64,000 nucleotides of DNA, from positions 29,448 through 93,447 of the forward strand of contig JAFNEN010000097.1 of NCBI GenBank assembly GCA_019343175.1, in the 5' to 3' direction. The position numbers and the translations under genes are program-made. Below, in pieces: positions 1-64,000 of the stretch. The first letter of the stretch is position 1; the number at the start of each line of letters is the position of its first letter. The DNA comes from Oedothorax gibbosus (taxonomy: Eukaryota). The notes beneath the pieces are model-generated. The model had not been told where the DNA came from. It saw only the letters and a list, made by a program, of their open reading frames with translations, and made no database searches.

Positions 1-116
1 TATATTTCTTTATACATTTATTTTTAAACTAAAGTGTACCCAACCTATATTTTTTTAATACATGCAATGAAATTTAACATTTTTGAAAATAGGTAACATT
101 CAATGTTATTTTACAG

Positions 117-167
117 AAACAAATCAAAGAAAAACCTAAACAGGTATCAAAAGCCAAAGCAAAACAG
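117..167 (+). CDS. Candidate internal coding exon of a lysine-rich multi-exon gene (KQIKEKPKQVSKAKAKQ)
   Basis: Polypyrimidine tract and AG acceptor (ttttacag) at 111-116 and GTAAAT donor at 168. Open 51-nt frame, multiple of 3. Composition matches the other K-rich exons downstream. Confidence 0.3.
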
Positions 168-769
168 GTAAATAATTCACAAATCATTAAAATTCAATTC
201 TGATTTTAATTATGATTATCATATGTTTTCTAAGAATATGCGAGTTTCGGATCCAGGACAGTAGATATTGGTTTTAGTGAAGTTGAAAAACTTGTCATTA
301 AGTTTATTCTATAATCGTTCGTAGTTTAAAGTTTTTTCTGCAGCTGTCCCACATGCTGCATTTTAACTTTTCCAATTTTGCTTTTGTTTTCTTTATAATT
401 CATTGGGGAAAAAAAGAAATTCCAAAGGCAAAAGGTATCGATTGGTAATCAATGTAGTGGGCGAAGCTCACCGTGTTAAGCCACCAATCACCGAAACCAT
501 CACTGAAATACAGGAGTGAAATCAGGAATGAATTAAGTCCCATAAAACAAGCCAATTGATTTGAAACAAATACTTTGCGAGCGAGTGTCCGAGTACTTCC
601 GATCCTGTTCAGTTCGAAAAAAAAGCGAAGTTCATTATAAACATAATTGGGTAATGTTAGAAAGGCGTTATTTCAAATAAGGATTTGAATACCCCTTAAA
701 CTATTGGTCTATTTTCGTTTTTTTTTCAACAATTAATTATATAACAAAAAAACTAACTACCTAAACTCC

Positions 770-1050
770 TCGGCGTAACAGCCTGTTATTGGGCCAAGGC
801 CTACCGTTCCCATTTCAGCTTACGTGACCAAGGGATCTGGGGTGCTAGGCATATATCGTGGTTTGGTGATCAATCTCGCGCGGAAAGCCGAGTGTTTAGT
901 TCCCAAGCATGATTTGTCCTCAGTTTATCTACCTACTTAAGGGATGAAATTATGAGTCCAACACGCACAATCCGGGACACGGTCCCCGAACCTGTGGCAT
1001 TGCAATGCGAAGCTCTACCACTAAGCCACTGGGCCTTTTCCACTGGGCCA
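770..1050 (-). mobile_element. tRNA-derived SINE-like element (head resembles tRNA-Ala(UGC)); 5' boundary approximate
   Basis: The minus strand reads ggcccagtggcttagtggtagagcttcgcattgcaatgccacaggttcggggacc, with A box TGGCTTAGTGGTAGAGC, anticodon loop ttgcaat and B box GGTTCGGGGACC. There are no intact acceptor stems. Confidence 0.5.
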
Positions 1051-1967
1051 CTTACTTAACTAATTTTATAAAAAAAAATAGTAATTATGTTTATAGAATG
1101 GTATCTCTACAATTCTACAATATGTTTAAATTTCATGCCTTGGGTCTTCGCTTATGAAATAATGAATACATTTTCACTTTTTTTCTTATTTTACAGTAAG
1201 ATTGGTTTATGCAAGTATACAGCAACATTTATCGATAAAAATATTCCATATAATTTTAAAGCGCAAAGTACTGCAGGAAATTCCTTACCGTCTCTTTTCC
1301 CGAACGTAATGTTTAGTTTGGTGCTCTGGAAATCAGATTTATTTGCAAAAAAATAGATAAATTTGAATTTTAAATTAAACTAATACTATTTCCTAACAAA
1401 AAAACTGCTACGAAATTTTGGTTTTTCACATTTAAAATGGGGATTTCTCATCCCTTATTTTCATCCATTCTCATCCATTTATTTTCAGATTAACCTAAAT
1501 ATTAACAGTTTTTTAAGCTGTTTAGAATATCGATTAAACTGGACCAGTTTAACCCAAAGCTTTAAATGACCGGCGGAGCTAGAAATGTTCGCTCTCGAAG
1601 GGCTGAATTGCTCGCGTTCGAAGAGTTTGAATTAAATTCCTTCCTTAGTTTTGGTATAACACTACAAAATTTCATGGGTCTTATAAAAGTTCTTACGAGA
1701 TTTCTTTTAAAATGGCATAAAGCACCTTCAAAACTTTAGTAGCATCAATGAACAAAAAAGAACATTGTTTAATAGTACAGCAGAGGGATAAAACAATCAA
1801 CCCTGCGTTTTTCGGCTGCTATTGGTCAAGGAATTTTGTGAAAGGTGTCAAATTACAATATCAGTGAACGATGTAGATTTCCATATTTGCACCCCCTTCT
1901 CTTGTATTGAAAATTGAGTCTCTTTTTTTTAGACAACCGTAACATATCTTTTATTTTAATTCTCTAG

Positions 1968-2075
1968 GTGAAGCCTAAACAAGAAATAAAACAAGAAGTC
2001 ATCGAAATAGATGATGTCAGTTCAAAGAGTGGAAATCTAACGACGAGGCTAAATCGAAACGGCGGGCGTCAAGAG
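1968..2075 (+). CDS. Coding exon, cassette copy 1 (VKPKQEIKQEVIEIDDVSSKSGNLTTRLNRNGGRQE)
   Basis: tctctag acceptor at 1961-1967 and GAG|GTAATG donor at 2076. 108 nt, phase 0. Homologous to the exons at 5778 and 12066, flanking intron sequence included. Confidence 0.45.
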
Positions 2076-2098
2076 GTAATGGCAACCCTATTATTATA

Positions 2099-3777
2099 CC
2101 CCTGGCAAAAAGTATCCGATCACCGAAAGCAGTGCCTACGATACGTTCACATCAGTCGTCATTTTTTTTACAATTTTAATATTTTTTCAAACCTTAGAGG
2201 GTTTTTTGTGAAATATGACTAAATTTGTCAAGGAATATTAAATATAAACAGAATATAAAATTATAGTTAACAATTTTCACGAGAAAATACATTGAATCGT
2301 GAAGGAAAAAAGTTTCCGATCATCCTTTTGTGGGGAAAAAAATATTCGATCGCTAGCAAATGCAACGTATTTTAAGTGATATATGCAATTTTTTTTGGTC
2401 GGCGCGTGCGTACAAGATCTAAGTAAACAGTATAAAAGGTTGAATCGTTGTTTCACAGTTAAAACTAGTTTCGAATAAGCAAAAGTATGGATCGAAAGAA
2501 AGAATTGTCTTAAGAGCTAAAACTTTTAATTGTTAAACGCTTGAAAAGCGGAATATCTCAAAGAAAGGTTGCTCACACTTTTGCCTGTGCCCAAAGTACT
2601 GTTTGCGATTTTTGGAAAAAATATCGATCTACTAATGATGTCAAAAATCTTCCTCGAAGCGTTGGCCCACGTGCAACATCAAGTAGGTAAGACAAAAAAT
2701 CGGTTGATCTTGCCAAATCTATGAGAAGTTGTGCGTTGAAAGAACTTAATACCGAGTGATAGAAATATCGGGTAAAGGTATGTGCACGTACAGTGCGAAA
2801 CCGTTTAAACGCAAAACGATTTCACTTCTGCAAAGCCAAAACGAAACCATATATGGCTAAAAACCATAACAAAAGTCGTCTACAATGGTGCAAGAAACAT
2901 AAAAGCTGGTCTTCTGATGATTGTAAGAAGGTTATTTTTAGTTATGAATCTCGTATCTGCCTAGAAACTGGAGATGATGTTGGAATCTGTGTGGAGGAGA
3001 GCTGATGAAAGGTTCAAAAAAGATTGCCTCAAAACTAAAACTAAATATCAGCGTTCATTTTATAGTGTGGAGTTGTATGACTTCCGAAAGAGTCGGTAAA
3101 ATGTGTATAGTGTCGCGAACAATTAATTCTGAAGTGTATATTGACATTTTAGAACATTTTTTGATTCCTACCATCGAGGAAAGGTTTGACGACTCCTCCT
3201 ATTTCAATTTATCAAGATGATAACGCATCATGTCATCGAAGTAAACTGGCCAAGAATTTCTTAAATCGAAATGGAAATTCTCCAATAAAGACTATTGATT
3301 GGTCTGCAAATAGTCAGGATCTCAATATAATCGAAAATGTTTGGAATGTTTTGAAAAGAAACATTGATGAGAGAAGACCAACAAATATGGAAAAACTACG
3401 GCTAGCCATCAAGGAAAGCTGGAGTGAACTTCCATCAAATTTATGCCACGAGTTGGTCGCATCCATGCCTCGGTGCTTAAAAGCAGTAATCAAGGCATAA
3501 GGAGGACCCACTAAATATTAAAGTGACTTGATCGAATACTTTTTTCCCCAAAAAGGGATGATCGGAAACTTTTTTCCTTTACGATTCAATGTATTTTCTC
3601 GTGAAAACTGTTAACTATAATGTTATTTTCGGTTTATATTTAATATTCTTAGACTAATTTAGTCATATTTCACAAAAAACCCTCAAAGGTTTGAAAAAAA
3701 AAAAAATTAAAAAATGACGGCTGATATGAACGTATCGTAGGCACTGCTTTCGGTGATCGGATACTTTTTGCCAGAGG
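2099..3777 (+). mobile_element. Tc1/mariner-like DNA transposon (~1.68 kb) with ~140-bp terminal inverted repeats and a decayed transposase
   Basis: Left end 2099-2240 and right end 3640-3777 are near-perfect reverse complements (cctggcaaaaagtatccgatcaccgaaagcagtgcctacgatacgttca...). The internal ORFs encode a Tc1-type DDE transposase. Confidence 0.85.
2466..3500 (+). pseudogene. Tc1-family transposase pseudogene, frameshifted and with stop codons
   Basis: N-terminal HTH-like stretch (..ISQRKVAHTFACAQSTVCDFWKKYRS..) is interrupted by stops. The C-terminal part is split over three frames (ORFs 2793-3005, 3005-3220, 3186-3500) and contains YQDDNASCHRS and NSQDLNIIENVWNVLKRNI, matching the Tc1 DD34E catalytic motifs DNAPCH and SPDLNPIENLW. 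Confidence 0.75.
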
Positions 3778-4496
3778 TTGTACTGACGATGTTCATCTAG
3801 AACAAAATGCTTAACTGATAGAAACACACTGAGTTCAGTGTGCAAATAGACCAAAAACACATGTAAATAATCCTTATTCACAAAGTGAATAAGGTTTAAT
3901 TCTAGCATCCGTTGGCGAGATTATGTTCACCCTTTTTTTAGCTTGTCGTTTTGAAAAGACACAACCTAAATATTACCTTTTTCGACTTGGAGATTTCCCC
4001 CTAAATGCTTTCAAAATTAATGCTTTAATATCTCATCAAATAATGCAAAATAAATAATTATTTTTTATATCTGGGGTATTTTGAAGGTGCTGAACATTTG
4101 TATGTAAAAAAAATTGGGTGCTGCCTTTAGAAATTTCAAAGTTGGTACTCATTTTAATATGCAAACGACCCCATACCCTTTTTGTTGCCATTAATCAATT
4201 CCTAATGCTATTTTCTGAAAAATGGTTTTCTTTCACAAAAGCCCTTGATCAATAGCAGCCGAGTAACGAGGAGTGAAGCGGTTTTTTCCCCAGCTGTACC
4301 TTTGCTAAATATTTATCGGTTCACATAATATCAAAATCCATAATGTTTTCATCCAATGAAAATATTATTTTTTTTAAATAAATGAAATATTTAGGGTGCA
4401 GAAATCGTTTCCTGAAAAGCTGTTAAGGTTTACAGATTTTGTTTTAAATCATAGAAAGTTAATAAGTTTATTGGAATAATATTTTCTCTTTTACAG

Positions 4497-4583
4497 ATAA
4501 AATCCAAGCAACAGGCCAAGGTCACAAAGACCAAAAGGACAAGGAAGGACAAAAAGGCCACCAAGAGGCAATCCCAAGCAAAG
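4497..4583 (+). CDS. Coding exon of the lysine-rich gene (IKSKQQAKVTKTKRTRKDKKATKRQSQAK)
   Basis: ttttacag acceptor at 4489-4496 and AAG|GTAAAT donor at 4584. 87 nt, phase 0. Basic, K/R-rich and probably a nuclear-localisation-like segment. Confidence 0.45.
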
Positions 4584-5777
4584 GTAAATCATTCTTCATT
4601 ATGTAAAATACAATTACTTATAAAGCACAATAAGTTATCAAGTAATAAAGTATCAAAATGATACATCTAATGAATCGAAGTATTTTCTTACTTTTGATAC
4701 TTTTAGCCTACCTTTCTTTCTTTAAAATTCGAAAGAATTTTTAAACAATGAAAAAGAAGGCATTGACATGCTGACGATGTCCGTCTGTCCATCCGTACGC
4801 CCTTTCCAAAATTGTTTTTTTTGCATTAAAATTTGGTTAGTTAAATTTACATTACTTATTTTTTAAGTGCTGTTCAGTGTGTTCCCCCTATTTCAAAATA
4901 GCCTATGACTTACCCGATGTATGTTTCCGCGGCATCTCAAACAGAAATACGTAGTTAGAATGGTATGTACACATATGCACCATAGATGCAATGTATGAGG
5001 ACAATATAGATGTTTCCGCATCTGCATGTTTCTATGTTACCCGCGCTGTTACCCAAACTAGATTTGAAGAGTTACGTTAAGAAAAAGTTAACATGAATTT
5101 ATTGAAATCCAACAATACTTTTCCTTTAACTCGAAACACAAAATAGTACACAACCTTTACCTGGAACTCCCGACTGATTCCTAGCTTTTTAGCTTCCACA
5201 CTACGTTTATAACGTAAAAAGTGAAAAGATACGCTGTTAAAAAATTCTTTAATTCTTTTAAATATAAATTAAAAGAAATTTTATTTTTGCGACATCAGTC
5301 AGTTTGAAATGACGTCAAATATACTTCACTAGGAGATTCTTTGTTTGTATGCTGATATGAAATGTTTTGGTTCTATTTAAAAGAGAGGAATGTTACGTAT
5401 TTATTCTTTGAAATATAAATTTTATTTTTGCAAACGATAATAATTATTAATGAAATAATCATTGAATTCTCAAAATAAAATAAATGAAACTAGCCAAATT
5501 TACCTTGTAAATGTTTATTATAGAATTAATATTGTGTTTGGCGACTTTTTTCCTGTTGAACACAAATGTTGTGGGGAAGCGCGCTCGGTGACAGATTCTG
5601 TTACAAACCTACTTGTTTGACTTGACATAGACGAGAGAGATTGGTTACGTTAGTCAGTCCTAGAGAGTAAAGCATTCGAAGTACCTTCGATTTCCATATT
5701 TGCACCCCATTCTCTTGTATTGAAAATTTAGTCTCTTTAGAGACAACCGTAACAGATATTTTATTTTAATTCTATAG

Positions 5778-5879
5778 GGCAAGCCTAAACAAGCGGTTCT
5801 TCAAGTTAAAACTGTGGAGTCAGAAGAAAAGGAGAAGGCGGAAAGGGCTCGATTTTTACAGATGCAATTTCGTATCGAG
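5778..5879 (+). CDS. Coding exon, cassette copy 2 (GKPKQAVLQVKTVESEEKEKAERARFLQMQFRIE)
   Basis: tctatag acceptor and GAG|GTACGA donor. 102 nt, phase 0. Paralogous to the exons at 1968 and 12066. Confidence 0.5.
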
Positions 5880-6122
5880 GTACGACATATATTGATTTAA
5901 AAATAAAGAGAAGTTTTTTAAATCTTACTCCACGTAGTTGGTACATTGACACACGCTGTAATAAAAATTTGTTACTTTTACGGAAAAAAAATACTGTTAT
6001 TTTCTTTGAACAGTTTTTTCTATAATAATATTCTTTTTAAAATAATAACTATATTTTACTAGTTTTTCACCGCGTAAAGATGACTAGACTGCAACCGAAT
6101 AACGATTTTAACTGTTTGTGAA

Positions 6123-6262
6123 AACTAAGCTTGCCGAAACTTCTTATTTGGAGAGCGATGGACTGAAGATCTAAAAATCCGTGGCACGAGACCGTGTTCA
6201 GTAGTTTATTAATCCTCGGTAGTTATTGTGGTCAATATCCCCGCCTGTCACTGGGGTGACTG
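6123..6262 (+). mobile_element. tRNA-Phe-derived SINE-like element (degenerate copy)
   Basis: cttgccgaaacttcttatttggagagcgatggactgaagatctaaaaatccgtggcacgagaccgtg resembles tRNA-Phe(GAA), with the A box, the CTGAAGA anticodon loop and a decayed T arm. The better copy is at 12421. Confidence 0.5.
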
Positions 6263-7096
6263 AGAGATATAAAATTTCATTTTTTTCCTTCGTACAATTT
6301 ATCTGTTAAAAAACTTCTTTTGCGATCAAATTACAAATTGTTCATATAAAATAAAGAGATTATTTCTGTAAATTATACAGATTTTTTCTGGCACAAAAGC
6401 TAACAGTTTTTTTCTTCTGTAAAAACAACATACTTTTTTAACAGTACAGAGGGTTCGGCAAGATGACTAAAGGCAATACTTTCAAATTGAAAAATTATTA
6501 TATTTGAATAGAATTATATTTTATTTATTATATTTGAATTTGAAAGATCCACAGAAACAGTTTAAGATTTTAAGTGGTCAATTTTTCTGTTATAAGATTG
6601 TTTTTTTCTATTCTAGTGTGTATGTGTAATTGATTGCATTGTCAATTAGACATTGAGGCTGAAATTTAACTGAAACGCTTCGAATTCGCACCAGATTGAC
6701 CTGCAAATACGATCGGTTTGAGCTCCGCCCTGCAAACGCTCTCAAAAAACCGTATTTAACTTCTCAAACCACGCGAATTCGTGCTCAAGGGCGTGTCATT
6801 CGAGCATTCGATAAGAATACTACACCTGCCTCTTTTTACGTGAAGTTGACCAATGAAATAATTCGAAAATCACTGGATATATAGAGAAGAGCCAATCCCG
6901 TTCTTAAGATTCATCCAAAGCGTTTACGTTCTTTTCAATGAATCGTTTAAAAAAACGAATCTTTTGATTCGTTCTTTTTTGGCCAAGCGAGTTGGAACGA
7001 TTCGTTATCCAAACGATACATAATAAACTTCTTATTAGGCAAATCTATTGGGTTTCCCCTCACAGCTTAATAAGTTTCCGGTTGGGGTTTCTTTTT

Positions 7097-7180
7097 TTCT
7101 TGTAAAAATAATATGGTATTTGACATTTTTTAAGGTGTTCTTGTAAAAATAATATGGTATTTGACATTTATATTGAGTGC
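7097..7180. repeat. Tandem duplication, ~43-bp unit x2 (cttgtaaaaataatatggtatttgacatt)
   Basis: Direct sequence repeat. Confidence 0.8.
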
Positions 7181-8094
7181 GAAACAGTAAACAAACAGTT
7201 CGCACCCGATCGCTCGAATGGCCTGAAACCAATCGTGGCTTGACGTCATTCGCGCGCGACGGATTTGTTTCATTTCAATTGAAGAGCTTGGTGGAAGAAC
7301 GTGCTAAGTGACAAAAAGGTGAAAACGGGATAATGAGCTTCAAAGTTTTTAGTTTGCAACTTCTCTCTCATTCACAAAATTATAGTTTTTTTTTGCATGA
7401 TATTTTAGTTTGGTTTTTCAAAATGCTTGGTGGCTTTTGGCTTAACCGTAATTTACGTAATAACACGAAATTTACAAAACGCGCTTGACACCTCATGCAC
7501 TTGGCACGTTTTTCCTCCGAAGTGCTTCAGATTTTGGCAGTCGTTTAGTTCAAGAACGTGTTAAGTGACATTTTTGAGGAATTTTGGTCCATACCTGTTT
7601 CATAATTTCTGTACTAACCTTCCGATTTTCAAAATTCTTTTTCTGTTTGGAAGATAGGACTTCACAGATCTCTTTTATACTTTTTAATCGTTTGCCTGTC
7701 CGTCCATCATGTTGTCCGTCCATATCCCTTTCAATTTCCGATCCAAAGTGCCTGATTTTGAAAATTATTTTTTTGGTTCGAAGTAAAAAGTTAGATGACT
7801 ACAATGTATAGTGTTTAGCCACCTGCCTGTACGTCTGTTATTTTGTTTCTGTCCGTACGTCCTACTACCCTCCCCCCCCCCCAACTTCCTTTGTACCCGT
7901 CCAATTTTTAAAGTTATTGCTTTCATTTACCTAATATAAAATATAAGGTAATAAAACTATTGCGATGGGGGGTCAATAATCCAAAATGAATATTTTGTGC
8001 TTTCTACACGTTTTGGAGGGTGCTCATTCTAAAAAAATTGTTTTTTTTTTACATTGATCCGTCTGTCTGTCTGAAACTACTTTACAGTTCGAAA

Positions 8095-8370
8095 TAAAAG
8101 AGCTACGGACTTCCAATTTAGTACACGGGTTCCTAGTTCCTGTTGGGCGTCATAATAAGGTTTTCGAGAAAATTGCGCATGCGCAAGTAGAAGCTGCTAT
8201 AAAGTTTTTTTGGTTTTAAAGGTATTGCTGAACAACGAAAATAGATACATACTTCAAATTTGATACACGTGTTCCCTGTACTAGTCGGACGTCAAAATAA
8301 AGTTTTCTACAATATTGTGCATGTGCAAGGAGTAGCTGCCATAGAACTTTTTAGGTTTGAAAGTTATTGA
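8095..8370. repeat. Diverged tandem repeat, ~140-bp unit x2
   Basis: 'aaataaaagagctacggacttccaatttagtacacgggttcc...gcgcatgcgcaagtagaagctgctataaag' is followed by a diverged copy 'aaatagatacatacttcaaatttgatacacgtgttcc...gtgcatgtgcaaggagtagctgccatagaac'. Confidence 0.6.
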
Positions 8371-8388
8371 AAATACTTTATAAGGTAT

Positions 8389-8680
8389 ATAGGGTAGACT
8401 AACCAGTGAATGAACGCTTAAGCCAAGTGAATGAACAGTTCTTTACCAGTGAATGAACACAAAAATATCCAGTCAATAAACATGTTGGATTTTAATTAAA
8501 AACTAGATTCATTGACATTTTCATGCTCAGTATTTATTTTACAAGTCTTACTGACAACTAGAAAAAAGGTTTCTCCAATTCATCCAGTGGAATGATTTTC
8601 AATCCTTATTTTTTAAATGTATTTTCCAACTGTTCATTCACTGGGGCCTGTTGTTCACTCACTGGTCAGTCTACCCTATA
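8389..8680. mobile_element. MITE/foldback element (~290 bp) with ~30-bp TIRs
   Basis: Left end tatagggtagactaaccagtgaatgaac and right end gttcattcactgg..ctggtcagtctaccctata are reverse complements. The arms carry cagtgaatgaac subrepeats. Confidence 0.7.
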
Positions 8681-10803
8681 ACTTTTATATGAGCATATTG
8701 ATATATAGTGTTACACATCCCTAGTTTTTTTTTTAAGATATCAGTCACCTATCTTATATTTTTTGTACCTCCGTCTGCCCCTACTATAAGGATTTCTTTG
8801 AGTATTTAAGCTAAAAAAAAAGTAGGTTATATAAGTTATTTTAGAACTTCTTGCTTAATGTTAGATGAGTAAGTTTTTAATTGAAAATATTTTTAAAAAA
8901 TACCATTATCACTGAAATTATAAACTAAATACTTTGAAGAATAATAAGATAAATCAACTTATTAAAAAGTATACAAAAAGATAGTAAAAGAAACACAAAT
9001 GCATGTGAATGAAATAAATATTAAATTTAAAAGACTTATAAAAAAAAGATAATAATGCAAGATGTAAGTTTTCTCAAATTAAATTTTTAAATAGTTTTTG
9101 ATAAGAATAATCGAATTTAAAAACAAACTTTGATATTAAAAAAAAAGTAAAAATAAGTTGTATGGCAAGATATAGATCTTAAGGTTATTTACGTTTTTCT
9201 TTCTCCTTTTCAATTAAGTGTTTAATCAATTTTAAGAAAGCTATTTTAATTTACAGCATTTCTACAACAGTACAACATGATCGTTTAAACAATTTATTTT
9301 TACAATCGTGATGCATAGTACTTTTTTAAAGTCATCGATATTTTAATAAATATTATGAACTTATAACATTTTATATTTTGTTATTTTATTTTTACATCAA
9401 TTATTATAAAAATATTTTAGTTTTACCTAACAAAGCAATATCTTGATTAAATTTGTACTTACCTATAAGCTGCTATTCACACTTTCAAGCAAAAATTCAG
9501 TTTTCCGAATTGCTTCTTAATTCCATTTTAATAATTTTAGGAGTTTAGGACATTGCACAAAATGCGTTCGATAGCTTTAGATATCAAACATAAAATGGCT
9601 TTAAAACGATTTTTGTACCCATAATTCATTTTTTTAAACAAACCAGATGCTTTTAATGTTCGGTGCAATGTTGTTTTAACGCAAACTGCGATCTCCATAG
9701 AGCAGGTGCAACTTTGTTTTAATTATACCATCTGTTCGCTGCTAAATTATCTATGTTTATTACAATAAAAATCAGACGACATTCAAAGTAGACAATATTT
9801 TATAAAATGTTAAAACCTTTAATTCCGTCTAAATTTAAAATCAAAATGCATTTTTTTCCCTCTTTTGCTAAATGCACTCAAAGCCCAGTTTTACGCAATA
9901 TAAATTTTATTTTATTGATTATATTTAATAATTAAAGTTAATTAGGAAATATTAATTACATTTTGTTGAATTCTTTTTGATTAATACTACAAGAGAACCA
10001 TTTGTTTTGCTATTAATGCAAGCGAAAGTATGAAAATTTTCCGCAAACGTGTCACTTAGCACGTTTTTCCACTAAACGATCGTTCCGAAATCGGGCGATT
10101 TCGTTGGAAGAAAATGCTAAGGATCTTTAGCACGTTCTTCCATTGAAAAGTGACGAAAACGCGTGCACCTACCAACTTCGTATGCGAAAAATATACGAAA
10201 TCGAATGTTTTCTAAAAAATTGAAAGCTGTTATGTTTAAAGCAAGTAATAACATGATCATTGACACAAAAATCTCAATTTTTTCAAAAATGTCACTTAGC
10301 ACGTTCTTCCACTCAGCTCTTCAATTAGGAAATGAGCAAAATCTTCAAATCTCCACCCATCCGCAGGCGAATCGATCGCGTTGCGTTTCAGTTAAATTTT
10401 GCCCTAAGTGTGCTTATTTGTATGCCCCTCTCTAACTAAGGAGCTTTATGTACCAGCCTCAAGGTTCCTTGGATCTTAATAGAAAGGACTATGTGTGTCG
10501 TTTAAATAGGTTATTTATACTGTTTGCACCAAAGCGGTCGTGAGTAGATTTTTGAGTTTGACCGCATACTGGGGAGTCCTTATCATTTAAACGTTTAAGT
10601 TGGTGTAAATACGATTATGGGTTAGATGATGATAGAATGTTTGCTTGGTTCACGTTGATGGTATTATAATTTTCATTAAAAATCAAACTAAATTTGATAC
10701 TGTAATCTCTTCCAAAAAGTAAATTTGATGTAAAAAATTTTAGGTAAAACTAAAAGATTTTTAGGTGTAGATTTTGTTTAGCAACACGAAAAATTATATA
10801 CAG

Positions 10804-11552
10804 TACGTGTACCCAATATTGACAGTGCTCTTAATATGGACACCACTAATATCTTTGAAATGTAAATTTTTAATCGAGAGATAGTTACATGTCCGTGAAG
10901 AAAAGCAGTTAAAAATATTTTAGCCTGGAAAGTGCAAAAAAGCGCGTTGTTCTACCCTTTTGAAGGTAATTTATATTTTCGTGGTGTGGTGATCTTAATT
11001 ATAGGAATGCTTATATCCTTATGATATATTGTATAATTACTTTAAATATTTAAAAGTGGAGTGTTTTTTAAAGACTCTAAGACAAATTTAGATTGAAATG
11101 GTAAATATTGCTTGATAATGTCTTATAAGTATATTTACTATAAGATTTAGAACTACGCCTGATTCCCAATATGGACACCTTATGTCCCCTAGAAGTGTGC
11201 ACAGAATCTTCATATTCACAAATTTGTTACATATATATGTTTAATAGGATCTTTTTAGCTAATTGTTAATAAATTATTGTTCATACTAGTGACATTGCCG
11301 CACTTTGACGGTCTTCGGAGAGCCACAACAGAAAATGACCTCCTTCTAAATCGCCAGTTTTAAAGATATTTACTCTGTTCTCTTTCCTCCGCAATACTTT
11401 AAGATATTTTTTTTATACCTTCTCTTCTAAATCCCTTTAAAGAGAAAGTCTTTCATCCATTCTCCATAACAATCCACCCGTCCCTAATATGGACATGCAT
11501 GTCCATAATATTAATTAATTTTTCTTGGGGTGTCCATATTGGGTACAGGTAC
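10804..11552. mobile_element. Non-autonomous DNA transposon (~750 bp) with TIR GTAC(G/C)TGTACCCAATAT(T/G)GACA
   Basis: Left end gtacgtgtacccaatattgacag (10804-) and right end tgtccatattgggtacaggtac (11527-11552) are inverted. Subterminal copies of aatatggacac lie at 10845, 11170 and 11484-11503. There is no long ORF. Confidence 0.6.
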
Positions 11553-11700
11553 TATACTCATCAACAAGATTACATAGAAAAGTGTTTGAAAGGTTTTCAG
11601 TGTTTAAGTGTCCAATTTCGTCCTTGCCTATTTAAAAACATGTGGTTTTGTCTAAAAATGACTGTCCTTCAACCAAAGACGAATAACTAAATGAATCATT

Positions 11701-11800
11701 TACACTCTTAAAACAAACGAGCGGTTTTAACTCAGTCTGAGTTAATTTCCACTCCTTCGTGCCGAAATGCACTTCTCCTATAGAGTGAATTTCACTCTTT
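11701..11800 (+). mobile_element. Short MITE (family with 16-bp TIR ACACTCTTAAAACAAA), copy truncated at its 3' end
   Basis: Shares acactcttaaaacaaacgagcggttttaactcagtctgagttaatttccactcc...cacttctcctatagagtgaatttcactct with the full copies at 11839 and 21485. Confidence 0.7.
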
Positions 11801-11838
11801 TTCGGAGTGGTAAAGAAATAAAGAGACAATCTGCGTCT

Positions 11839-11948
11839 ACACTCTTAAACGAGCGTTTTACTCAGTCTGAGTTAATTCCACTCTTTCCGGTGCCGAAAAT
11901 GCACTTCTCCTATAGGAGTGAATTTCACTCTTTTGTTTTAAGAGTGTA
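11839..11948 (+). mobile_element. Short MITE, same family, tandem to the previous copy
   Basis: Ends in ...gaatttcactcttttgttttaagagtgta, which is the right TIR. Confidence 0.7.
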
Positions 11949-12065
11949 CCTTTACCGAAACATTATTGGTTGTCTATATAATTGATTGTCTAATATAACT
12001 GAAGTGTATAATATAATTAGTCTCTTTAGAGAAAACTGTAGCAGTTCTTTTGTTCAATTCTATAG

Positions 12066-12161
12066 AACCAGCGACAACAAGAAATTATAGTCAAAACCGA
12101 GCCTGAAGAAGAAGATGAGTATGAGAGAATGACGTTTTTGAGGATGCAATTTGGTTTGAAA
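12066..12161 (+). CDS. Coding exon, cassette copy 3 (NQRQQEIIVKTEPEEEDEYERMTFLRMQFGLK)
   Basis: tctatag acceptor at 12059-12065 and AAA|GTACGAC donor. 96 nt, phase 0. The FL(Q/R)MQF motif is shared with the exon at 5778. Confidence 0.5.
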
Positions 12162-12420
12162 GTACGACCTATATTGATTTTAAAATAAAGAGTTTTTTTT
12201 TAAATCTTACTCTACGTAGTCGATACGATGACACACACTGTAAAAAATGGGCTAATTTTACAGAAAAATACTTGTATTTACAAAAAATAACGTTATTTTC
12301 TTTGAACAGTTTTTTCTGTAAAAATGTTCTTTTTAAAGTAAAACCAATATTTTTTCGTTTTTAACCGCGTAAAGATGACTAGACTGCAATCGAACAACGA
12401 TTTTAACTGTTTGTGAAAAA

Positions 12421-12562
12421 CCAGCGTGCCGACACAGCTCAATTGGAGAGCGTTGGACTGAAGATCCAAAAGTCCGTGGCACGAGACCGTGTTCAGTAGT
12501 TTATTAATCCTCGGTAGTTATTGTGGTCAGTATCCCAGCCTGTCACTGGGGTGACTGAGAGA
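12421..12562 (+). mobile_element. tRNA-Phe(GAA)-derived SINE-like element
   Basis: GCCGACACAGCTCAATTGGAGAGCGTTGGACTGAAGATCCAAAAGTCCGTGGCACGAGACCGTG is close to canonical tRNA-Phe through the anticodon arm, then the T arm is degenerate. It is followed by the shared body ...tcctcggtagttattgtggtcagtatcccagcctgtcactggggtgactgagagata. Confidence 0.6.
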
Positions 12563-12819
12563 TATAAAATTTCATTATTTTTCCTACGTATAATTTCTCT
12601 GTTAAAAAAACAGCTTTTGCGTTAAAATGACAGATTGTTCATATAAATTAAAGAGACTATTCCTTCTGGCACACTAGTTAACAGATTTTTTTTTGTAAAA
12701 ACAACATACTTTTTTAACAGTACAGAGGTTTGGCAAGATGACTAAAGGACGATATTTTAAAATTGAAAAATTATTATAGTTGAATAGTTTAGTTTTATTT
12801 TTTTTTTAATTTTTTATTG

Positions 12820-13142
12820 TTTTAGTTTTAGTTTTAATTATCGTCGCACTAGAGCTACACGAGGGCTATTGGCGACGGGCGTCGTATTGTAGAACCGCAG
12901 TCAATTGACGAGCCGACACCTGAGTAGGCACCCAACGCAACCGTTAAGGGCGACATCGTACGCAACGTTAGAACTTTGAAGGATATTTAACGTGCACTCC
13001 CGCCACACGGGGTATTATCTGTCGGACATTTTGGCTGCACGGGCCGTTTAAAGATCGGCAGTTTTTTTGGCGATGCCCAGACCCGAACCTGGTACCTTCC
13101 GCACCCTAGGCGAATGCCTAAACGACTGGGCTCCCCAGCCCC
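12820..13142 (-). mobile_element. tRNA-derived SINE, family A, full-length copy
   Basis: On the minus strand the head is ggggctggggagcccagtcgtttaggcattcgcctagggtgcggaaggtaccaggttcgggtctggg, with A and B boxes. The tail is a gttttag-type simple repeat. Other copies lie at 35800, 36676 and 52845. Confidence 0.8.
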
Positions 13143-13439
13143 TTTTATTTATTGTACTTGAATTGTAGAAACAATTTAATATTTCCCACGCTTGCTGGTT
13201 GTTGGTAGGGTGGACCCAGATCTAAGATACCGCCTGTTTAACTCTTGAAAGTAACTATTTCTAAAGTAGAACTTAGAAAACAGACTTTTTTTTTAAATAA
13301 TAAACAAAAAAAACTCAACGTCTTCATCATGTTAAGTTAATCATGTTCTAGTTAATCATGTTCACGAAACAGCTTAAACCCTTGTGTATTTTCAAATGTA
13401 AAAGCCTAAAAAGTAGTTGTGAGTTGCCGTACGGCCTAC

Positions 13440-13640
13440 TCAGCTAATAGAGAAGTCCTCAGTAACGTCACGCTAGCTGTCCTGTTCGAAGTGTCGGCTA
13501 TTGCAAAGAAGAAGAAACCTGCTTGTGCACGTTTAATATTACTTTTCGTATTCCGAACTGGTTTCGATGGTGTGTTTGTTTTTGTTCGATTTTAACCGTA
13601 TATGTTTTTGTTCGCCTGTACGGGATTTTTTCCCCTTGGC
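13440..13640. mobile_element. Diverged relative of the MITE at 23420 (shares ..gtcctgttcgaagtgtcgg...gaagaaacct..)
   Basis: About 70% similarity to the 23425-23500 segment. Boundaries are uncertain. Confidence 0.35.
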
Positions 13641-14001
13641 GTTCCATAATACTTTTATATAGTTTCTTTGTCATTTTTTTTAATAATAAAGATTATTATT
13701 ATTATGTTAATTTGTTACTTCTAAAGAATATGTAAAAACAAGAAAACTTTACTAATACAGCAATTTCGATTAGCTAGCTGCTAAAAAAGGAAAAATAATA
13801 TATAACCGAAAATAAATAATAAAATATAAAGGAAAAATCCTTTCAATTGCAAAGATATTGACTGAATTGACTATCTATTGACTGAATCATTAACTAAAAC
13901 AACCAATAATTAAAGATTTATGTTCAATGTCCCATTCATAATCTGTCTCATTCTTGCCACCTCTCTCCTATACATTTTTATTATTTTTATTTTACAGCCA
14001 G

Positions 14002-14097
14002 GAAGGAACCGTTTACAAAACTATACAACATATTAAAATAAAGTCAAAAATAGTCTCTCAACGTAGTAAGAATCAAGATGCGTCTTATCAGCCGCAG
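14002..14097 (+). CDS. Candidate penultimate coding exon (EGTVYKTIQHIKIKSKIVSQRSKNQDASYQPQ)
   Basis: Tandem NAGNAG acceptor (tttacagccag); only the second AG gives an open frame. CAG|GTTAGC donor at 14098. 96 nt, phase 0. Confidence 0.3.
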
Positions 14098-14765
14098 GTT
14101 AGCTTTTCATTCTTGTAGCATTATTAAATCATATATTACTACTATTTTACATCAAACTCAAAAAATTTGTCTGTTTAACGAAAACATTTGAATGCTTAAA
14201 CAAAGCCTCCAGACGGCCAGTGATGTCAAAGCCATGCTAAACGAAGTTTTCCTAGTAAACCTAGTAAATCTGCCGGCAATATAGAATTATTTTATTCAAA
14301 TATTATCTTTTTTATTTTAGTTTCTTAATTAATTTTTAACAAATTAAATTGTTGAATATTAATGTTATCTCTTAAAATCAAGCACTAATAATGCGGATTT
14401 TTCTCAATAAACCACGAAAAATCTAAAACATATATTATATCAGCTCAAGCAATCACAATAGAGAAAGAAGTGAACAATTCTTTAAAAAGTTTTTATTTTT
14501 AAAAAAAAAACTGAGAACCAAGACCATAGTACCAAGGACAAAAATACCTAAAAATGTACGTGAAACCTACAAATTAAAATTGCGAGAATAAATATAATTC
14601 AAATATTTAATTTGCATCGGGGATCAACATCCTATTTGTGTTTTTTATGCTTTTGTAAAACTTACTTTTTGTGTTATTATTAGTTAGTGTTATTCTGTGG
14701 TGTAAATACGAGAGAATGTATATAAATATTAATTTGTGTGTGATTTCTATTTCAGCCTCGTGGTA

Positions 14766-14864
14766 GTAACCAAATCCAATCCATCGAAGAAGACCTTGAG
14801 CAAATTCGAAGTTCGTTCGACTTTTCCCACCCTCAAGAGGATAGTTCTAGTTAGACTAAGTTCT
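14766..14864 (+). CDS. Candidate terminal coding exon (PRGSNQIQSIEEDLEQIRSSFDFSHPQEDSSS*)
   Basis: tttctatttcag acceptor at 14754-14765. The frame is open until TAG at 14862-14864. An AATAAA-like signal lies ~95 nt downstream (14957). Confidence 0.4.
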
Positions 14865-15620
14865 GGAAGAATTACCACCTAATGGGTTTGCGTTTTTATT
14901 GCTTTTTTTCACGGATTTGAGAGACTATTCATTTTGAAAGTCAAATTTAAGCCAAATTTTACATGAAAATAAATTATTATATTATTAAAAAATGTATAAT
15001 ATTTAGCATCGGTGGCAGCAATCTTGAATAAGAGGTGAGCTTAAGCCGCCCGTCAAGAAAGAAGCTTCAAGAAAAAGTGTCAAAAGTATACCATTTGTAT
15101 ACAGTATTTTACTATTCTACAATTTTTATTTTTTGATTATTGTGATAATTGTGATACCAGTTTTTATAACTGCAAATTAGTATAGAATTAATAAATATTG
15201 GGTTTGCATTTTTATTGTATCTTTTTTAAAGAATTTGAGAGAATTTATATATTTGAAAGTCAAATTCCAACAAATTTTTGCATGAAAAAAGTTATAAGCA
15301 TCGTTAAAAAATGTATAACATTCAACAGTCCTTCAAATTTGGCCACTTTTTCTCTTAAGTGTTTTTATTAAGTATTTTGTATGAGAATGGCTCACCTTTG
15401 AATTGTTCCTAAACTCATTATTTTACTACAAAAATTCCCTTTTTTTTAAAATTTTCTTGTCGTACAAAATACTTCTTACCTATGTTTTCGTCCATTTGAG
15501 CTTCTCTGGCTACATTTTTTTGTCTCAAATAAACCAATCGATTGGTTTAATTTAAGGATTGCAATCCTAACTTAGAAATTAACTTAAGATTGCAATCCTA
15601 AGTAACATAATTATCATACA

Positions 15621-16329
15621 CTACATGTCCAAAAAAAGTCGAAGCGTTACATCAATCGACGAAAAAAGGCTGCAATTTGCAAAAGACCATAAAAATTGGA
15701 CAGCTAATGATTGAGGAAGGTCGTTGTTTTCTATGAATCGGTTCTATGAATCTTTACGGTATTTCAAAACTATGGTCGTGCAAATGATCGAAGAGAGCCA
15801 CACGAAGCAATGGACCCTACATGCATCGTTCCGACTATGCACTCTTCCGGAGGCAGTGTAATAATCTGAGGTTGTTTCTGTTCATCTGTACTAGACCCGG
15901 CTGTCTTGTACACCAACAAAATGAAGTCTGCACAGAATCTAAACATCTTAGATCCTGTTGTGCCAATAATGGACTTTTTCTCCATGACGCCATTGGTGTA
16001 TTTCAAGGTGATAACACCAAAGTTCATCAGGCTAGCATTACTTAATCTTGATTAAGTGAGCACGAAACATCATTTCTACACTAGATTTGGCCACCACAAA
16101 GTCCATCCTATCCAGAATATGTGGGACGTACTTGAAAAACAATTAAGGGCACGTACTACTTTTCCATCATCCATTTAGGGTTAAGGAGACGTCTTGATGG
16201 AATTATAGCCAAAAACCAAAAATAGATACTCTCCCGAAGCTTACTGCCACGACGCATGAAAGCAGTTATTCGGGCTAAAGATGGCAAAACAAAATATTAA
16301 GGTCTGCTACTTTTGTTTTGGACACGTAG
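15621..16329 (+). mobile_element. Internally deleted Tc1-like element (~0.7 kb) with ~20-bp TIRs and a transposase remnant
   Basis: TIRs are ctacatgtccaaaaaaagt and (reverse complement) ctacgtgtccaaaacaaaagt. Internal frames encode ..FQGDNTKVHQAS.. (the DDNAPCH region), WPPQSPS..PEYV (the SPDLNPIE region) and LPRRMKAVIRAKDGKTKY (Tc1 C-terminus), all broken by stops. Confidence 0.75.
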
Positions 16330-17791
16330 GGTAGAATACACAAAAACTCCAAATTACGATGACGGACCCTGTGAAAGAAATTCCGTAAAAGAATTTTCTA
16401 CGGTGCTTATAAATAATAAAGCATCGTAAAAAGGAATAACTTTATACTACAAGTGCATTCCATCCAATGGAAATTAGTTTTTAAAAAACTATTTAGTTTT
16501 TGTACTGCATTATTTATGGATGTTATACGTTTGTGACATTGTGTATTTGTACATATTCTTAAAATGAATTGATGAACCATAATGGTAATAATAATATGAT
16601 AATAATAATATAGAACCATACGGGTGCTGCAGATTCCCAGTAGGTAATTATAAATCAATAAAAAGTCGTAATTGCGATTGAATAATTTTCGAAACTTTTA
16701 AAAGGTAAGTTATTAATTCACAAAATAATAAGCAAAAAATAAATTAGATTTATTAAAAGGTACGTGGTTGTAGTAAATTTTAGTCTTGCATGTAAGTCTT
16801 TTCTTTTCTGTGTGTTAAATTGAATTTCAAATCCGCATACAGAACTTCTAGTATTAAAGAATAAAAACTACGAAGGTTAAGAAAATACATTTGAAACAAA
16901 ACTGAACTTCTAGTGCAGAAGGGAAACTAAGCTTTGACTGGACTCTCACCAAATATCCTAAGCAAGATTATGATATTTATACTTGATTATTAACCACAAA
17001 CTGTCGAAGCACAAACTAACTTGACATTATTGACACTAACTTGACAACTTAACATTTGCTTCAATGAAATTTTCTTTTAACTATAAAAATTGGTCTACAC
17101 TGATTTTGAATGTACCAAGTAAGAAAAATACTCAAGAGATTCCATATTACACAAAGCTAAAGTTTGAAAGCACAATTTTGACGAGCTTCCTACATCAATT
17201 AGAGGCAGTGCAAGCAAGTGCAATTAAATGAAGATCAAACCTTCAAATCATTCCCAATCACCTTCGTATACAAATTTTCAGGGGAAACATAAAAATCTAA
17301 TAACTTTAAAATGACTAATTTTTAGACCCTAATTATTACGTGTTTAGTTTTATAACTGGTTACTACGAAGATTTGTAGGCATACTTGAAACGCCAATTTT
17401 CTTCATAGATTTAGAAGAGGATAAAAAAAAATTGAATTGAAAATAATAGCGCAATTTTGTACAACTTTTCAAGATAAAACCGTAACTCCACTTTTTTTTT
17501 ATTGTTGGAGAAAACACGGTTTGACCGCTTGCTCCACAAATAGGAACATTTAGTGTTTAACTATTATAAACTACCAAGTAAATAATTACGTGCAAATACA
17601 ATAAAGCTTTTAAAGATTTAAATATAGTAAGGGAAAATCACACCTTGTTGATTCTATATTAACAGCACTTTTGTAATTGGGATTGCAAATTTACCATTTT
17701 TTTTATTCAGGGGTTACTAGTAAATACCAAATAATAAACGGTCTAATTTATAATACAATAATAAAAAATATGGGGTGTAAGATACATTTAA

Positions 17792-18219
17792 GGTGGAATG
17801 GGCGCGCTGGACCGCGGGTCTCCAAACTCAAGTGCCTCAGTGTTAATCCAATGGCGAAAAAACTATTTTCTCTGCCACATTTCTCCGCCTGTATTAATTA
17901 TTTTTACAAACGGTTTTTGTTAAAAAAAATAAATGTAGATAACTTACAGGTCTCTATCTTCCCACTTTTTGAAATTGCTTCGAATATTTTGTGTAAAATT
18001 ATTTATTGAAAATTTAAAAAAAATATTCGAACCAATTTCAAAAAGTGGGAAGGTCGGGACCTGTAAGTCAGCTACATTTATCACATAAAAAAAAATCCGC
18101 TTTTAAAAATATTCAATACAGCCGGAGAAATGTGGCAGAGAAAATATTTTTTTTCTCCATAGGATTAACACTGATACACTTTGCTTTGGAGACCCCCGGT
18201 CCAGCACGCCCATTCCCCC
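17792..18219. mobile_element. Foldback element: ~200-bp inverted arms around a short centre (~18010)
   Basis: ggtggaatgggcgcgctggaccgcgggtctccaaactcaagtgcctcagtgttaatcc... on the left is mirrored by ...ggattaacactgatacactttgctttggagacccccggtccagcacgcccattcccc on the right. Confidence 0.8.
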
Positions 18220-19344
18220 TTAAAGTCCTTATTCATATGAAATTGATCTCAGATGAAAGACAAACAACCAATTTTAGTAACGAAAATGATGTTGTTGGAA
18301 TAGCTTAAGAGAAAAAAATACAAAGAATATTTAACTAATTTAAACTAAACTCCATTAACGAAAGAAATAGTTTTTTCTTTAGGATGCTATTAAAAACATT
18401 TTCCTTCCAGGCACTTAAGTAGTAAAATACAAACAATCTATAAACAATTCACCGAAAAGCACAGCACTTATCACTTATACTAGTTAATTATAAGTATTAT
18501 ATAAAAAATTACAAGTAATATATGATAGACTTTTTAAGACTTAACATGATAACTTAAAGATTTAAAACTCACCCTTTACTAATTTGGTTTAAAAATATTG
18601 CAATCCCAAATTGTGATTACTTGGTGTTTCTTAAAGAATTTACTATTCTTATGTGTAAATAAAGTGTATTTCTTGTAAGATTATAATGCATTCCTGATTC
18701 CACCTTTTAGTAAATGCTGAACTACGCTAACGTATCTAAAAGCAACAACTTTTTTTTAATGTTAGCTATACCATCAGATTTCCGAAATTGAAATGCAGTT
18801 TTAGCCTTTGAGTATGAGGTATAAGATTATTTTAGTAAGATTTTGCTGCTGCTTCCCCTGTTGCTGCCTTTGGCTTTCTGTAAACAATAATCAAGAAAAC
18901 ACATAAAAATGTGGTGTGTCGGTTAGTAGAAGCCCTTGAGTAGAGAAATTGTATTCCGAAAGGTAGAATCAAAACATTCAAAATTATTTACTCTATCATT
19001 CCAAACTTGCACGATCGTATGGGTTAACTACAAATAAAATTTCGCACATAAAAAAGGTTAAAACATTCCAACATATTTATTCTTTGATTATCGGCTTGCA
19101 CGATAGCGCTGATCAACCCTAAATAAAATTTCCTAGTTTTAATGGGTTAAAAGATTACATTAAATTAATACCCAAACCAATCCATAAATTGAAAAAAAAA
19201 ACCATTCCATACATTTAGAAAGTAGGGGGTAGGGGTAGGTACACATATATTCCGGCTTGTGTGCTTGATCAGAGACCCGCTTATATAAGCCTTCGTCAAG
19301 TAAGACAGACACAGAAAGAATTTTTACAGTCACAGAGAAAGGAA

Positions 19345-19440
19345 AGTACACCCAGGGCGAAGGCGGGAATCGAACCCGCGCCCGTTACATCGCGCAGACT
19401 GCTAGCGTAAAGGTTCAAACCAATCGGCCATCCGGGCCCC
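19345..19440 (-). mobile_element. tRNA-like sequence (SINE head or tRNA pseudogene)
   Basis: The minus strand reads ggggcccggatggccgattggtttgaacc...gcgcgggttcgattcccgcc, with a clean T arm and B box. The acceptor and anticodon stems do not fold cleanly. Confidence 0.45.
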
Positions 19441-21484
19441 ATTTAGAAACTAATATCACCGTCATTTCAATATAGTGAGAAAAGTATACGTTTTGCATTG
19501 CATTATGAAACTAATATTTCTCTCATTTCATTAAGAGACGGGCAACACTCAATTCGTGGAACCTAGACTAAAATATGTTCAGCATGTATCTAAGGGTGGT
19601 TCTGCAAATTTAAGTATTTGTGAATAAAAGAATACGTTTTGCATACTAGTTGATGATTATAAGAAAAATAGGGAATTTAAAATTGTATTTAAACTGTATT
19701 GGATTCCCATTCCTGCATTAAAAAATCTTATTAAGGTGATACAGTACCATTTTTTTTGTATAATTTCAACAATAGAATGACAATCATAGTGTTTTTATAT
19801 TTAGTTTATACAGATAAACATATGTTAAAAGAAAAAACTAAATTATTCATGTTTTTTTTAAGATAAAAACTTAACCTTTTTTGGCTTTTTTAAAAACGCT
19901 ACATTTTCAACGGTTTAAGAATTTTTTGATAATACAACGCTTTATATGTATTTTTTTTTATTCTTTGACTTTTCAAGAAGTTTTGTGATCATCATATACG
20001 ACAACTCAGGAATAAAATATTAGAGCTCTAGATTATTTTATCCGAAAGTCTTAAGAAATTTAGGAATTGCAATAACTAAAATAAATTGAAAGTTACATTT
20101 TCCTTCGTAATTGTAATAATTGGGAGATAACTAAGAAAATTTTATAACTTTTTTTCAGTTACGATTCAGTTATAAAAATTTGTATCACCGTTTCCAAAGA
20201 GTTACTTAAAGTTCGAATTTAGTTTAATTAATTTGCCCTACATAAATTGTTCAGCACTATAGTCTTCATTTGTCTTACATTTTTTTTATTAAAAGCTTTT
20301 TATTAACTTAAGTAGAAAGCTTATTTTCACATGACAAATATTCTTTCCAATCGTCGTTAAGAAGTTAACAAAATATGCTAAGCAAAAGTAAAAATTTATA
20401 TCTTTGAAAATTTTGGGGTATTGTGTATCCTTAATAACGCCAAATTTTGAACTCTCATGAAGTGATATTAGAGTTTATAGAATTAATGCTCAACTAAAAA
20501 ATTTTATCATTTCTGAAACTTTCGAATAATGCGAACATTGAACAATAATGTTTTTTATTGATATTGGTATGCAAAACTTACGGATTTTTTTGTCTCCACT
20601 TGGCCTAGATGTTTAAATGTTGATAATATTTACTAAAGAGTATTTTATAATTGTTGCCTAAAATGATACATACACTTGAGAAACTATAACGTTTTTTGTG
20701 AAAAAATTTAGTTACAAAAATACTAACCGATTTATAAAATGGATGATGAAAGAGAATTTTTCACTCTTTCACCGTCGGTTCTTGTTAATAAAATTAAAGT
20801 ATTAAGATAGCTTCATACAAGTAGGAAGTATAAAATAGTATTGATACGTTGAAACGCATTTATTTTTTGTGAATTATTCTTATAAGATTGGTGAAATGAA
20901 TAATTCTGGGCTGTGATAAAGTAAGCCGTCAAGAAAGTTTTTGTGAAAACTTATTTTGAAGCAAAGACTGTAAATACACTAGTAAAAAATGTAAAGGATA
21001 TATCAAATGTTTAGGAATAACTTCAGTTTGCCAATTTTAATGACGCTTTGAATGATCATACATGTTAATATAAGATAAATATCAATCACACACAGTATAT
21101 TAAACTTTGATACAAATTGGGTCAAGACCATTGCACCATTTATACTTTTGATTGAAACTAATTAAATATCTGGAAGTTTAAAGAATTAAACTTAGAACCT
21201 GTAACTTATAGTTCAAACAAGATGTGTAAGATAGTCCTTTAAGGTTTTTGTTACCAGTGTATAATTTATAAAATGTATGAGCCATTGTATATAAATACGT
21301 ATAGATGTCAATGATTTAAAGTGTTTATCTATTAATGTGCTTATTTTGAAGTAAAGAAGATTGTTAATGAAATCTCCAAAATATAACTACGATATAGGGT
21401 TCGGTCCGTTCATTGGTGAATTTTGAAGATCATAAATTCAATTGAACACAGCCTCCAAAGAAAAACGGATCGGAACTTATATCT

Positions 21485-21604
21485 TACACTCTTAAAACAA
21501 AAGAGTGAAATCCACTCCTATAGGGGAAGTGCATTTTCGGCACCGGAAAGGAGTGGAAATTAACTCAGACTGAGTTAAAACCGCTCGTTTGTTTTAAGAG
21601 TGTA
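21485..21604 (-). mobile_element. Short MITE, full-length copy of the ACACTCTTAAAACAAA family, minus orientation
   Basis: Reverse complement of the 11.7-kb copies. Both 16-bp TIRs are intact. Confidence 0.8.
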
Positions 21605-23419
21605 GGAGACTTCGGAGACTGTGAGTTTTGTGCAACTACACTCTTTAAATACTGTATACTGTGTGTTTGTATGCACTCAGAATTCCTGCAAGTCCAAAGT
21701 AAACGATGTACAAATATCCACTAAAAATTTAAAATATAAAAAATGTATTTCTACTATACGATAGATTTACCCAAATCGTTATGTTATGCCAAAAATCAAC
21801 ATATATCAGAGGATTTAAAGTTGTTAAATTAAGATAACACATGTGAGTTTACTAACAAACTTGAGGCCCCCGAAGTGCATACAATCAGTTCTTTCTCTAG
21901 AGTTTATATAAGTGCACATTGTTACACATATGTTAGTTCTGTTAAGTGCTTTCTTATTTTTTATTTTGTTAATATTAGTGTGGTATATAAAAAAAACTTA
22001 TTGAAAAACCTTATTAGCTGGTAACCTGGTTTCATACATTTAATTTTTTAACAAAAAAGTTTAGAAAAGTTAGTTAAAAAGTTTTTACCAACTAATTAAA
22101 CTAATTAAACCCTTCTTTTTGGTCTCAAAATTTGAAACGAACTATAAAAAAGTAAAATTTTAAGATTTTTTTCAAAAGTTTTGTAAAGCTAATAATGTGC
22201 CAATTCTTACTACATAGTCTACAAATGATATATAGATATTGTTTTTCTGATAAGTTAATTTTCGTAATGCTGACGGAGAAATATTGAAAATTTAAACCTA
22301 TAAGTTATTATTAAGGTTAATTAAACTAAGGTTATTAAGGTTACAACATGACCCTTAAATGTAAAAAAGGCATTATTTAATGAGCACCATTAAGAAAAGT
22401 TGAAATACAATATATTTTCAATGTTACAGTAAATAATTATTTGTTTCAATTTTATGTCCTAATTTATTTAATATAATCCTAGAAATAAGTAAAATCAAGC
22501 TTTTACATTTAATAGCCCGTCGGAACAATTTTCGGAAAAAATCTAAAAATGTAACATTTTGTATTTTTTAATAAAATGTTAAAGGCTGCACGGCAGGCTT
22601 AATTATATCCTAAAGAACTAAAACTCCGTGCATTTCTTTTTCATTCATATTTTTAAAAAATAATTCACTAATTAAAAATAATAACTTTAACAAATGCCAC
22701 AAATTGCTTTTTTAAGTATTTCCTGAATGGTTCATTGTAATAGTTTGGACAGCAATTCATACGACAGAAGGTCATTCTTTAAGTAACTTAAAATTTGATG
22801 TTTTAATAATAGTATAGTTGTTATCTGAATAAAATAAACAAGATTCAAAAAAATTGGGACCAAATAAAAAAATTTGAAAAAATCGAACCAGGAAATAAAG
22901 TTTTTTCAAAAAGAGGAATTTTTCTGTATATTAATTTTTGTACAATTTTTTGTAGTTTTTATATTTAAAATTAGGTTTGTAAAACAATTCTCCGGTTTTT
23001 ATTCACTTGTAGAAAATTTCCATTTGGTTAGTTATCGCCAAGAACGCACCCTATTTATACCATTGTCTCATTCTATGTGTGATATTGTGAGCTTATTTGT
23101 ATAATTGTAATGATTGGTGTAATAAATAAACTTTAATGTCTAAATATGTATTTAGATACTTTAAATACATTGCATTAAATACATAGCTTTACAAACATTC
23201 TAAATGATTAATGTTACATTTTTACCAAAAATACCTAACAAGAGAAGAACTCGTGTAAAAATATGCTTCCAAATTGAAAGGAAAGGTCTAATTTTTTTAC
23301 AAGAACAGGGGGGCAATTTAGTTAGGCCATTTAAAAAACCTCATAAAACTCAAATAAGTTACGTTGGTATTCACCAGTTAAAAATAAACTCAGAATAACC
23401 ACGGCTTACACAACTTATA

Positions 23420-23632
23420 AGGATAGAGAAGCTCTCCGTGGCGTTATGTAAATCGTCCTGTTCAGAGTGCATGCCGATGCCGTTCCGAATGAAGAAACCT
23501 ATTCGCACTCGGCCGACTATACTCTTCGAATTCACAATAGGTTTCAAAGCAAGTTTCTTATTTATCTTCGGAACAGCCTACACTTTGAGCGGAACGGGAA
23601 TTGTGATATCACGGAGAGCTTCTCTGGCTTTT
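23420..23632. mobile_element. MITE (~210 bp) with TIR AGAGAAGCTCTCCGTG and an internal palindrome
   Basis: gatagagaagctctccgtggcg... on the left pairs with ...cacggagagcttctctggc on the right. The interior palindrome is cctgttcagagtg..ttccgaa/ttcggaacagcc. Confidence 0.6.
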
Positions 23633-25690
23633 TAGGTTAAGTAAACCGAGGAATAACTCTAAATCATGGAATACGTCCTAACGTAGCCAATCAAAATCAC
23701 GAAATCGGTGGAATAATTCAAAATTAAATATAACTAGACAAGTTGATCAAAAGAATAACTGTAAGGTATGTGTTGAAATATATAAACACAAGATTTAAAA
23801 AATTTCAATTAAAAGTAAGTAGTTTTTAGTTATTTTATGTATGTTCTAAGCAATATAAGCCACTTTTCTCAACTAATGCAACCATACGTAGAAAAATTTG
23901 GGAATTATCCGTAAACAGACCAAACAGCAAAAAAAAAAACTTTCAACTTTCTATTTTATATACTAATTTAAGTCTTTATTTATTATCCATTCATTTCAAT
24001 CATTTATTTACTTTAGTTTTTCATTTTGTATTATAAATTTATTGTTTATTCACATAAATTTCAACAAATCTTTTGAAAAATAATTAATAAAAATTTTATT
24101 AAAAAAGTAAAATCTTTAAAAAAAAATTCATTAATCTTCAGTTTGTTACTGCAACATAAAAAATTATCTCTCGAGGCATGTTTTTCACCAATAAATAACT
24201 AATTTTCTTTAATTAATGAAAACTTTTATATTATTTTTTCATGTCATATTTATCGTTTATACTCTTTTTTTAATTCCAAAATAAAGTGTTTTAATTTGAG
24301 AGACAAAAAAAAAGCTTCTTGAAGGATGAAACCAGATTAAGACGTGAATTTGCATCTGGAAATATTACATATGTGGACTAAACTAATCTTTTTTTTTTCT
24401 TATTTTATCCAACTCCGTATTTAAGGGGGACCAGACCCCCAAAATTTTTCAAAAATGAGATTTAAATGTTTTTAGTGTTTCTTAAACAATGCAATCTTAG
24501 CTTTACAACGATATCTTAAAATAAAAATTTCAAGTACTAAAAGTATTTTTAATATTTTTTTTAAAAAATTGTTTAGGTAAAATCCCCTTATTAAGTATAG
24601 GTAAGAAACTACTATTGTTTACTTTAAACGCTTATATCGCAAAACTTACTTTTTCAATGTTCTGGTACCTTTTTCTCAGAATCTACTATAAGTATCAGCC
24701 TCAAATTTTTCATACGTATTTAAGAAGTTGGTTACTAAAAGCCGCTGAAGGGGTTTGAGTATAACTATCTACCTTTTTTTTCTTTTTTATATTATTGATG
24801 TTTTTTTAGGCCAAAAACATGTAGTTTCACTTAAAAATTTATAATTTAAAAACTAAACAAAATTTTTAAAAAATGCCTCCAGTAAAGTATAGTTGTACAT
24901 CTATTTAATAACTAGTAAAAATTTCATTAAAAAGTATTGAGTAGATACTGAGAAAAAGGCACATAAAAAAGGTCATTTTAACATGGGCTTCAATGGAGGG
25001 CTCCGGTCCCCCTTAACATTAATTGTTATCAATCAACGTTTTATTAACCTATTAACGATGATTGGCAAGAAAATTTACTACTTGAAAATGAGCTTTCTGT
25101 TTATGTTTATCTAAATAAACAAAATATGACAAATGAAGACCATTGTCCTCAACAATTTATTTAAGTCCAATTAAGTTACACGAAAAACGAATCAAACTTG
25201 AAGTTAACCTTTTTATTTGGAAATGATGGTGTTAATGGTATTCACAAAGTAGTCGTTAATAAGTTAATGTAGTTTAGTTTTTAAGTTAGAAGAATGATTA
25301 ATTAACCCCCTAAATTTTGACTAACCAATTGAATGTTAAAAAATTATTATAATAGACGTTAATAAGAGGAAAAGAAAAACACGAGTCATATTAAGTCACA
25401 AACATTACAGTCTTATTTATGGTCAATAAAATATGGAACAAGGAAATTAGAAACCGTTTCACTATTTTATACTGTTTAAATTTCAGCAAAACAAAATGAT
25501 GACGTGTCTCTTTAAAATATATCTTGATATAAACTATTGTTTATGTCAAGAGTGGTGGCAGTAGGGGGCGGGGGGGGGGGGACTGAAGCCTCCCCGTCGG
25601 GGCAATTTCCAATTTATCATAGTTTATTAGCAATTTTTAAAAAATGAATTTTTGTAATTAATGATATATAATTTTGATATTAATATAAGG

Positions 25691-25847
25691 AGATTCATAT
25701 TATAGTATAAATTTCTATAGAATTTACTTCAGAGTATACAATACATTCCTAATTGATGAATTTGCCAAGAGATTCATATTCTAGTATAAATTTCTATAGA
25801 ATTTACTTCAGAGTATACAATGAATTCCTAACTGATGAATTTGCCAG
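25691..25847. repeat. Tandem repeat, ~80-bp unit x2
   Basis: gagattcatattatagtataaatttctatagaatttacttcagagtatacaat(a/g)cattcctaa(t/c)tgatgaatttgcca occurs twice. Confidence 0.85.
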
Positions 25848-26134
25848 TTAAATTAAAAGAGTAAATTTGTAATGAAACTTTTCGTCTCTGACGAAGTTAT
25901 ATCGGATATTTTATAATTGATTTAGTTTGTAATTTAAATTAACAATATCACACTCACACTTATAAACAGTATGGTTTAAATAGCTAAATTTTAAAATTAA
26001 AACAAAAATCTAAATAAAATAATGTGTACTCTCTTACGTATCAGTTGCGAAAAAAAATATTAATGTATGGATGTGTTAGACGCAGAAGAGCGGACATTTT
26101 TTAAGTTTTTGCGTTAAAACACAGAGTTTGTAGA

Positions 26135-27040
26135 GTAGAGGAGGGTATTATGGAATACCATTTATATTTTTAAAAATAAGTCGTTTGGTTTAAAATAAAA
26201 ATCCACACAATCATTTTCAGTACATACTATAACTAATGGTAATGAAGTGCCAATGGTAAAAAAAACAGTATTTATTGTTTTCGTTATAAAAATTTACTTT
26301 AAAAAAAGTTACAAGTGGAGTGTAATATGGGATAGTCAGTTAATATGGAATAGTTGTTTACAATTATTGAAAATTTAATTATACTTCACAGAACATAGTA
26401 AATTTTAACTGAAAAACAATATTTGAAAATTTACGCTCAAATATTTTTGTTTTTAAGTCTATTTACAAAAATCATAAACGTAATCTTCTTTCTCTACAGT
26501 CAAAATGAAACCATAAAGAACAGCTAATGCGTTAAATCTAAACTTCATCGATCTTCGGAAAATTTTCCGTTACAAAAAATATACATTCAGCAACTTTTTT
26601 AACGGTTCTTTAGTTGATGGCATGAAGGAGGTTTCAGATGATATGTATTCCATATTACCCGACACACCATTTTGGATTATAAGCCATTTTACTGACGGAT
26701 AAAATATTGATGGTTAAAAATCGACTACAGCATAACAAACTACTATTCTTTTGGCATGCATTATTCTTAACAACAAAATTAAAGTCTCATGATTACTGGT
26801 AGATTAAAATGTTTGAACACTTTCCAATAAAAACTTTAAAATATCCGAAAACACACTTTGTTTTGCAGCGACTGTAACGACAGCAAAAAAAAGTTAACTT
26901 TGTGTTCACTGCATCATGGGAGATTTCTTAGATCTTTCATGGCATTTCCACGTAATGGCAGCACGAGAAAGGGCTGAAACTTCAGTATTCCATATTCCCC
27001 GACTATTTCATAATACCCTCCTCTCCTCTATTAAAAAAAA
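26135..27040. mobile_element. Putative non-autonomous DNA element (~0.9 kb) with ~27-bp TIR TAGAGGAGGGTATTATGGAATA
   Basis: 26137-26163 gtagaggagggtattatggaatacc pairs with 27005-27040 ttcataataccctcctctcctcta. Internal direct repeats of tattccatatt(a/c)cccgac lie at 26650 and 26985. Confidence 0.45.
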
Positions 27041-30000
27041 TCAAGAGCTTCACTTTAAAGACTTGCAACACATGAAAAAACGTACCACACGGCTCTGATT
27101 TAGCTCTTTAAAGACGAGTCTAAAATAGATTTTTTTTAATCAAACAAAAGGTATTTAATTAATTTATACATTAATTGAGGAATTGTGGGTTTTTTGTTGT
27201 TTAATTTCGGTTATAAATAATAAACGTGCGAAATGTTTACGATTTAAAGTAGATTGTTGCTTATGTTCAGACCAATTCGGCAATGATTATGTAAAAAAAA
27301 TCTCATTTTTAAATTATACCTATAAGCCGAATTGATACCGAATTTATCTGGCGCTACTGTTACGAGAAACATCTTCCCGAAAACTAGTGAACATGTTCTT
27401 AAAATAGATGGTACTGGTAGGTAGGGGATTATGGATGAAAGAATAACAGGTTGTTTAAAAACTTACCTGTTTGTAAAATTAGCAGTAAGATATTGTTTTT
27501 GAAGTCTTGAACAGTTTAATTGTTTTTCTAATTAAGAAATTTTCATAATTAAAATTGAAGTGTTAAATTCCAAATTATGGATTTAATTATACATTTTTGC
27601 TGTTAATTTGTTTTTCGTACATTTGAGGATCTTTTCGCGACGGTCTATCTCGCGACGGTCTAAATCCCTATAGGTGGGTGAACAATCCAACGCTTGGCGA
27701 ATTCTGCTTCGCAATGATAGAAGAGCCGACATCAAAAGATCAAAAAGCAACGTCGCTATGAACGCTTGGCTGCATCTTTTTGTTCAATTTCACATTTTAT
27801 TGTAGTTTTCCATCACAAATAAAAACACTAGTAGTAGCTACAACAAAAAGTGTTTGGAAGCTATTAAACTACTAAATACTACTAAACTACTAAATACTAC
27901 GTGGCAAATGAAAAATTAAAATTAAACCAACTACCGAAAAAGCACTTCTAGTTTAAACGTAAAATCCTCTGTTTTTAAGAAAATAATAATGTTTATTTTC
28001 TTATTAAAAAACGTGTTCCTTCAGCTATCTCTAGTACATTTTGTTTGACGTTATACTGTCAACAGCCTAAGTCTGGAAACTTAAGAGCGGTTTCAGGGTC
28101 ATAACCCCTGACCCCTAAATCCTATCAAACAGAAGAGGATTGAGTTGTCATCTGAGGGACCCTAATAATCTAATAAAAATAACTGCATTCACTGTTTTAA
28201 TTACATTTGTAAAACAATTTCTATTTTAATGATTTCAATAATTGGTTTACTTGCATTTTAATCCGACAGAAAAAAATTCCATCCCCTCCCTCAAAAAAAC
28301 TCTAGTAAAGCCAGCAATTGCTAGAACAGTTCTCGACTAAAAACCTTGATGCGGCATTCTATTCTCAGAAAAGGGTTTTATAACTGATTGTGAAACGAAA
28401 CCTTTCAAATTATTGGTCAGGGGTTGAAATCCCCTCTCCACAATGTACCGTTGCTAGGGATTTAATAGCCATACGGATGTCTGCGCAGAACGAAATAATT
28501 GGTCTTTGCAAACCCAAAAGCAATGGTAGGCGCAGGATTTATTTTAAGCTCATGGAGACGCGTTTCGCAAAGTTCTTAGGAGTCCGTCGTTTTCGAAGTG
28601 GTCAGAACTATAAAGGGTTAAGTCTCAAACTGCAAATGTTGCAGTCAGATGTCACAATAATGCAGTCGTATTGCGTCGAAAATGCGACAAATCAAACTCG
28701 CACTTTTCAAATATCGAGAAATTAGGGAAGACCGGGGCTAGTTTTCTAGCTTTTTTTTATCATTTTGCGTCTATATAATAATTTACATTTTTACCTATTT
28801 TGATAAAAACATAATCTAACTGTATTTTTCATACTTTTATCTACGAAATATCATATTTTTCAAAAAAAAAGTATTTATTATGGTTTTTGACAGTTATTGA
28901 TTAAATCTAAACATTTAAGTTCGAAAATGTTCCCGATATGCTGGGACAAGTTTTCCAACCTACTAAAAATGTACATTTTGAGTTAAGTTCACTTTTCTAA
29001 CATAACATCACTCCCCAAGACACCACAACATTAACTAGTATGACATTTATTACTCCATGAGAGTACGAGTCACTGTCTTTTTTTATAAATGATTTCGCTT
29101 TCAAATTACCAACAGCATATTATCGAATGTATTATTAAATTGGTTATACATAAAATACATAGCTATGATTAATCAACGAAATGAACATAAACAGAGCGTG
29201 CAAAAACATTCAAAATTATTGTAATCAAATTTATTGTTATCAATCCTTTTCATTGAATGTCTAAAATTCAATTGCATATTACCCCATTTTCCATCAATTT
29301 GGAACACCTCTTAAAGACTCTACATTTGTTTTTAGATAAAATAAGACATATATTGACTTCTAGATCCGAATTCTATAAACTAATGTCTTGGTGACTGTCC
29401 CTGTCGTCAAAAGATTTTTATCAGGCTCTAGGACACATGGTGAATATAAAAGAAATATATTTCTAAAATACTCGTTCGTGACAAATACCAGAAATTTAGC
29501 CGAAATTGTTTTCAAACAATTGATACTATACCAAAATAATTATATCTGTTGTATAAGCCCCTGGCAAAATCGTGAAAGTACTTTGATTATTACTATTAAA
29601 TGAAATCGAAATTCAAATTGTACAATTTTTTTTTAATAACTAACTCAAAATCCTCGTGTTGGTTAGAAATAAAATGTCAAGAAGGGATTTTATATATTTT
29701 TTCTATTACTAATTGAGTTTAAGCATTAAAGTGCATAATTTGTAATGCACCTGTGTGCCAAAACAGAATTAGAGTTTATCTTCAGCTGAGAATATACTAT
29801 TCTTAATCCTTGAAGGGTTTCTTTAAGAAGAACTTCTCTTACTACGATGAAGCAAAAAAATACTTGAAGGCCTACAAGAAGTTTTCTGCTAAGAAAAATA
29901 CCTCAGTTTCTCTGTTGGTCGGGAATCCTGTTCGAAATGGGGAGTGTCTCTGGGAAAAAGTAAATTTTCCAAAGCATCCAACCATTACGACCGGATTCTC

Positions 30001-31348
30001 GGACTATTGTTTGTCATTTCAACGTTCGACTTTCATTCTAAATCAGCCTGTAAAAAAAATAATGGAAAGAAAACATCAGTACTTTTTTTCTTTCATTTCT
30101 CTTACAAACCTGCTTTTTCCCACAATTTGGATTGGACGCTGAGCGGATCGTTTGAAGAATAATCTTCGAATCTCTTCAAAACTAATTTTTTTAAAGGGAT
30201 TAATGTTTTAGAAATTTTCAGGAAACAGCTTTGAAATCATATTGTGTAAACATTAGAACATACTTCGATATTTCCATATTGTAATAATAGCAGGACATTG
30301 ACAGAATAGGCTTTGGTCAATTTAGGCGTTGTTTAAAAAAAAAAATTGCTGCACGTATTAGAACCTGTTTGTTTAATAAAGTGGAAGTTTATATACACGA
30401 CTTATGCCAAAAATTAATTTCAAAAATCCTTCGAAAATATAATTATTTTAAAATTTTCAATACCTTCCTTACTTCAATTGCAAACTATCCATTAGATCAA
30501 ACTATGTTTTTTAATTGCATTTTTAGAGCAAAAAATTTGTTTAATTACTGCAGAAAAAAAAACTTTATCGAAAAAAATTTAAGAAATTCAAATTCAAAAA
30601 CTTAGGAATATAAATTTAATAACTCTTTAGTACTTCACTCTAAGAAAAACAAGCAATACCTGTTCCCATATTTTACTACTTAAAATATTCTCAAATTGAA
30701 AAATAAATAACAAAGCAACATGAAAAAAATATTCCATACACATCACCCTAAAACATTTCCTAAACAAAGTTTTCTCTTTCTCCCCTACAAAATATTTTTT
30801 TTTCTCTCGAGATATATAAACTGTTTTCTGTCCATCACATTTTGAAAAATCTTTTTTTTCACATTTTAATTCCTATAAATTATTTCATATATAAAACATG
30901 CTACAAGAACTAAAAAGTAGATAAATAATAATTTAGACCTACAACTAACATTTTCTTAAACAAATCGTCTCCTTCCCAACTTCTGATTTTTTTTGTTTTC
31001 CGATAAATCAAATATTTTACCCACATTAAAAGCAAGAAAAGGATTATTTCACCATTATTTCCTAAAAATATTATCACAAATATTAGTACACTTACTATAA
31101 AAAAACATTTTAACTTTATTTGTATTTAAACTATTTTCTCTTCGTCAAAACCATTATACTTTATGTCTTAAATCCACTACGAATACCAGAATGCTTATAA
31201 TTTCACAATATATTTCCACCATTTTATTACAATTAAAACAATAATAATCCTTCCAATAAAACATTAAGCCAAGAGATATCAAACATGTAAAAAAATAAGC
31301 CTTGAAAACGATATATAACAGTATTTTTTTTTAATTAAAATTGTACAG

Positions 31349-31525
31349 ATTAAGAAATCAAATTAAATGTAAATATTAAGAAATCAAATTAAATGTAAAT
31401 ATTAAGAAATCAAATTAAATGTAAATATTAAGAAATCAAATTAAATGTAAATATTAAGAAATCAAATTAAATGTAAATATTAAGAAATCAAATTAAATGT
31501 AAATATTAAGAAATCAAAATAAATA
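31349..31525. repeat. Minisatellite, 26-bp unit (taagaaatcaaattaaatgtaaatat) x ~6.7
   Basis: Perfect tandem copies. Confidence 0.95.
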
Positions 31526-32996
31526 TAATATTTATAGCCTCAGTTTCCAACATCCCTAACCATCCTCCCAACAAAACCTCTCTATCCTCAACAATCCCTC
31601 CTTTATGTAATAACGACCATCTTAAACCTCTCTTCTTAAAATGTCGACGAATTTGGAAAATGAGACTTGATCCAGCCACACTGCAGTTGATTGCGTCTCA
31701 AAAGAGTTGGACACTTCAGATCAGTATTGGACGCACAGCAGGGCGCATCAACAAGTGCTCCCCATTATCGCCCCCTCTGCTGCTGAAATTTCTCGGAAAT
31801 CAACGACACTAATATAGTAGGCCTCTAATCGAACAGTAAACAGGCTGCTAAAGGGGAGGGGGACCAAGATGAATCTCGCCAAATCACTAATTTGTAGTAA
31901 AAAGTTGTTATGTTTAGCAATTTATCGCTACCGTCTGAGTAAGTAAATCTCGAAAAATAAATTAGAAGCTGCTTTATAAGGCTCAAAATTATGAACTATA
32001 ATATAAAATATGATAGTTCTATAATATAAAATATCATAGTTCTCTAAGTATAATAGGTTTGATACATATATCGGAAACAATTTGTTACGCCCATTGTAGA
32101 ATATTTGAAAAGTGAAAGCATATCGTACTGATTGTTTAGAATTTTGCAAATTTGTTCTCTGGTGATCTATAGGTAAACACACACGTGACTTTGAAAATTG
32201 ATAAAGGTCGTCTTTTTAGTTTTCCAATGTGAAGTCCATTCTATATTAAGTATCTGGTTGTAGCCCCGTGCAGAAGGCGGGGCTATATGGCAGCACGAAT
32301 TCAAGACACCCACAAGACACCTTTTATTGATTTAGGCTGAACGTGTGGACAAGGAAAAACAGCCAAGGAATTCAAAACAACAACAACAATGACAATCTAT
32401 TAGTAAAAGACAAGTCGGTTAGGAAACCAAGATGAGCGAGAAAGGTAATTTTTCGAGAAATTTAACGAGAAAGTAAGATTTTTATAAAATATCTGTTCAT
32501 TTTATATTTTTGTTTTATAATTTATGCGTCATTCATGAGAAGATGATAAACTGAACTCTCGCCATCACCGGACAACTAAACTTGTTTTAGTTTTAGTTCT
32601 GAAAAAAAATGCAGAAACAAAACTTTAGATGTTAACTATATGTATGTCCCCTCGTGACCAAGGACAAAAATCAACCAGTTTCCCACCGAGAAGGTTCCCG
32701 GTTCGTATCACAGCCATACTATAAACGTATTTGTGCTGGGGAAAAAACCTCATAAAACACGATGGTCCCCGATCACACTGAGATAGAAATCGTATTTGTT
32801 AAATCTGTCGAGTCGAAAAGAGCGACGGCGACGGCGTATAATGGGGCAAAAGTCTCAAAAGGTGGCCAAAAGTATTCATCGGATTTTTTGCAAATAATAA
32901 ACTATTATATTATGTTTTATAAAGTATTTTAAGAATAATAATGAGTAAAAATAAATAAAATATGTACATAAATAAAATTTTACAAAATATGTAAAA

Positions 32997-33347
32997 AGAT
33001 TGGTAGATCACGTGACCTCCAATGCTAACGACGGGACGCGCATGGAGGCCAAATAAGAGGGCAAAATGGCCAGTGTTGCTGCTACTTTAAGGAGAAAAAT
33101 ACTTCGAAAAAATACAATTTAATTCTAAAATTACAAAAAAATACTAGAAAAGGATTTCAAGTCACTAAAAAGATTCTAAAATACAGCTAGTATTTTTACG
33201 ATATTTGTTTTTAATTTGAAAATTAAATGGTATTTTTTCGTAGTATTTTTCTCCTTAAAGTGGCAGCAACACTGGGCATTTTGCCCTCTTATTTGGCCTC
33301 CATGCGCGTCTCGTCGTTAGCATTGGAGGTCACGTGATCTGCCAATC
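32997..33347. mobile_element. MITE with ~125-bp near-identical TIRs separated by a ~100-bp loop; termini contain the CACGTG palindrome
   Basis: gattggtagatcacgtgacctccaatgctaacgacgggacgcgcatggaggccaaataagagggcaaaatggccagtgttgctgctactttaaggagaaaaatact... on the left is the reverse complement of 33230-33347. Only about 6 mismatches, so probably a recent insertion. Confidence 0.85.
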
Positions 33348-35189
33348 TAATACTTTAACTATGATATCTATGCCCTACACAGAGTTAATTTTTTTGATAA
33401 CTACAACTGGTAACTAACTTGGTGTTGTTAGTTCTTGGAAGTATAATGGCTAGAAGAGGTAGTGTATAAAGCGCAAACAATAACCGGATCCCTACAACGT
33501 TACATCCGCTAGAGGACACTGTTGTCTTCCGCGAGTCTATTTACTTCGTTTTCGTCCCGTGCCCCGCGTGTTGTTTACGCTTTTCAAAAATCAAAGTTAT
33601 CGGTACTTATATTTCTTTTAGCATTTTTAAATCTCCAAATTGATGGTTTTGTGACGTGGTAAACATGCCTCCAAGACCGAAATATAAAGATAGGATTTGT
33701 TATGTTCCTGAGTGCAAGACTAATTACAATAGTTCCAAAAAGAAGGGAGGAAATTTATGTTGTTTCTGTTTGGAGCACCAGTAAATGAAGAGTTGGCTAA
33801 TAACTTTTTTTAATAACCCGAATGCATTTCTATAGTTCCCAAATTAATGAGCTTAGTGATAACAAACGTGACAAAATTAAACTTTTAAAGATGCGTCGAT
33901 GTCAGTGAAACAAAAGTGTACACAATTATTATGTTATCATTTGTGCTTAAAACCATTAGCAGTTAAAGAATATGTGAAAATTCTATAAAATGATTCTTGT
34001 AAGTTGTTTAAGTTTATTATTTTAAATCGGCTTCCATTTATTCTAAAATTTGTGAACAATTATGTTTTTAATGTTTTACTTTGTAGAAATGTGTGTGCTA
34101 ATATTAATTTAATTATGAAGTTGACTGCATTCACTTAGAAAATCCAATCATTGTATCGGATTTTAAAAAAAGGCAATATTTTTTCTTCATTAAAATTCTT
34201 GACTTACACAAGTATTTGTTTAATATCTAGTTTAATTATTTCCTACACATGTGTTGTATGAAAAATAAAATAACCATATCATAAAAAAATTCCTATATAA
34301 GTATTGAAAATAACATATAGTGTTTTCAAAACATTTTAGCTTAGGAACACAAATGTCATTGAAAAGGGTATTTTGTTTTAAATACATTTATATAAAAAAA
34401 ATAGTATTAATACATAAATCATATTTTTTTATTGAAATTATTAAAAAATATTGTATTTCTATTCAGTAGGGAAGAGTGGGGGCTATTGGGAATTTTTTTT
34501 TATTAACCTCTGTATTTCAGCAAAAATACAAGAATTTTATTTTCTTTTTTACAAGCTCAAAACGAAATTTTCGTTTACTTAAAAAGTCATTCGACAGATG
34601 TTAAAACATTACCATATTTTAGTTGCTGAGCATTTTAAACAAACATGAAAATGTCCCATTAGCCCCCACGTGTGGGGTCTAATGGGACAGGGTGCAGGAC
34701 TATAATGGGACATGGGAAATGTTGCCGAAATTAAATTTCAAAAAAGAGAAAAGGAATCAGATAATAACATGAAAATATAATTTTAAAGCAAACACCATTT
34801 ACATAATGTATACGTAATGAAATTTTATTTCTTTAAACAATTATTTCCCATTGAAAGGTGAAATATTATAGTTAAAACTCAATATCGAAGATGCTCCCAT
34901 AATTTTTGTTGAATCACTGGAAAGGATAGTTTCGTAACTAAATCTTCTAAAATCTATCCCAAACTTGTCCTCTTCTTCAGGGTACGGGAATTTAAAAAGA
35001 CCGTCTTTATCTTCAAATTGCTTACCCCGAGTTCATCGCTTTCTATTTCAGAAATCAATTCCAACGTAATAAATAATAGTTTGCTTTCCAGCAAATTTTA
35101 CAAACAACAAATTATTTATCTTCACCAAGTTCTGTTCAGATGTAATTAATAAAATTGCAGGTGGAAATATGTCACCAATGCTTCCCAAA

Positions 35190-35795
35190 TAGCCCCTAAT
35201 AAAGAGAAAAAAATAATTCATAAATAACTATTAATATTTCAGGTATGGGGATAATTTTTAGAGGAGATCCATTTAATGAACAGTTAAATAACTTTAAAAA
35301 AAGTTTGCATTTTTAAAATATCCTGAAATAAAAAATTTTGTTTTTTCCTAAAGAGAAAAGGAACAAAATAACTGGCCTAAAAATCATTGACTTTTTTCTA
35401 TATAAGTATTAAAAATATAGCATATAGTGTTTTCTATTAAAAATTTTTGGTTTAAGAACATAAATATCATTGATATTAAATGGTATATTGTTAAAATAGT
35501 TTTAGTAAAACATAGTTTTAATACATAAATCATATCTTTTAATGAAAATTTAAATAGACATTGTATTTCTATTAGTTATAAAAAGAAAAAAATAATTCAG
35601 AAATATTAATATTTTCGGGTGCACGGGGGGATTTTCAGAGGAGATACATTTAATGAACAATTAAATCTCTTTTTTAAAAAAAAGTTTGCATTTTTAAACT
35701 CTCCTGAAATGGAAATTTTGTTTTTCCATAAAAAAGGAACACATGCTGACCTAAAAATCATTAAATTTTTCCTAGAAAATAAACGCTTTTGTTAG
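35190..35795. repeat. Tandem repeat with ~400-bp unit (~1.5 copies here, partial third copy at 34290-34480)
   Basis: 35190-35590 is about 75% identical to 35590-35790 (aaaaataattca..ggagat(c/a)catttaatgaaca..gtttgcatttttaaa..cctgaaat..). 34290-34480 matches 35400-35590. Confidence 0.65.
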
Positions 35796-35799
35796 AAGA

Positions 35800-36013
35800 G
35801 GGGCTGGGGAGCCCAGTCGGTTAGGCGTTCGCCTTGCATGCGGTAGTTCTCAGGTTCGGCTCCGGGCATGCCAAAATAACTGCCGGCCTATAAACGGCCC
35901 GTGCAGCCAAAAATTTCCGACGAATAATACCCCATGTAGAGGGAGTGCACGTTAAATATGCTCCAAAGTTCCAACGCTGCTTACGAAGTCGCCCTGAATG
36001 GTTGCGTTGGGTG
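35800..36013 (+). mobile_element. SINE family A, 5' part (tRNA-like head) of a copy split by a hAT-like insertion
   Basis: ggggctggggagcccagtcggttaggcgttcgccttgcatgcggtagttctcaggttcggctccggg... is collinear with the reverse complement of 12890-13142 up to ggttgcgttgggtg, where the insertion begins. Confidence 0.8.
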
Positions 36014-36675
36014 CATTGGCGGATCCAGGTGGGGGGGACCAGGGGGCACGTTCCCCCCCCCTCCCCCAGAAAATGCAAAGTTACACCGGATATTATTGAA
36101 TTTTCTAATTAAATAATTGATAAAGTCTATTTCTTTCTTAATTTTTGGTGGGAAAACGTACATTACACATTCTGAAAGACGTCATAATCCAGAAGACACA
36201 AATCTGTCAAAATCACGATATTACGCAAAGTTAAAGAAAAGAATTAACGAAAAGTAGCCAATCACAAAATTCGACGCAAATAAAATTTCGGAAATATTTT
36301 TTTTATTTATTAGGAGGGTGGCGCCGTTTATATTCCACACGTGCTATCTAACGGTGTATTTTTTTGTAAATGTTTTATTTTTAAGGTTTTGAGTTTGCTT
36401 ATATTATCCAAGTAACAATAAGTGTTAGTTCAACTCGGAAGTTTTTTTACGCTGTTCTCTCATATATAATGCATCAAATTTCATAAGAAGATTGGATTAT
36501 AAGAGTAAGTTATTAGCTTCTATATTTAATCAATAAGTAAGTTCTTATTTATAAAATTTGCTTGCAATTGCCTCAGTGATATTAAAAAATAATAATAAGT
36601 TAAAATGTTCTTAGTTGCTGATTTATAATATTTGTGAAGGTGGCATGTTAAATACTATCTTGTGGGTTTGTGTTT

Positions 36676-36935
36676 AGTTTGAATTATCGTCGCACAAAAG
36701 CTACACGAGGGCTATTGGAGACGGGCGTCGTAATTTAGAACCACTATCAAGTGACGAGAGACACCTGAGTAGCACCCAACGCAACCGTTAAGGGCGACAT
36801 CGTACGCAGCGTTGGGACTTCGGAGCATATTTAACATGCACTTTCACTACACGGGGTATTATTCGTCGGACATTTTTTAGCTGCACGGACCGTTAGTAGA
36901 TCGGCAGTTATTTTTGCGATGTTTTAAGGAACTTG
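36676..36935 (-). mobile_element. SINE family A copy (head degenerate), nested inside the hAT-like element
   Basis: tttgaattatcgtcgcacaaaagctacacgagggctattggagacgggcgtcgtaatttagaacc...ggcagttatttttgcgatg is collinear with 12830-13080. Confidence 0.75.
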
Positions 36936-37084
36936 GGTGCATTTTCCCCTCTTTTTACTGTTTTTGTTAGAACGCTTAATAAAAATCTAGGAAGGTATGT
37001 TTAGTTCTGTTTTCATTAAATTTTAATTGCTGTTTAATATTTAAACTTGGTTTATGAAAATTAGTTGTTATTTTTATATAACTA

Positions 37085-37455
37085 CATATAAGCGGCTCAG
37101 TGGTTAAACGTGTCCACTTCATAAGCCCAAAATCGCGGGTTCGAGCCCCGGCTGAGTCGTCGGATTTTCTGGATGGGAAAATCTAGGGCATGCATGGGGT
37201 CATATGATTATGTGGCAGGTAAAAGATCCCTAGAGGGACTATTTGGCTTGGGTTCTCTCGGCAAAATTAAATCTCGGCTTACTTTAACATCCACATAGAG
37301 CTCATCAGATTCATTGTAATCTGCGCGTCAAAATTGGTAGCGAGAGTCCGCCTAAATGGTGCCACAAGAAAATGGCTCTCTGTTCTGTTCTGGGAAATAT
37401 GCTGAGTCTGCAAAGGCTTGATCGCCAATATTGCAGCCCCATTAGAGAAAAAAAA
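37085..37455 (+). mobile_element. tRNA-derived SINE, family B, nested inside the hAT-like element
   Basis: Head agcggctcagtggttaaacgtgtccacttcataagcccaaaatcgcgggttcgagccccggctgagtcg with A box TCAGTGGTTAAA and B box GGTTCGAGCCC. About 300-bp body ending ..gcagccccattagagaaaaaaaag. Confidence 0.6.
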
Positions 37456-38628
37456 GAGAAAAATTTAACTACATAAATGCATGCAATTTTAAAATTATTT
37501 CACATTGGCTATTCGCGCCTGTACGACGTCGTAAAATTAATTAAAAAGTATGAATTAGCTTCGGTGAAGTTTTAAATATTAAATCGTTTAATTATTTAAT
37601 TGGTGAGCTTTTAACATGTCGTATTTAATTTGTTAGTTAGTTTCGACAAATTGTTTATATGTTAGCTACATCGAATCTTCGAACATTTTTGTGATTTTTT
37701 TTTTAACTTTCATGAAATATATTGTTAATACTTGTTCCAAACCTGTTATTGAATCCACTAATTTCTTAAAAACTAATTTTTGTGCAATTAGTTTTGTATT
37801 TAGTACATTTTTTATTATTTAAATTTTTACAAATTAAATAAATGTTAAATTTAATATTCCGAAGCTAATAGTTTAATTTCTGTACAGCAAATAATGTGAT
37901 TGATTAAATTATTTTTGTAGTTAAATTTTAAATAAAAACATTCTAGAATGGGGTTGTTTCACGTCGTGGATGACAACAGCTCCAACGGTTTGTTTCATTT
38001 GTTGTTTAAAACATTTGTTAAAGAAAGCTTGCATAGAAAGAAAAATTTCTTTCATCTATATCGGTCTTTTTGAGAGTGAAACCGAAGCAACCAATGATAT
38101 TATCGCAGGACGCAAATTAATGATAACAAGAGCGTTACATCATGTGAAACATTCCAATTAATTGATTTTGTCCTATTTATTGCACGTAATTTTTATTTAA
38201 AAAATAAAGTATTAATTATCGATTTAACAATACGAACATTAGTTATGTAAAATAAAAACTAATTAAAGTTTATAAATAGTATTTAGTAAAAAAATTAATA
38301 GTTAAAATCTGTATTTACTATGGTGAATTCAATTAAAAAATGAAAATAGTTTTAATTAAAGATAATTTTAATAAAAAAATTTTAATTTAAAATAGTTCTA
38401 ATTAAATATAATTTTATATAAAACTATTTTTAATTAGAAATAATTGTAATTAAAAGTAAATTCAATTAAAAATATTTTTAATTGGAAACAATTCTAATAA
38501 AAAAATTAATAAAATTAGTATTAAAAAATTGCCTCCCCCCCCAGAAACTATTTCTAGTTGCGCCCCACCACGATTGTTATGTGCCCCCTCCCCCTTCCCC
38601 CCCGGGCGAATTTCTGGATCCGCCACTG

Positions 38629-38745
38629 GTTGGGTGCCTACTCAGGTGTCGGATCGTCACTTGATTATGGTTCTAAAATTATGAAAAACGTCGCCAATAG
38701 CCCTCGTGTAGCTCTAGTACGACGATATTTCAAACTAACCTAACC
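38629..38745 (+). mobile_element. SINE family A, 3' part (body and tail) of the copy split by the hAT-like insertion
   Basis: gttgggtgcctactcaggtgtcggatcgtcacttgattatggttctaaaattatgaaaaacgtcgccaatagccctcgtgtagctctagtacgacgat...caaactaacctaacc is the reverse complement of 12820-12925. Confidence 0.8.
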
Positions 38746-40189
38746 TTTTGTTGCAAGAAACGCCTAAGAAAAGAGCAGCTTCGGTAGAATAACCTCGCGA
38801 TTGACATCAGCGCCATCTGTAAATGAAACGTTTGAAGAACACTTTTTTCCCCAGGAATACTATTGCGCTTGACACACTACCTCTTCTAGCAACTACTTGG
38901 AAGTTCTGGTTCCAGCAAAAACAAAGAGAACCAATATGGATGTCATGACAATAACTAACTGATCTCGAATACACTGTTATAGATCTTATTCCTTATAATA
39001 AATTTAAAATAATATAGTTTATAATGCCTAATTACCCCAATTTTACTATCTCTCCATGAACTGTTTTTTAAGGTAAATATTTTATGTGTCTTGATTTTAA
39101 TTAAATTTGTATATTTATCTAACATATCGGACACGTTTATAATTTCATAAAATGAGTTATTTTTTGGTTCAATCTAAGACTATAAACTCAATCTAAAAAA
39201 CGTATACGGCGACATTTTAGGAAATTTGGTGACAGTAAATGAACGATAAATCATTCATTCCGGCTTAAATACTTTAAAAACGATTTCCTTATGTTAAAAT
39301 TACTTTGGACATCTCGAATATATATCTTATTCCTAGTTATACTCATTTTCTGCTATTGCAGTAGGCAGCATTACCAAAACGTCATAATGTTGTTAAAAAA
39401 AACTGGTTTAGATGATATTTTGTCTTGTATGCTGAGAAATTAAGTGTAATTGTGGGACATGAATTTAATGTGATTCCCGAATAGAGTAAAGCATTAGTTC
39501 TACTGAACGAAAAGTTTGGACACAACATTTGTTTCAGTAAGGTAAAAATAATATAACATTTAATTAAAACAAATGTAATTCCAGAAGGACCAAAAATGGA
39601 TATAATACCTCCGGAACTGTTGCCACACATGACGTGAAACATGCCTATTGCAGTTAATATGTCCAAAGCTTTTAGAATTATTTCACTGGTCAATTTCAAA
39701 TGTGGGTCACATAACAAAGAGGCGGTCATAGTGTTTTTGGGTTAATAATAATCGAACGGTGCTTCTTTCGCAAAGGATTTGGTGCCTTTGTAGGGAGCGA
39801 TAAACTTTTTTTTTTGGTGATAACAGCATTTTCTGGCAAAATGTATTGTGGTGTTTACGCGCATTGTAATTTCTTTTTTATATGTTTTTTCGTCATTTCA
39901 TAGAGTTTTGTTTTATGAGTAGGTTTGGTTTTTGAACGTCTGATTATTATGGATGATACATATTTGAATTCATGTTTTTTTCTAGATTTGAAGAGGGCTG
40001 GTCACTTAACAGTTATTCAGTTTTGTATTTCTTCAGCTAGGTTTCTTTACAAAGCAAAACTAACTTTTTTAGTTTTGTTCATAAAACTAAATTAATTATT
40101 TTTTGGTTTTGTTTTGTAAACAAAGTTGTCCGAACCCAAACAAAACTAACCAAAGTTACTTAGAGACAAAACAAACCTAAACAAAATTG

Positions 40190-40400
40190 CCTGGTGCCTC
40201 AAATGGTTGTTTAGGCTTTCAATGAGTCAGCCTACAATACTGCCCCATGTTGGATATTAATGTTTTTTTAGAGAAAACAAAAGTGCCCGGTGCCCCAAAC
40301 AAGTGTTGTTTAGGCTTTCATTGGGCCCTACAATGCTGCCCCATGTTGGATACTGCAGTGCTTTTTAGAGAAAACAAAATCGCCCAGATACCCACTGCCA
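40190..40400. repeat. Tandem repeat, ~95-bp unit x ~2.3
   Basis: gcc(t/c)ggtgcc(t/c)caaa..gttgtttaggctttca(a/t)tg(a/g)g..cctacaat(a)ctgccccatgttggata(tt/ct)..tttttagagaaaacaaaa is repeated. Confidence 0.85.
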
Positions 40401-41150
40401 CTACTAGTCCATTATGTAGTGAGTTTGGTTTGCTTTGTCATAGCAGCCCTAGTATAGCACTTACAACCAATTCAATTTAACTCTGGTTAATGTATCAACA
40501 TGAAAAATTATTACAACAGAACAACACGCCAGTTTCGCCAAGTTAGCGAGTTTTTTAAAACACGTCAAGCAGTACTGTAGGATTAAAATTTACCTGTTAT
40601 TGCTAAATGCTTGAGCCAACGTGTGTGAAGTCAAAGCTTTTTAGTTAAGTTTTTTGCCCTTACTTGTATACATACTTTTGTGAAAGTTTTAAAGAATTTT
40701 CACTATTTTACAAATTAGGGTGGCTAAAAATAGAACTAAATTTCTTGCACTTAGCGCTTGATGCCTAATAGATATAGAAATTAAATTTTAATGACATATC
40801 ATTTGAAAAACTATGCACTTTTTTGGATAGAAAGGAATAAATTCAGCATAAAGTAGTCATTTTTTTAAATGCATAAAATTACCCAGGTGTACGAATACTT
40901 TTGACTGCCTCTATTTGTTGCAAACTTACACATGCATAATATCTATTTAAGCTTCCTTGGTTCTCAACTTGTAGTATTTAGCAAGCACCTGCTGAGCTAG
41001 AGGAAAATTATCCTAGGCATTTCGAAAAGAGTCAATATTGCAATGCTTCATTAGTTCACTTAACCACTATGCTGCACCAAGGCTCTCTAAATACGAATGT
41101 CACCTTAAAAAATGTTTTTTAGCTTTGTTTTTGTCTTGACGGGTGTTTTT

Positions 41151-42267
41151 TTTCATTACATAGGATACGGCGAAATGAATGGGTGCATCAAATGCAAAAT
41201 AAATTACAGTCAAATTTGTTTACAGAATCCCTCCGAATTTTTGCTCATACAGACTTTATTTGATATTATAAACATAAGGGTGGGAGGAGATGATAAGTTT
41301 CAAGGTTTTTGCACCTATATTAGCAGCTTAATACCCCTTTGTTAAGTAGAATAGTTCTCAATGCAAGAGGTGCAGAAGAAAGAGCAATAAATTCCTTGTA
41401 TTTTATCCTTTATTGTTTTAAAAGCTGTAGAATAACAAAAATTAGTATTAGTGATAAATCTACAACTGAATGCTCTACAACTCTGCCTTGTAAATGCATT
41501 AATAGCGCTAATACCTTCCGTTATATTTGTGGCAAAGTACTACCATTTTCTGCCCAAAAAAAGGAGCATCACTGCAAGTTAAGAAAGCGTTTCATTTGTA
41601 GTTTTGTTACAAGATAGGGGACCAGGAAAAATACTGGGTCCCTTAAGTGTAGTAAAACTTGTATAGCAAATTTGTCACTTCGGCTTCATAGGGGAAAAAG
41701 GTTATTCCACTTTCTGGGAAGAAAAATGTATGCCTTTTTATGGAAGGAGAGGGAATGCCATTTTTTGATTTGGAGGAAACCAACAAATCATGTTAAGGAC
41801 TGTTATTTCTGCATCATCTCATCAGTTAAAGGAGGTATTATTTAGAAAAAGATAACAATTAAATCACCTAAAATTTCTTCTATGCTGCGTCCGTTTCAAC
41901 ATGACAAGGGACTCCCTGCTCCAATATATATATATATATATATATAAAGTTTTAATGAGGATAATAGCCATGTGTCTTCTAAACATGCTAAAGCTTCTAA
42001 AAACAAGCATGGACGAAATGTAAGGAATTTATTGCTCTTTTTTTCTGCACCTCTTGACGTGAGAAGGATTCTGCTTAACGAAGGGGTATTAAACTGCTAA
42101 TATGGGTGCAAAAACCTTGAAAATTATCATCTCCCACCCCTATGTTTATAATATCAAATAAAATATGCATGAGCAAAAATTCGGAGGGCTTCTCTATAAA
42201 CAATATTGATTGCAATTTATTTTGCGTTTGGTGCGCCCGTTCATTTTGTTGTATCCTATGTAATGAA
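41151..42267. mobile_element. Long-inverted-repeat element (~1.1 kb): ~260-bp arms flanking a ~600-bp spacer containing a (TA)10 tract
   Basis: 41151-41412 (..cattacataggatacggcgaaatgaatgggtgcatcaaatgcaaaataaattacagtcaaatttg...gcacctatattagcagcttaatacccc...) is the reverse complement of 42021-42267, apart from small indels near the inner ends. (TA)n at 41927-41946. Confidence 0.8.
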
Positions 42268-43228
42268 ATAAACGACCATAACTCAAAAACTAGAGCTAAC
42301 TAGCATTTTTAAGGTGATATTCCTATTTTGCACATTAAAATCATTCAGAATTGGGTATTTTCATCTCAGTCACAGGAAATTTTTGAAATTTTGTTGTCTA
42401 GTGTAATCAGTAAACATGAGAAAAGCTGCTCTGTATATGTGAATTTGGTCTTCTAACGAAGAAATTAACAATTACGTAAAAAACATATTGCACACTGGTC
42501 TTAAACAAAAAGCATTTACGCAATTATGAACATATACCTAAATGGAAAGGCCCTTTCAGATTTCTGTGCAAACATTTCAGTAAAATATTGGCTTTATTGT
42601 GGAAATTACAAACGTCTTATTTGATTCAGTGAAAAAAACGTAGTACCCTCCGATAAATTGACATTCCATATAACTTGACCTTTGTCATTTAAATTATTTC
42701 ATAATACTAGTTTACTATTAGTAACATATTTCTTTTATTACTGTATAATGTAATCGTGGTAACTTATTCATTGTACAATTTATATAAGTGTTTGCAATAA
42801 ATCAGAGAATATGATTCTTTTATTTATTTAGAAGTTGTTTGTATAATTAGAGTTTGACAGGTTAGTTTCAAACGAGGACGGGTACATTGTTGAAAAAGAC
42901 GTCCTTGGGGGCAGGTAAAGTTTCTGAGTTTTTTTAGCCCTATGTTGCACTTTCCTTAAAATTAATAATTTTTTTTTAGATTTTTAAGATCAGAGTGGTC
43001 CAAACCCTGTTTTTACTTTGGTCTCTCCCTGTGTACTGCCTAATTGCAATCAAGACATTATTTATGCAAGATAATATGTGTTGTAAGGTGTTACAAGTTG
43101 TGAAAAGCTAATTACATATTTAAAAGTAGTTTTTGAGAAGTGTAAAAAAATCTTTAAAAAATTTAATCAGAAGATATTTTTCGACACGAGTGTATTTAGT
43201 CTCTCCCTCTAATGTTGTGTAATCGTGA

Positions 43229-43388
43229 GTAACGCCGCCTAGCGGTAGGCCAAGTAAACTATAGGTAAAATACCACACCCTAACGGCAAAATTATATATT
43301 CCATTCCATCACTAGCCAGGAAGCATAATTTTGCCGTTAGGACGTGGCATTTTACAAAGTTTACTTGGCTACCGCTAGGCAGCGTTAC
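43229..43388. mobile_element. Small foldback MITE (~160 bp)
   Basis: gtaacgccgcctagcggtaggccaagtaaactataggtaaaataccacaccctaacggcaaaattat pairs with ataattttgccgttaggacgtggcattttacaaagtttacttggctaccgctaggcagcgttac. Confidence 0.75.
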
Positions 43389-45346
43389 ACATAATTATAC
43401 AAATGTGTTGCCCCTCAATACAACACATCCACCCAATGCAAAAAAAAAAATTACACCAAACATATAAACAGTAGCCAATTTCTAATAAATTTATACAGAG
43501 ATAAGAGAGCTGTTAAAAAAAACTCAGTTTAGTACAAAATATAAGTAGGTTTCTAAGTGTGTAGTTATTTAATCTGTTTTATTTTTAATAGTTATTTTGA
43601 AAAATTGTCCTATAATGGTCATTTGTTGTATTACAACTATATGTTTGTTGTGGAAGTAGTCATTTTAAGATGTAACCCACTGTTTCAATTGACTGACCAA
43701 TAAAAACAAAGTGTTGTTGAACCGAATTGTTCTGTGGACCATTCTCGAGAACCAACCATGTTTTCTTTCAATAGATTATACTAGTTTAAAAGGAACCTAA
43801 TGTGGCATTAAAAATATTTTAGCTATAAATTACAGTTATTTAAACTTTTTTTTCTGGGAGTACAAGCACATTCATTATTTGGATGGAGTATACAATTTTA
43901 ACGTACATTGTCTATAAGCTAAACTGTCCCTTTGCCATCCCTTTTCAAGTACTCAAAAATTTCATATTCAATATCCTACATGCAGTACATAGACATTGTG
44001 ATTTGCCTGTATTTTTTTCCTTTACATTTCAATAAATTGGGTCAGAAACAGGAAGATAAGGTTAAGGCAATAATTATATTATTTCATTAGTTTTACTTAG
44101 CAAATAGGCTATAAGTGGTCTGTTTTTAATGTATCATTATTAGAAGTGTAGAGAAAAGATGGGAATTTGATATTGTTTTGGTTTTAATGATCACTGTCAT
44201 CTTTTCAAAGCTACTAAAAAGTCTTATGAAAAGGTGATGTCTATAAAGTTATTATTACTTCCTGCCTAACAGCTCTGATGAGGCTGAGAGCAGGACATAC
44301 AAGGAGCCTAAGATTCAGGGTGAGAGAAAAGGGCTATGCCCCTTGCCATTGTGGAGCCACTGTTTATCTATCTCACATCTTAGTTTGAATTGGTGGCCCA
44401 TTGTTGAAGTGGTTGGTGAGGGGGGAATATATAGGAAAATTGTGGCAGCTTTATCTTTTGGACCTAGTCTAAGGATGCCTAACCTAGGGAGTGAGAAAGA
44501 AGATGTGCTTTTATATAATCTTATCAACAATATAATTTTACATTTACATATAAATAACTATATTTAAACAACTAACAATAATAATTTATAATAAAAATGT
44601 AATTTGTTTTTGTAATAAAACAAATTTTCAACCTAAAAGTACTCTTCACTCTCTAGTATTTGGTTGCTGTTCTTTACATATATTTTTTAAATTTTTACCA
44701 TCAGTAGGGTAGACCGGGGGAATCGCGCCACCTTAAGGGAAATTGAATTTTCATGCAGAGTTGTGTTAGAATAATTGTAAATTGTAACAAACATAGCATA
44801 CTACATTTCATAACCTATCTTGTAGTGATTTTTTAAACTTGAAATCTTTAATAATAACTGAATAAAATTGTTTTTTCTAAAAGCTTGCAGAGTGGCGGTA
44901 TTACCCCTGGGTTTATGCCGCTAGGGGTTATGCCGCCACCCATCAAAACACAGCAAATAATCTATGAATAATGGCAAAGGATGTAATAAAGCACAACATA
45001 TAGCACTAAAATAGGTTGAATTAAATGAAGAATTTAATTAAGAAGTTTAACAAATATCGCACGTGTAAAAAATGGCTATTACTTGTCTCTGCTATGGTCT
45101 CTGCCATAGTCTTACTATTTTTAACAAAGTAATAAGTGTAATAAATGACTATTAGTTAGTCTATGCCATATTATACTTTAAATAAAAATTGTGTTGGCCT
45201 AGTAAATGGCTATTAAGTCTCCGTAGTTCTACTCTGAGCAAAAATCTCAAAGAAAAGGATTGGCATAACCCCGGTAAGACATAATGGCGTAGACGGCTTG
45301 TTTAGGGGAAGGTACATAGCCTAGCGTCCAAACTAACAATGTGATA

Positions 45347-48129
45347 GTCATTCCACGTCAAATCAACACACTCATTAAACATCACCGTCTCAGATTTTGC
45401 TGAAATTTGGAACAACAGTAGTGTTTATATAGTTATTTGTGAAATGAAAATTTTTATTCACAAATATTGATCTGTTTAAAAAATATGGCACTTTAAAAGT
45501 TCAAAAAATTGGTCAAAAAACCGCATCCGACCAATTTTCAAATTGACCTAGAAGCTTTCCTAATTAAGCTAGAGACCTGGGATAGGTGTCATCTGACAGA
45601 GATTTGTATGAACTTTTTAATGATATGTAACACACTTAGTATATATAAGATTTTATTTAAATTAAAATTTAATTAAATTTTAAAATTTAAATTTTTTAAA
45701 AAAATACATAATTTAAACTTTCGAAATTAATTACACGAATAGTTAGGACTCTTTCACATCATCTGACAAAATATCATGTTGGGATGAAAATGGGTTCATT
45801 GATAAAAAAATTCAAAACTAAAGCTTGTTTTTCATCAATAATTGTTTTTAATAATAAACTTGATCAACTAATTTTAAAAATGACCTAGATGGTTTCCTAA
45901 TTAATTTAGAAATGGTGTTAAGTGCTAGTTTACAGCAATTTATAAGAAAAATTTTAATAAAATATAACACACTCAGATTATAGAAGATTTTATTTAAATT
46001 AAAATTGAATTTTAATTTTTTTTTTTTAAAATGCTCTTAAAATTTTAAAATTATTTTTATGAATAGTTGGTATTTTTTTAAACAATATATGGGTAAAATA
46101 TCATTCTGGTATAAGAATTGGTTCATTGCTAAAAAAAATCAGAACTGAAGATTGTTTTTCATTAATAAATGTTTTCACTATTAACCTCGATCAAGCAATT
46201 TTTAAAATGACCTAGGAGGTTTCCTAATTCAGCGATAAACCTGTGGTAGGTTACATTTTACAACAATTTGTAAGACCTTTCTAATGACATGTAACAAATT
46301 TAGAATATAAAAGATTTAAATTAAATTACAAATAAAAAAGAAACAGTGGAGCTTGTTTATCATTATTGTTAGTTAATAATTCAGCTTAGGAATAACACAA
46401 GAATACTAATATTAACACTACCTTTATAATAAATCTGAATGATAACCTGAAGAAAGTTTCATTTGTAGTTTGAAAAAGCCACATTTGTTTGGAAGACATC
46501 ACTTTGAAGTAGAACATAACTTCTTCCAGTGGGAGTCACAGGATTAACTTTTGCTAGAATGTCCACTACTGACACCCACAAAACATCAGCGTTTCTTGGA
46601 TACGAGAATGATGCAGCTGGCCCAAATGGGTGAAGAAAAGTTGTCTTTACCTCATCAAGTTCATTTTTCTCCAATCTCTGTCTCTTTACTGAGCCTCCAA
46701 CTCCGTCGCAAGGCCCTTTACCATGCGATGTGGCTGAAAAGTGCCACTCTGCTTTTACATTAAAATCTGTCCCGGTGTATGCAGGAAACTGGTGGCTCGG
46801 GTACGTTTTGGAGAAAAATGAACTTAATGAGGTAAAGATAACTTTTCTTCACCCATTTGGGCCAGCTGCATCATTCTCGTATCCAAGAAACGCTGATGTT
46901 TTGTGGATGTCAGTAGTGGACATTCTAGCAAAAGTTAATCCCGTGACTCCCACTGGAAGAAGTTATGTTCCACTTCAAAGTGATGTCGTCCAAACAAATG
47001 TGGCTTTTTCAAACTACAAATGAAACTTTCTTCCGGTTATCATTCAGATTTATTATAAAGGTAGTGTTAATATTAGTATTCTTGTGTTATTCCTAAGCTG
47101 AATTATTAACTAACAATAATGATAAACAAGCTCACTGTTTCTTTTTTATTTGCAGTTTACTTTAAATCTTTTATATTCTAAATTTGTTACATGTCATTAG
47201 AAAGGTCTTACAAATTGTTGTAAAATGAAACCTACCACAGGTTTATCGCTGAATTAGGAAACCTCCTAGGTCATTTTGAAAATTGCTTGATCAAGGTTAA
47301 TAGTGAAAACATTTATTAATGAAAAACAATCTTCAGTTTTGATTTTTTTTAGCAATGAACCAATTCTTATACCAGAATATTTTACCCATATATTGTTAAA
47401 AAAATACCAACTATTCATGAAAATAATTTTAAAATTTTAAGTATGATTTTTAAAAAAAAAATTAAAATTCAATTTTAATTTAAATCTTAATCTGAGTGTG
47501 TTATATTTTATTAAAATTGTCTTATAAATTGCTGTAAACTAGCACTTAACACCATTTCTAAATTAATTAGGAAACCATCTAGGTCATTTTTAAAATTAGT
47601 TAATCAAGTTTATTAATAAAAACAATTATTTATGAAAAACAAGCTTTAGTTTTGAATTTATTTATCAATGAACCCATTCTCATCCCAACATGATATTTTG
47701 TCAGATGATGTGAAAAAGTCCTAACTATTCGTGTAATTAATTTCGAAAGTTTAAATTATGTACTTTTTTAAAAAATTTAAATTTTAAAATTTAATTAAAT
47801 TTTAATTTAAATAAAATCTTCTATATTCTAAGTGTGTTACATATCATTAAAAAGTTTATACAAATCTCTGTCAGATGACACCTATCCCAGGTCTCTAGCT
47901 TAATTAGGAAAGCTGTAGGTCAATTTGAAAATTGGTCGGATGCGGTTTTTTGACCAATTTTTTGAACTTTTAAAGTGCCATATTTTTTAAACGGATCAAT
48001 ATTTGTGAATAAAAATTTTCATTTCACAAATAACTATATAAACACTACTGTTGTTCCAAATTTTAGCAAAATCTGAGACGGTGAGGTAGAATTTTGCCGA
48101 AAAGTGTGTTGAATTGACGCGGAATGACT
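45347..48129. mobile_element. Foldback-like giant palindrome (~2.8 kb): two ~1.35-kb inverted arms, each built from three ~330-bp tandem subrepeats plus a unique ORF-bearing inner segment, around a ~130-bp unique centre (46678-46806)
   Basis: Left arm 45347-46677 is the reverse complement of right arm 46807-48129 at high identity (for example gtcattccacgtcaaatcaacacac vs gtgtgttgaattgacgcggaatgac at the ends). Subrepeats begin with gacctag(a/g)(a/t)g(c/g)tttcctaatt at 45545, 45881 and 46210, mirrored at 47265, 47575 and 47915. Mirror-image ORFs of 71 and 97 aa sit at the inner ends. Confidence 0.8.
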
Positions 48130-48399
48130 CGATAACATAGCCAAATTATTGCTCTTTTCAATGATATGTAACCGATTTATCTAACTTAGGGATAACAGTC
48201 ACTTATTTCTGAGTTTCTGAAGATTCAAAATTAGATGAAACTCACTAAAAAACTTACTTTTTTTACAACGTTACACCAACACACCTTTTGGCCATAAGCC
48301 TCTCTATTACTGATTACTGTGTTTCCTGCTACAGGTCAGTGCTTACAGTACCCCCTCTACACACACCGCTGGCGAGATACAGGGCCCACACAGCCACTA

Positions 48400-48850
48400 T
48401 TGTCTACAAGATATCTATTGGTAATCTACATGATCCATTAGCCGTTCGAGATGTCTTTTGGACATCTATTGCATATCCGTCCACAAAATCTATTTTTTGG
48501 ATATCTATAAGATATCTATGTGTAGACTAATTTAGACTTAGACATTTGGGACTTCTAATGGATGTTCATCAACTCCTATTTATTTGACTTCGATATTATG
48601 GATAGCTAATAGATGCGCATGTCGTTATATTTTTCGACTTACCAAAATTATATTTCTATTGGACGTCTAAATCAAGGAGTTCCAAGATATTTGGTCTTTG
48701 TGTTAGATTCTTCATAAAAAGATAGATTTTCGGGAGCTTCAATTTTCTCACCTTTTCTTCACAAGAGCATATCCACGTTTATCCGATACACGTCTATCAT
48801 GTCTAATGATGTCTAAAAACGATGATGTCTGAAACATTTTTACTGCATTT
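48400..48850 (+). repeat. Degenerate short-motif repeat array (variants of ..GA(T/C)(G/A)TCTA(A/T)T(A/G)GAT..); related array at 58880-59210
   Basis: Recurring words such as tctattggtaatctac, ggacatctattgcatatccgtccac, gctaatagatgcgcatgtcg, tctattggacgtctaaat and catgtctaatgatgtctaaaaacgatgatgtctg. The same word family in the same orientation occurs at 58880-59210 (gatgtctaatagatatccacac, ggacctctaatagacg, cttatagatgtctactgg). Confidence 0.4.
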
Positions 48851-51800
48851 TAAACCTATGACCAGATGAGAAAGGCTATTTTTTTTCTAATGAAAATTTC
48901 ATTTTTTAAATCCGGCAATAAAAGAAATAATAAAAATATGAGTATTTGAGAATTGTTTTTAATGCAAAATCCCTATTTTTATTTTGGATATCAATTGGTG
49001 AACGTTTTTATCTATTTTTAAAAAATGATTACGGGTAAGAGACCAAAAAAGTTTGCTCAAAAATACAGAAAGGCATTGATAGATTAATAACTAATATTTT
49101 AATTATTAATGCTTGAACAAATCACTTACTAACATACAGATGGCAGCACTGTCACCTCTTTACAGTACAAAATAAAAAGTTTCTTTATATGAGCCAAAAC
49201 ATAAAGCCTATCCGAGAAAAAAAGCGCCAAATGTGTTTTTGGCAACCCTGTAACATCTCGCTTGGGGTACTGCACTGCATGCTTAGAACCATTTTGGAGT
49301 TTGGACATGGACAATACAGCATACTGGATTGAGATTGATTGATAAGATGGGGTCTTAGCAGTCAGCAGGCTCGCAGCCAGGATTATTTCAAGGTGGGGGC
49401 AAAAAAGGGAGGATCTTCTCTTTTCGGAAAAAAGAGTGTCTTTCAAGTGACACTAGACAGCGCCGTTTAGGCCAGGGGCATAATGACCCTACCCTACCAT
49501 ATGTTAACTACAGATAAGTGAGCTGAAGGGAGGTAGCTTCCTTTTGTATATTCGTACAATTCGCGAAACGCGAAAGGCAGTCTTGGTACACCAAAGGGAG
49601 AATGGAGGATGAATTTGTTCTAACTTCGTCAAGCCACTGTGGTCTGGAAACGGCCAAAATAATAAATTCCGAGGTGTTCGCCAAATTTAAAATAGAATTT
49701 TTTTTTAATTAATGGATAGTTGAATTGAAAGCTTAAAAATCATTTTTTGATGCATTTATAGTTACGAAAAGTCAACAACAGATGAAAAATAGCACGTTTT
49801 GAGGGCAGTATACCGGAATTAAAAATTCTCGCTATAATTATTTAGTTATGTTTTTTCATTTATTCGTGTAATTTTAAAAAATATATTTTAGTTTTATAAA
49901 TTTTAAAAAACAAAACTTTAAATATGTTTTTGACTCAGGTTTCTAAAATATAGTTAAAATATAGTTATTACTTAAAAGAGTGCAACTATTAAGGGCCAAG
50001 GTATTGCTAATTTAAAAAGTTTTTGAAACAATATATATTTAAGATACAACTAAACACCAGTTGCCACCATCTGTCAGCACAGCCATAGTTATAAGAAAAA
50101 TCGTCAAAAACTTGCTGTAAAAAGCAGTCGAGAAACAAAGCGCTACTAACGCTCAGTGATCTGGGAGATCGAAAATCTTAATTTTAAAGCTATTCAAAAG
50201 CATGAAATCAACTATTTTTAATTAAAAGAATACTACAATGTACGAATTACAGTTATCTATGGTATTAAGTATTTAAACTAGTATCCGGAATCTGATTCAA
50301 TAGATTGGTATAAATATTTTTCATTAATAATTTTATAACATATAGTATTAAGAAATATAGAATAGAAAATTTTTACTACTATATTAAATGTTAGTTGTAT
50401 AATATTATTAATAATATTCTCTGTAGTCAGAATGTAATATCTCTTTTGAATCTTTTCTTCTTGATGTAAACAATAAATCCCAAAATTTTAATAAAATTTT
50501 TACAAATTGGATTCTTTTTATGCAATAAAAAATTTAGCAGTTAGATGACAAATGCGACTTGTTTCAAAGGTTTTTGGTGTTTTTCAAATTGGATTCTTTT
50601 CAAGCAATAAAAATATTAAGTCTCTCGTATTTTAATCCTGAGTTTAAAAACATTAGTGCCAGCAGGTGGTCAGTCAGCTGTCGGGACTTATGAAATAAAC
50701 TCAAATATTATGAAAATAAACTCAAATATTAACACTTTATTTCTAAAACAGAAAGTTTAAACTATCAAAAATATAAATGCATAGCTTATTTATTAAGAAC
50801 TTATTCTCATTATATTTTTTCTCTGATTATTCGGGCTTATAACGGTAGTCTTGGAACAGCTCTCAATTATTTATTACTTTTGAATTAAGTTTTTAGTTGT
50901 ACAGTGCAAGTCAATAACTGTTTCAAAATGCTTTAGTTTCTCTGTTTGTAATCAAAGTTCAACTCAATAAAACATTTTATCATGCAGCTTAAATCCCACA
51001 AACTTCAATTTCAAGCCGCGGATGTTCTTGGATGACCCCTCTCCTAACGTTCAAAGTTCAAAGAAGTGTTTCTTTTTTTTAAAAAAACTATTTGATTTAA
51101 ATAATTAAACTACCAATTAAAGTAAACATAAAATGATTTTTTAATCGTTTTTAAGTGTAAAAACACAAATGTCATATTACTCGATAATGATTTTATATGG
51201 TATATTTTCATAAACTCAATTGTAACTTAAAATTGGATAATTCTACAAACTAAATTATGGTCTCGATCGACTCAGAAGAGTATAATGCCAAATTTTGAAA
51301 CGTTTTCATTGAGAAATAAAAATATGCAAGAATTTGGCCGTTTTTCAGGTCTTTTCCGACCTTGTGGGTGGTCCTTATGTCTTTGAAAATTTACTTTTCT
51401 TGGATTAAAATACATTTTGTCGATTTTTAAAAATTTGTAAAATTGCATAAATTTGAGACATTTAATGTGGACGAAATATAATTTGTCACAGTCAAGGAAA
51501 GGGGATCTCTAGCCTAATGAGCAATAAAGAAAGCCGTCTAAAAAAAAGAAATAGCAAAATCCGTATATAAGGAGTAAAACTCGTAAATGAAATAACGGAG
51601 AGAGAGGAGTGAAGTTAATTGAAGAATTAAACTATTAGTTTACGAAGGATGAATCTAAAAAAAATAATAATAACAGACTATGACATTACTAATACAGTGT
51701 TTTCGTTTAGCTGAAATAAAAGAAAAATTCCTGCCAATTTAAAACTGAGTTTTATTCTGCTAAAAATATTTTTTTTTCGCTTTCAATTGATCTGATTAGC

Positions 51801-52844
51801 ATAATGAAATTAATTACCATTTACTTATATTGTATTCCTTTAAAGACCAAATTATTTTTTGTTAAATATTGCTGAATATTTAACAAAATATTGTTGTATT
51901 ATTGTTGTTTTTATTTTATTGTTAAATATTAAGATTTATAAACCGATCCCCTACCCACAGTGCGGAGCAATGGACAAAAATCGAAAAAGACTTTTTATTT
52001 GAGAAGTTTAGTGAATGTAATATTGATCTAGGATAGTGATACCTGCGATAGTATCGTAAAACGGTATTTTTAAGTCCAAAGTAATTATAATAAAAGCATT
52101 AGAATTACGTAGAGATTAGTAAGATTTTATGGAGCGGTAAAAAATAGTGTTACGATCTATATATATAAAAGGCAAAGTCCTGACTGACTCACTCACTCAC
52201 TGATCTATTCATTCATTCATTCACGTATCAACCCCCATCCCAAACTACTGGAGGTAGAGCTACCAAATTTTAGGAAAATATTCTTTTATTATTCGCAGGC
52301 GTCATTTAAGAAGCGATTTTTCGAAATTCGAACCCGAACGGGTGTAGGAAGGCAAAACGTGAGCCGTTTTCTCCATAGGAATAGCATTGTTATGAACTTT
52401 TAATTTATAAATTTCGTTTTTTAATTTGAAAAAAATTTCAACGCGTTCAGCGTGAGCGAAAATTAAGTATAAACACGTCAGAGCACGTGAGTTTAATTTG
52501 TAGGATTGTTATTTGAATATCATTATTTTATTTATAGAATTTAAATCTTTTGATTTTTTTTTGTTACCGAATTTAATTTAATTGACGTTTACAAATGGTA
52601 AGAAATGAAGATATTGCTACAATGTCTGATGGCAGTAAAGGCGATAACTATTCTAGATATAATGAATACTTCGAAGAAATGTCGATTCTTTCTGTTTGTC
52701 TTTCATGTGTGAATGTTTATGAAACTATAAATTTGGTACAGATGATATAATGGCCGATTGAATTTTGGCATTGGCGGCTTTTGGCGAAGTTGAAAATTTA
52801 ACGTAAGGGAGGCTATTTGCATCCAGTTGTATGGGTTAGGGTTA

Positions 52845-53224
52845 GTTTGAATTATTGTCTCACTAGAGCTATACACGAGGGCTATTGGCCACGGGCGTCT
52901 TAATTTAGAACCACAGTCAAGTGACGAGCCGACACCTAAGTGGGCACCCAATGCAACTTTTAAGGGCAACATCGTACGTAGCGTACGGGACTTCGAAAAA
53001 TATTTAACGAGAACTCCCACCACACTTGGTATTGTGCGGGACACAGGGCATTTTTGGCTGCATGGGCCGTTTATAGGTCAGCAGTTATTTTGACGAAGCC
53101 CGGACCCGAGTCTGGGACCTATCGCATGCAAGTCGAATGCCTTTACCGACTGGGCTCCCCAGACGACACCTCCGGAGGTGTATCGGAGGTGTTGCCCCCT
53201 ATCGGAGGTGTTGCCCCAGCCCTG
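52845..53224 (-). mobile_element. SINE family A, full-length copy with a 2x tandem insertion (atcggaggtgttgcccc) in the head
   Basis: gggttagggttagtttgaattattgtctcactagagctatacacgagggctattggccacgggcgtc...gactgggctccccag...ccccagccc is collinear with 12820-13142. Confidence 0.8.
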
Positions 53225-56200
53225 TCGAGTGGTCGAATATGGAGTTTAATGTATCTAATGTATCTGTAGTTTAATGTATCTGTTTAATGAATATGGGAGT
53301 CTAATGTATCTGTACTGTATCTCTACATAAAACAGAATACAGTAATTTGATTTTCCAACACGTTGATTATTTTAGCACATATGAGTATGTTAAAATAGGA
53401 AAATAGTAATTGTAGTTTAATAAAATATTGTTAAATAAATAGGCAATAATGATACCTATTGGCAAAAACTGGCCTTAAAAGTTTAAATGGGGCCCATTGA
53501 ATTTTTTAAAAAAAAAAATAGTTATTTTGGCAACTTTTGAAATAAGTTTATTTTCAAATAATTTATCGCGTAAAGATCCGACATAGGAAATCCAGACGAC
53601 TAGATAATGTCTTGACTAATCTAATCACTTCCTTGCCCCTGCGACGCGCTTGGACCGGTGGCCATCTGGACCCTCGGGCAAGCAGTCCCACGAAGTTCTC
53701 CCCGTAATAAGAGATAGAGGGGGGGGGGGGGGTCTATGTGATGTGTTTGCTGTGAGTGTTTTTAATCTTCTTTCAACAAGTATTTATCGGGAGCGAATAA
53801 AAGCCAAATGATAACATCTTTTATCATAAGGATAGCATACCATAAGGATGCATTACCATGAACGATTTTATTGTACAACTTTCCATATAATTTCATTAAA
53901 GAAATAATACTCTAGGAAATCTATAGAAACGGTTGACTTTTTACATTACTGCACTTTATCAGCTTATTTTATAGTCCATCAATATAAACTCTCCATCGGC
54001 AACCTGCGTACCTTTTACAATTTTGTGTGGCTCTTCGCTCTTTTCAAAAACCCAAAACTATACATAAAAATCTTTTGAAAAATAAAAGCCTTACAATTTT
54101 AATAAAAAAAAACTTTCCCGTGGATTTATTTTGCTAATGGATAATTATGTATTGTAACACAAACTTAGTGGTAGTTACGTCACCTAAATAAGCAGTTATC
54201 GCAATGAGAGATAAATGAAAGAGAATGAAGGGAGTTATGACTCATGATTTTCAAAATTTTCTAAGCTTATTTCAATAATGCGAAACCTTTTTAATATTCA
54301 AACAATGTTTTAATTACTTTGTTATCACTTTTTAAACATCTTTCGAATGATGAATTCAGTTTCAAAATTTTATTATTTTTCCCAAATGTGTAGTTATCTA
54401 TTAAGGATCTTATTCTCGAACTATTTGTGGTGCAATCGATATTTTTTTACTAAACAACAAATATATATTATTTTCGTTGAAAACTTGAATTTGAAACCTA
54501 TGTTTATTGTTTCTTTGCAATCTATGCATTTAAAACTTTTCTAATGCAGTTTCGTTTAAGCGGGGCGATGCATGTAACCGCCCGAATGTTGACCATGTTT
54601 CAGAGTCAAAGTTTATTGAAAAGGGAAGGAATTAATGAATGGTTTTGAATTCATTATGTTTATTCATTATGTATTAAATACAAGAATCAGATTATTTTTG
54701 TTTTTATTTTTTCAAATGGCCACCGTAGTAACTAATCTCCTGAGACCTTCAAGGCAAAAGGCATCAATCGGCGGGATTTTTAGCTTCTCCATCGGAATTC
54801 AAAATTTATTGGCAGCTTCAGAATAAAAGAGATTCGATTTTTTACCGGGTATTTTTTCAGTAGTTTTTTTTTTTGTAAAAAAACCCAGTAATATTTTTAT
54901 TTGGCATTCAGCAAATTTTGGCATTTTTGAGGTTCAACTAGAATCTAATACCCTATAGAGAATACGCATACCAAATTTCATACGAATCCAGCCATTACTG
55001 TCAGCCAATTAAAAAAACAGTAGTTTTGAGATAAACGTGTTTTAAGTTTTGACAGACAGAAAATGAGTTTGACTAAGGTCTGACTAAGGTCTGTCTTTTT
55101 GTGCGCTATCGTAGCACTAGTTTTTGTTCTTAAGTTCTGTATAAGTTCACCATACAATATAATAGACCCCAAGTGTCAGAAATTTGAAAAGCAGGTAGAT
55201 ATGCAACTTTTACTCCAATTTTTTTCAGTGAATTGTAAAAGTAGAACAGTTTATGCAAAGGGAGATGGTATAGTGAGCATCCGTAATTGTCCATATCTAG
55301 ATTTATAGGTGACAATACATTCTCTTATCTAACATGCGAAAGAGAATTAAAAACCCAACAAGTAGAATTATAACAGTGGTTGTCTCCTAGAAGAGTTTTC
55401 CACTTCTACACACGATATATAAACCTTACAAATAAAAATAAATAAAATCACCAAACACTGCAATTTGGTTTTTGATTTAAACATTTAATCGCCATAAATG
55501 CCTGTTTTCATTTACTTTCTTTCGCAAAATAAATTGATATTCTTTATTGTTCGCTGAATTAATTTGCAGTTCAAAGAAGAAAAATATATAGTACAACTAG
55601 CTTTATAAATCCGGAGTAGAGTGGGTTTACCCTTAATAACGGGGACTTGTATATTATGAAAAAACTTTTACTTTAGGCCAATCGATCTCCCTACTAACTG
55701 GATCTCTTCCATCAGGATATTATGAGCACACCAACCCAACCACTGCTCACTGCTGATGTCAGCATTATTTTGTTTTACTTGAATGTCCGACTGAATTTCG
55801 GATTTTATTTTTATGAAGTAACTCTACAGTTGTTCATAAATATTTATAGATCTTTCCGTATATTTTTATTTGTAAACAGCAAAATTAAACAACGATCTCT
55901 AGCATAGCATTTAATAAATTGGGAAATATTATTAGAATCAAGTAGAATAAATTTGACCAATTAGCTTTCACAACAATACCCAATGCAATTCTCAAGGAGA
56001 AATCGTCTCACGTTTTGTCCTCTAGACCCGATCGAATTTCGAAAAAATGCTTTTTTAGAAGATGCCTTCAGTACAAAAGTAATAATAAGCTCCTAAAATT
56101 TGGATTGTGTACCTCAAATAGTTTCGGCTGGGTGTTGATACGCGATTCAGTCAGGCCTTATTTTCTTATTGATATAGATTGGCTTGTTTCATGTGACGAA

Positions 56201-58689
56201 ATTCCTTCTAGCTTTCATTCCTGCATTTCCTTCGATCGGTGCTCTGTTCCTATGTGACATTGATTTCCTAATCGTGGCTCGAAAACAAAAATTTTTTTCA
56301 TCCAGTATTTCGGTTGACACTGAACGCCTGAAACATGCCCATTAATACATGCCCATGATCTAAAAATAAAAGCGAAACTTAACATCGTTCATTACATTCC
56401 CTGGAACTAAACAACAAATGAGAGGGAGACTAAAATATTTATGCAAAAAAAATCTTTCTCTACCGCTTTCTTTAATCACTTATTATGACCCATCAAAAAA
56501 AAATATTGTGTTATATACTATGACGTTATACATTATCTAAACTGGATTTATGTCACAAATAAATATTTTTTAATAAAAAATTTACATTTTAAATTTCTCG
56601 TTCGTTTGACGAAATGGCAACAGAGGACATATTGCATAAAAAAATGGTTTTTTTTCGTGTAATCTCTTAACTGGAGGTTAAATATTTAGTTTTAAAGTTT
56701 TAAATATACTTCTAATTTTAAGTATTTTTAAATGGAATTTGGGATATAGCCTCGTCGGATTTTTTTTGCCTTAATATGACGTAACCCATTTGCCTGGAAA
56801 CTTGTGATTCGTACTATGAATTTAGGTGACGGACAGATAAACAGACCGAAAAATGATAATACGTTCCACTTTTTAAGTTATAAACGTAGTGTGGAAGCAA
56901 AAATCAAAACACTTCCCTCCCTACCCCAATTTTTATACAATGCCCCTCCTCTTCAAATTCCAAACAAACGTTAAATTACCGTTATCCTGATTAATAAGAT
57001 ATTAAATTAAATTACTACCATTATAATTTTAAGATCATTTGAACGTTTTTTAAAGAATATTCACAAAATATATATATATTGTTGATATTTCCCTAATTTT
57101 CATGACTTTGCGGGACTGTAACAGGAATACGGACATTTTTTGGCGGGATAGTGAGACAAAAAGCAGGAATGTCTCACCAAAAACGTAACACCTGGTCCAA
57201 ATATCCTTATCACGTGATATCTCTCACCTTTCCCAATTCTTTCCATAATAAAACACATTCAGCAACAGAGAAATTGCTCTTTAGAAATGTGATTAATATC
57301 AGTATTCAGTAGCTACTGAAAGTTATAGAATGTTTGTCATATCCTCTTCTTTTCAAGCACAAATTTTATTTGAGATATCAGCCTCTATCTCAGATCTGTG
57401 GTTTTTACAAACTTTAGCGGGAACTGATAAATTTTTCATATTTTTATCATATTGCTCAAAATTTGACTAACTTATTATTTTAGTTTAGTTTCTGATAATA
57501 AATCTGTATCTCTCTTCTCTTTAAAAGAGGAAGATGAAACTGTAAACAGAATTCAAACAGGTTCTTACAAAATTGCTCAACCAACAGCTAAAAACAAACC
57601 AACAAACCATACACACAGGCCAAATATCTGCCTTTGTAATACCGGCCCCGCTGATAGCCCCAGTAAATTCCCCTCGTCCCTTGGAGGTAAAGGGGAGGCG
57701 GGGCGGAGTGGCAAGATGGATTGATGGATAGATAGAAGGGAGTTATGTGTAAGGGTGTGATTACCAGATTTTGAAATATATCTCTTTCTAACGATCGCCA
57801 AATTGTCAAAAATCGCAGCGCTATCTAGCGTATGATAATCAAAATAAAAACATCATTTGAAAATTTTTGTTTGTAGTTAAAACATTTTTAAAAGTAGTTA
57901 GTGATTGTCTATTTTTTTGTTTTAAATTTTTTAATTAGGTATTCAACTATTTTGGAGGAGAAATCGTACTTTATTTTTATTATGTAACTGCAAAAAAAGT
58001 TACTTCGAACATCTATAAACAAATGTTCGAAAAATTTAAACTAAAAACTTAAAATAAATATAATAACTAATAAATAAAATTAAAAGCGATACAAAGGTAT
58101 TGATAAGTTTGAATATTTAGATTCATTCTAAATTTGATTAGTTCCGTGTATTTTTCGTCAAGATGTTTCATAATATTAAAAAAGTGGACAAAAAAAAAAA
58201 CCAAAAAATCGATAGCCTTTAACTAAGAATTTTTTTAATATATAGTCAAATCTGAAGTTTTTTACATTCTAATGTTATTTTTCCTGAAATTTGTTTCCGG
58301 ATTTTTTTAAAAAAGTATTTCAATTTATAAATAATGCAATGCGTCTAAAATTAAATTTTAAAAAATACAATGAAACAATGAAAATTTACACAAAGAAAGT
58401 TACTCTAAATTATAACAAATGTCAATATGGTTAATTTTAATGAAACTTTCATTGAAAATAGTAATAACTATGAGATGACTATAGACACATGGTTTCATTT
58501 CATTACGCCAATTTTTTTAGAAATAAAATTTAAATTTTCAAAATAGCAGCAAAATATAAAAAAGTGTATACTAATTTCTCTAGGAAACTTTCGAGGACTT
58601 TCTTGTTTTAAACAAAAACCGCGCAAGTTAAAACGTAGTTGACTTTTCTTTAAAAACTATACTGTACCAGTAATTGTAACGACAAATTG

Positions 58690-58765
58690 GCGCAATCGTT
58701 AGGATGACGGACTCAAGATCGGTAGGTTTAAAAGAGCGTAGGTTCGATTCCCGCTTACCCTCGAC
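58690..58765 (+). mobile_element. tRNA-like sequence (possibly tRNA-Leu-like; SINE head or pseudogene)
   Basis: ggcgcaatcgttaggatgacggactcaagatcggtaggtttaaaagagcgtaggttcgattcccgcttaccctcgacc has D-arm, anticodon-arm-like, long variable-arm-like and T-arm segments with B box GGTTCGATTCC. No complementary 5' acceptor strand is present. Confidence 0.4.
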
Positions 58766-58879
58766 CGCAACAACCGAAATAGCGAAAATAAAACCTGTTC
58801 ACACATAAATCGTGTTATTTAATTTTTTTACTTTCTTAAGTGGCGCCCTCTATCTGTAAAACTTTCAAAATTTAGCCAT

Positions 58880-59210
58880 GATATCTAGAATTCGTAGATT
58901 TAATAGATATTGTAGACCTCGGTCGACAAATGTTTTGTTTTTACGGATGTCTAATAGATATCCACACAGTACATACGACTACTTATGGAATTTGTGGACC
59001 TCTAATAGACGTTTACCATATCGCGAATTCGTCCAGAAAGTCTAAAACATGTCCGCAATGTCTATAATTTCGATGTTAAATGGACTTGCTATAGACGTAA
59101 GTCGACGGAAACTACGGATATCTTTCAGACGTCGATGGACGGTAAACTCTCATTCTAATGGATATCGTGGATTTTCTGAATAACGTCTTATAGATGTCTA
59201 CTGGATAATG
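58880..59210 (+). repeat. Degenerate short-motif repeat array related to 48400-48850, lying in the upstream region of the ARMC5-like gene
   Basis: See the feature at 48400. Confidence 0.4.
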
Positions 59211-59336
59211 AATGGCTATGTGGGGGGGTGGCGGCATTGCCCAGGTTAGTGTGATTCCCCCGGTCCCTCCTAAACACTTGTCTTTTTTATTGATTTAGTT
59301 TATGTTTCAGGTAGCTTTCTTCATAAAAGCACAAAG

Positions 59337-62300
59337 ATGTCAGAGCCAGAAGAAGATGAAAATATAATTAAAAGAATAAACAGCAATGATTCAAGTGTTA
59401 TTTATAAAGCTTTAAAACAAATAAAACTGTTGTATTTCAATGATTCTAGCAAAATGCTACGATTTTTTAAGTCAGCAGTGATAAAGAAAATAATTTCTTT
59501 TATAGAGCATCCACATTTATCAACTTTATCTTTAAGTATCATTGCTGATCTTTGTATGAAAGATAATTATATCCCAGAAATCATTCAAAACTATGGAATA
59601 AATGTGTTATTAAGAAATATGGATAGAACAGTGAATGAAGACATTCGAAATAGAGCATGTAGGGCCCTTGGTAATATAGCTAATTCTAAAATAGGACTTG
59701 AAGCTGTTTATAGTGTGCAACCCATTCCTGTAAATCTAAGTTTTCTTAGTGGTACGGAAAACGTTAACTGTCAACAAACAGCTGCAAGGACCTTGCGCAT
59801 TCTTGCTAAAGATCATAAATCAAGAGATTTCATTATTCAAGAAAATGGAATAGGTTTGGTTTGTAATTTACTACATTCAAAATCCAAGGATGTCATTAAG
59901 TGTAGCATTAGGGCTTTAGCTGAACTTACAGAAAACTGTAACATTCATAGTGCTCGACAGGTGAAGGAAAGGCATGTTTTAAAAATACTGGTTGAACTTT
60001 ATTCCTTCTCCAATAAAGACATAAAAGAGCACATATTAGCAATTCTAAAAAATCTGTCTGCTATTGAAGAAATTAGATATGATTTATTGAAAATTGGTGC
60101 ACTAAAAATTTTTGCTGAAGCATGTATGGGTTCTGTTTCTTCTGAATCCTCTAGACATGCTGTATTAGCATTATGCTGTTTGTTGGACCGGCTTCACATT
60201 TGGGAAGGAAACGGAGTAACTAAAAAAGGTGGTTTAAAGGCAGTTCTTGAAATTCTCCGACAAAGTACATTTGAAGATATTCATAAACAAATCCTCATCG
60301 CACTTTATCCTCATTGTTATGAACCCAATATACCAGATATACTCTTTGAACAAGAAATAATAGAAATTTTGTTACAGGTTCTTAAACGTTTCATTGCATG
60401 TAACAAAGATGGACATTCGAACCCTGCTCTTGAATATTTCCATCTCCAGGTTCCATCTGAAGTGGATGGAGAGTTGAGTAGAAATTCCCTAACAAGTTAT
60501 AATTCTGAAGAGGATCTATCTTTAGAAGAGAAATCATATGAAAATTCCAACTTTCCCTCCTTTTCTGATTCCATATCAAAGTTTCCATTTATCCAACCCT
60601 ATCCTAATCCCATAAAGAGTTTTCCAAATTACAACTCTTCATCGCATTTAAACCTACACAGTTCTGGTGCTGAAAGCAATTGTAGTCCATGTAGTTCAAG
60701 AAGCAATAATCCAAGGTCTCCAAGCATATATTCTGATTCTGAAGTAAGTTCTCCTCTAATTGATCCTTGGTCACCCCAGTCGATTGTTAATGCAAATGAA
60801 TGTTTATCTCCTGTTTTTAGTTGCTCAGAAGATTCATGTGATGACAACAACTTTAAAAAAGTTGATGAAAAATATGTACAGCTTTCAAGTTTAACAAGAA
60901 CTGAAAAAACAACTACAAACGATATTTACGATAGTATCACAGTCTGTAGTCCAAAGTCATGTCAAAGTGCAGCAGTTGTGATTTCTATTCAGGATAACAA
61001 ATCAGACGCTCTTTTTACACCAATTCGTAAAGACAAAGATGAATCAGGTGGCTTTGAAGAGTTTCATGACGTAGAACCTCTTTCTTCAATTCTAAGTTGC
61101 TCAGAGGATACTTCTGATGACGATGACTGGATAGTAGTTGACGACTATATATATCCAAATTCAACCAATGTTACTCTGACCCATGAAACAAGTGTTTGTG
61201 ATTCAGTTGTGTGTAGTTCCTCAACCTCAGATCCAAATTTGGATTCTAAATCTGCCAAAGAGTGTGACACATCTTCAGCAACTCAGATTCTAGTTGATGA
61301 TGATATATTGCCAATTTCAATAAACGTTACTCCTATACATGCAAAAAGTGTTTGTGATTTAGCTGTGTGTGTTCCATCAACATCTCAAGATACCGCCATT
61401 ACGGATTCTAAGTCCGCCCAAAAATGTAATAAGTTATCTACAGAAATTTACAAAGATAGTAATCTTTCATATACTAAAAAAGAGAGTGTAAAAATTGAAG
61501 CCATGCATAGTCCAAAAGATTTATCACCTACAGTAAAACGTAAAGCAGACGTAGATATTATAGGAATACCTATTAAAAAAATAAAAATATCTTCTGCCCC
61601 GAACGTGTCCCATAAGCTAGAAATGTTTGCAGAAAAGTGTACTTTAGATCATTGTGTTTTACTATTCCTAGATCAATTATCATTTCATCTTGAAAAAAAA
61701 ACCAATTCTCAAATCGCCAGTAGAAGTTGCTTTTCAGTTTTAATGGACTATATAGTGTCTATCAATAACCCGAACCCCAAAGCTGAAAAGATTCTCCTAA
61801 ATTTAGTAAAAAATAGGTATTGTTTTGAAAAGCTCATTATGAGTGGGTTTGTGGCTGATATGGATAAAATAATGATTGTGAATCATTCATTGAAAAACTG
61901 TATTCGATGTTCAAGTATACATGATACTTATACTAAATTGATTTCAGCTTTAAGAACTGTAGCTGAATCCACATATGGAGTGGGTACTTTATGCCATATT
62001 TTATCCACTAAAGATGAAACTTGTCAATTTTATGCTGTCCATGCAATGTCACATTTAATTCATTCTACATGTTCGTTATTTAAACTAACATTTCAGTGTA
62101 ATGGTTTATCACTTCTCTTTAGTTCTCTTTTGAATGAATTAAAAGAAGTTAGTTCTTTAGCTGTGATATCCCTTTGTAATATATATCAAAAGCTACCAAA
62201 AACTACACTCATTACAAATCTTAATAAGTGTTGTTTTTCCAAATCATGTTGTTTGAATGTGTCACCTAATTGTATGTACTTGGAAGATGCCATTACATAT

Positions 62301-62846
62301 GATGTTACATTCCTTGTTGACAACCACAAAGTTTCAGCTTCACGGGAAAAACTTAGTAGAAATTCTGAATATTTTAGAGCCCTCTTGGATGGACACTTTT
62401 CTGAGAAAGGAAAGGATATTATTTTGATGGACTTAATATCAGTCACATCATTAACTGCAATATTTCATTTTCTTCATGGATGTTTAAATAATAATACTTG
62501 CCGGTTTCTAAAGGACCTGAATGTCGAAGAACTTTTGGAATTATTATCTGAAAGTGAACCATTTTTGTTGTCAGATATGAAAGCATTCATAATTGACAGT
62601 TTATGTCACAGCTTCACTCCTAAAGATATATTTAAAATTTACAAAGTTGCTAAGATTTTTGACTGTACAGTACTGTGCCAAAAGACTTTGCACTTTGTTT
62701 TGAGTACAAACATTTCACACACAAAATTTCTAGTTAAGTTTTTTGAATATATATCGAGCTTCAAAGAGTATAATGCTTTAAGTGATATAAAAATATTAAT
62801 ACAAAATATTTTTGCAGAGTGTCGGTATTATGCATGTAAAGATTAA
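59337..62846 (+). CDS. ARMC5: ARMC5-like protein: N-terminal armadillo repeats, Ser-rich low-complexity middle with two tandem ~45-aa repeats, C-terminal BTB/POZ domain. Uninterrupted 1169 codons
   Basis: A 3.5-kb ORF in a ~70% AT genome. ARM-repeat signatures (..NEDIRNRACRALGNIANSKIGLEAV.., ..NCQQTAARTLRILAKDHKSRDFIIQENGIGLVCNLLHSKSKDVIKCSIRALAELTEN..). BTB signature ..YDVTFLVDNHKVSASREKLSRNSEYFRALLDGHFSEKGKDIILMDLISVTSLTAIFHFLHG.. ARM followed by a C-terminal BTB is the ARMC5 architecture. The listed start is only the first in-frame ATG, about 25 nt after an acceptor-like tttcag at 59311; the frame is open upstream. Confidence 0.85.
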   Translation: MSEPEEDENIIKRINSNDSSVIYKALKQIKLLYFNDSSKMLRFFKSAVIKKIISFIEHPHLSTLSLSIIADLCMKDNYIPEIIQNYGINVLLRNMDRTVNEDIRNRACRALGNIANSKIGLEAVYSVQPIPVNLSFLSGTENVNCQQTAARTLRILAKDHKSRDFIIQENGIGLVCNLLHSKSKDVIKCSIRALAELTENCNIHSARQVKERHVLKILVELYSFSNKDIKEHILAILKNLSAIEEIRYDLLKIGALKIFAEACMGSVSSESSRHAVLALCCLLDRLHIWEGNGVTKKGGLKAVLEILRQSTFEDIHKQILIALYPHCYEPNIPDILFEQEIIEILLQVLKRFIACNKDGHSNPALEYFHLQVPSEVDGELSRNSLTSYNSEEDLSLEEKSYENSNFPSFSDSISKFPFIQPYPNPIKSFPNYNSSSHLNLHSSGAESNCSPCSSRSNNPRSPSIYSDSEVSSPLIDPWSPQSIVNANECLSPVFSCSEDSCDDNNFKKVDEKYVQLSSLTRTEKTTTNDIYDSITVCSPKSCQSAAVVISIQDNKSDALFTPIRKDKDESGGFEEFHDVEPLSSILSCSEDTSDDDDWIVVDDYIYPNSTNVTLTHETSVCDSVVCSSSTSDPNLDSKSAKECDTSSATQILVDDDILPISINVTPIHAKSVCDLAVCVPSTSQDTAITDSKSAQKCNKLSTEIYKDSNLSYTKKESVKIEAMHSPKDLSPTVKRKADVDIIGIPIKKIKISSAPNVSHKLEMFAEKCTLDHCVLLFLDQLSFHLEKKTNSQIASRSCFSVLMDYIVSINNPNPKAEKILLNLVKNRYCFEKLIMSGFVADMDKIMIVNHSLKNCIRCSSIHDTYTKLISALRTVAESTYGVGTLCHILSTKDETCQFYAVHAMSHLIHSTCSLFKLTFQCNGLSLLFSSLLNELKEVSSLAVISLCNIYQKLPKTTLITNLNKCCFSKSCCLNVSPNCMYLEDAITYDVTFLVDNHKVSASREKLSRNSEYFRALLDGHFSEKGKDIILMDLISVTSLTAIFHFLHGCLNNNTCRFLKDLNVEELLELLSESEPFLLSDMKAFIIDSLCHSFTPKDIFKIYKVAKIFDCTVLCQKTLHFVLSTNISHTKFLVKFFEYISSFKEYNALSDIKILIQNIFAECRYYACKD

Positions 62847-62995
62847 GAATAATAGTACACTGATAGTCTGTAAATAATTCACTATTATTATTAATCTTTT
62901 CTGTTCTTAAAAATATTAATGCAAAATATTTTTGCTGAGTGTCGGTTTTATGCAGGTAAAGAGATAAAGAGATTAAGAATGATACTGCAAAATTT
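62786..62995 (+). repeat. Tandem duplication (~95-bp unit x2) spanning the last 6-7 codons, the stop and the proximal 3'UTR of the ARMC5-like gene
   Basis: aaaaatattaatacaaaatatttttgcagagtgtcggtattatgcatgtaaagattaagaat vs aaaaatattaatgcaaaatatttttgctgagtgtcggttttatgcaggtaaagagataaagagattaagaat. Copy 2 (ORF 62919-63110) re-encodes QNIFAECRFYAGKE and reads on for ~50 more codons. Confidence 0.85.
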
Positions 62996-64000
62996 TTGGA
63001 TGGCTTGTCTTGAAAGTACCGATAAAAACAGTGATTTGATTGCGAAAAGGTGCACCAAATCTTCTGAAAATAGCTGTTATGTGCTTTATTATATCTACTG
63101 CTGTTTATAAAACACATATTGCAAATATGTTGTATACTATGTCTTGGTTCCGTCTTGCTTCAGCCTACTCATATAAATATATTGTTTTCAATTTCCAAAA
63201 CTGTTTCAAACAGGTTTGTTTTACACAAATAACTTTCACAACTGAGAAACTGGAAAATGTTTTTTTTTATTTGAATTTTAATAAATGTGGATTTAATGTT
63301 TTAATAAACTTTGTTTAGTCTTATATCTGCAGATTCTGAAAGGAGTCATCTAGAAAAACAAAAAGTAAAACATAATGCGGGGTTGTCTAATATTGCAATC
63401 TAAAACGCGTCAAAAAGTAAAACTGTGAATTGAAAATGAATTACAACTAGACACTTAAAAGACTATTTCAATGTACTCTTGAATTTTTTACAGATCTAAA
63501 AGAGCATATCAGTGCAAGCAAAGCTAGTGTACTCGGGCAAATTCGGGGTTTAACCGTGCAAAAATGTTGTGGAGCTGGAAATCCGCACTTAGAGGAATTT
63601 TAGTATTGATATTCTAGGTGTTTAATAGTATGTCTAAACCGAGTTTCAAGTTTTTAGGAGTTTCTTAAGAGTACTTAGAGCTTAAACCTCCTGTGGTTAA
63701 CCATCGAATCAAGGTGTCAATGTTTTATGGAACTATTTCTACATTTTTTGGAGCATCAGGTAGTGTGAATCAATTTTGAGCTTTGAAACATTGTTCTCAA
63801 GTTTAAACCCCATGTCATGCTAAAATCTCTAAACCCCTATAAAAGGTGAGACACTAAGATAAATATTATACTCTTAGTATGTTATTTAGGGTGTTAAATA
63901 GTACTTTTATATAAAAAATTTTACTATTTTTTAAGTCTAGAGCAATAATCCCCCTTCAAATTTTTTTGTTTTGACTTTCAATACAAAATTTTTGTTTTTC

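Follow-up and report, generated by a model that had tools for sequence, protein, structure and literature searches.

Does the beginning of the stretch of DNA from the dwarf spider Oedothorax gibbosus analysed here (the window: 64,000 nt, positions 29,448 to 93,447 of the forward strand of contig JAFNEN010000097.1, GenBank assembly GCA_019343175.1) hold a gene in which an exon was copied together with its adjacent intron, or a series of chance open frames embedded in repeat-rich DNA? A first-pass annotation, made from the letters alone, had proposed a lysine-rich gene composed entirely of seven phase-0 exons, one of which was present as three recently amplified cassettes, possibly used in a mutually exclusive manner. 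The sequence anatomy of the locus, its repeat structure and the unequal divergence of exon bodies and introns can be read directly from the DNA. We consider it somewhat probable that positions 117-14854 of the plus strand form the 3' part of a protein-coding gene that is unannotated and restricted to the lineage of O. gibbosus, with a predicted tandem exon duplication. Such a gene would start upstream of the window, and its short phase-0 exons would be set apart by introns of 0.7-6 kb that are laden with transposons.

A chain of candidate phase-0 exons

The segments that make up the chain are the following (positions are those of the window).

117-167, plus strand: candidate exon 1; acceptor ttttacag, donor gtaaat; 51 nt, frame 0 open, 8% T; peptide KQIKEKPKQVSKAKAKQ
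1968-2075, plus strand: candidate exon 2, cassette copy 1; acceptor tctctag, donor gtaatg; 108 nt; peptide VKPKQEIKQEV...GGRQE
4497-4583, plus strand: candidate exon 3; acceptor ttttacag, donor gtaaat; 87 nt, 5% T; peptide IKSKQQAKVTKTKRTRKDKKATKRQSQAK
5778-5879, plus strand: candidate exon 4, cassette copy 2; acceptor tctatag, donor gtacga; 102 nt; peptide GKPKQAVLQVKTVESEEKEKAERARFLQMQFRIE
12066-12161, plus strand: candidate exon 5, cassette copy 3; acceptor tctatag, donor gtacga; 96 nt; peptide NQRQQEIIVKTEPEEEDEYERMTFLRMQFGLK
14002-14097, plus strand: candidate exon 6; acceptor ccag (ambiguous), donor gttagc; 96 nt; peptide EGTVYKTIQHIKIKSKIVSQRSKNQDASYQPQ
14756-14854, plus strand: candidate terminal coding exon (exon 7, corrected); acceptor tttcag, junction at 14755/14756; peptide PRGSNQIQSIEEDLEQIRSSFDFSHPQEDSSS and stop
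14968-14973, plus strand: AATAAA hexamer, 114 nt past the stop; possible polyadenylation signal

Exons 1-6 lie exactly where they were first placed: each is preceded by AG, followed by GT, a multiple of three nucleotides long and open in frame 0. Exon 7, originally drawn at 14766-14864, is preceded there by TA and followed by GG, and its true acceptor is found 10 nt upstream; the structure of the chain is thus upheld with one exon moved. The frame initially read for this exon (VTKSNPSKK...) is open, but in phase 0 it is unreachable from any AG acceptor. From the corrected acceptor, the phase-0 frame reads PRGSNQ...EDSSS and runs, without a donor, to a TAG stop codon at 14852-14854. A coding gene is suggested by six exons with exact AG/GT boundaries, lengths divisible by three and open frames, and by a chain that closes with a stop codon in its last exon, followed by AATAAA, the hexamer itself being weak evidence, since DNA of this base composition should contain one in about every 600 nt. 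Exon 6 weakens the case, because a rival CAG acceptor 4 nt upstream (13995-13997) shifts the frame into a stop codon.

When the 2189 phase-0 segments of this kind (AG, an open frame of 3n nucleotides, GT) on both strands of the 64-kb window were ranked by a crude splice-site score, exons 1-6 took ranks 8, 7, 1, 18, 22 and 12, a statistic that is partly circular because the exons had been picked by their splice features. The six segments lie on one strand, in order and inside 15 kb, and this clustering argues for a coding gene. So does their composition, since the exons are poor in T (5-23%, versus 34% in the genome) and the switch occurs sharply at the splice sites.

A rather unlikely alternative, and one that much of the evidence below bears on, is that there is no gene at all, the open frames having arisen by chance in intergenic or intronic DNA that is rich in A, laden with transposons and has undergone a neutral local segmental duplication. 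At this composition, about 5-9% of starts give open frames of 30-36 codons by chance, the pool of candidate segments is as large as given above, and chance segments elsewhere in the window have comparable splice scores (8.6 for 52299-52358, for example). Nevertheless, chance does not readily account for six co-oriented, ordered, T-poor and high-scoring segments within 15 kb or for the stop codon that closes the chain. By a codon-usage log-likelihood trained on a single gene whose composition is very different (the ARMC5 ORF), exons 1-6 reach the 48th-75th percentile of chance segments, and the measure is uninformative for them; exon 7 is the sole exon with a high score (99th percentile). Splice-site and phase arguments alone are insufficient to establish a gene at this locus.

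Predicted product and homology searches

The concatenated exons encode a putative product of 212 aa, which is strongly hydrophilic (GRAVY -1.36), has a pI of 9.9 and contains 16% K, 13% Q and 11% E; it is likely to be intrinsically disordered. The description of the gene as lysine-rich is accurate for exons 1 and 3 (41% and 34% K, respectively; the exon 3 peptide is very basic, with a pI of 11.8), but does not extend to the product as a whole. These very basic exons alternate with mixed or acidic ones (exons 2, 4, 5, and 7).

The protein search with the concatenated exons that the first-pass annotation had recommended yielded no homologue of the 212-aa product, either among 5.8 billion clustered proteins (word-indexed search) or among 1.84 billion representatives (full phmmer), and no Pfam family at E<=1. 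Nor does a database that includes the GenBank O. gibbosus proteome hold an annotated protein over 1-15.5 kb in any frame, as queried with the joined long open segments of this region (>=40 aa on the plus strand and >=52 aa on the minus strand, transposons excluded). The lack of a homologue, a Pfam domain, an annotated protein and, for exons 1-6, a codon-usage signal weakens the case for a coding gene and agrees with there being none. The case is further weakened by the fact that A-rich DNA yields lysine-rich open frames for free; such frames are cheap in AT-rich genomes in general. On the other side stands the state of the annotation: the deposited model of the neighbouring ARMC5 gene spans only aa 95-859 of an intact 1169-aa ORF, which makes a missed gene in O. 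gibbosus credible. The GenBank proteome was produced using BRAKER2 with RNA-seq hints (bioRxiv 10.1101/2021.02.09.430505).

The locus might also be transcribed and spliced without encoding a protein, or no longer be functional, as expected of a young de novo transcript, an lncRNA or a decaying gene. Splice sites of good quality, the orphan nature of the sequence, the missing codon-usage signal and a Tc1 insertion 22 nt from the exon 2 donor would all fit such a transcript. However, all seven segments are open in a single consistent phase, and the frame is kept in the cassette copies despite ~36% divergence; we hold this explanation to be quite improbable.

Repeat units and transposons

The repeat units and mobile elements of the region are as follows.

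1876-1983, plus strand: repeat patch, copy 1; start of exon 2 (16 nt) with the preceding 92 nt of intron
2098-3778, no strand assigned: decayed Tc1/mariner transposon, inserted just past the exon 2 donor
5689-6540, plus strand: repeat unit, copy 2; exon 4 with its upstream intron flank and a downstream one of ~660 nt
6133-6202, plus strand: tRNA-Phe(GAA)-like segment in the copy 2 downstream intron
12005-12814, plus strand: repeat unit, copy 3; paralogue of the copy 2 unit
12428-12498, plus strand: tRNA-Phe(GAA)-like segment in the copy 3 downstream intron
12822-13146, no strand assigned: dispersed repeat in the copy 3 downstream intron

Exons 2, 4, and 5, all on the plus strand, in phase 0-0 and of 108, 102 and 96 nt, respectively, are found within 10.2 kb. 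The duplicated upstream intron originally described for them is confirmed by repeat matches of 92 nt between copies 1 and 2 and of ~50-60 nt between copies 2 and 3. Positions 1876-1983 and 5689-5793 are 89% identical over a 108-nt patch (92% over its intron part); exon 2 resembles exon 4 only over the first 16 nt, and the sequence 3' of exon 2 has no homology to that 3' of exons 4 and 5. By its appearance, the patch resembles a gene conversion tract, and the bareness of this likeness is in keeping with the absence of a gene. Between copies 2 and 3, positions 5728-6535 and 12017-12814 align over 830 columns at ~80-89% identity, with a tRNA-Phe(GAA)-like segment inside, and the two copies have in common, besides the upstream stretch, ~25 nt at the 3' end of the exon and ~655 nt beyond it, in agreement with the downstream intron that they had been said to carry. 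Past an inserted repeat, the homology resumes briefly (6519-6540 versus 13143-13164, 91%), and the remainder of introns 4 and 5 shows no other homology between the copies. At the protein level, the motif FL(Q/R)MQF(R/G) is indeed common to exons 4 and 5, and KPKQ, which had been attributed to all paralogous exons, occurs in exons 2 and 4 (and also in exon 1), whereas exon 5 starts with NQRQQ. For exons 1 and 3, paralogy with the cassette is not significant; compared with each other, their 3' ends and intron starts give a borderline score of 32, versus a null maximum of 33.

No other copies of the cassette were found in the remaining 49 kb of the window. Accordingly, the repeat is local rather than a dispersed family within the window, which lends support to a coding gene. 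That the similar intron ends stem from an introner-like transposon was judged less parsimonious, because the order of the flanks and the near-equal spacing (102 versus 96 nt) are kept in copies 2 and 3 and because the similarity extends into both exon edges.

The tRNA-like element had been described as a tRNA-Phe-derived SINE. Its tRNA-Phe origin is confirmed by the match of 12428-12498 to Rfam RF00005 (30.7 bits, gathering score 29) and by an anticodon loop, CTGAAGA, that carries GAA; as for the many dispersed genomic copies with target-site duplications that mark a SINE, the window contains just two copies, both in the duplicated unit. ARAGORN calls no tRNA at 12428-12498, indicating that this segment is degenerate, and 6133-6202, which aligns to it and to a generic tRNA-Phe, falls on its own under the Rfam threshold. 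The Tc1/mariner element has terminal inverted repeats of ~254 nt (91% identity) and ORF fragments matching HTH_Tnp_Tc3_2 (1.2e-6) and DDE_3 (8.2e-8); its ORF is broken, and the copy is therefore dead. The dispersed repeat at 12822-13146, with four more copies at about 36.0, 36.7, 38.7, and 52.8 kb, breaks the homology between copies 2 and 3 and was inserted after the duplication.

If the chain is a coding gene, the exon type represented by exons 2, 4, and 5 would have arisen through local segmental duplication of an exon and its flanking intron. The unit shared by copies 2 and 3 would have measured at least 850 bp, with the tRNA-Phe-like insertion already aboard when it was copied. In reading the locus in this way, we infer its transcription, splicing and translation as well as the direction of the duplication events.

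Divergence of exon bodies and flanking introns

The bodies of exons 4 and 5 are 64% identical, compared with 86-89% for their flanks (Fisher p=2e-8), and in a sliding-window profile exon bodies are at background similarity, 55-62%; the conserved part of the repeats is chiefly intron plus exon edges. At the amino-acid level, exons 4 and 5 are 45% identical in an alignment of 31 aa (E=5e-4 within the window). Taken alone, the exon bodies show no significant similarity in any pair of copies (p=0.055 for exons 4 and 5, 0.08 and 0.9 for the other comparisons), which weakens the case for a coding gene. Thus, the earlier picture of a recent cassette amplification is right in so far as the duplication is local, but too simple: with flanks at 86-92% identity, exon bodies at background and copies 1 and 2 related through the 108-nt patch only, the pattern points to either accelerated exon divergence or patchy conversion.

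Such a difference between exons and flanks is not what uniform neutral decay would predict. If there were no gene, the excess divergence of the presumed exons would have to be ascribed to small conversion events or to slippage in purine-rich tracts; that is, a threefold local excess would require ad hoc events under neutrality. Other features of the copies also speak against chance. Diverged as they are, the three copies all keep the acceptor, the donor and the frame, and exons 4 and 5 differ in length by 6 nt, which leaves the frame intact. Counted by codon position, the differences between these two exons (15/7/16 at positions 1/2/3) are fewest at position 2. In simulations of neutral divergence of this size, the frame stays open in ~13% of cases and is both open and low in T in ~2%.

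Under the coding-gene explanation, which we prefer, the exon bodies would have diverged ~3 times faster than the flanking introns after the duplication, with frame and splice sites kept. This may have come about through accelerated or relaxed protein evolution combined with slippage in purine-rich codons; alternatively, the paralogous exons may be older, their flanks having been homogenised later by patchy gene conversion. Because synonymous positions look over-diverged too, positive selection and intron conversion are not separable. A more specific version, namely, a fast-evolving, Oedothorax-restricted gene with a conserved intron scaffold and a hypervariable exon cassette under diversifying selection, appears unlikely. 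It would resemble the pattern of venom, reproductive or immune proteins, the predicted protein being in this case basic and disordered, and O. gibbosus is known for its male reproductive dimorphism.

Mutually exclusive splicing

The suggestion that exons 2, 4, and 5 make up a cluster of alternative exons, used in a mutually exclusive or some other regulated manner, with the upstream intron element as a selector sequence, we find highly improbable. In its favour, a conserved intron element of 50-90 nt, containing a small hairpin (GTCTC-TTTA-GAGAC), precedes each paralogous exon. Furthermore, the duplication model of Ivanov and Pervouchine (PMC6071210) proposes that competing RNA structures arise when an exon is copied along with its adjacent intron, and in Dscam-type docking/selector clusters, too, a conserved intronic element before each paralogous exon is inherited through duplication (PMC6071210). 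Unlike in those clusters, the exons here are non-adjacent, exon 3 lying between exons 2 and 4, and unequal in length, and because all three lengths are multiples of three, they could be included jointly without a change of frame. With the reverse-complemented 22-nt core of the conserved upstream element as the query and up to 3 mismatches allowed, a search for a docking site on the plus strand of the 64-kb window gave 0 matches. The region where the branch point and polypyrimidine tract are expected lies within the conserved element, whose conservation would thereby be explained without a selector role.

Relation to known systems

Local copying of an exon with flanking intron is an ordinary, known kind of gene evolution. 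In animals, symmetric exons are commonly duplicated in tandem, and the frame is left intact when symmetric phase-0 exons are added; tandem exon duplication was reportedly treated by Kondrashov and Koonin in 2001 and by Letunic et al. in 2002. Tandem (intragenic) exon duplication in animal genes has been reviewed by Ivanov and Pervouchine (PMC9013439). The O. gibbosus locus shares with such cases the common strand, the 0-0 phase, exons of 96-108 nt and the adjacent intron copied along; it differs in that the copies do not strictly adjoin one another, divergence is far higher in exon bodies than in introns, the exons are putative and the host gene is without annotation or homologues. If the exons are real, a missed orphan gene would be added to the O. 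gibbosus annotation, and the locus would provide a compact case of exon duplication with higher conservation in introns than in exons, useful for telling gene conversion from accelerated protein evolution. The locus has no bearing on any long-standing open question.

Accelerated evolution, with exons diverging faster than introns, is known from snake venom PLA2 isozyme genes and conotoxins, and homogenisation of introns by gene conversion from primate opsin genes. The identities found here, 86-92% in introns and about 55-64% in exon bodies, are reminiscent of both, whereas the present case consists of a single paralogous pair of ~100 nt with a putative product. Finally, exon-per-repeat genes for disordered, charged proteins are exemplified by the acidic-basic repeats of treacle and Nopp140 and by the PEVK exons of titin. 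Sequence homology to these was not found and the likeness is one of architecture only: short exons in the same phase, each encoding ~17-36 charged, low-complexity residues, and an alternation of basic and acidic segments.

Candidate exons and predicted product

On balance, we read positions 117-14854 as the 3' portion of an orphan gene that is missing from the annotation, is composed of short symmetric exons and encodes a charged, probably disordered protein, one exon type having been duplicated locally. The candidate exons are:

117-167, +, exon 1
1968-2075, +, exon 2, in cassette copy 1
4497-4583, +, exon 3
5778-5879, +, exon 4, in cassette copy 2
12066-12161, +, exon 5, in cassette copy 3
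14002-14097, +, exon 6
14756-14854, +, exon 7

The first six stand as described in the first-pass annotation, each preceded by AG, followed by GT, divisible by three in length and open in frame 0. Exon 7 had been set at 14766-14864, where TA precedes and GG follows in place of AG and GT. A tttcag| acceptor starts it at 14756 and the phase-0 frame stops at a TAG (14852-14854); exon 7 is the terminal coding exon, and its earlier position was wrong by 10 nt. An AATAAA lies 114 nt downstream of its end. Exon 6 has an additional CAG 4 nt upstream, use of which shifts the frame into a stop. Conceptual translation of the joined exons yields a 212-aa product (16% K, 13% Q, 11% E; pI 9.9; GRAVY -1.36), in which exons 1 and 3 contribute highly basic segments and exons 5 and 7 acidic ones.

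Right after the putative stop, a segment of ~132 nt (14868-14999) is repeated directly at 15184-15318 with 77% identity; this presumed 3' UTR segment was copied 316 nt downstream without a coding exon. The 3' end of exon 1 with the start of its intron (150-199) weakly resembles the equivalent part of exon 3 (4569-4615), which hints that the exon pairs 1-2 and 3-4 could stem from an older two-exon duplication, the local score of 32 being not significant against a shuffle maximum of 33.

Signal, chance and the case against a gene

The window is AT-rich eukaryotic DNA (GC ~31%). We collected all AG|open-3n-frame|GT segments of at least 48 nt from either strand of the 64 kb (n=2189) and ranked them by a crude generic acceptor-plus-donor matrix. 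Exons 1-6 rank 8, 7, 1, 18, 22 and 12, a statistic that is partly circular, the exons having been picked by their splice features, and in which exons 2, 4 and 5 are not mutually independent. They are co-stranded, in order and inside 15 kb, each with at most 23% T (34% in the genome), and few chance segments elsewhere in the window pair scores this high with low T. Random clustering is unlikely, even with circularity and non-independence allowed for. Codon usage, trained on the one gene available, lends no support: among chance segments, exons 1-6 lie between the 48th and 75th percentiles, and exon 7 alone scores high. The training gene is:

59337-62846, +, ARMC5-like ORF of 1169 aa, intact and intronless, with ARM_ARMC5 and BTB domains

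Over residues 95-859 this ORF shows complete identity to the GenBank entry 'hypothetical protein JTE90_029159 [Oedothorax gibbosus]', which assigns the window to the dwarf spider O. gibbosus; the 801-aa model agrees with the ORF over these residues only and then diverges. Compared with the intact ORF, the deposited model is shortened on either side, and seems to lack the N-terminus and the BTB-containing C-terminus.

That no gene exists at 117-14854 is, to us, the less likely reading, though the evidence for it is considerable. Neither 5.8 billion clustered proteins nor, by full phmmer, 1.84 billion representatives include a match to the 212-aa product, and it contains no Pfam domain; A-rich DNA, moreover, yields lysine-rich frames for free. 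A single query joining all the long open segments from either strand of 1-15.5 kb likewise matched nothing, which implies that the GenBank annotation of O. gibbosus, produced by BRAKER2 with RNA-seq guidance (bioRxiv 10.1101/2021.02.09.430505), has no protein over this interval.

Duplicated flanks and diverged exon bodies

The first-pass annotation proposed an exon cassette amplified to three copies together with flanking intron. The local repeats with flanking intron are real, but the exon bodies lie at background and copy 1 amounts to a patch of 108 nt. This patch (1876-1983 vs 5689-5793, 89% identity) comprises 92 nt of intron at 92% and the first 16 nt of the exon, with no match between copies 1 and 2 downstream of it. 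Copies 2 and 3 align over 830 columns (5728-6535 to 12017-12814). No further copies occur in the remaining 49 kb of the window, unlike the dispersed repeats proper, which have 4-5 copies (e.g., 12822-13146). The suggested tRNA-Phe origin of part of the downstream unit is borne out at 12428-12498, where a degenerate tRNA-Phe(GAA)-like sequence scores 30.7 bits against Rfam and ARAGORN calls no tRNA; its paralogue lies at 6133-6202. As these two copies were duplicated together, they mark at most a putative SINE.

What is kept between copies is intron and exon edges, not exon bodies. Copies 2 and 3 share 86% identity in the upstream intron and 88.6% over 655 nt downstream, and only 64% in the exon (34 mismatches in 95 aligned positions; Fisher test of exon vs intron divergence, p=2e-8), the exon body falling to the background level of 55-62% in a sliding window. 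By themselves, the exon bodies show no significant similarity (p=0.055, 0.08 and 0.9), and their common ancestry is accepted mainly because they lie between two homologous flanks at near-equal spacing (102 vs 96 nt). In a codon-aware alignment, differences number 15/7/16 at codon positions 1/2/3, with pN ~0.30-0.36 and pS ~0.6-0.8, so that synonymous sites also look over-diverged relative to the introns. When the observed number of changes was simulated neutrally, the frame stayed open in only ~13% of cases, and did so with at most 22% T in ~2%. Exons diverging faster than introns are known in venom and opsin genes.

Two causes could produce this pattern. A recent duplication (~12% neutral divergence) may have come first, after which the exon bodies would have evolved at an accelerated pace or under relaxed constraint; slippage in GAA/GAG/AAG-rich codons may have contributed. 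Alternatively, the exons may be old paralogues whose flanks were homogenised through patchy gene conversion, which is favoured by the sharp bounds of the 108-nt patch and by the discordant relationships, copy 1 being nearest copy 2 upstream and copy 2 nearest copy 3 downstream. The sequence fits both. Either would place the exon bodies under something besides uniform neutral decay and thereby mildly favour function; a spliced transcript without function appears improbable.

Genes are well known to evolve by the tandem copying of symmetric exons along with neighbouring intron (PMC9013439); this locus, as a candidate gene, would at most be another instance of that.

Splicing of the paralogous exons

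Mutually exclusive use of exons 2, 4 and 5, raised as a possibility in the earlier reading, finds no support. These exons are non-adjacent and unequal in length, and their joint inclusion would be harmless because all are multiples of three. The conserved upstream element has a core of 22 nt, to which no complement occurs in the window at up to 3 mismatches. This element spans the expected branch-point and polypyrimidine region, with CGTAAC ~25 nt before the AG, which would suffice to explain its retention; a duplication-generated selector (PMC6071210) is a formal possibility only.

Other elements in and beyond the putative introns

Further repeats in the window are:

2098-3778, dead Tc1/mariner element, 22 nt past the exon 2 donor, with TIRs, HTH_Tnp_Tc3_2 and DDE_3
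12822-13146, 35796-36014 (-), 36673-36921, 38629-38738 (-) and 52836-53162, dispersed repeat of ~320 nt, at least 5 copies in the window
7293-7312 (-), 7550-7569 (-), 10051-10070 (+) and 10291-10310 (+), 20-nt motif GTCACTTAGCACGTTCTTCC, four copies

The ~320-nt repeat looks tRNA-related by eye, with no Rfam match at E<=1. One copy (12822-13146) entered cassette copy 3 after the duplication, since it interrupts the homology to copy 2, which resumes beyond it for ~22 nt. A ~100-nt element occurs twice in tandem (11701-11801 and 11838-11934) immediately before cassette copy 3, at the point where the homology to copy 2 stops on the upstream side; a third copy is at 21499-21605 (-).

An inverted repeat of 70 nt (1775-1844/4230-4299, 76-79% complementary) encloses exon 2 together with the Tc1 insertion and, were it transcribed, could loop exon 2 out; equally, its arms may be oppositely oriented fragments of a single repeat family. 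The GTCACTTAGCACGTTCTTCC copies, none of which is expected by chance, form inward-facing subterminal repeats around ~3 kb of putative intron 4 (7262-7313, 10290-10343), probably a non-autonomous DNA transposon or foldback element. The same intron holds a MITE-like inverted-repeat pair (8388-8440/8628-8680; 53 nt, 81%, ~190 nt apart).

What the first reader, a model, noticed from the sequence alone, without database searches (positions are those of the whole stretch)
35800..38745. Nested insertion: hAT-like element (8-bp TSD GTTGGGTG) inside a SINE, itself hosting two further SINEs
The family-A SINE copy is split exactly at ggttgcgttgggtg. That 8-mer is duplicated on both sides of a 2615-bp element whose termini are CATTGGCGGATCCAGG... 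and ...CCTGGATCCGCCACTG, an imperfect TIR of about 50 bp with G-runs. An 8-bp TSD and a CA(G/T)TGG terminus are hallmarks of hAT elements. The interior has no transposase ORF but contains an inverted family-A SINE copy (36676-36935) and a family-B SINE (37085-37455). That gives an insertion chronology across three or four events. The G/C homopolymer-rich TIR (GGGGGGGACCAGGGGGCAC) is unusual in this AT-rich context.
Basis: partly seen in the sequence, partly recalled or inferred. Interest (0 to 1): 0.6.

Follow-up and report, generated by a model that had tools for sequence, protein, structure and literature searches.

The report
Dead hAT-type transposon nested in SINE
A 2.6-kb non-coding cut-and-paste DNA transposon of the hAT ("Pegasus-like") kind landed inside a short retroposon in a spider genome and carries two more retroposons; this is ordinary genomic debris, though its end sequences are shared with many animal genomes.

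Summary
A 2,615-bp insert (36014-38628) has a 15-bp terminal inverted repeat (CATTGGCGGATCCAG / CAGTGGCGGATCCAG, 14/15). It is flanked by a perfect 8-bp duplication, GTTGGGTG. Removing the insert and one duplicate restores a colinear SINE-A that matches three other copies in the window.

The insert has no protein-family match in any of its six reading frames. It holds an inverted SINE-A and a SINE-B; the SINE-B has its own 10-bp duplication. The host is the spider Oedothorax gibbosus or a very close relative.

The G/C-rich ends are a family hallmark, not an oddity. The same 15-mer followed by a G-run occurs in more than 120 metagenome contigs and 13 contigs filed under prokaryotic MAGs; the flanks that carry recognisable genes are animal-type or eukaryote-type. 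One end has an immediate G-run and a G/C palindrome. The other has a spacer of about 10-12 nt before the G-run. The window copy has both.

Silkworm "Pegasus-like" MITEs have near-identical repeats with 8-bp duplications, and Pegasus is listed among hAT elements. No transposase partner was found, so the hAT assignment rests on hallmarks and the literature. Verdict: reading supported, an ordinary new member of a known kind, low interest. One side puzzle: relatives make both 5-bp and 8-bp duplications.

The parts
35787..35799 (+). Left target-site duplication of the outer SINE-A (TTTTGTTAGAAGA)
   Evidence: Matches TTTTGTTGCAAGA at 38746-38758 at 11/13 positions.
35800..36013 (+). Outer SINE-A, 5' part. 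The head has motifs resembling pol III A and B boxes.
   Evidence: Colinear alignment with three other copies. The box motifs were judged by eye only; there is no Rfam tRNA hit.
36006..36013 (.). Target-site duplication copy 1, GTTGGGTG. It belongs to the SINE-A sequence.
36014..38628 (.). Non-autonomous DNA transposon with terminal inverted repeats, 2,615 bp, hAT / Pegasus-like
   Evidence: Repeats plus an 8-bp duplication plus empty-site reconstruction. No Pfam hit in six frames at E<=1. Longest ATG/GTG/TTG-initiated ORF lying wholly inside it is 63 aa.
36014..36028 (+). Left terminal inverted repeat, CATTGGCGGATCCAG. Base 3 is T where the family has G.
36029..36075 (+). 'End A' subterminal block: G7, then G5-CACGTT-C9TC5, a decayed GGGGGCACGTGCCCCC palindrome
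   Evidence: Best matches are the end-A blocks of L016, L001, L125, L127 and L128. Family statistics. Folding energy is no better than shuffles (z = -0.08).
36674..36949 (-). Inner SINE-A copy, inverted, with a diverged or deleted head. No recognisable target-site duplication.
37079..37088 (.). SINE-B target-site duplication, left copy (TAACTACATA)
   Evidence: 10/10 identical to 37466-37475.
37089..37465 (+). SINE-B, 377 bp, with a head bearing motifs resembling pol III A and B boxes and an A-rich tail. It is the only copy in the window.
   Evidence: No Rfam tRNA hit.
37466..37475 (.). SINE-B target-site duplication, right copy
38343..38504 (.). AT-rich tandem array with a 16-bp unit and about 10 copies, inside the element
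   Evidence: TRF score 163; family D1. Weak similarity to AT-rich stretches elsewhere in the window.
38529..38613 (-). 'End B' subterminal block. Read inward from the repeat: a 10-nt spacer AAATTCGCCC, then G7AAG5AG5CAC. A CCTCCCCCCCCAGAAA motif is in direct orientation with the left end.
   Evidence: (family D4).
38614..38628 (-). Right terminal inverted repeat (reverse complement CAGTGGCGGATCCAG), identical to the family consensus
38629..38636 (.). Target-site duplication copy 2, GTTGGGTG
38637..38745 (+). Outer SINE-A, 3' part, ending in CTAACCTAACC
38746..38758 (+). Right target-site duplication of the outer SINE-A (TTTTGTTGCAAGA)

Best explanation
The region is a fossil nest of mobile elements in the genome of the spider Oedothorax gibbosus or a very close relative.

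1. A roughly 325-bp SINE-A retroposed first. Its 13-bp target-site duplication now matches at 11/13.
2. A non-autonomous class II element of the hAT superfamily, of the Pegasus-like kind, then integrated into the SINE by cut-and-paste. A transposase supplied in trans bound the 15-bp repeat CAGTGGCGGATCCAG and the G-rich subterminal blocks. It made cuts staggered by 8 bp at GTTGGGTG, and repair duplicated that 8-mer.
3. The element carries a SINE-B (perfect 10-bp duplication) and an inverted SINE-A. These arrived either in this copy after integration or in its donor before it.

The copy is probably immobile now. The left terminus reads CAT where the family has CAG, and its subterminal palindrome is broken (CACGTG has become CACGTT).

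Shown: the insertion, its exact boundaries, the 8-bp duplication, the absence of coding capacity, and membership of a widespread family of ends. Inferred: that the mobilising enzyme was a hAT transposase, and that the G-run/palindrome blocks are its binding sites.
For: - **Boundaries.** Exact 8-bp duplication abutting a 14/15 repeat, unique in 64 kb. The empty site is reconstructed against three other SINE-A copies.
- **No coding capacity.** No Pfam domain in six frames, and the longest ATG/GTG/TTG-initiated ORF wholly inside the element is 63 aa.
- **Host.** The ARMC5-like ORF in the window is 99% identical to O. gibbosus JTE90_029159.
- **Family.** CAGTGGCGGATCCAG plus a G-run occurs in more than 120 metagenome contigs and 13 contigs filed under MAGs, against 0 in the viral collection.
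- **Complete relatives.** 16 have perfect 8-bp duplications.
- **Two end types.** End A has perfect stems of 7 or more in 59% of 34 ends. End B has them in 7% of 97 ends. The window copy has end A on the left and end B on the right. Its left 47 subterminal nt best match L016, L001, L125, L127 and L128.
- **Literature.** Silkworm BmMITE-13 (CAAGGGCGGATCCAG) and BmMITE-14/16 (CAGTGGCGGATT.) have 8-bp duplications and are called Pegasus-like (PMC2997013). Pegasus is listed among hAT transposons, and the third base of hAT termini is described as always G (PMC1131882). hAT elements have 10-25 bp repeats and 8-bp duplications (PMC3942097).
- **Target preference.** The pooled 8-bp duplications lean towards nTTnnAAn (T2 8/16, A7 8/16, p about 0.05 each). 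None has TA at positions 4-5. By my recollection of Arensburger et al. 2011, this fits Ac-type rather than Buster-type hAT targets.
Against: - **No transposase.** None was found linked to these ends. This covers the window, 133 related loci, and a peptide search across the ends.
- **This copy's own duplication.** GTTGGGTG has T at position 2 but not A at position 7.
- **Relatives with shorter duplications.** Twelve complete relatives have 5-bp rather than 8-bp duplications. Three of them carry end-A blocks among those closest to the window's left end (L125, L127 and L133).
- **Size.** At 2.6 kb the element is far larger than typical Pegasus-like MITEs.
- **Hairpin.** The thermodynamic signal is not significant for this copy (z = -0.08).
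- **Basis of the link.** The Pegasus-to-hAT link rests on published classification by termini and duplications, not on a demonstrated transposase.
Confidence: 0.8

Rival explanations
1. It is a non-autonomous member of the P superfamily, mobilised by a THAP-domain P-type transposase. That enzyme also makes 7-8-bp duplications, and its elements also begin with CA.
For: The duplication is 8 bp and the terminus begins CA. The target 8-mer is GC-rich in a genome of about 31% GC. No transposase was found that would exclude this reading.
Against: Near-identical repeats are published as Pegasus-like, and Pegasus is listed as hAT. The third base G is the hAT signature. The literature search for this repeat did not return the Anopheles P/MITE paper.
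Confidence: 0.07
2. It belongs to another, or an undescribed, cut-and-paste superfamily with 8-bp duplications (Merlin, MULE, Zisupton or Novosib type). Alternatively it belongs to a lineage whose enzyme makes both 5-bp and 8-bp staggers.
For: No transposase was identified. One MITE family (L031, L033, L041, 85% mean column identity) shows both 5-bp and 8-bp duplications, which is unusual for a single classical hAT enzyme.
Against: By my recollection, Merlin and MULE termini typically start with G rather than CAG. hAT is also the only superfamily I know of in which 5-, 6- and 8-bp duplication groups are catalogued (the Repbase hAT5/hAT6 groups); this was not checked here. The palindromic T-rich/A-rich preference in the duplications is hAT-like.
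Confidence: 0.1
3. The original mobile unit was a short MITE of a few hundred bp, like most relatives. Most of the 2.6 kb is later filling (SINE-A, SINE-B, the AT-rich tandem array and other insertions) rather than family sequence.
For: Of the 33 complete relatives with an exact 5-8-bp duplication, 29 are 147-914 bp. About 650 bp of this copy is demonstrably SINE. The remaining 1,961 bp is 27% GC, like the host, whereas the ends are 61-70% GC. The 16-bp AT array resembles other AT-rich stretches in the window.
Against: Relatives of 2.8-2.9 kb without coding capacity also exist (L057, L074, L103). Apart from SINE-B, no further internal duplications or element boundaries were found. This rival concerns the element's history, not its identity.
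Confidence: 0.3
4. There was no transposition. The inverted repeats and direct repeats arose by chance or by local rearrangement.
For: None beyond the general frequency of short repeats in AT-rich DNA.
Against: The 15-mer pair is unique in the window: shuffles give 0.47 matches even when 3 mismatches are allowed. It abuts an exact 8-mer duplication and splits a SINE precisely. The same ends recur in more than 130 independent loci with their own duplications.
Confidence: 0.01

Closest known systems
Pegasus (Anopheles gambiae, GenBank U47019) and the silkworm Pegasus-like MITEs BmMITE-13, -14 and -16
   Same: The duplication is 8 bp with no fixed sequence. The repeat begins CAGTGGCGGA. BmMITE-13 (CAAGGGCGGATCCAG) matches the window repeat consensus at 13/15 positions, and BmMITE-14/16 match at the first 11 (PMC2997013). 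None has coding capacity.
   Different: The silkworm families are 263-431 bp and multi-copy. The window copy is 2,615 bp, and only one was seen in 64 kb. I could not read Pegasus's own sequence, so the link is through the silkworm authors' classification.
Canonical hAT transposons (hobo, Ac, Hermes, BuT2) and their MITEs such as Mar
   Same: A short repeat (10-25 bp), an 8-bp duplication, and a terminus beginning CAG (PMC3942097; PMC1131882). Non-autonomous derivatives keep only the ends. The repeat contains GTGGC, which by my recollection (not checked) is the subterminal motif bound by Hermes transposase.
   Different: No hAT transposase, BED finger or hAT dimerisation domain was found here or in any relative. 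The strongly G/C-homopolymeric, asymmetric subterminal blocks are not a feature I know from hobo, Ac or Hermes.
hAT groups with short duplications (Repbase / RepeatMasker 'hAT5' and 'hAT6'; from memory, not checked)
   Same: Twelve relatives sharing the same repeat and end architecture have 5-bp duplications and one has 6 bp.
   Different: The window copy is unambiguously 8 bp.
P-element superfamily MITEs (for example the Anopheles AgaP-associated MITEs and BuT5)
   Same: The duplication is 8 bp, the terminus begins CA, and the derivatives are non-coding.
   Different: No similarity of the repeat was found. The literature search for the 10-mer did not return those papers.

Membership tests
hAT superfamily (non-autonomous member) | 8-bp target-site duplication | tested here: met
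   GTTGGGTG occurs on both sides and only once in three intact SINE-A copies.
hAT superfamily (non-autonomous member) | Short terminal inverted repeat (10-25 bp) beginning 5'-CAG (third base G) | tested here: met
   The repeat is 15 bp at 14/15. The right end is CAG. The left end is CAT, a single change from the family consensus. Criteria are from PMC3942097 and PMC1131882.
hAT superfamily (non-autonomous member) | Ac-type target preference nTnnnnAn | tested here: inconclusive
   The window's duplication has T2 but T7. Pooled over 16 family duplications, T2 is 8/16 and A7 is 8/16 (p about 0.05 each), with no TA at positions 4-5. The consensus itself is recalled from Arensburger et al. 2011 and was not read here.
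hAT superfamily (non-autonomous member) | An autonomous relative with the same termini that encodes a hAT transposase (BED finger, split RNase-H DDE domain, hAT dimerisation domain) | tested here: inconclusive
   None was found. Negative results: Pfam on the element, ORF, motif and tblastn scans of 133 loci, and a peptide search. The spider genome itself could not be searched with these tools.
Pegasus-like MITEs | Repeat of the CAGTGGCGGA / CA(A/G)(G/T)GGCGGATCCAG type with an 8-bp duplication | tested here: met
   13/15 match to BmMITE-13 and the first 11 bases match BmMITE-14/16.
Pegasus-like MITEs | Miniature size (under about 600 bp) and high copy number | tested here: not met
   The element is 2,615 bp with one copy in 64 kb. 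Genome-wide copy number is not testable here. It is therefore a Pegasus-like non-autonomous element, not a MITE in the strict sense.
CAGTGGCGGATCCAG / G-run family defined here from metagenome loci | Asymmetric ends: end A is the repeat plus an immediate G-run and a G/C palindrome; end B is the repeat plus a spacer of about 10-12 nt and then a G-run | tested here: met
   The window's left end is end A with a degraded palindrome. Its right end is end B with a 10-nt spacer.
P superfamily | Termini or subterminal sites related to a P/THAP9-type autonomous element | not tested
   No P-type reference termini were available. There is only indirect evidence against.
tRNA-derived SINE (SINE-A and SINE-B) | A tRNA-related pol III head | tested here: inconclusive
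   Motifs resembling A and B boxes are visible by eye (GAGCCCAGTCGG...GGTTCGGCTCC and GGCTCAGTGG...GGTTCGAGCCC). There is no Rfam tRNA match at E<=1 and no ARAGORN call.
tRNA-derived SINE (SINE-A and SINE-B) | Dispersed copies flanked by variable target-site duplications | tested here: met
   SINE-A has 4 copies in the window, and the outer copy's duplication matches at 11/13. SINE-B's duplication matches at 10/10, but there is only one copy in the window.

The most novel reading that the evidence does not exclude
The CAGTGGCGGATCCAG / G-run-palindrome ends may define a lineage of cut-and-paste elements spread widely across animals: spider, silkworm, and many host-associated or marine metagenome contigs. 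Its autonomous partner would be undescribed. The same non-autonomous family would be mobilised with two different staggers, 5 bp and 8 bp (L031/L041 against L033). That implies either two distinct transposases cross-mobilising one kind of end, or a single enzyme with a bimodal cut spacing. Near-identical 50-nt ends in a spider and in marine animals might also reflect horizontal transfer.
Probability: 0.12. Interest if true: 0.5.

Novelty: new member of a known kind. Interest (0 to 1): 0.2.

Why it matters
For the window itself it matters little. It is a clean, textbook example of nested transposable elements, useful for repeat annotation of the O. gibbosus genome and for relative dating: SINE-A came before the hAT-type insertion.

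Two by-products may be more useful.

1. A simple sequence signature (CAGTGGCGGATCCAG followed by a G-run) flags a widespread family of animal transposon ends.
2. The coexistence of 5-bp and 8-bp duplications within one MITE family is a concrete, testable question about how cut spacing is set in hAT-type transposases.

Tried and rejected
- **Transposase remnant inside the element.** Six-frame Pfam scan at E<=1: nothing.
- **Other genomic copies via spurious ORFs across the element ends.** Concatenated end peptides against 5.8 billion proteins: nothing.
- **Exact-protein look-ups to reach the O. gibbosus contig.** Both the window ORF and P0001 are 'not on record', so the spider genome could not be mined.
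- **Autonomous partner among the 133 related loci.**
  - The 2.9-kb relatives L057 and L103 have no transposase-like ORF.
  - ORFs of 180 aa or more, and ORFs on the interior side of the repeats, are unrelated host or retroelement genes.
  - A regex for the hAT dimerisation motif was negative.
It found only a different element family with CAGGGGTTCTTAAC-type ends.
  - That L022 protein has no Pfam or PDB match, so I do not rely on it.
- **Viral contig scan.** Zero hits; useful only as a negative control.
- **Hairpin significance by folding energy.** Not significant for the window end (z = -0.08) and marginal for two relatives (z = -1.6 and -1.8). G-runs and C-runs pair in any order, so I rely on positional and palindrome conservation instead.
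- **tRNA origin of the SINE heads.** Rfam at E<=1 found nothing.
- **Target-site duplication for the inner SINE-A.** None recognisable.
- **Yuan & Wessler 2011 table of superfamily hallmarks.** Not held in the library.
- **A 9-bp duplication (GTTGGGTGC).** Considered and rejected, because it would make the terminal repeats asymmetric.
Full report
**1. What is in the sequence**

The sequence ...GGTTGCGTTGGGTG is followed at 36014 by CATTGGCGGATCCAGG. At the other side ...TCTGGATCCGCCACTG ends at 38628 and is followed by GTTGGGTGCCTACTC.

- A search for CAKTGGCGGATCCAG allowing three mismatches finds only these two good sites in 64 kb, in inverted orientation. Shuffles give 0.47 matches.
- GTTGGGTG occurs four times. 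Two abut the insert, and two lie inside other SINE-A copies at the homologous position.
- The repeat finder reports the 15-nt arms at 93% complementarity, and the long inverted matches between the outer and inner SINE-A.

**2. Empty-site reconstruction**

I joined 35800-36013 to 38637-38745 and compared the result with the window by blastn. It matches 13142-12828 at 85.5% over 317 columns without a break. It also matches 53162-52834 at 79% and 36917-36674 at 85%.

In the multiple alignment the junction GGTTGCGTTGGGTGCCTACTCAGGTGTCGG is identical to the copy near 12.9 kb, and every intact copy has GTTGGGTG once. A C follows both copies of the 8-mer, so 9 bp is formally possible. That would make the termini asymmetric, so 8 bp is the parsimonious reading.

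**3. Anatomy of the insert**

- **Coding capacity.** The longest ATG/GTG/TTG-initiated ORF wholly inside the insert is 63 aa. Six-frame translations have no Pfam match at E<=1.
- **Inner SINE-A.** An inverted copy lies at 36674 to about 36949. Its head is diverged or partly deleted and it has no recognisable duplication.
- **SINE-B.** It lies at 37089-37465 and is bounded by a perfect 10-bp duplication, TAACTACATA.
- **Tandem array.** A 16-bp AT-rich array lies at 38343-38504.
- **Composition.** The non-SINE interior is 27% GC. The first 60 bp are 70% GC and the last 100 bp are 61% GC.
- **Outer SINE-A.** It has its own 13-bp duplication, now 11/13: TTTTGTTAGAAGA against TTTTGTTGCAAGA.
- **Relative ages.** The state of the duplications (11/13, then 8/8, then 10/10) fits the order SINE-A, then the DNA element, then SINE-B. 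From one copy it cannot be decided whether the inner SINEs entered before or after the transposition.
- **SINE heads.** Neither head is recognised by Rfam's tRNA model or by ARAGORN. "tRNA-derived" rests only on box-like motifs seen by eye.

**4. Host**

The only long ORF in the window (59337-62846) is an ARMC5-like ARM+BTB protein. It is 99% identical to a hypothetical protein of the dwarf spider Oedothorax gibbosus and 38-61% identical to those of other spiders. The published genome paper describes repeat screening but names no hAT family.

**5. The ends belong to a widespread family**

The pattern CAGTGGCGGATCCAG-N(0-12)-GGGGGG was scanned in three collections.

- It hit 13 contigs filed under prokaryotic MAGs.
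- It hit nothing in the viral collection.

Where the flanks carry recognisable genes, they are of animal or eukaryotic type: a rhodopsin-type GPCR, collagen, an APE+RT retrotransposon, a PHD+Ulp1 protein, and a GIY-YIG ORF that I read as Penelope-like.

Pairing inverted ends within loci gave 16 complete elements with perfect 8-bp duplications, 12 with 5 bp and one with 6 bp.

The ends come in two kinds.

| End type | Structure after the 15-bp repeat | Ends examined | Perfect stem of 7 or more |
|---|---|---|---|
| End A | Immediate G-run, then a G/C palindrome | 34 | 59% |
| End B | Spacer of about 10-12 nt, then a G-run | 97 | 7% |

The centre of the end-A palindrome varies in a self-complementary way between lineages (CACGTG, ATGCAT, CGATCG, GGCC, CAATTG).

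Most complete elements that could be inspected carry one end of each kind. The window copy fits exactly. Its left end is an end A whose palindrome is one mutation away from GGGGGCACGTGCCCCC. It best matches L016, L001, L125, L127 and L128 over the 47 nt beyond the repeat. Its right end is an end B with a 10-nt spacer.

So the "unusual" G/C-rich ends are the conserved signature of the family. The "50-bp imperfect TIR" is really a 15-bp repeat plus non-identical subterminal blocks. Folding energies do not single these blocks out from shuffles: z = -0.08 for the window and -1.6 to -1.8 for two relatives. The evidence is conservation of position and palindrome, not thermodynamics.

**6. Which superfamily**

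The literature search for the repeat found one relevant paper. In the silkworm, BmMITE-13 has the repeat CAAGGGCGGATCCAG and BmMITE-14/16 have CAGTGGCGGATT. All have 8-bp duplications of no fixed sequence, and the authors class them as Pegasus-like (PMC2997013). That paper names no autonomous partner.

Kapitonov and Jurka list Pegasus (U47019) and PegasusA among hAT elements. They note that the third base of hAT 5' termini is always G (PMC1131882). hAT elements are described as having 10-25 bp repeats and 8-bp duplications (PMC3942097). The label "hAT-Pegasus" also occurs in the literature; I recall it as a RepeatMasker class.

Pooled over 16 independent 8-bp duplications, T is enriched at positions 2-3 and A at positions 6-7 (8/16 each; p about 0.05 for T2 and for A7). 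None has TA in the centre. This is what I recall for Ac-type rather than Buster-type hAT targets. The window's own 8-mer fits only half of that.

All of this points to hAT. The defining feature, a hAT transposase in an element with these ends, was not found:
- not in the window;
- not in the 2.9-kb relatives;
- not in any of the 133 loci by ORF listing, motif search or tblastn;
- not by a protein search with peptides translated across the ends.

The spider assembly could not be reached through the exact-protein look-up. A putative hAT in L022 has different termini (CAGGGGTTCTTAAC, duplication TGCTACAG) and lacks Pfam or PDB support, so it is not used as evidence.

**7. Mechanism and state**

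The most likely history is cut-and-paste integration by a trans-acting hAT-type transposase. The enzyme recognises the 15-bp repeat, and probably the G-run/palindrome blocks, and cuts the target with an 8-bp stagger. The first step, integration with an 8-bp duplication, is shown. The identity of the enzyme and the role of the subterminal blocks are inferred.

This copy carries CAT instead of CAG at the left tip, the only such case among the paired ends examined, and a broken palindrome. It is probably a dead copy.

**8. Rivals**

- A P-type element shares the 8-bp duplication and a CA terminus, but nothing else supports it.
- Another or an undescribed superfamily cannot be excluded without the transposase.
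- The idea that the unit was originally a short MITE, later inflated by insertions, is plausible. Of the 33 complete relatives with an exact 5-8-bp duplication, 29 are 147-914 bp. This concerns history only.
- Chance is excluded.

**9. An unexplained side observation**

L031, L033 and L041 are one MITE family (85% mean column identity). L031 and L041 have 5-bp duplications (ATGTC and, in the element's orientation, GCTTC), and L033 has an 8-bp one (CTTTTAAT in the same orientation). Three of the copies whose end-A blocks are closest to the window's left end also have 5-bp duplications (L125, L127, L133). Repbase recognises hAT groups with 5- and 6-bp duplications (from memory). Even so, both lengths within one non-autonomous family is worth a specialist's look.

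**10. Verdict**

The feature is an ordinary nested transposon fossil: a new member of a known kind (a hAT / Pegasus-like non-autonomous element), and of low interest. The family-level findings are modest by-products: conserved ends across many animal-type contigs, asymmetric end architecture, dual duplication length, and utility as a marker of MAG contamination.

Noticed in passing
L121-L133 (genome contigs). Examples: L125/L133 = CBDBMG010000003.1; L127 = OZ220035.1; L130 = OZ219999.1; L128 = CALNYB010000057.1: Contigs deposited under bacterial or archaeal MAGs carry this family of transposon ends. The MAGs are labelled Nitrosopumilaceae, Stappiaceae ('chromosome 84' and 'chromosome 48'), Cyanobacteriota, Entotheonella and others. 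Several contigs encode eukaryote-type genes: an APE+RT retrotransposon, a PHD+Ulp1 protein, and a GIY-YIG ORF that I read as Penelope-like. They look like host DNA mis-binned into MAGs.
   Followed up: partly
L031:2473-2751, L041:3755-4015 and L033:875-1148, plus the table: One MITE family (85% mean column identity) shows 5-bp duplications in two copies and an 8-bp duplication in a third. Overall, 12 complete relatives have 5 bp, 16 have 8 bp and one has 6 bp, all with the same 15-bp repeat.
   Followed up: partly
window 2763-3497 (+): A frameshifted remnant of a Tc1-like transposase spread over three overlapping ORFs (HTH_Tnp_Tc3_2 at E = 1.6e-10; DDE_3 at E = 9e-8).
   Followed up: partly
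window 59337-62846 (+): An uninterrupted 1,169-aa ARMC5-like ORF (ARM repeats plus BTB). The 99%-identical O. gibbosus database protein JTE90_029159 is only 801 aa and covers 66% of it, so the public gene model may be truncated.
   Followed up: no
window 12428-12498 (+): A marginal tRNA hit (Rfam 30.7 bits against a threshold of 29; ARAGORN calls nothing) lies 330 bp from the SINE-A copy at 12828-13142. It may be a tRNA pseudogene or another SINE head.
   Followed up: no
window 38730-38745, 12800-12830 and 52810-52840 (SINE-A 3' tails): SINE-A copies end in CTAAC/CCTAA-like short repeats, the complement of the arthropod telomeric unit TTAGG.
   Followed up: no
window 46462-47020: Two overlapping 129-aa ORFs on opposite strands encode near-identical C-terminal peptides (...FLHPFGPAASFSYPRNADVLW...). 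One carries a GKGPCDGVGG motif. This is an inverted duplication of an unidentified, possibly transposon-derived, sequence. It has no Pfam hit.
   Followed up: partly
L022:1034-3455: A separate 2.4-kb element with perfect 14-bp repeats (CAGGGGTTCTTAAC) and an 8-bp duplication (TGCTACAG). Its ORFs show only weak similarity to the Hermes C-terminus (tblastn E = 0.32) and have no Pfam or PDB match. Related coding sequence occurs in L047 and L023.
   Followed up: partly
window 36951-36975 and 35786-35799: The 11-mer TTTTGTTAGAA lies next to the 5' ends of both the outer and the inner SINE-A, but in opposite orientation relative to each SINE. This is probably chance.
   Followed up: no

Follow-up and report, generated by a model that had tools for sequence, protein, structure and literature searches.

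In the Foldback (FB) transposons of Drosophila, the inverted arms consist of short, hierarchically expanding tandem repeats of 10–31 bp and the target duplication (TSD) is 9 bp long. In maize, hairpin transcription and silencing by siRNAs have been demonstrated for Mu killer and for the inverted Ac/Ds duplications that result from alternative transposition. A TSD of 4 bp is a feature of the Sola2 transposons, and the Sola2 elements of Dictyostelium and Polysphondylium have short inverted ends (TIRs) of 12–21 bp (PMC3627910). Abortive gap repair and template switching are known to yield deletion derivatives and rearranged interiors in other TIR transposons (PMC3814204, PMC8277862).

Here we analysed a palindrome that lies in a stretch of 64,000 nucleotides from Oedothorax gibbosus (GCA_019343175.1 JAFNEN010000097.1:29448-93447), hereafter called the window. 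With a probability of about 0.8, we interpret it as one decayed, rearranged and non-autonomous copy of a Sola2 element, a cut-and-paste DNA transposon of the Sola superfamily, which lies on the minus strand and whose TIR was extended inward into its own transposase gene. The locus resembles Sola2 elements in its parent protein, which matches the core of Sola2-1_HM (the Hydra type element) and carries a DDD triad, in its TIRs and in the 4-bp TSDs of its relatives, and it resembles non-autonomous Sola2 derivatives, which are internal deletion forms such as the loci L001 and L003 of Araneus ventricosus. It differs from Sola2 elements in that it retains 94 nt of the catalytic core together with two inverted copies of the C-terminal barrel, in that its inverted repeat measures ~1.33 kb and reaches into coding sequence, and in the amplification of a 330-bp subterminal unit. 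With the FB elements of Drosophila it shares the long inverted arms, the internal repetition and the little that lies between the arms, and it is likewise potentially recombinogenic, but it belongs to another superfamily, with a TSD that in its relatives has 4 instead of 9 bp and with 2.45 diverged units of 330 bp instead of arrays of 10–31 bp. Like MITEs and other deletion derivatives (PMC3814204, PMC8277862), it combines a microhomology deletion and a rearranged interior with intact TIRs; unlike MITEs, it is much larger (2.8 kb), and a switch between its two TIRs would have duplicated part of it in inverted orientation instead of simply deleting sequence.

The inverted repeat and its subrepeats

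The arms of the inverted repeat occupy positions 45346-46674 and 46808-48129 and are separated by a spacer of 133 nt, in agreement with an earlier note on this DNA that had placed an inverted repeat here. Aligned over its full length with the reverse complement of the right arm, the left arm shows 1275 matching positions, 37 mismatches and 27 gap columns, the latter distributed over 11 events. The resulting identity of 97.2% over ungapped columns is far above the chance expectation, and this value, together with the 11 indels, means that the palindrome is not perfect, contrary to what had been claimed. The mismatches affect 7 of 326 inner and 30 of 986 outer positions (Fisher p = 0.56), and the arms are evenly alike inward of the terminal ~40 bp. 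No inverted symmetry was seen beyond 45345 or 48131, and the 64-kb window contains no second copy of the inverted repeat. The coordinates of the features discussed in this study are collected in Table 1.

Table 1. Features of the palindrome in the window and homologous elements of Araneus ventricosus. Positions without a locus name are those of the window.
Feature	Coordinates	Strand	Remarks
Candidate 4-bp target duplication GATA	45343..45346, partner 48131-48134	.	
Left terminus (3'-type end) and non-repeated subterminal TIR	45346..45518	-	starts AGTCATTCCACGTCAA
Left subrepeat array	45519..46336	-	~2.45 units
Units of the left array	45519-45855, 45856-46182, 46183-46336	-	last unit partial
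22-nt motif TGACCTAGnnGnTTTCCTAATT	45544..45565, 45881-45902, 46208-46229	+	one per subrepeat
3' untranslated stretch, left	46337..46458	-	stop codon to subrepeats
Left copy of the transposase C-terminal barrel tail	46459..46674	-	LEKNELDEVKTTFLHP...AFSNYK*; 71 codons + stop
Sola2 catalytic-core fragment	46675..46768	-	94 nt; ..DFNVKAEWHFSATSHGKGPCDGVGGSVKRQR; third catalytic-Asp motif CDGxGG
Junction of minus-strand core fragment and plus-strand barrel	46769..46774	.	position ambiguous within 46769-46783
Right, inverted barrel tail	46775..47023	+	VYAGNWWLGYVLEKNELNEVKITFLHP...AFSNYK*; 82 codons + stop
3' untranslated stretch, right copy	47024..47144	+	inverted-repeat blocks I2, I3
Right subrepeat array	47145..47936	+	mirror image of 45519-46336
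22-nt motif TGACCTAGnnGnTTTCCTAATT, further sites	47252-47273, 47565-47586	-	
Sixth copy of TGACCTAGnnGnTTTCCTAATT	~47892-47912	-	1-nt deletion
Right terminus (5'-type end)	47937..48130	+	ends ..TTGACGCGGAATGACTC
Homologous element, L001	4239-7026		
Homologous element, L002	~7083-9869		94.7% duplicate of L001, including left flank
Homologous element, L003	7147-8981		

The three tandem subrepeats of ~330 bp that the earlier note had described in each arm are real as repeats of that length, but each arm holds ~2.45 units and not three full ones. Neighbouring units are 72–74% alike, whereas mirror units in opposite arms are ~97% alike, which indicates that the amplification of the unit is older than the last homogenisation of the arms. 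At a likeness of ~73% the units are too diverged for TRF to report, and the output of this program in the arms comprises only four small AT-rich arrays with periods of 11–18 bp, each of 33–40 nt. In the TIR of the Araneus relatives the subrepeat unit is single-copy. The pattern of the 22-nt motif TGACCTAGnnGnTTTCCTAATT was matched five times, against 0 matches expected from shuffles, and one diverged copy is present in the right TIR of Araneus. This motif is a candidate transposase-binding site.

Coding remnants of a Sola2 transposase

The ORFs that the earlier note had seen mirrored at the inner ends of the arms are indeed present on opposite strands. The mirrored peptide is 74–83% identical to hypothetical proteins of the orb-weaver spider Araneus ventricosus, and a Pfam search with it returned no family. 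It had been described as not assignable to any domain; our analysis identified it as the C-terminal Tudor/chromo-barrel-like domain of a Sola2 transposase. The suggestion that the ORF was either captured or element-specific is correct in its second half, as no host gene is involved, but nothing was captured: the tail of the element's own gene was duplicated. The left barrel tail is 80.6% identical to residues 57-128 of the Araneus protein P0001. The right copy, which is 86% identical to L001, reaches 33 nt further into the gene and thus has 11–12 extra codons (VYAGNWWLGYV) relative to the left one. The two ORF copies differ at 6 sites, five of which are non-synonymous, and the inverted-repeat block 46349-46674 / 46808-47133 that includes coding sequence is 98% identical between the arms.

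The centre of the palindrome, previously taken to be unique, is composed of two more fragments of this transposase gene, one on each strand. Its 133 nt are made up of 94 nt of core fragment, a junction of ~6 nt and the 33 nt by which the right barrel copy exceeds the left one. The minus strand of the centre encodes the conserved motif AEWHFxATSHGKGxCDGxGG, which recurs in many protein fragments; when it is read in this direction, the core reads ..AEWHFSATSHGKGPCDGVGGSVKR and continues into the left tail, so that ..DFNVKAEWHFSATSHGKGPCDGVGGSVKRQR is followed directly by LEKNELDEV... At the protein level the core fragment (46675-46768) is 86–90% identical to P0020 and P0024, and at the DNA level positions 46681-46768 are 83% identical to L001 5731-5818 in the opposite orientation. 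The fragment is fused straight to the left barrel tail (46674/46675) with ~365 bp missing, and the deletion junction shows TTGG microhomology. No other Sola2 coding sequence was found in the 64-kb window. The element of the window is dead and non-autonomous and encodes no functional product.

Elsewhere in the window, the plus strand contains an uninterrupted ORF of 1169 aa (59337-62846) whose product combines a BTB domain with armadillo repeats of the ARMC5 type (PF24768, E 7.5e-46). No other ORF in the window reaches 130 aa, and this one apparently represents an intronless ARMC5-like host gene. A tRNA match on the plus strand at 12428-12498 scored 30.7 bits in Rfam against a cut-off of 29, and ARAGORN reported no tRNA anywhere in the window; the match is probably a tRNA pseudogene or the head of a SINE.

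The Sola2 transposase family

The RNase H-like core of Sola2-1_HM (Repbase) was taken from the supplement of Majorek et al. 2014 (PMC3985635) and compared with the proteins related to the remnants. It matched residues 483-611 of P0081 with 48% identity (E 2e-38) and P0024 with 47% identity (E 4e-42), and these core matches show that the parent protein family is that of the Sola2 transposases. Three Asp residues are invariant in the family, in accordance with a DDD triad on an RNase H-like fold. Full-length proteins of the family have ~780–950 aa. A profile search with the family retrieved 8725 representative clusters at E <= 0.001; its members are spread over beetles, thrips, whitefly, hagfish and frog, and almost all carry the label uncharacterized. 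Pfam assigned no family to eight full-length relatives, neither MULE nor any other transposase, a profile search against the PDB sequences gave no match, and a literature search with the family motif strings DFAENY and HGKGPCDG returned nothing relevant.

Sola2 transposases end in a conserved Tudor/chromo-barrel-like domain, which is found in P0081, P0166 and P0087 as well as in other proteins of the alignment and whose conserved aromatic residues are Y743, W747 and F766. This domain might tether the transposase to chromatin. In a limited literature search we found no mention of a barrel-like domain in Sola2 transposases.

Two database records of this family deserve comment. P0196, a full-length Sola2 transposase of 814 aa, is filed under a 'Sedimenticola sp.' MAG as a hypothetical protein and is probably animal DNA that was binned into a bacterial MAG. 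P0156 of Frankliniella fusca bears the name 'DNA-directed RNA polymerase subunit beta' and looks misannotated.

Related elements in Araneus ventricosus

The comparison set consisted of three loci of A. ventricosus, two of which (L001 and L002) are duplicates of each other. Their elements measure 1.8–2.8 kb and have TIRs of ~595 bp, 89–93% identical within an element, that cover almost the entire 3' untranslated region. The termini read GGGTCATTCCATGTCAA and the ends GGGTCATTCC, and the target duplications are clean and 4 bp long (AGCA/AGCA in L001, TGTT/TGTT in L003). L001 and L002 carry a core fragment (L001 5731-5818) and, on the same strand, the barrel (L001 6150-6401), with ~330 bp of coding sequence between them. 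L001 retains coding sequence for roughly residues 379-813 of the transposase, and its right TIR starts ~30 bp past the stop codon. L003 is without the core fragment and is a further deletion derivative.

The surroundings of these elements also show some peculiarities. The L001 element is flanked by direct repeats of ~150 bp that are 83% identical (4086-4238 and 7030-7184), and it was probably inserted into a tandem repeat. In L002 the left flank is common with L001, the right flank is different and the right terminus is damaged. A further element terminus, GGTCATTCCATGTCAA, lies on the minus strand at L003 163-178, near the start of the locus, which places a second family member ~7 kb from the first in Araneus. 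For the more distant Sola2 fragments L004 and L005, no TIRs and no TIR similarity to the window were detected, and for this reason they provide no evidence on the TSD.

Termini and target site

The ends of the inverted repeat are true element termini. The left terminus of the window is homologous to the Araneus termini GGGTCATTCCATGTCAA, and comparison with the Araneus copies showed the termini to be conserved between the two species: (G)AGTCATTCC and GGGTCATTCC. The two types of end were distinguished by aligning all eight termini of the window element and the three Araneus copies. In Araneus, each of the three copies has a 9-nt block similar to GCAAAATTT, together with neighbouring bases, at its 5' end, and none has it at its 3' end. 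The right end in the window carries this block (CAAAATTCT) and the left end is without it. The window element thus has an end of the 5' type at 48130 and one of the 3' type at 45346, which indicates a single element in minus orientation. A wholesale fold-back copy of one arm was also considered and is ruled out: it would give identical ends, whereas the observed ends are of different types.

Three registers of a 4-bp target duplication were compared in the window: GTGA/GATA agrees at 2 of 4 positions, TGAT/CGAT at 3 of 4, and GATA/GATA at 4 of 4 only if the left end lost 2 nt, a loss that would sit at the AGAG slip site of the left terminus. The 9-bp duplication that the earlier note had proposed to look for at the ends of the palindrome is not convincing, as CAATGTGAT and CGATAACAT match at 5 of 9 positions, which we estimate to occur by chance about once in 10 cases in AT-rich DNA. 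Sensitive BLAST searches of the flanks against the element gave weak AT-rich matches only. A stretch of 26 nt, CTTTTCAATGATATGTAACCGATTTA, at 48154-48179, 25 nt outside the right terminus, is 85% identical to a conserved part of the subrepeat (BLAST E 0.006); it may go back to an earlier insertion of a related element, or the match may be due to chance.

Origin of the palindrome

Several other origins of the palindrome were weighed. The locus had been classed as a Foldback transposon, and with its very long inverted ends and their subrepeats it is indeed a transposable element of foldback-like shape; the long inverted arms, the internal subrepeats and the short centre would all fit the FB family. 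The assignment fails on the protein, the TSD length and the organisation of the repeats. The coding remnants are of Sola2 type and the full-length relatives contain no MULE or other Pfam transposase; the TSDs of the relatives have 4 bp and no convincing one of 9 bp exists here; short tandem repeats do not make up the arms, in which TRF reports only the small AT-rich arrays; and the subrepeat is single-copy in Araneus. Of all origins considered, membership in the FB family is the one we find least probable, being close to negligible. An origin from two copies, inserted head to head or nested, of which a later deletion spared only the 3' halves in a face-to-face arrangement, is suggested by the 5'-truncated appearance of both halves and by flanks that show no clean target duplication. 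Such a model needs two 3'-type termini, however, and the right terminus is of the 5' type. The arms are moreover uniformly 97% identical, share the same 2.45-unit array and have truncation points within ~100 bp of each other, all of which makes the two-copy origin unlikely.

A chromosomal fold-back inversion at a transposon-bearing locus, in which a break is followed by hairpin priming and inverted duplication, would leave a palindrome whose spacer is short and asymmetric, with microhomology at the junction, and this combination, typical of fold-back repair, is what we observed. Such an event would nevertheless run on into host DNA and leave two identical ends, while the symmetry found here ends precisely at the termini that are conserved in Araneus and gives way to unrelated flanks; we judge the inversion to be rather less likely than the two-copy origin. 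Palindromes are also known as an artefact of long reads, and a chimeric hairpin read could in principle have entered the assembly. Against this, the arms are distinguished by 37 substitutions and 11 indels, among them the end-specific block of 9 nt that is conserved across species, distinct flanks are present on both sides within the 64-kb window, and such inverted ends are a normal feature of the family. An assembly artefact is, in our opinion, less probable again than the fold-back inversion and only a little above the FB assignment.

The evidence is best explained by a single Sola2 element with an inwardly extended TIR, and a rearrangement of this sort is an ordinary kind of transposon decay. 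The lineage would have started with TIRs that were already very long, as in the Araneus relatives (~595 bp). A subterminal unit of ~330 bp would have been tandemly amplified to ~2.45 copies and have spread to both ends, and the TIR would have been pushed past its inner border, 216–249 bp into the ORF. In this way the 5' side would have gained, in inverted orientation, the 3' UTR together with the final 82 transposase codons, and the inverted copy would have replaced nearly all of the original interior. The only remaining piece of the gene body, the 94-nt core, was presumably joined to the original barrel tail by the ~365-bp deletion at TTGG.

The arms are evenly ~97% alike, as against ~89% for the TIRs within an Araneus element, and exchange between the inverted ends is therefore the best reading of their similarity. 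Judging from the product, template switching between the TIRs during repair synthesis is the most likely mechanism of the extension. During gap repair after excision, or during replication, a nascent strand that copies one TIR would re-anneal to the near-identical inverted TIR; copying would then run beyond the TIR border into the tail of the gene, and the ends would be joined by microhomology. Comparable structures could also arise through gene conversion of one TIR by the other, or through alternative transposition. Further movement of the element could be conceivable only if a Sola2 transposase supplied in trans recognises the intact termini and the subterminal motifs.

Implications

The inverted duplication of a TIR and part of a transposase gene is a feature that the palindrome has in common with loci of the Mu killer type, as its arms, which are 97% identical, comprise the TIR, the 3' UTR and 216 bp from the coding sequence. 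It differs from Mu killer and the Ac/Ds duplications in that the duplication affects the gene at its 3' end, in its animal host and in being known from its sequence. By analogy, the palindrome might act as a hairpin-RNA silencer of active Sola2 elements in trans, a role that we consider improbable. If it were true, read-through RNA would fold into a hairpin of ~1.3 kb, with 216 nt of transposase coding sequence, the 3' UTR and the TIR in its stem, and the locus would be a natural source of siRNA or piRNA and a candidate self-made transposon 'vaccine' in an arachnid. Independently of such a role, long and near-perfect inverted repeats can bring about fragility or hairpin RNA.

The chief value of these results lies in annotation, since an exotic-looking palindrome with an unassignable ORF turns into a remnant that can be classified as Sola2. 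They also draw attention to the Sola2 transposases as a very large animal family that is without a Pfam model and is carried as "uncharacterized" in public records. For the biology of these elements, the case shows how inverted ends that are already long may grow further by copying across each other.

What the first reader, a model, noticed from the sequence alone, without database searches (positions are those of the whole stretch)
59337..62846. Intronless ARMC5-like gene (ARM repeats plus C-terminal BTB) in an intron-rich genome
This is the only long ORF in 64 kb. The N-terminal armadillo repeats, a roughly 350-aa Ser/Asp/Cys-rich disordered linker and the C-terminal BTB/POZ domain match ARMC5, the CUL3 substrate adaptor that targets RNA polymerase II subunit RPB1. 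In contrast to the neighbouring gene (many small exons, kb-scale introns) the coding region is uninterrupted, which suggests a retrogene origin or lineage-specific intron loss. About 25 nt upstream of the first in-frame ATG (59337) there is a polypyrimidine tract and AG acceptor (ttatgtttcag at 59301-59311). The frame is open upstream of that ATG, so the true start is not established; either a 5'UTR intron precedes the ATG or a short upstream coding exon is spliced in. Within the linker, two tandem ~45-aa repeats (YPNSTNVTLTHETSVCDSVVCSSSTSDPNLDSKSAKEC.. and LPISINVTPIHAKSVCDLAVCVPSTSQDTAITDSKSAQKC..; nt ~61150-61440) and repeated CSEDSCDDNNF and CSEDTSDDDDW acidic motifs suggest phospho-degron-like modules.
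Basis: partly seen in the sequence, partly recalled or inferred. Interest (0 to 1): 0.6.

Follow-up and report, generated by a model that had tools for sequence, protein, structure and literature searches.

The report
Single-exon ARMC5 gene in spiders
This is the spider version of ARMC5, a well-known adaptor that hands RNA polymerase II to a CUL3 ubiquitin ligase; it is ordinary in function, but spiders carry it as one uninterrupted coding exon after losing at least six very old introns.

Summary
Window 59337-62846 (+) is a 1169-codon ORF, the only long one in 64 kb. It carries a Pfam ARM_ARMC5 domain (157 bits, cut-off 79.9) and a C-terminal BTB domain (36.8 bits, cut-off 20.5). The window is from the dwarf spider Oedothorax gibbosus, and the ORF is the spider orthologue of ARMC5. 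The coding sequence is also uninterrupted in four other spider genomic loci. Tick, horseshoe crab, cricket and hemichordate orthologues have 3 to about 10 coding introns. Six of those positions are shared between lineages, and all six are absent in spiders. So the intronless state is an old, spider-wide loss of every coding intron, not a young retrocopy. Retroposition with loss of the parent is slightly favoured over in-situ loss, because the paxillin neighbour shared by tick and Limulus is missing near the spider loci. ATG 59337 is the true start, and the acceptor ending at 59310 closes a 5'UTR intron. The deposited model JTE90_029159 is truncated and mis-spliced and lacks the BTB domain. The linker repeats are real, but they are an Oedothorax-lineage duplication, so the degron idea has no support. 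Interest is low to moderate.

The parts
59289..59310 (+). Polypyrimidine tract plus AG splice acceptor (…ttgatttagtttatgtttcag|) that closes a 5'UTR intron
   Evidence: Sequence read. An equivalent acceptor lies 18-33 nt upstream of the ATG in all five spider loci, and the motif ttatgtttcag|g is identical in L004. A comparable site is expected in that interval at only 6-9% of random positions. There is no transcript evidence.
59311..59336 (+). Inferred 5'UTR part of the coding exon (26 nt)
   Evidence: This follows from the acceptor position and the conserved start Met. In L004, L002 and L003 the equivalent stretch contains an in-frame TGA.
59337..62846 (+). Complete ARMC5 coding sequence: 1169 codons plus a TAA stop at 62844-62846, in a single exon
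   Evidence: It is colinear with 12 spider orthologues. Ancestral intron positions fall after aa ~82, 91, 154, 208, 271 and 909, that is nt ~59582, 59609, 59798, 59960, 60149 and 62063. All are continuous ORF here.
59337..60407 (+). N-terminal armadillo-repeat solenoid (aa 1-357; Pfam ARM_ARMC5 hit at aa 64-345), the inferred substrate (RPB1) binding and dimerisation module
   Evidence: Pfam. AF2 pLDDT is about 85-92 with 24 helices. Foldseek gives TM 0.7-0.8 to designed ARM proteins and importin-alpha. The function is inferred from human deletion mapping (PMC9226510).
60417..61637 (+). Disordered Ser/Asp-rich linker (aa 361-767)
   Evidence: pLDDT is below 50 throughout. It is poorly conserved and variable in length among spiders.
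60765..60821 (+). Conserved linker island PWSPQS…CLSPVFS (aa 477-495), the 'WSP' short motif
   Evidence: Nearly invariant in spiders. A WSP motif is also found at this place in tick, cricket, hemichordate, annelid, brachiopod and amphioxus orthologues.
60795..60953 (+). Source unit of the internal duplication (aa ~487-539), including acidic motif 1, CSEDSCDDNNF, at 60822-60854
   Evidence: It aligns to aa 579-631 with score 77, against 31±6 for shuffles, and 0 of 2000 shuffles reach it. Motif 1 is conserved in close relatives.
61071..61229 (+). Duplicate unit (aa ~579-631), including acidic motif 2, CSEDTSDDDDW, at 61098-61130
   Evidence: It lies in an insertion that is absent from P0002, P0003 and the other spiders.
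61130..61427 (+). Tandem duplication with a 156-162 nt period (unit 1 at 61130-61265, unit 2 at 61286-61427)
   Evidence: the repeat finder families D1 and D2. Self-blastn gives 73.9% identity over 138 nt. The protein alignment scores 106, with 0 of 2000 shuffles reaching it. TRF did not call it.
61644..62231 (+). Second helical-repeat domain (aa 770-965), equivalent to the 'intermediate' region of human ARMC5
   Evidence: AF2 shows 12 helices with pLDDT mostly 85-93. It is conserved across Bilateria. The corresponding human region contributes to RPB1 binding and holds the R593W mutation.
62256..62543 (+). BTB/POZ domain (AF2 core from aa 974; Pfam hit aa 986-1069), the inferred CUL3-binding module, with conserved G-H-F-S-E at 62391-62405
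   Evidence: Pfam BTB scores 36.8 bits against a cut-off of 20.5. phmmer matches the KLHL22 BTB, aligning aa 983-1130, E 3e-6. G1019, F1021 and E1023 are invariant in spiders, with Tyr replacing Phe in several outgroups.
62523..62834 (+). Helical C-terminal extension after the BTB (aa 1063-1166), 3-box/BACK-like
   Evidence: AF2 helices. The KLHL22 alignment extends into it.
61912..61920 (+). GT inside the ORF (caa|gtatac, exon end at 61914) that the deposited model JTE90_029159 uses as a splice donor; probably not a real splice site
   Evidence: The 932 nt of ORF that it would skip encode the conserved BTB half of the protein.
63494..63603 (+). Downstream segment that the deposited model uses as its last exon (acceptor ttttacag|, 36-aa tail, TAG at 63601-63603); probably an annotation artefact
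   Evidence: The tail peptide maps here exactly. Sequence read.
62908..62962 (+). Direct repeat, in the 3'UTR, of the last 55 nt of the CDS (62788-62842)
   Evidence: 92.7% identity over 55 nt, E 1e-17. Seen.
63280..63308 (+). Two AATAAA polyadenylation-signal candidates (63280-63285 and 63303-63308)
   Evidence: Read from the sequence. No A-rich tract or target-site duplication follows them.

Best explanation
The ORF is the Oedothorax gibbosus orthologue of ARMC5, the BTB-armadillo substrate adaptor of the CUL3-RBX1 ubiquitin ligase.

Mechanism. This is inferred from the human and mouse protein and was not tested here. The C-terminal BTB domain docks on the N-terminal cullin repeats of CUL3. 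[quoted passage not shown] A long disordered Ser/Asp-rich linker joins the two halves.

Gene structure. This is shown here. The gene has one coding exon preceded by a 5'UTR intron whose acceptor lies 26 nt before the start codon. That structure is shared by distantly related spider families. It arose by loss of every ancestral coding intron, at least six of them, three of which date back to the bilaterian ancestor. Wholesale loss of this kind points to a reverse-transcribed mRNA intermediate. The mode I consider most likely, though only slightly, is an ancient retrocopy that replaced its intron-containing parent and later acquired or kept a 5'UTR intron.

The linker repeats are a recent, lineage-specific internal duplication with no demonstrated function.
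For: Identity:
- ARM_ARMC5 scores 157 bits and BTB 36.8 bits, both above their Pfam cut-offs.
- The best named hits are 'armadillo repeat-containing protein 5' of Araneus, Argiope, Trichonephila and Nephila.
- A full-length profile finds Limulus, tick, cricket, centipede, hemichordate, annelid, mollusc, brachiopod and amphioxus ARMC5.
- An arthropod outgroup profile retrieves vertebrate ARMC5.

Architecture:
- AF2 gives ARM at aa 1-357, a disordered stretch at 361-767, helical repeats at 770-965 and BTB plus helices at 974-1166.
- The ARM fold is confirmed by Foldseek.
- The BTB aligns to KLHL22.
- G-x-[FY]-x-E and HxLHGC in the BTB are conserved across Bilateria.

Single coding exon: the genomic range translates directly to the protein in Argiope, Parasteatoda and Stegodyphus and in a linyphiid-like relative, L004, which has intron-like sequence upstream.

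Outgroup introns:
- The tick has 7 coding exons, Limulus 6, the cricket about 10 and Saccoglossus 4, all with GT…AG contexts.
- Shared positions map to window residues ~82, 91, 154, 208, 271 and 909.

Start codon and 5'UTR intron.

Relocation: the last paxillin exon lies 3.3 kb from ARMC5 in the tick and 8.8 kb away in Limulus (82-85% identical, E about 6e-50). It is absent from 59 kb upstream and 1.1 kb downstream in the window, and from ±10 kb in three other spiders.

Function of the domains in human: PMC9226510 and PMC11758996.
Against: - No transcript data were available, so the absence of splicing inside the ORF, the 5'UTR intron and expression itself are all inferred.
- No phylogenetic tree was built. 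Orthology rests on best hits, colinearity and one detected copy per species.
- The search for a second, intron-bearing spider paralogue had limited sensitivity.
- CUL3 and RPB1 binding were not tested. The region before the ARM_ARMC5 match is about 63 aa here, against 142 aa before the ARM domain in human, and that human stretch is required for RPB1 binding.
- The missing paxillin neighbour is negative evidence over short flanks and a very long evolutionary distance.
- The tick also has an acceptor-like site 29 nt before its ATG. If real, it would favour retention of an ancestral 5'UTR intron and therefore in-situ intron loss.
Confidence: 0.85

Rival explanations
1. The gene has the same identity and function, but the introns were lost in situ. 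A partial cDNA of the gene's own mRNA recombined with the ancestral locus and erased all coding introns, leaving the 5'-most (5'UTR) intron. The gene never moved.
For: A 5'UTR intron acceptor lies 18-33 nt before the ATG in every spider locus, and an acceptor-like tgtctgttcag| lies 29 nt before the ATG in the tick. Retention of only the 5'-most intron is the classical signature of 3'-primed cDNA gene conversion (general knowledge). No parent copy or relic was detected.
Against: The paxillin linkage seen in both tick and Limulus is not found near any of the four spider loci examined. The tick acceptor is unverified. Retrogenes are known to acquire 5'UTR introns secondarily (general knowledge).
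Confidence: 0.35
2. The deposited gene model is right. The transcript is spliced from the GT at 61915 to the acceptor at 63493, giving an ARM-only protein without a BTB domain, either as the main product or as a regulated isoform.
For: GenBank model JTE90_029159 (P0001) has exactly this structure. The acceptor ttttacag| is strong. Human ARMC5 has several splice isoforms (PMC9226510).
Against: The skipped 932 nt stay in frame to a stop and encode the most conserved part of the family, including the BTB. The 36-aa tail has no counterpart in any orthologue. The donor caa|gtatac is weak. The model also starts at internal Met95 and so omits a conserved N-terminus.
Confidence: 0.05
3. It is a young, species-specific retrocopy or processed pseudogene of an intron-containing ARMC5 located elsewhere in the Oedothorax genome.
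Against: The same single-exon structure occurs in four other spider loci at 36-64% protein identity. The ORF is intact over 1169 codons, with domain-specific conservation. There is no poly(A) tract or target-site duplication, and no second spider copy was found.
Confidence: 0.01
4. It is a generic ARM-plus-BTB protein that only resembles ARMC5 and has a different substrate.
For: Identity to non-spider ARMC5 is only 20-32% within the domains. Substrate binding was not tested.
Against: The family-specific Pfam model ARM_ARMC5 scores twice its cut-off. The profile aligns end to end with ARMC5 from many phyla, including the second helical domain and the linker WSP island. Intron positions in the outgroups are homologous.
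Confidence: 0.03

Closest known systems
Human/mouse ARMC5 (CUL3-RBX1 substrate adaptor for RPB1/POLR2A; PMC9226510, PMC7617427, PMC11758996)
   Same: It has the same domain order: an N-terminal ARM solenoid, a disordered region, a second helical region, a BTB and a helical tail. It matches Pfam ARM_ARMC5 and BTB. The BTB G-x-[FY]-x-E segment and the linker WSP island are conserved.
   Different: It is 1169 aa, against 935 aa for the canonical human isoform. The stretch before the ARM domain is much shorter, and the linker is longer and expanded in this lineage. Identity to non-spider orthologues is only 20-32% within the domains. The human gene has several coding exons, whereas this one has a single coding exon. 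No functional data exist for any arthropod orthologue in the papers searched.
Annotated spider ARMC5 proteins (Araneus ventricosus, Argiope bruennichi, Trichonephila and Nephila species, Caerostris, Parasteatoda, Stegodyphus)
   Same: They are direct orthologues, 36-64% identical in the domains and colinear. The coding sequence is a single exon wherever genomic DNA was read.
   Different: Oedothorax has an extra insertion of about 190 aa in the linker, made of serial duplications. Its own deposited model is truncated and lacks the BTB.
Chelicerate outgroup ARMC5 (Limulus XP_022244805; Ornithodoros XP_064461130; tick 'BTB/POZ domain-containing protein Rnb')
   Same: Same family and architecture, with full-length profile alignment.
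   Different: They have 6-7 coding exons with introns at conserved positions, and they lie next to paxillin. The spider gene has none of these introns and no paxillin nearby.
'Orphan' retrogenes (functional retrocopies whose intron-containing parent was lost)
   Same: All ancestral coding introns are missing at once, it is the only copy in the genome, it is functional and conserved, and it may have changed locus.
   Different: Poly(A) and target-site-duplication hallmarks are not detectable. A 5'UTR intron is present. Relocation has not been proven.

Membership tests
ARMC5 | Family-specific armadillo domain (Pfam PF24768 ARM_ARMC5) above the gathering score | tested here: met
   157.2 bits against a cut-off of 79.9; aa 64-345 cover model positions 5-289 of 289.
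ARMC5 | C-terminal BTB/POZ domain | tested here: met
   PF00651 scores 36.8 bits against a cut-off of 20.5, at aa 986-1069. phmmer matches the KLHL22 BTB with E 3e-6. AF2 shows a strand/helix BTB core at aa 974-1060.
ARMC5 | End-to-end colinearity with recognised ARMC5 orthologues (ARM, linker, second helical domain, BTB, tail) | tested here: met
   The full-length profile aligns over positions ~5-1040 with Limulus, tick, Saccoglossus and Owenia proteins that are named ARMC5 or ARMC5-like. Multiple alignment.
ARMC5 | Orthology: the single copy that groups with ARMC5 of other animals | tested here: inconclusive
   One hit per spider species, and the outgroup profile retrieves vertebrate ARMC5.
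ARMC5 | The BTB binds the cullin repeats of CUL3 | not testable with these tools
   Only the conserved G-x-[FY]-x-E and HxLHGC segments could be checked. Binding is shown for human ARMC5 (PMC9226510).
ARMC5 | The N-terminus plus the ARM domain bind RPB1 and promote its ubiquitylation | not testable with these tools
   Shown for human and mouse only. The spider N-terminal stretch is shorter.
Retrogene (processed gene copy) | Lacks all introns of the parental coding sequence | tested here: met
   Six ancestral intron positions, shared among tick, Limulus, cricket and Saccoglossus, are continuous ORF in five spider loci.
Retrogene (processed gene copy) | Poly(A) remnant and flanking target-site duplications | tested here: not met
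   No A-tract follows the AATAAA signals and no flanking direct repeats were seen. These marks would be erased by the age of the event, so the result is uninformative.
Retrogene (processed gene copy) | Sits at a locus different from the parental one | tested here: inconclusive
   Paxillin is adjacent to ARMC5 in tick and Limulus but absent from the flanks available for four spider loci. The flanks are short, apart from the 59 kb upstream in the window.
Retrogene (processed gene copy) | An intron-containing parent gene exists elsewhere in the genome | tested here: not met
   No second spider ARMC5 was detected. If this is a retrogene, it is an orphan that replaced its parent.

The most novel reading that the evidence does not exclude
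Spider ARMC5 is an ancient orphan retrogene. In the stem lineage of at least the entelegyne spiders, a retrocopy of ARMC5 landed away from the ancestral paxillin-linked locus. It recruited a promoter through a new 5'UTR exon and intron, and it then completely replaced the seven-exon parent. It has served as the only Pol II-directed CUL3 adaptor for hundreds of millions of years.
Probability: 0.45. Interest if true: 0.35.

Novelty: new member of a known kind. Interest (0 to 1): 0.27.

Why it matters
The practical value is a corrected gene model. The public Oedothorax protein lacks its first 94 residues and the entire BTB half, so it would be misread as an ARM-only protein.

In evolutionary terms this is a clean, datable example of an essential single-copy regulator losing all of its ancient introns at once. 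One of the lost pieces is a 30-nt microexon shared by a tick and a hemichordate. The case could be used to study retrogene replacement versus cDNA-mediated intron loss in chelicerates.

It does not change what is known about ARMC5 function.

Tried and rejected
- The word-indexed homology searches reached only spiders, so the outgroups had to come from the exhaustive representative search. The third search gave ticks and vertebrates but no scorpion or mygalomorph, so the intron loss could not be dated more closely.
- The deposited protein P0001 is not on record in the contig index, so the annotated neighbourhood in the Oedothorax assembly could not be read.
- No coding similarity was found between the rest of the window and the ±10 kb flanks of three spider loci. 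No spider-to-spider synteny statement is therefore possible.
- Searches for paxillin, LIM or CASZ1 exons in the window, by tblastn at strict and relaxed thresholds and by a LIM zinc-finger regular expression, found nothing.
- The region upstream of the acceptor is not a dispersed repeat within the window.
- TRF does not detect the linker duplication; the repeat finder and blastn do.
- The afdb50 fold library was unavailable. The PDB fold hits were dominated by the ARM domain, so the BTB fold was not confirmed separately by structure search.
- The literature search for the RefSeq name 'Rnb' in connection with ARMC5 found nothing relevant.
- Rejected readings: young retrocopy or pseudogene, generic ARM-BTB protein, and an upstream coding exon.


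Full report
**1. Observation**

The window holds a single long ORF, at 59337-62846 on the + strand: 1169 codons, an ATG start and a TAA stop. The next longest stop-free run in any frame is 132 codons. With 31% G+C, the per-codon stop probability is 0.078, so an open run of this length has a chance probability of about 1e-41.

Pfam gives ARM_ARMC5 (PF24768) at aa 64-345 with 157.2 bits against a cut-off of 79.9. It gives Arm at 53.5 bits, and BTB (PF00651) at aa 986-1069 with 36.8 bits against a cut-off of 20.5. A sequence search of the PDB hits designed armadillo proteins, Vac8 and importin-alpha with the N-terminal third, and the BTB-BACK region of KLHL22 with aa 983-1130.

**2. Source and existing annotation**

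The best database hit, at 99% identity, is 'hypothetical protein JTE90_029159' of the dwarf spider Oedothorax gibbosus. That model is only 801 aa. It begins at Met95 of the ORF, follows it to residue 859-860, and then switches to an unrelated 36-aa tail.

The tail is encoded at 63494-63603, about 650 nt beyond the ORF's stop codon. The model therefore uses a GT inside the ORF (caa|gtatac, 61914/61915) as a donor and ttttacag| at 63493 as an acceptor. This skips 932 nt that remain in frame and encode the most conserved part of the family, including the BTB. The tail has no counterpart in any orthologue. I regard the deposited model as truncated and mis-spliced. A minor alternative isoform cannot be excluded without RNA data.

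**3. Architecture**

An AlphaFold2 model built on a 13-sequence spider alignment gives these regions:

| Residues | Feature | Confidence |
|---|---|---|
| 1-357 | Armadillo solenoid, 24 helices | pLDDT about 85-92 |
| 361-767 | Disordered stretch | pLDDT below 50 |
| 770-965 | Second helical-repeat domain | mostly 85-93 |
| 974-1060 | BTB core | moderate |
| to 1166 | Helical extension | moderate |

Foldseek against the PDB matches the N-terminal domain to designed armadillo proteins and importin-alpha with target-normalised TM scores of 0.7-0.8.

In an alignment of 15 orthologues from spiders to amphioxus, three elements are conserved throughout:
- the BTB segment G-x-[FY]-x-E (G1019, F1021, E1023);
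- the motif HxLHGC;
- large parts of the second helical domain.

The segment G-x-[FY]-x-E lies where CUL3-contacting residues sit in other BTB adaptors. That statement rests on my own knowledge and was not tested.

**4. Function (inferred)**

[quoted passage not shown] The intermediate region contributes to RPB1 binding and carries R593W, a mutation that abolishes Pol II binding (PMC9226510; PMC11758996). CRL3-ARMC5 removes excess or defective Pol II early in transcription (PMC7617427).

Because the modules are conserved, the spider protein most likely works the same way. None of this was tested here. The stretch before the ARM domain is much shorter than in human.

**5. Gene structure in spiders**

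In three other species the genomic range translates directly into the full protein:

| Species | Protein | Genomic range |
|---|---|---|
| Argiope bruennichi | 1038 aa | 3117 nt |
| Parasteatoda tepidariorum | 1058 aa | 3177 nt |
| Stegodyphus dumicola | 958 aa | 2877 nt |

A 4-kb contig from the closest relative found (P0002, 61% identical overall) also carries an uninterrupted ORF, with AT-rich, intron-like sequence upstream. The single coding exon is therefore shared by Linyphiidae, Araneidae, Theridiidae and Eresidae. The family assignments are from my own knowledge. The structure is not specific to Oedothorax.

**6. Gene structure in outgroups**

The exhaustive profile search found 113 representatives with E≤1e-30. 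The named ones include ARMC5 or ARMC5-like proteins of Limulus, the ticks Ornithodoros and Amblyomma, the centipede Strigamia, the cricket Anabrus, two hemichordates, an annelid, abalone, Lingula and amphioxus.

Mapping proteins onto genomic DNA gave the following, with GT…AG contexts at the junctions:

| Species | Coding exons | Gene span |
|---|---|---|
| Ornithodoros (tick) | 7 | 5.9 kb |
| Limulus (horseshoe crab) | 6 | 25.9 kb |
| Anabrus (cricket) | about 10 | 69.7 kb |
| Saccoglossus (hemichordate) | 4 | 6.6 kb |

Projected onto the window protein, intron positions coincide between lineages:

| Window residue | Lineages with an intron there |
|---|---|
| ~82 | tick, cricket, hemichordate |
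| ~91 | tick, Limulus, hemichordate |
| ~154 | tick, Limulus, cricket |
| ~208 | tick, Limulus, cricket |
| ~271 | tick, Limulus, cricket |
| ~909 | all four |

The first two positions delimit a 30-nt microexon present in both the tick and the hemichordate. At least six introns are therefore ancestral to arthropods, and three of them to bilaterians. All six are missing from every spider locus. Loss of every coding intron at once is what a reverse-transcribed mRNA intermediate produces.

**7. Retroposition or in-situ loss?**

In favour of relocation:
- In the tick, paxillin ends 3.3 kb upstream of ARMC5, and CASZ1 lies downstream.
- In Limulus, the last paxillin exon lies 8.8 kb downstream.
- That exon is 82-85% identical between the two species, E about 6e-50, so it would be easy to detect.
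- It is absent from the 59 kb upstream and 1.1 kb downstream of the ORF in the window, and from ±10 kb around the Argiope, Parasteatoda and Stegodyphus genes.

In favour of in-situ loss:
- Every spider locus has a polypyrimidine-AG acceptor 18-33 nt before the ATG.
- The tick has a similar site 29 nt before its ATG.
- Keeping only the 5'-most intron is the classical outcome of cDNA-mediated conversion.

No poly(A) remnant or target-site duplication is visible, as expected for an old event. No second spider ARMC5 was detected. I put retroposition with replacement of the parent at about 0.45-0.5 and in-situ loss at about 0.35. Neither is established.

**8. Start codon**

The frame upstream of ATG 59337 is open for only 21 codons. 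The Met aligns with the start of eight spider orthologues. The acceptor string ttatgtttcag|g is identical in the window (ending at 59310) and in L004.

In L004, Parasteatoda and Stegodyphus an in-frame TGA lies between the acceptor and the ATG, so no upstream coding exon can be joined there. An acceptor of comparable quality falls in the same interval at only 6-9% of random positions. The likely structure is a non-coding exon 1, a 5'UTR intron, and one coding exon that begins at 59311.

**9. Linker and repeats**

The linker (aa 361-767) is 18.7% Ser and 9.1% Asp. It contains a conserved island, PWSPQS…CLSPVFS at aa 477-495. Its WSP motif recurs at the same place in tick, cricket, hemichordate, annelid, brachiopod and amphioxus proteins. 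The first acidic motif (aa 496-506) follows this island directly and is conserved in close relatives.

Most of aa ~505-700 is an insertion that is absent from all other spiders, including the closest relatives. It was built by serial duplication:
- aa 487-539 aligns to aa 579-631 with score 77, and 0 of 2000 shuffles reach that.
- aa 600-648 aligns to aa 653-701 with score 106, again with 0 of 2000.
- The latter pair is visible in DNA as a repeat with a 156-162 nt period.

The second acidic motif and the tandem units are therefore recent copies. Nothing supports a degron role for them.

**10. Verdict**

The intronless coding sequence is real and results from an ancient, spider-wide loss of all coding introns. 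The start codon is settled. The deposited model needs correction, and the degron speculation is unsupported.

This is a new, correctly delimited member of a well-known family with an interesting but not surprising gene-structure history. Interest is about 0.27.

Noticed in passing
window 59619-61914 plus 63494-63603: The public protein JTE90_029159 (801 aa) for this locus starts at internal Met95. It splices from a GT inside the ORF to a downstream segment, so it lacks the N-terminus and the whole BTB half.
   Followed up: yes
window 62788-62842 and 62908-62962: The last 55 nt of the coding sequence are repeated 120 nt downstream in the 3'UTR, at 92.7% identity. The origin and any significance are unknown.
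   Followed up: partly
L010 1-6703 and 20181-25905; L011 44681-44944: ARMC5 lies next to paxillin in both a soft tick and the horseshoe crab (last paxillin exon 82-85% identical), in different orientations. CASZ1 flanks it in the tick. This looks like an old chelicerate microsynteny block, and the spider loci examined do not show it.
   Followed up: partly
L006 3347-3376; L009 3302-3331: A 30-nt microexon inside the first armadillo repeats (window residues ~82-91) is present in both the tick and the hemichordate Saccoglossus. That implies a bilaterian-age microexon. Limulus and the cricket each keep only one of its two flanking introns.
   Followed up: partly
window 60765-60821 (aa 477-495): A 'WSP' short motif within the otherwise unconserved disordered linker is kept from spiders to amphioxus. 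It is a candidate functional linear motif of ARMC5, and I did not find it described in the papers read.
   Followed up: partly
window 2098-3778: A degenerate Tc1/mariner element. ORF fragments match HTH_Tnp_Tc3_2 and DDE_3, and the element is flanked by inverted repeats of about 250 nt (2098-2351 and 3530-3778, 91% identical).
   Followed up: partly
window 45346-46674 and 46808-48129: A large, near-perfect inverted duplication: 1.3-kb arms, 95% identical, about 130 nt apart, with internal repeats of about 470 nt. Each arm contains an ORF of about 70-97 aa that has no Pfam match.
   Followed up: no
window 12822-13146, 35796-36014, 36663-36921, 38629-38745, 52832-53162: A dispersed repeat family of about 110-330 nt, 78-86% identical, in both orientations. 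It is probably a SINE or MITE-like element.
   Followed up: no
P0005 (Larinioides sclopetarius), alignment A1 columns ~740-990: Another spider orthologue has its own independent internal duplication of about 250 aa in the linker. Expansion of the linker by duplication therefore seems to recur in spider ARMC5.
   Followed up: no
tick orthologues P0179, P0197, P0209: RefSeq names the tick ARMC5 orthologues 'BTB/POZ domain-containing protein Rnb'. No paper linking that name to ARMC5 was found.
   Followed up: partly
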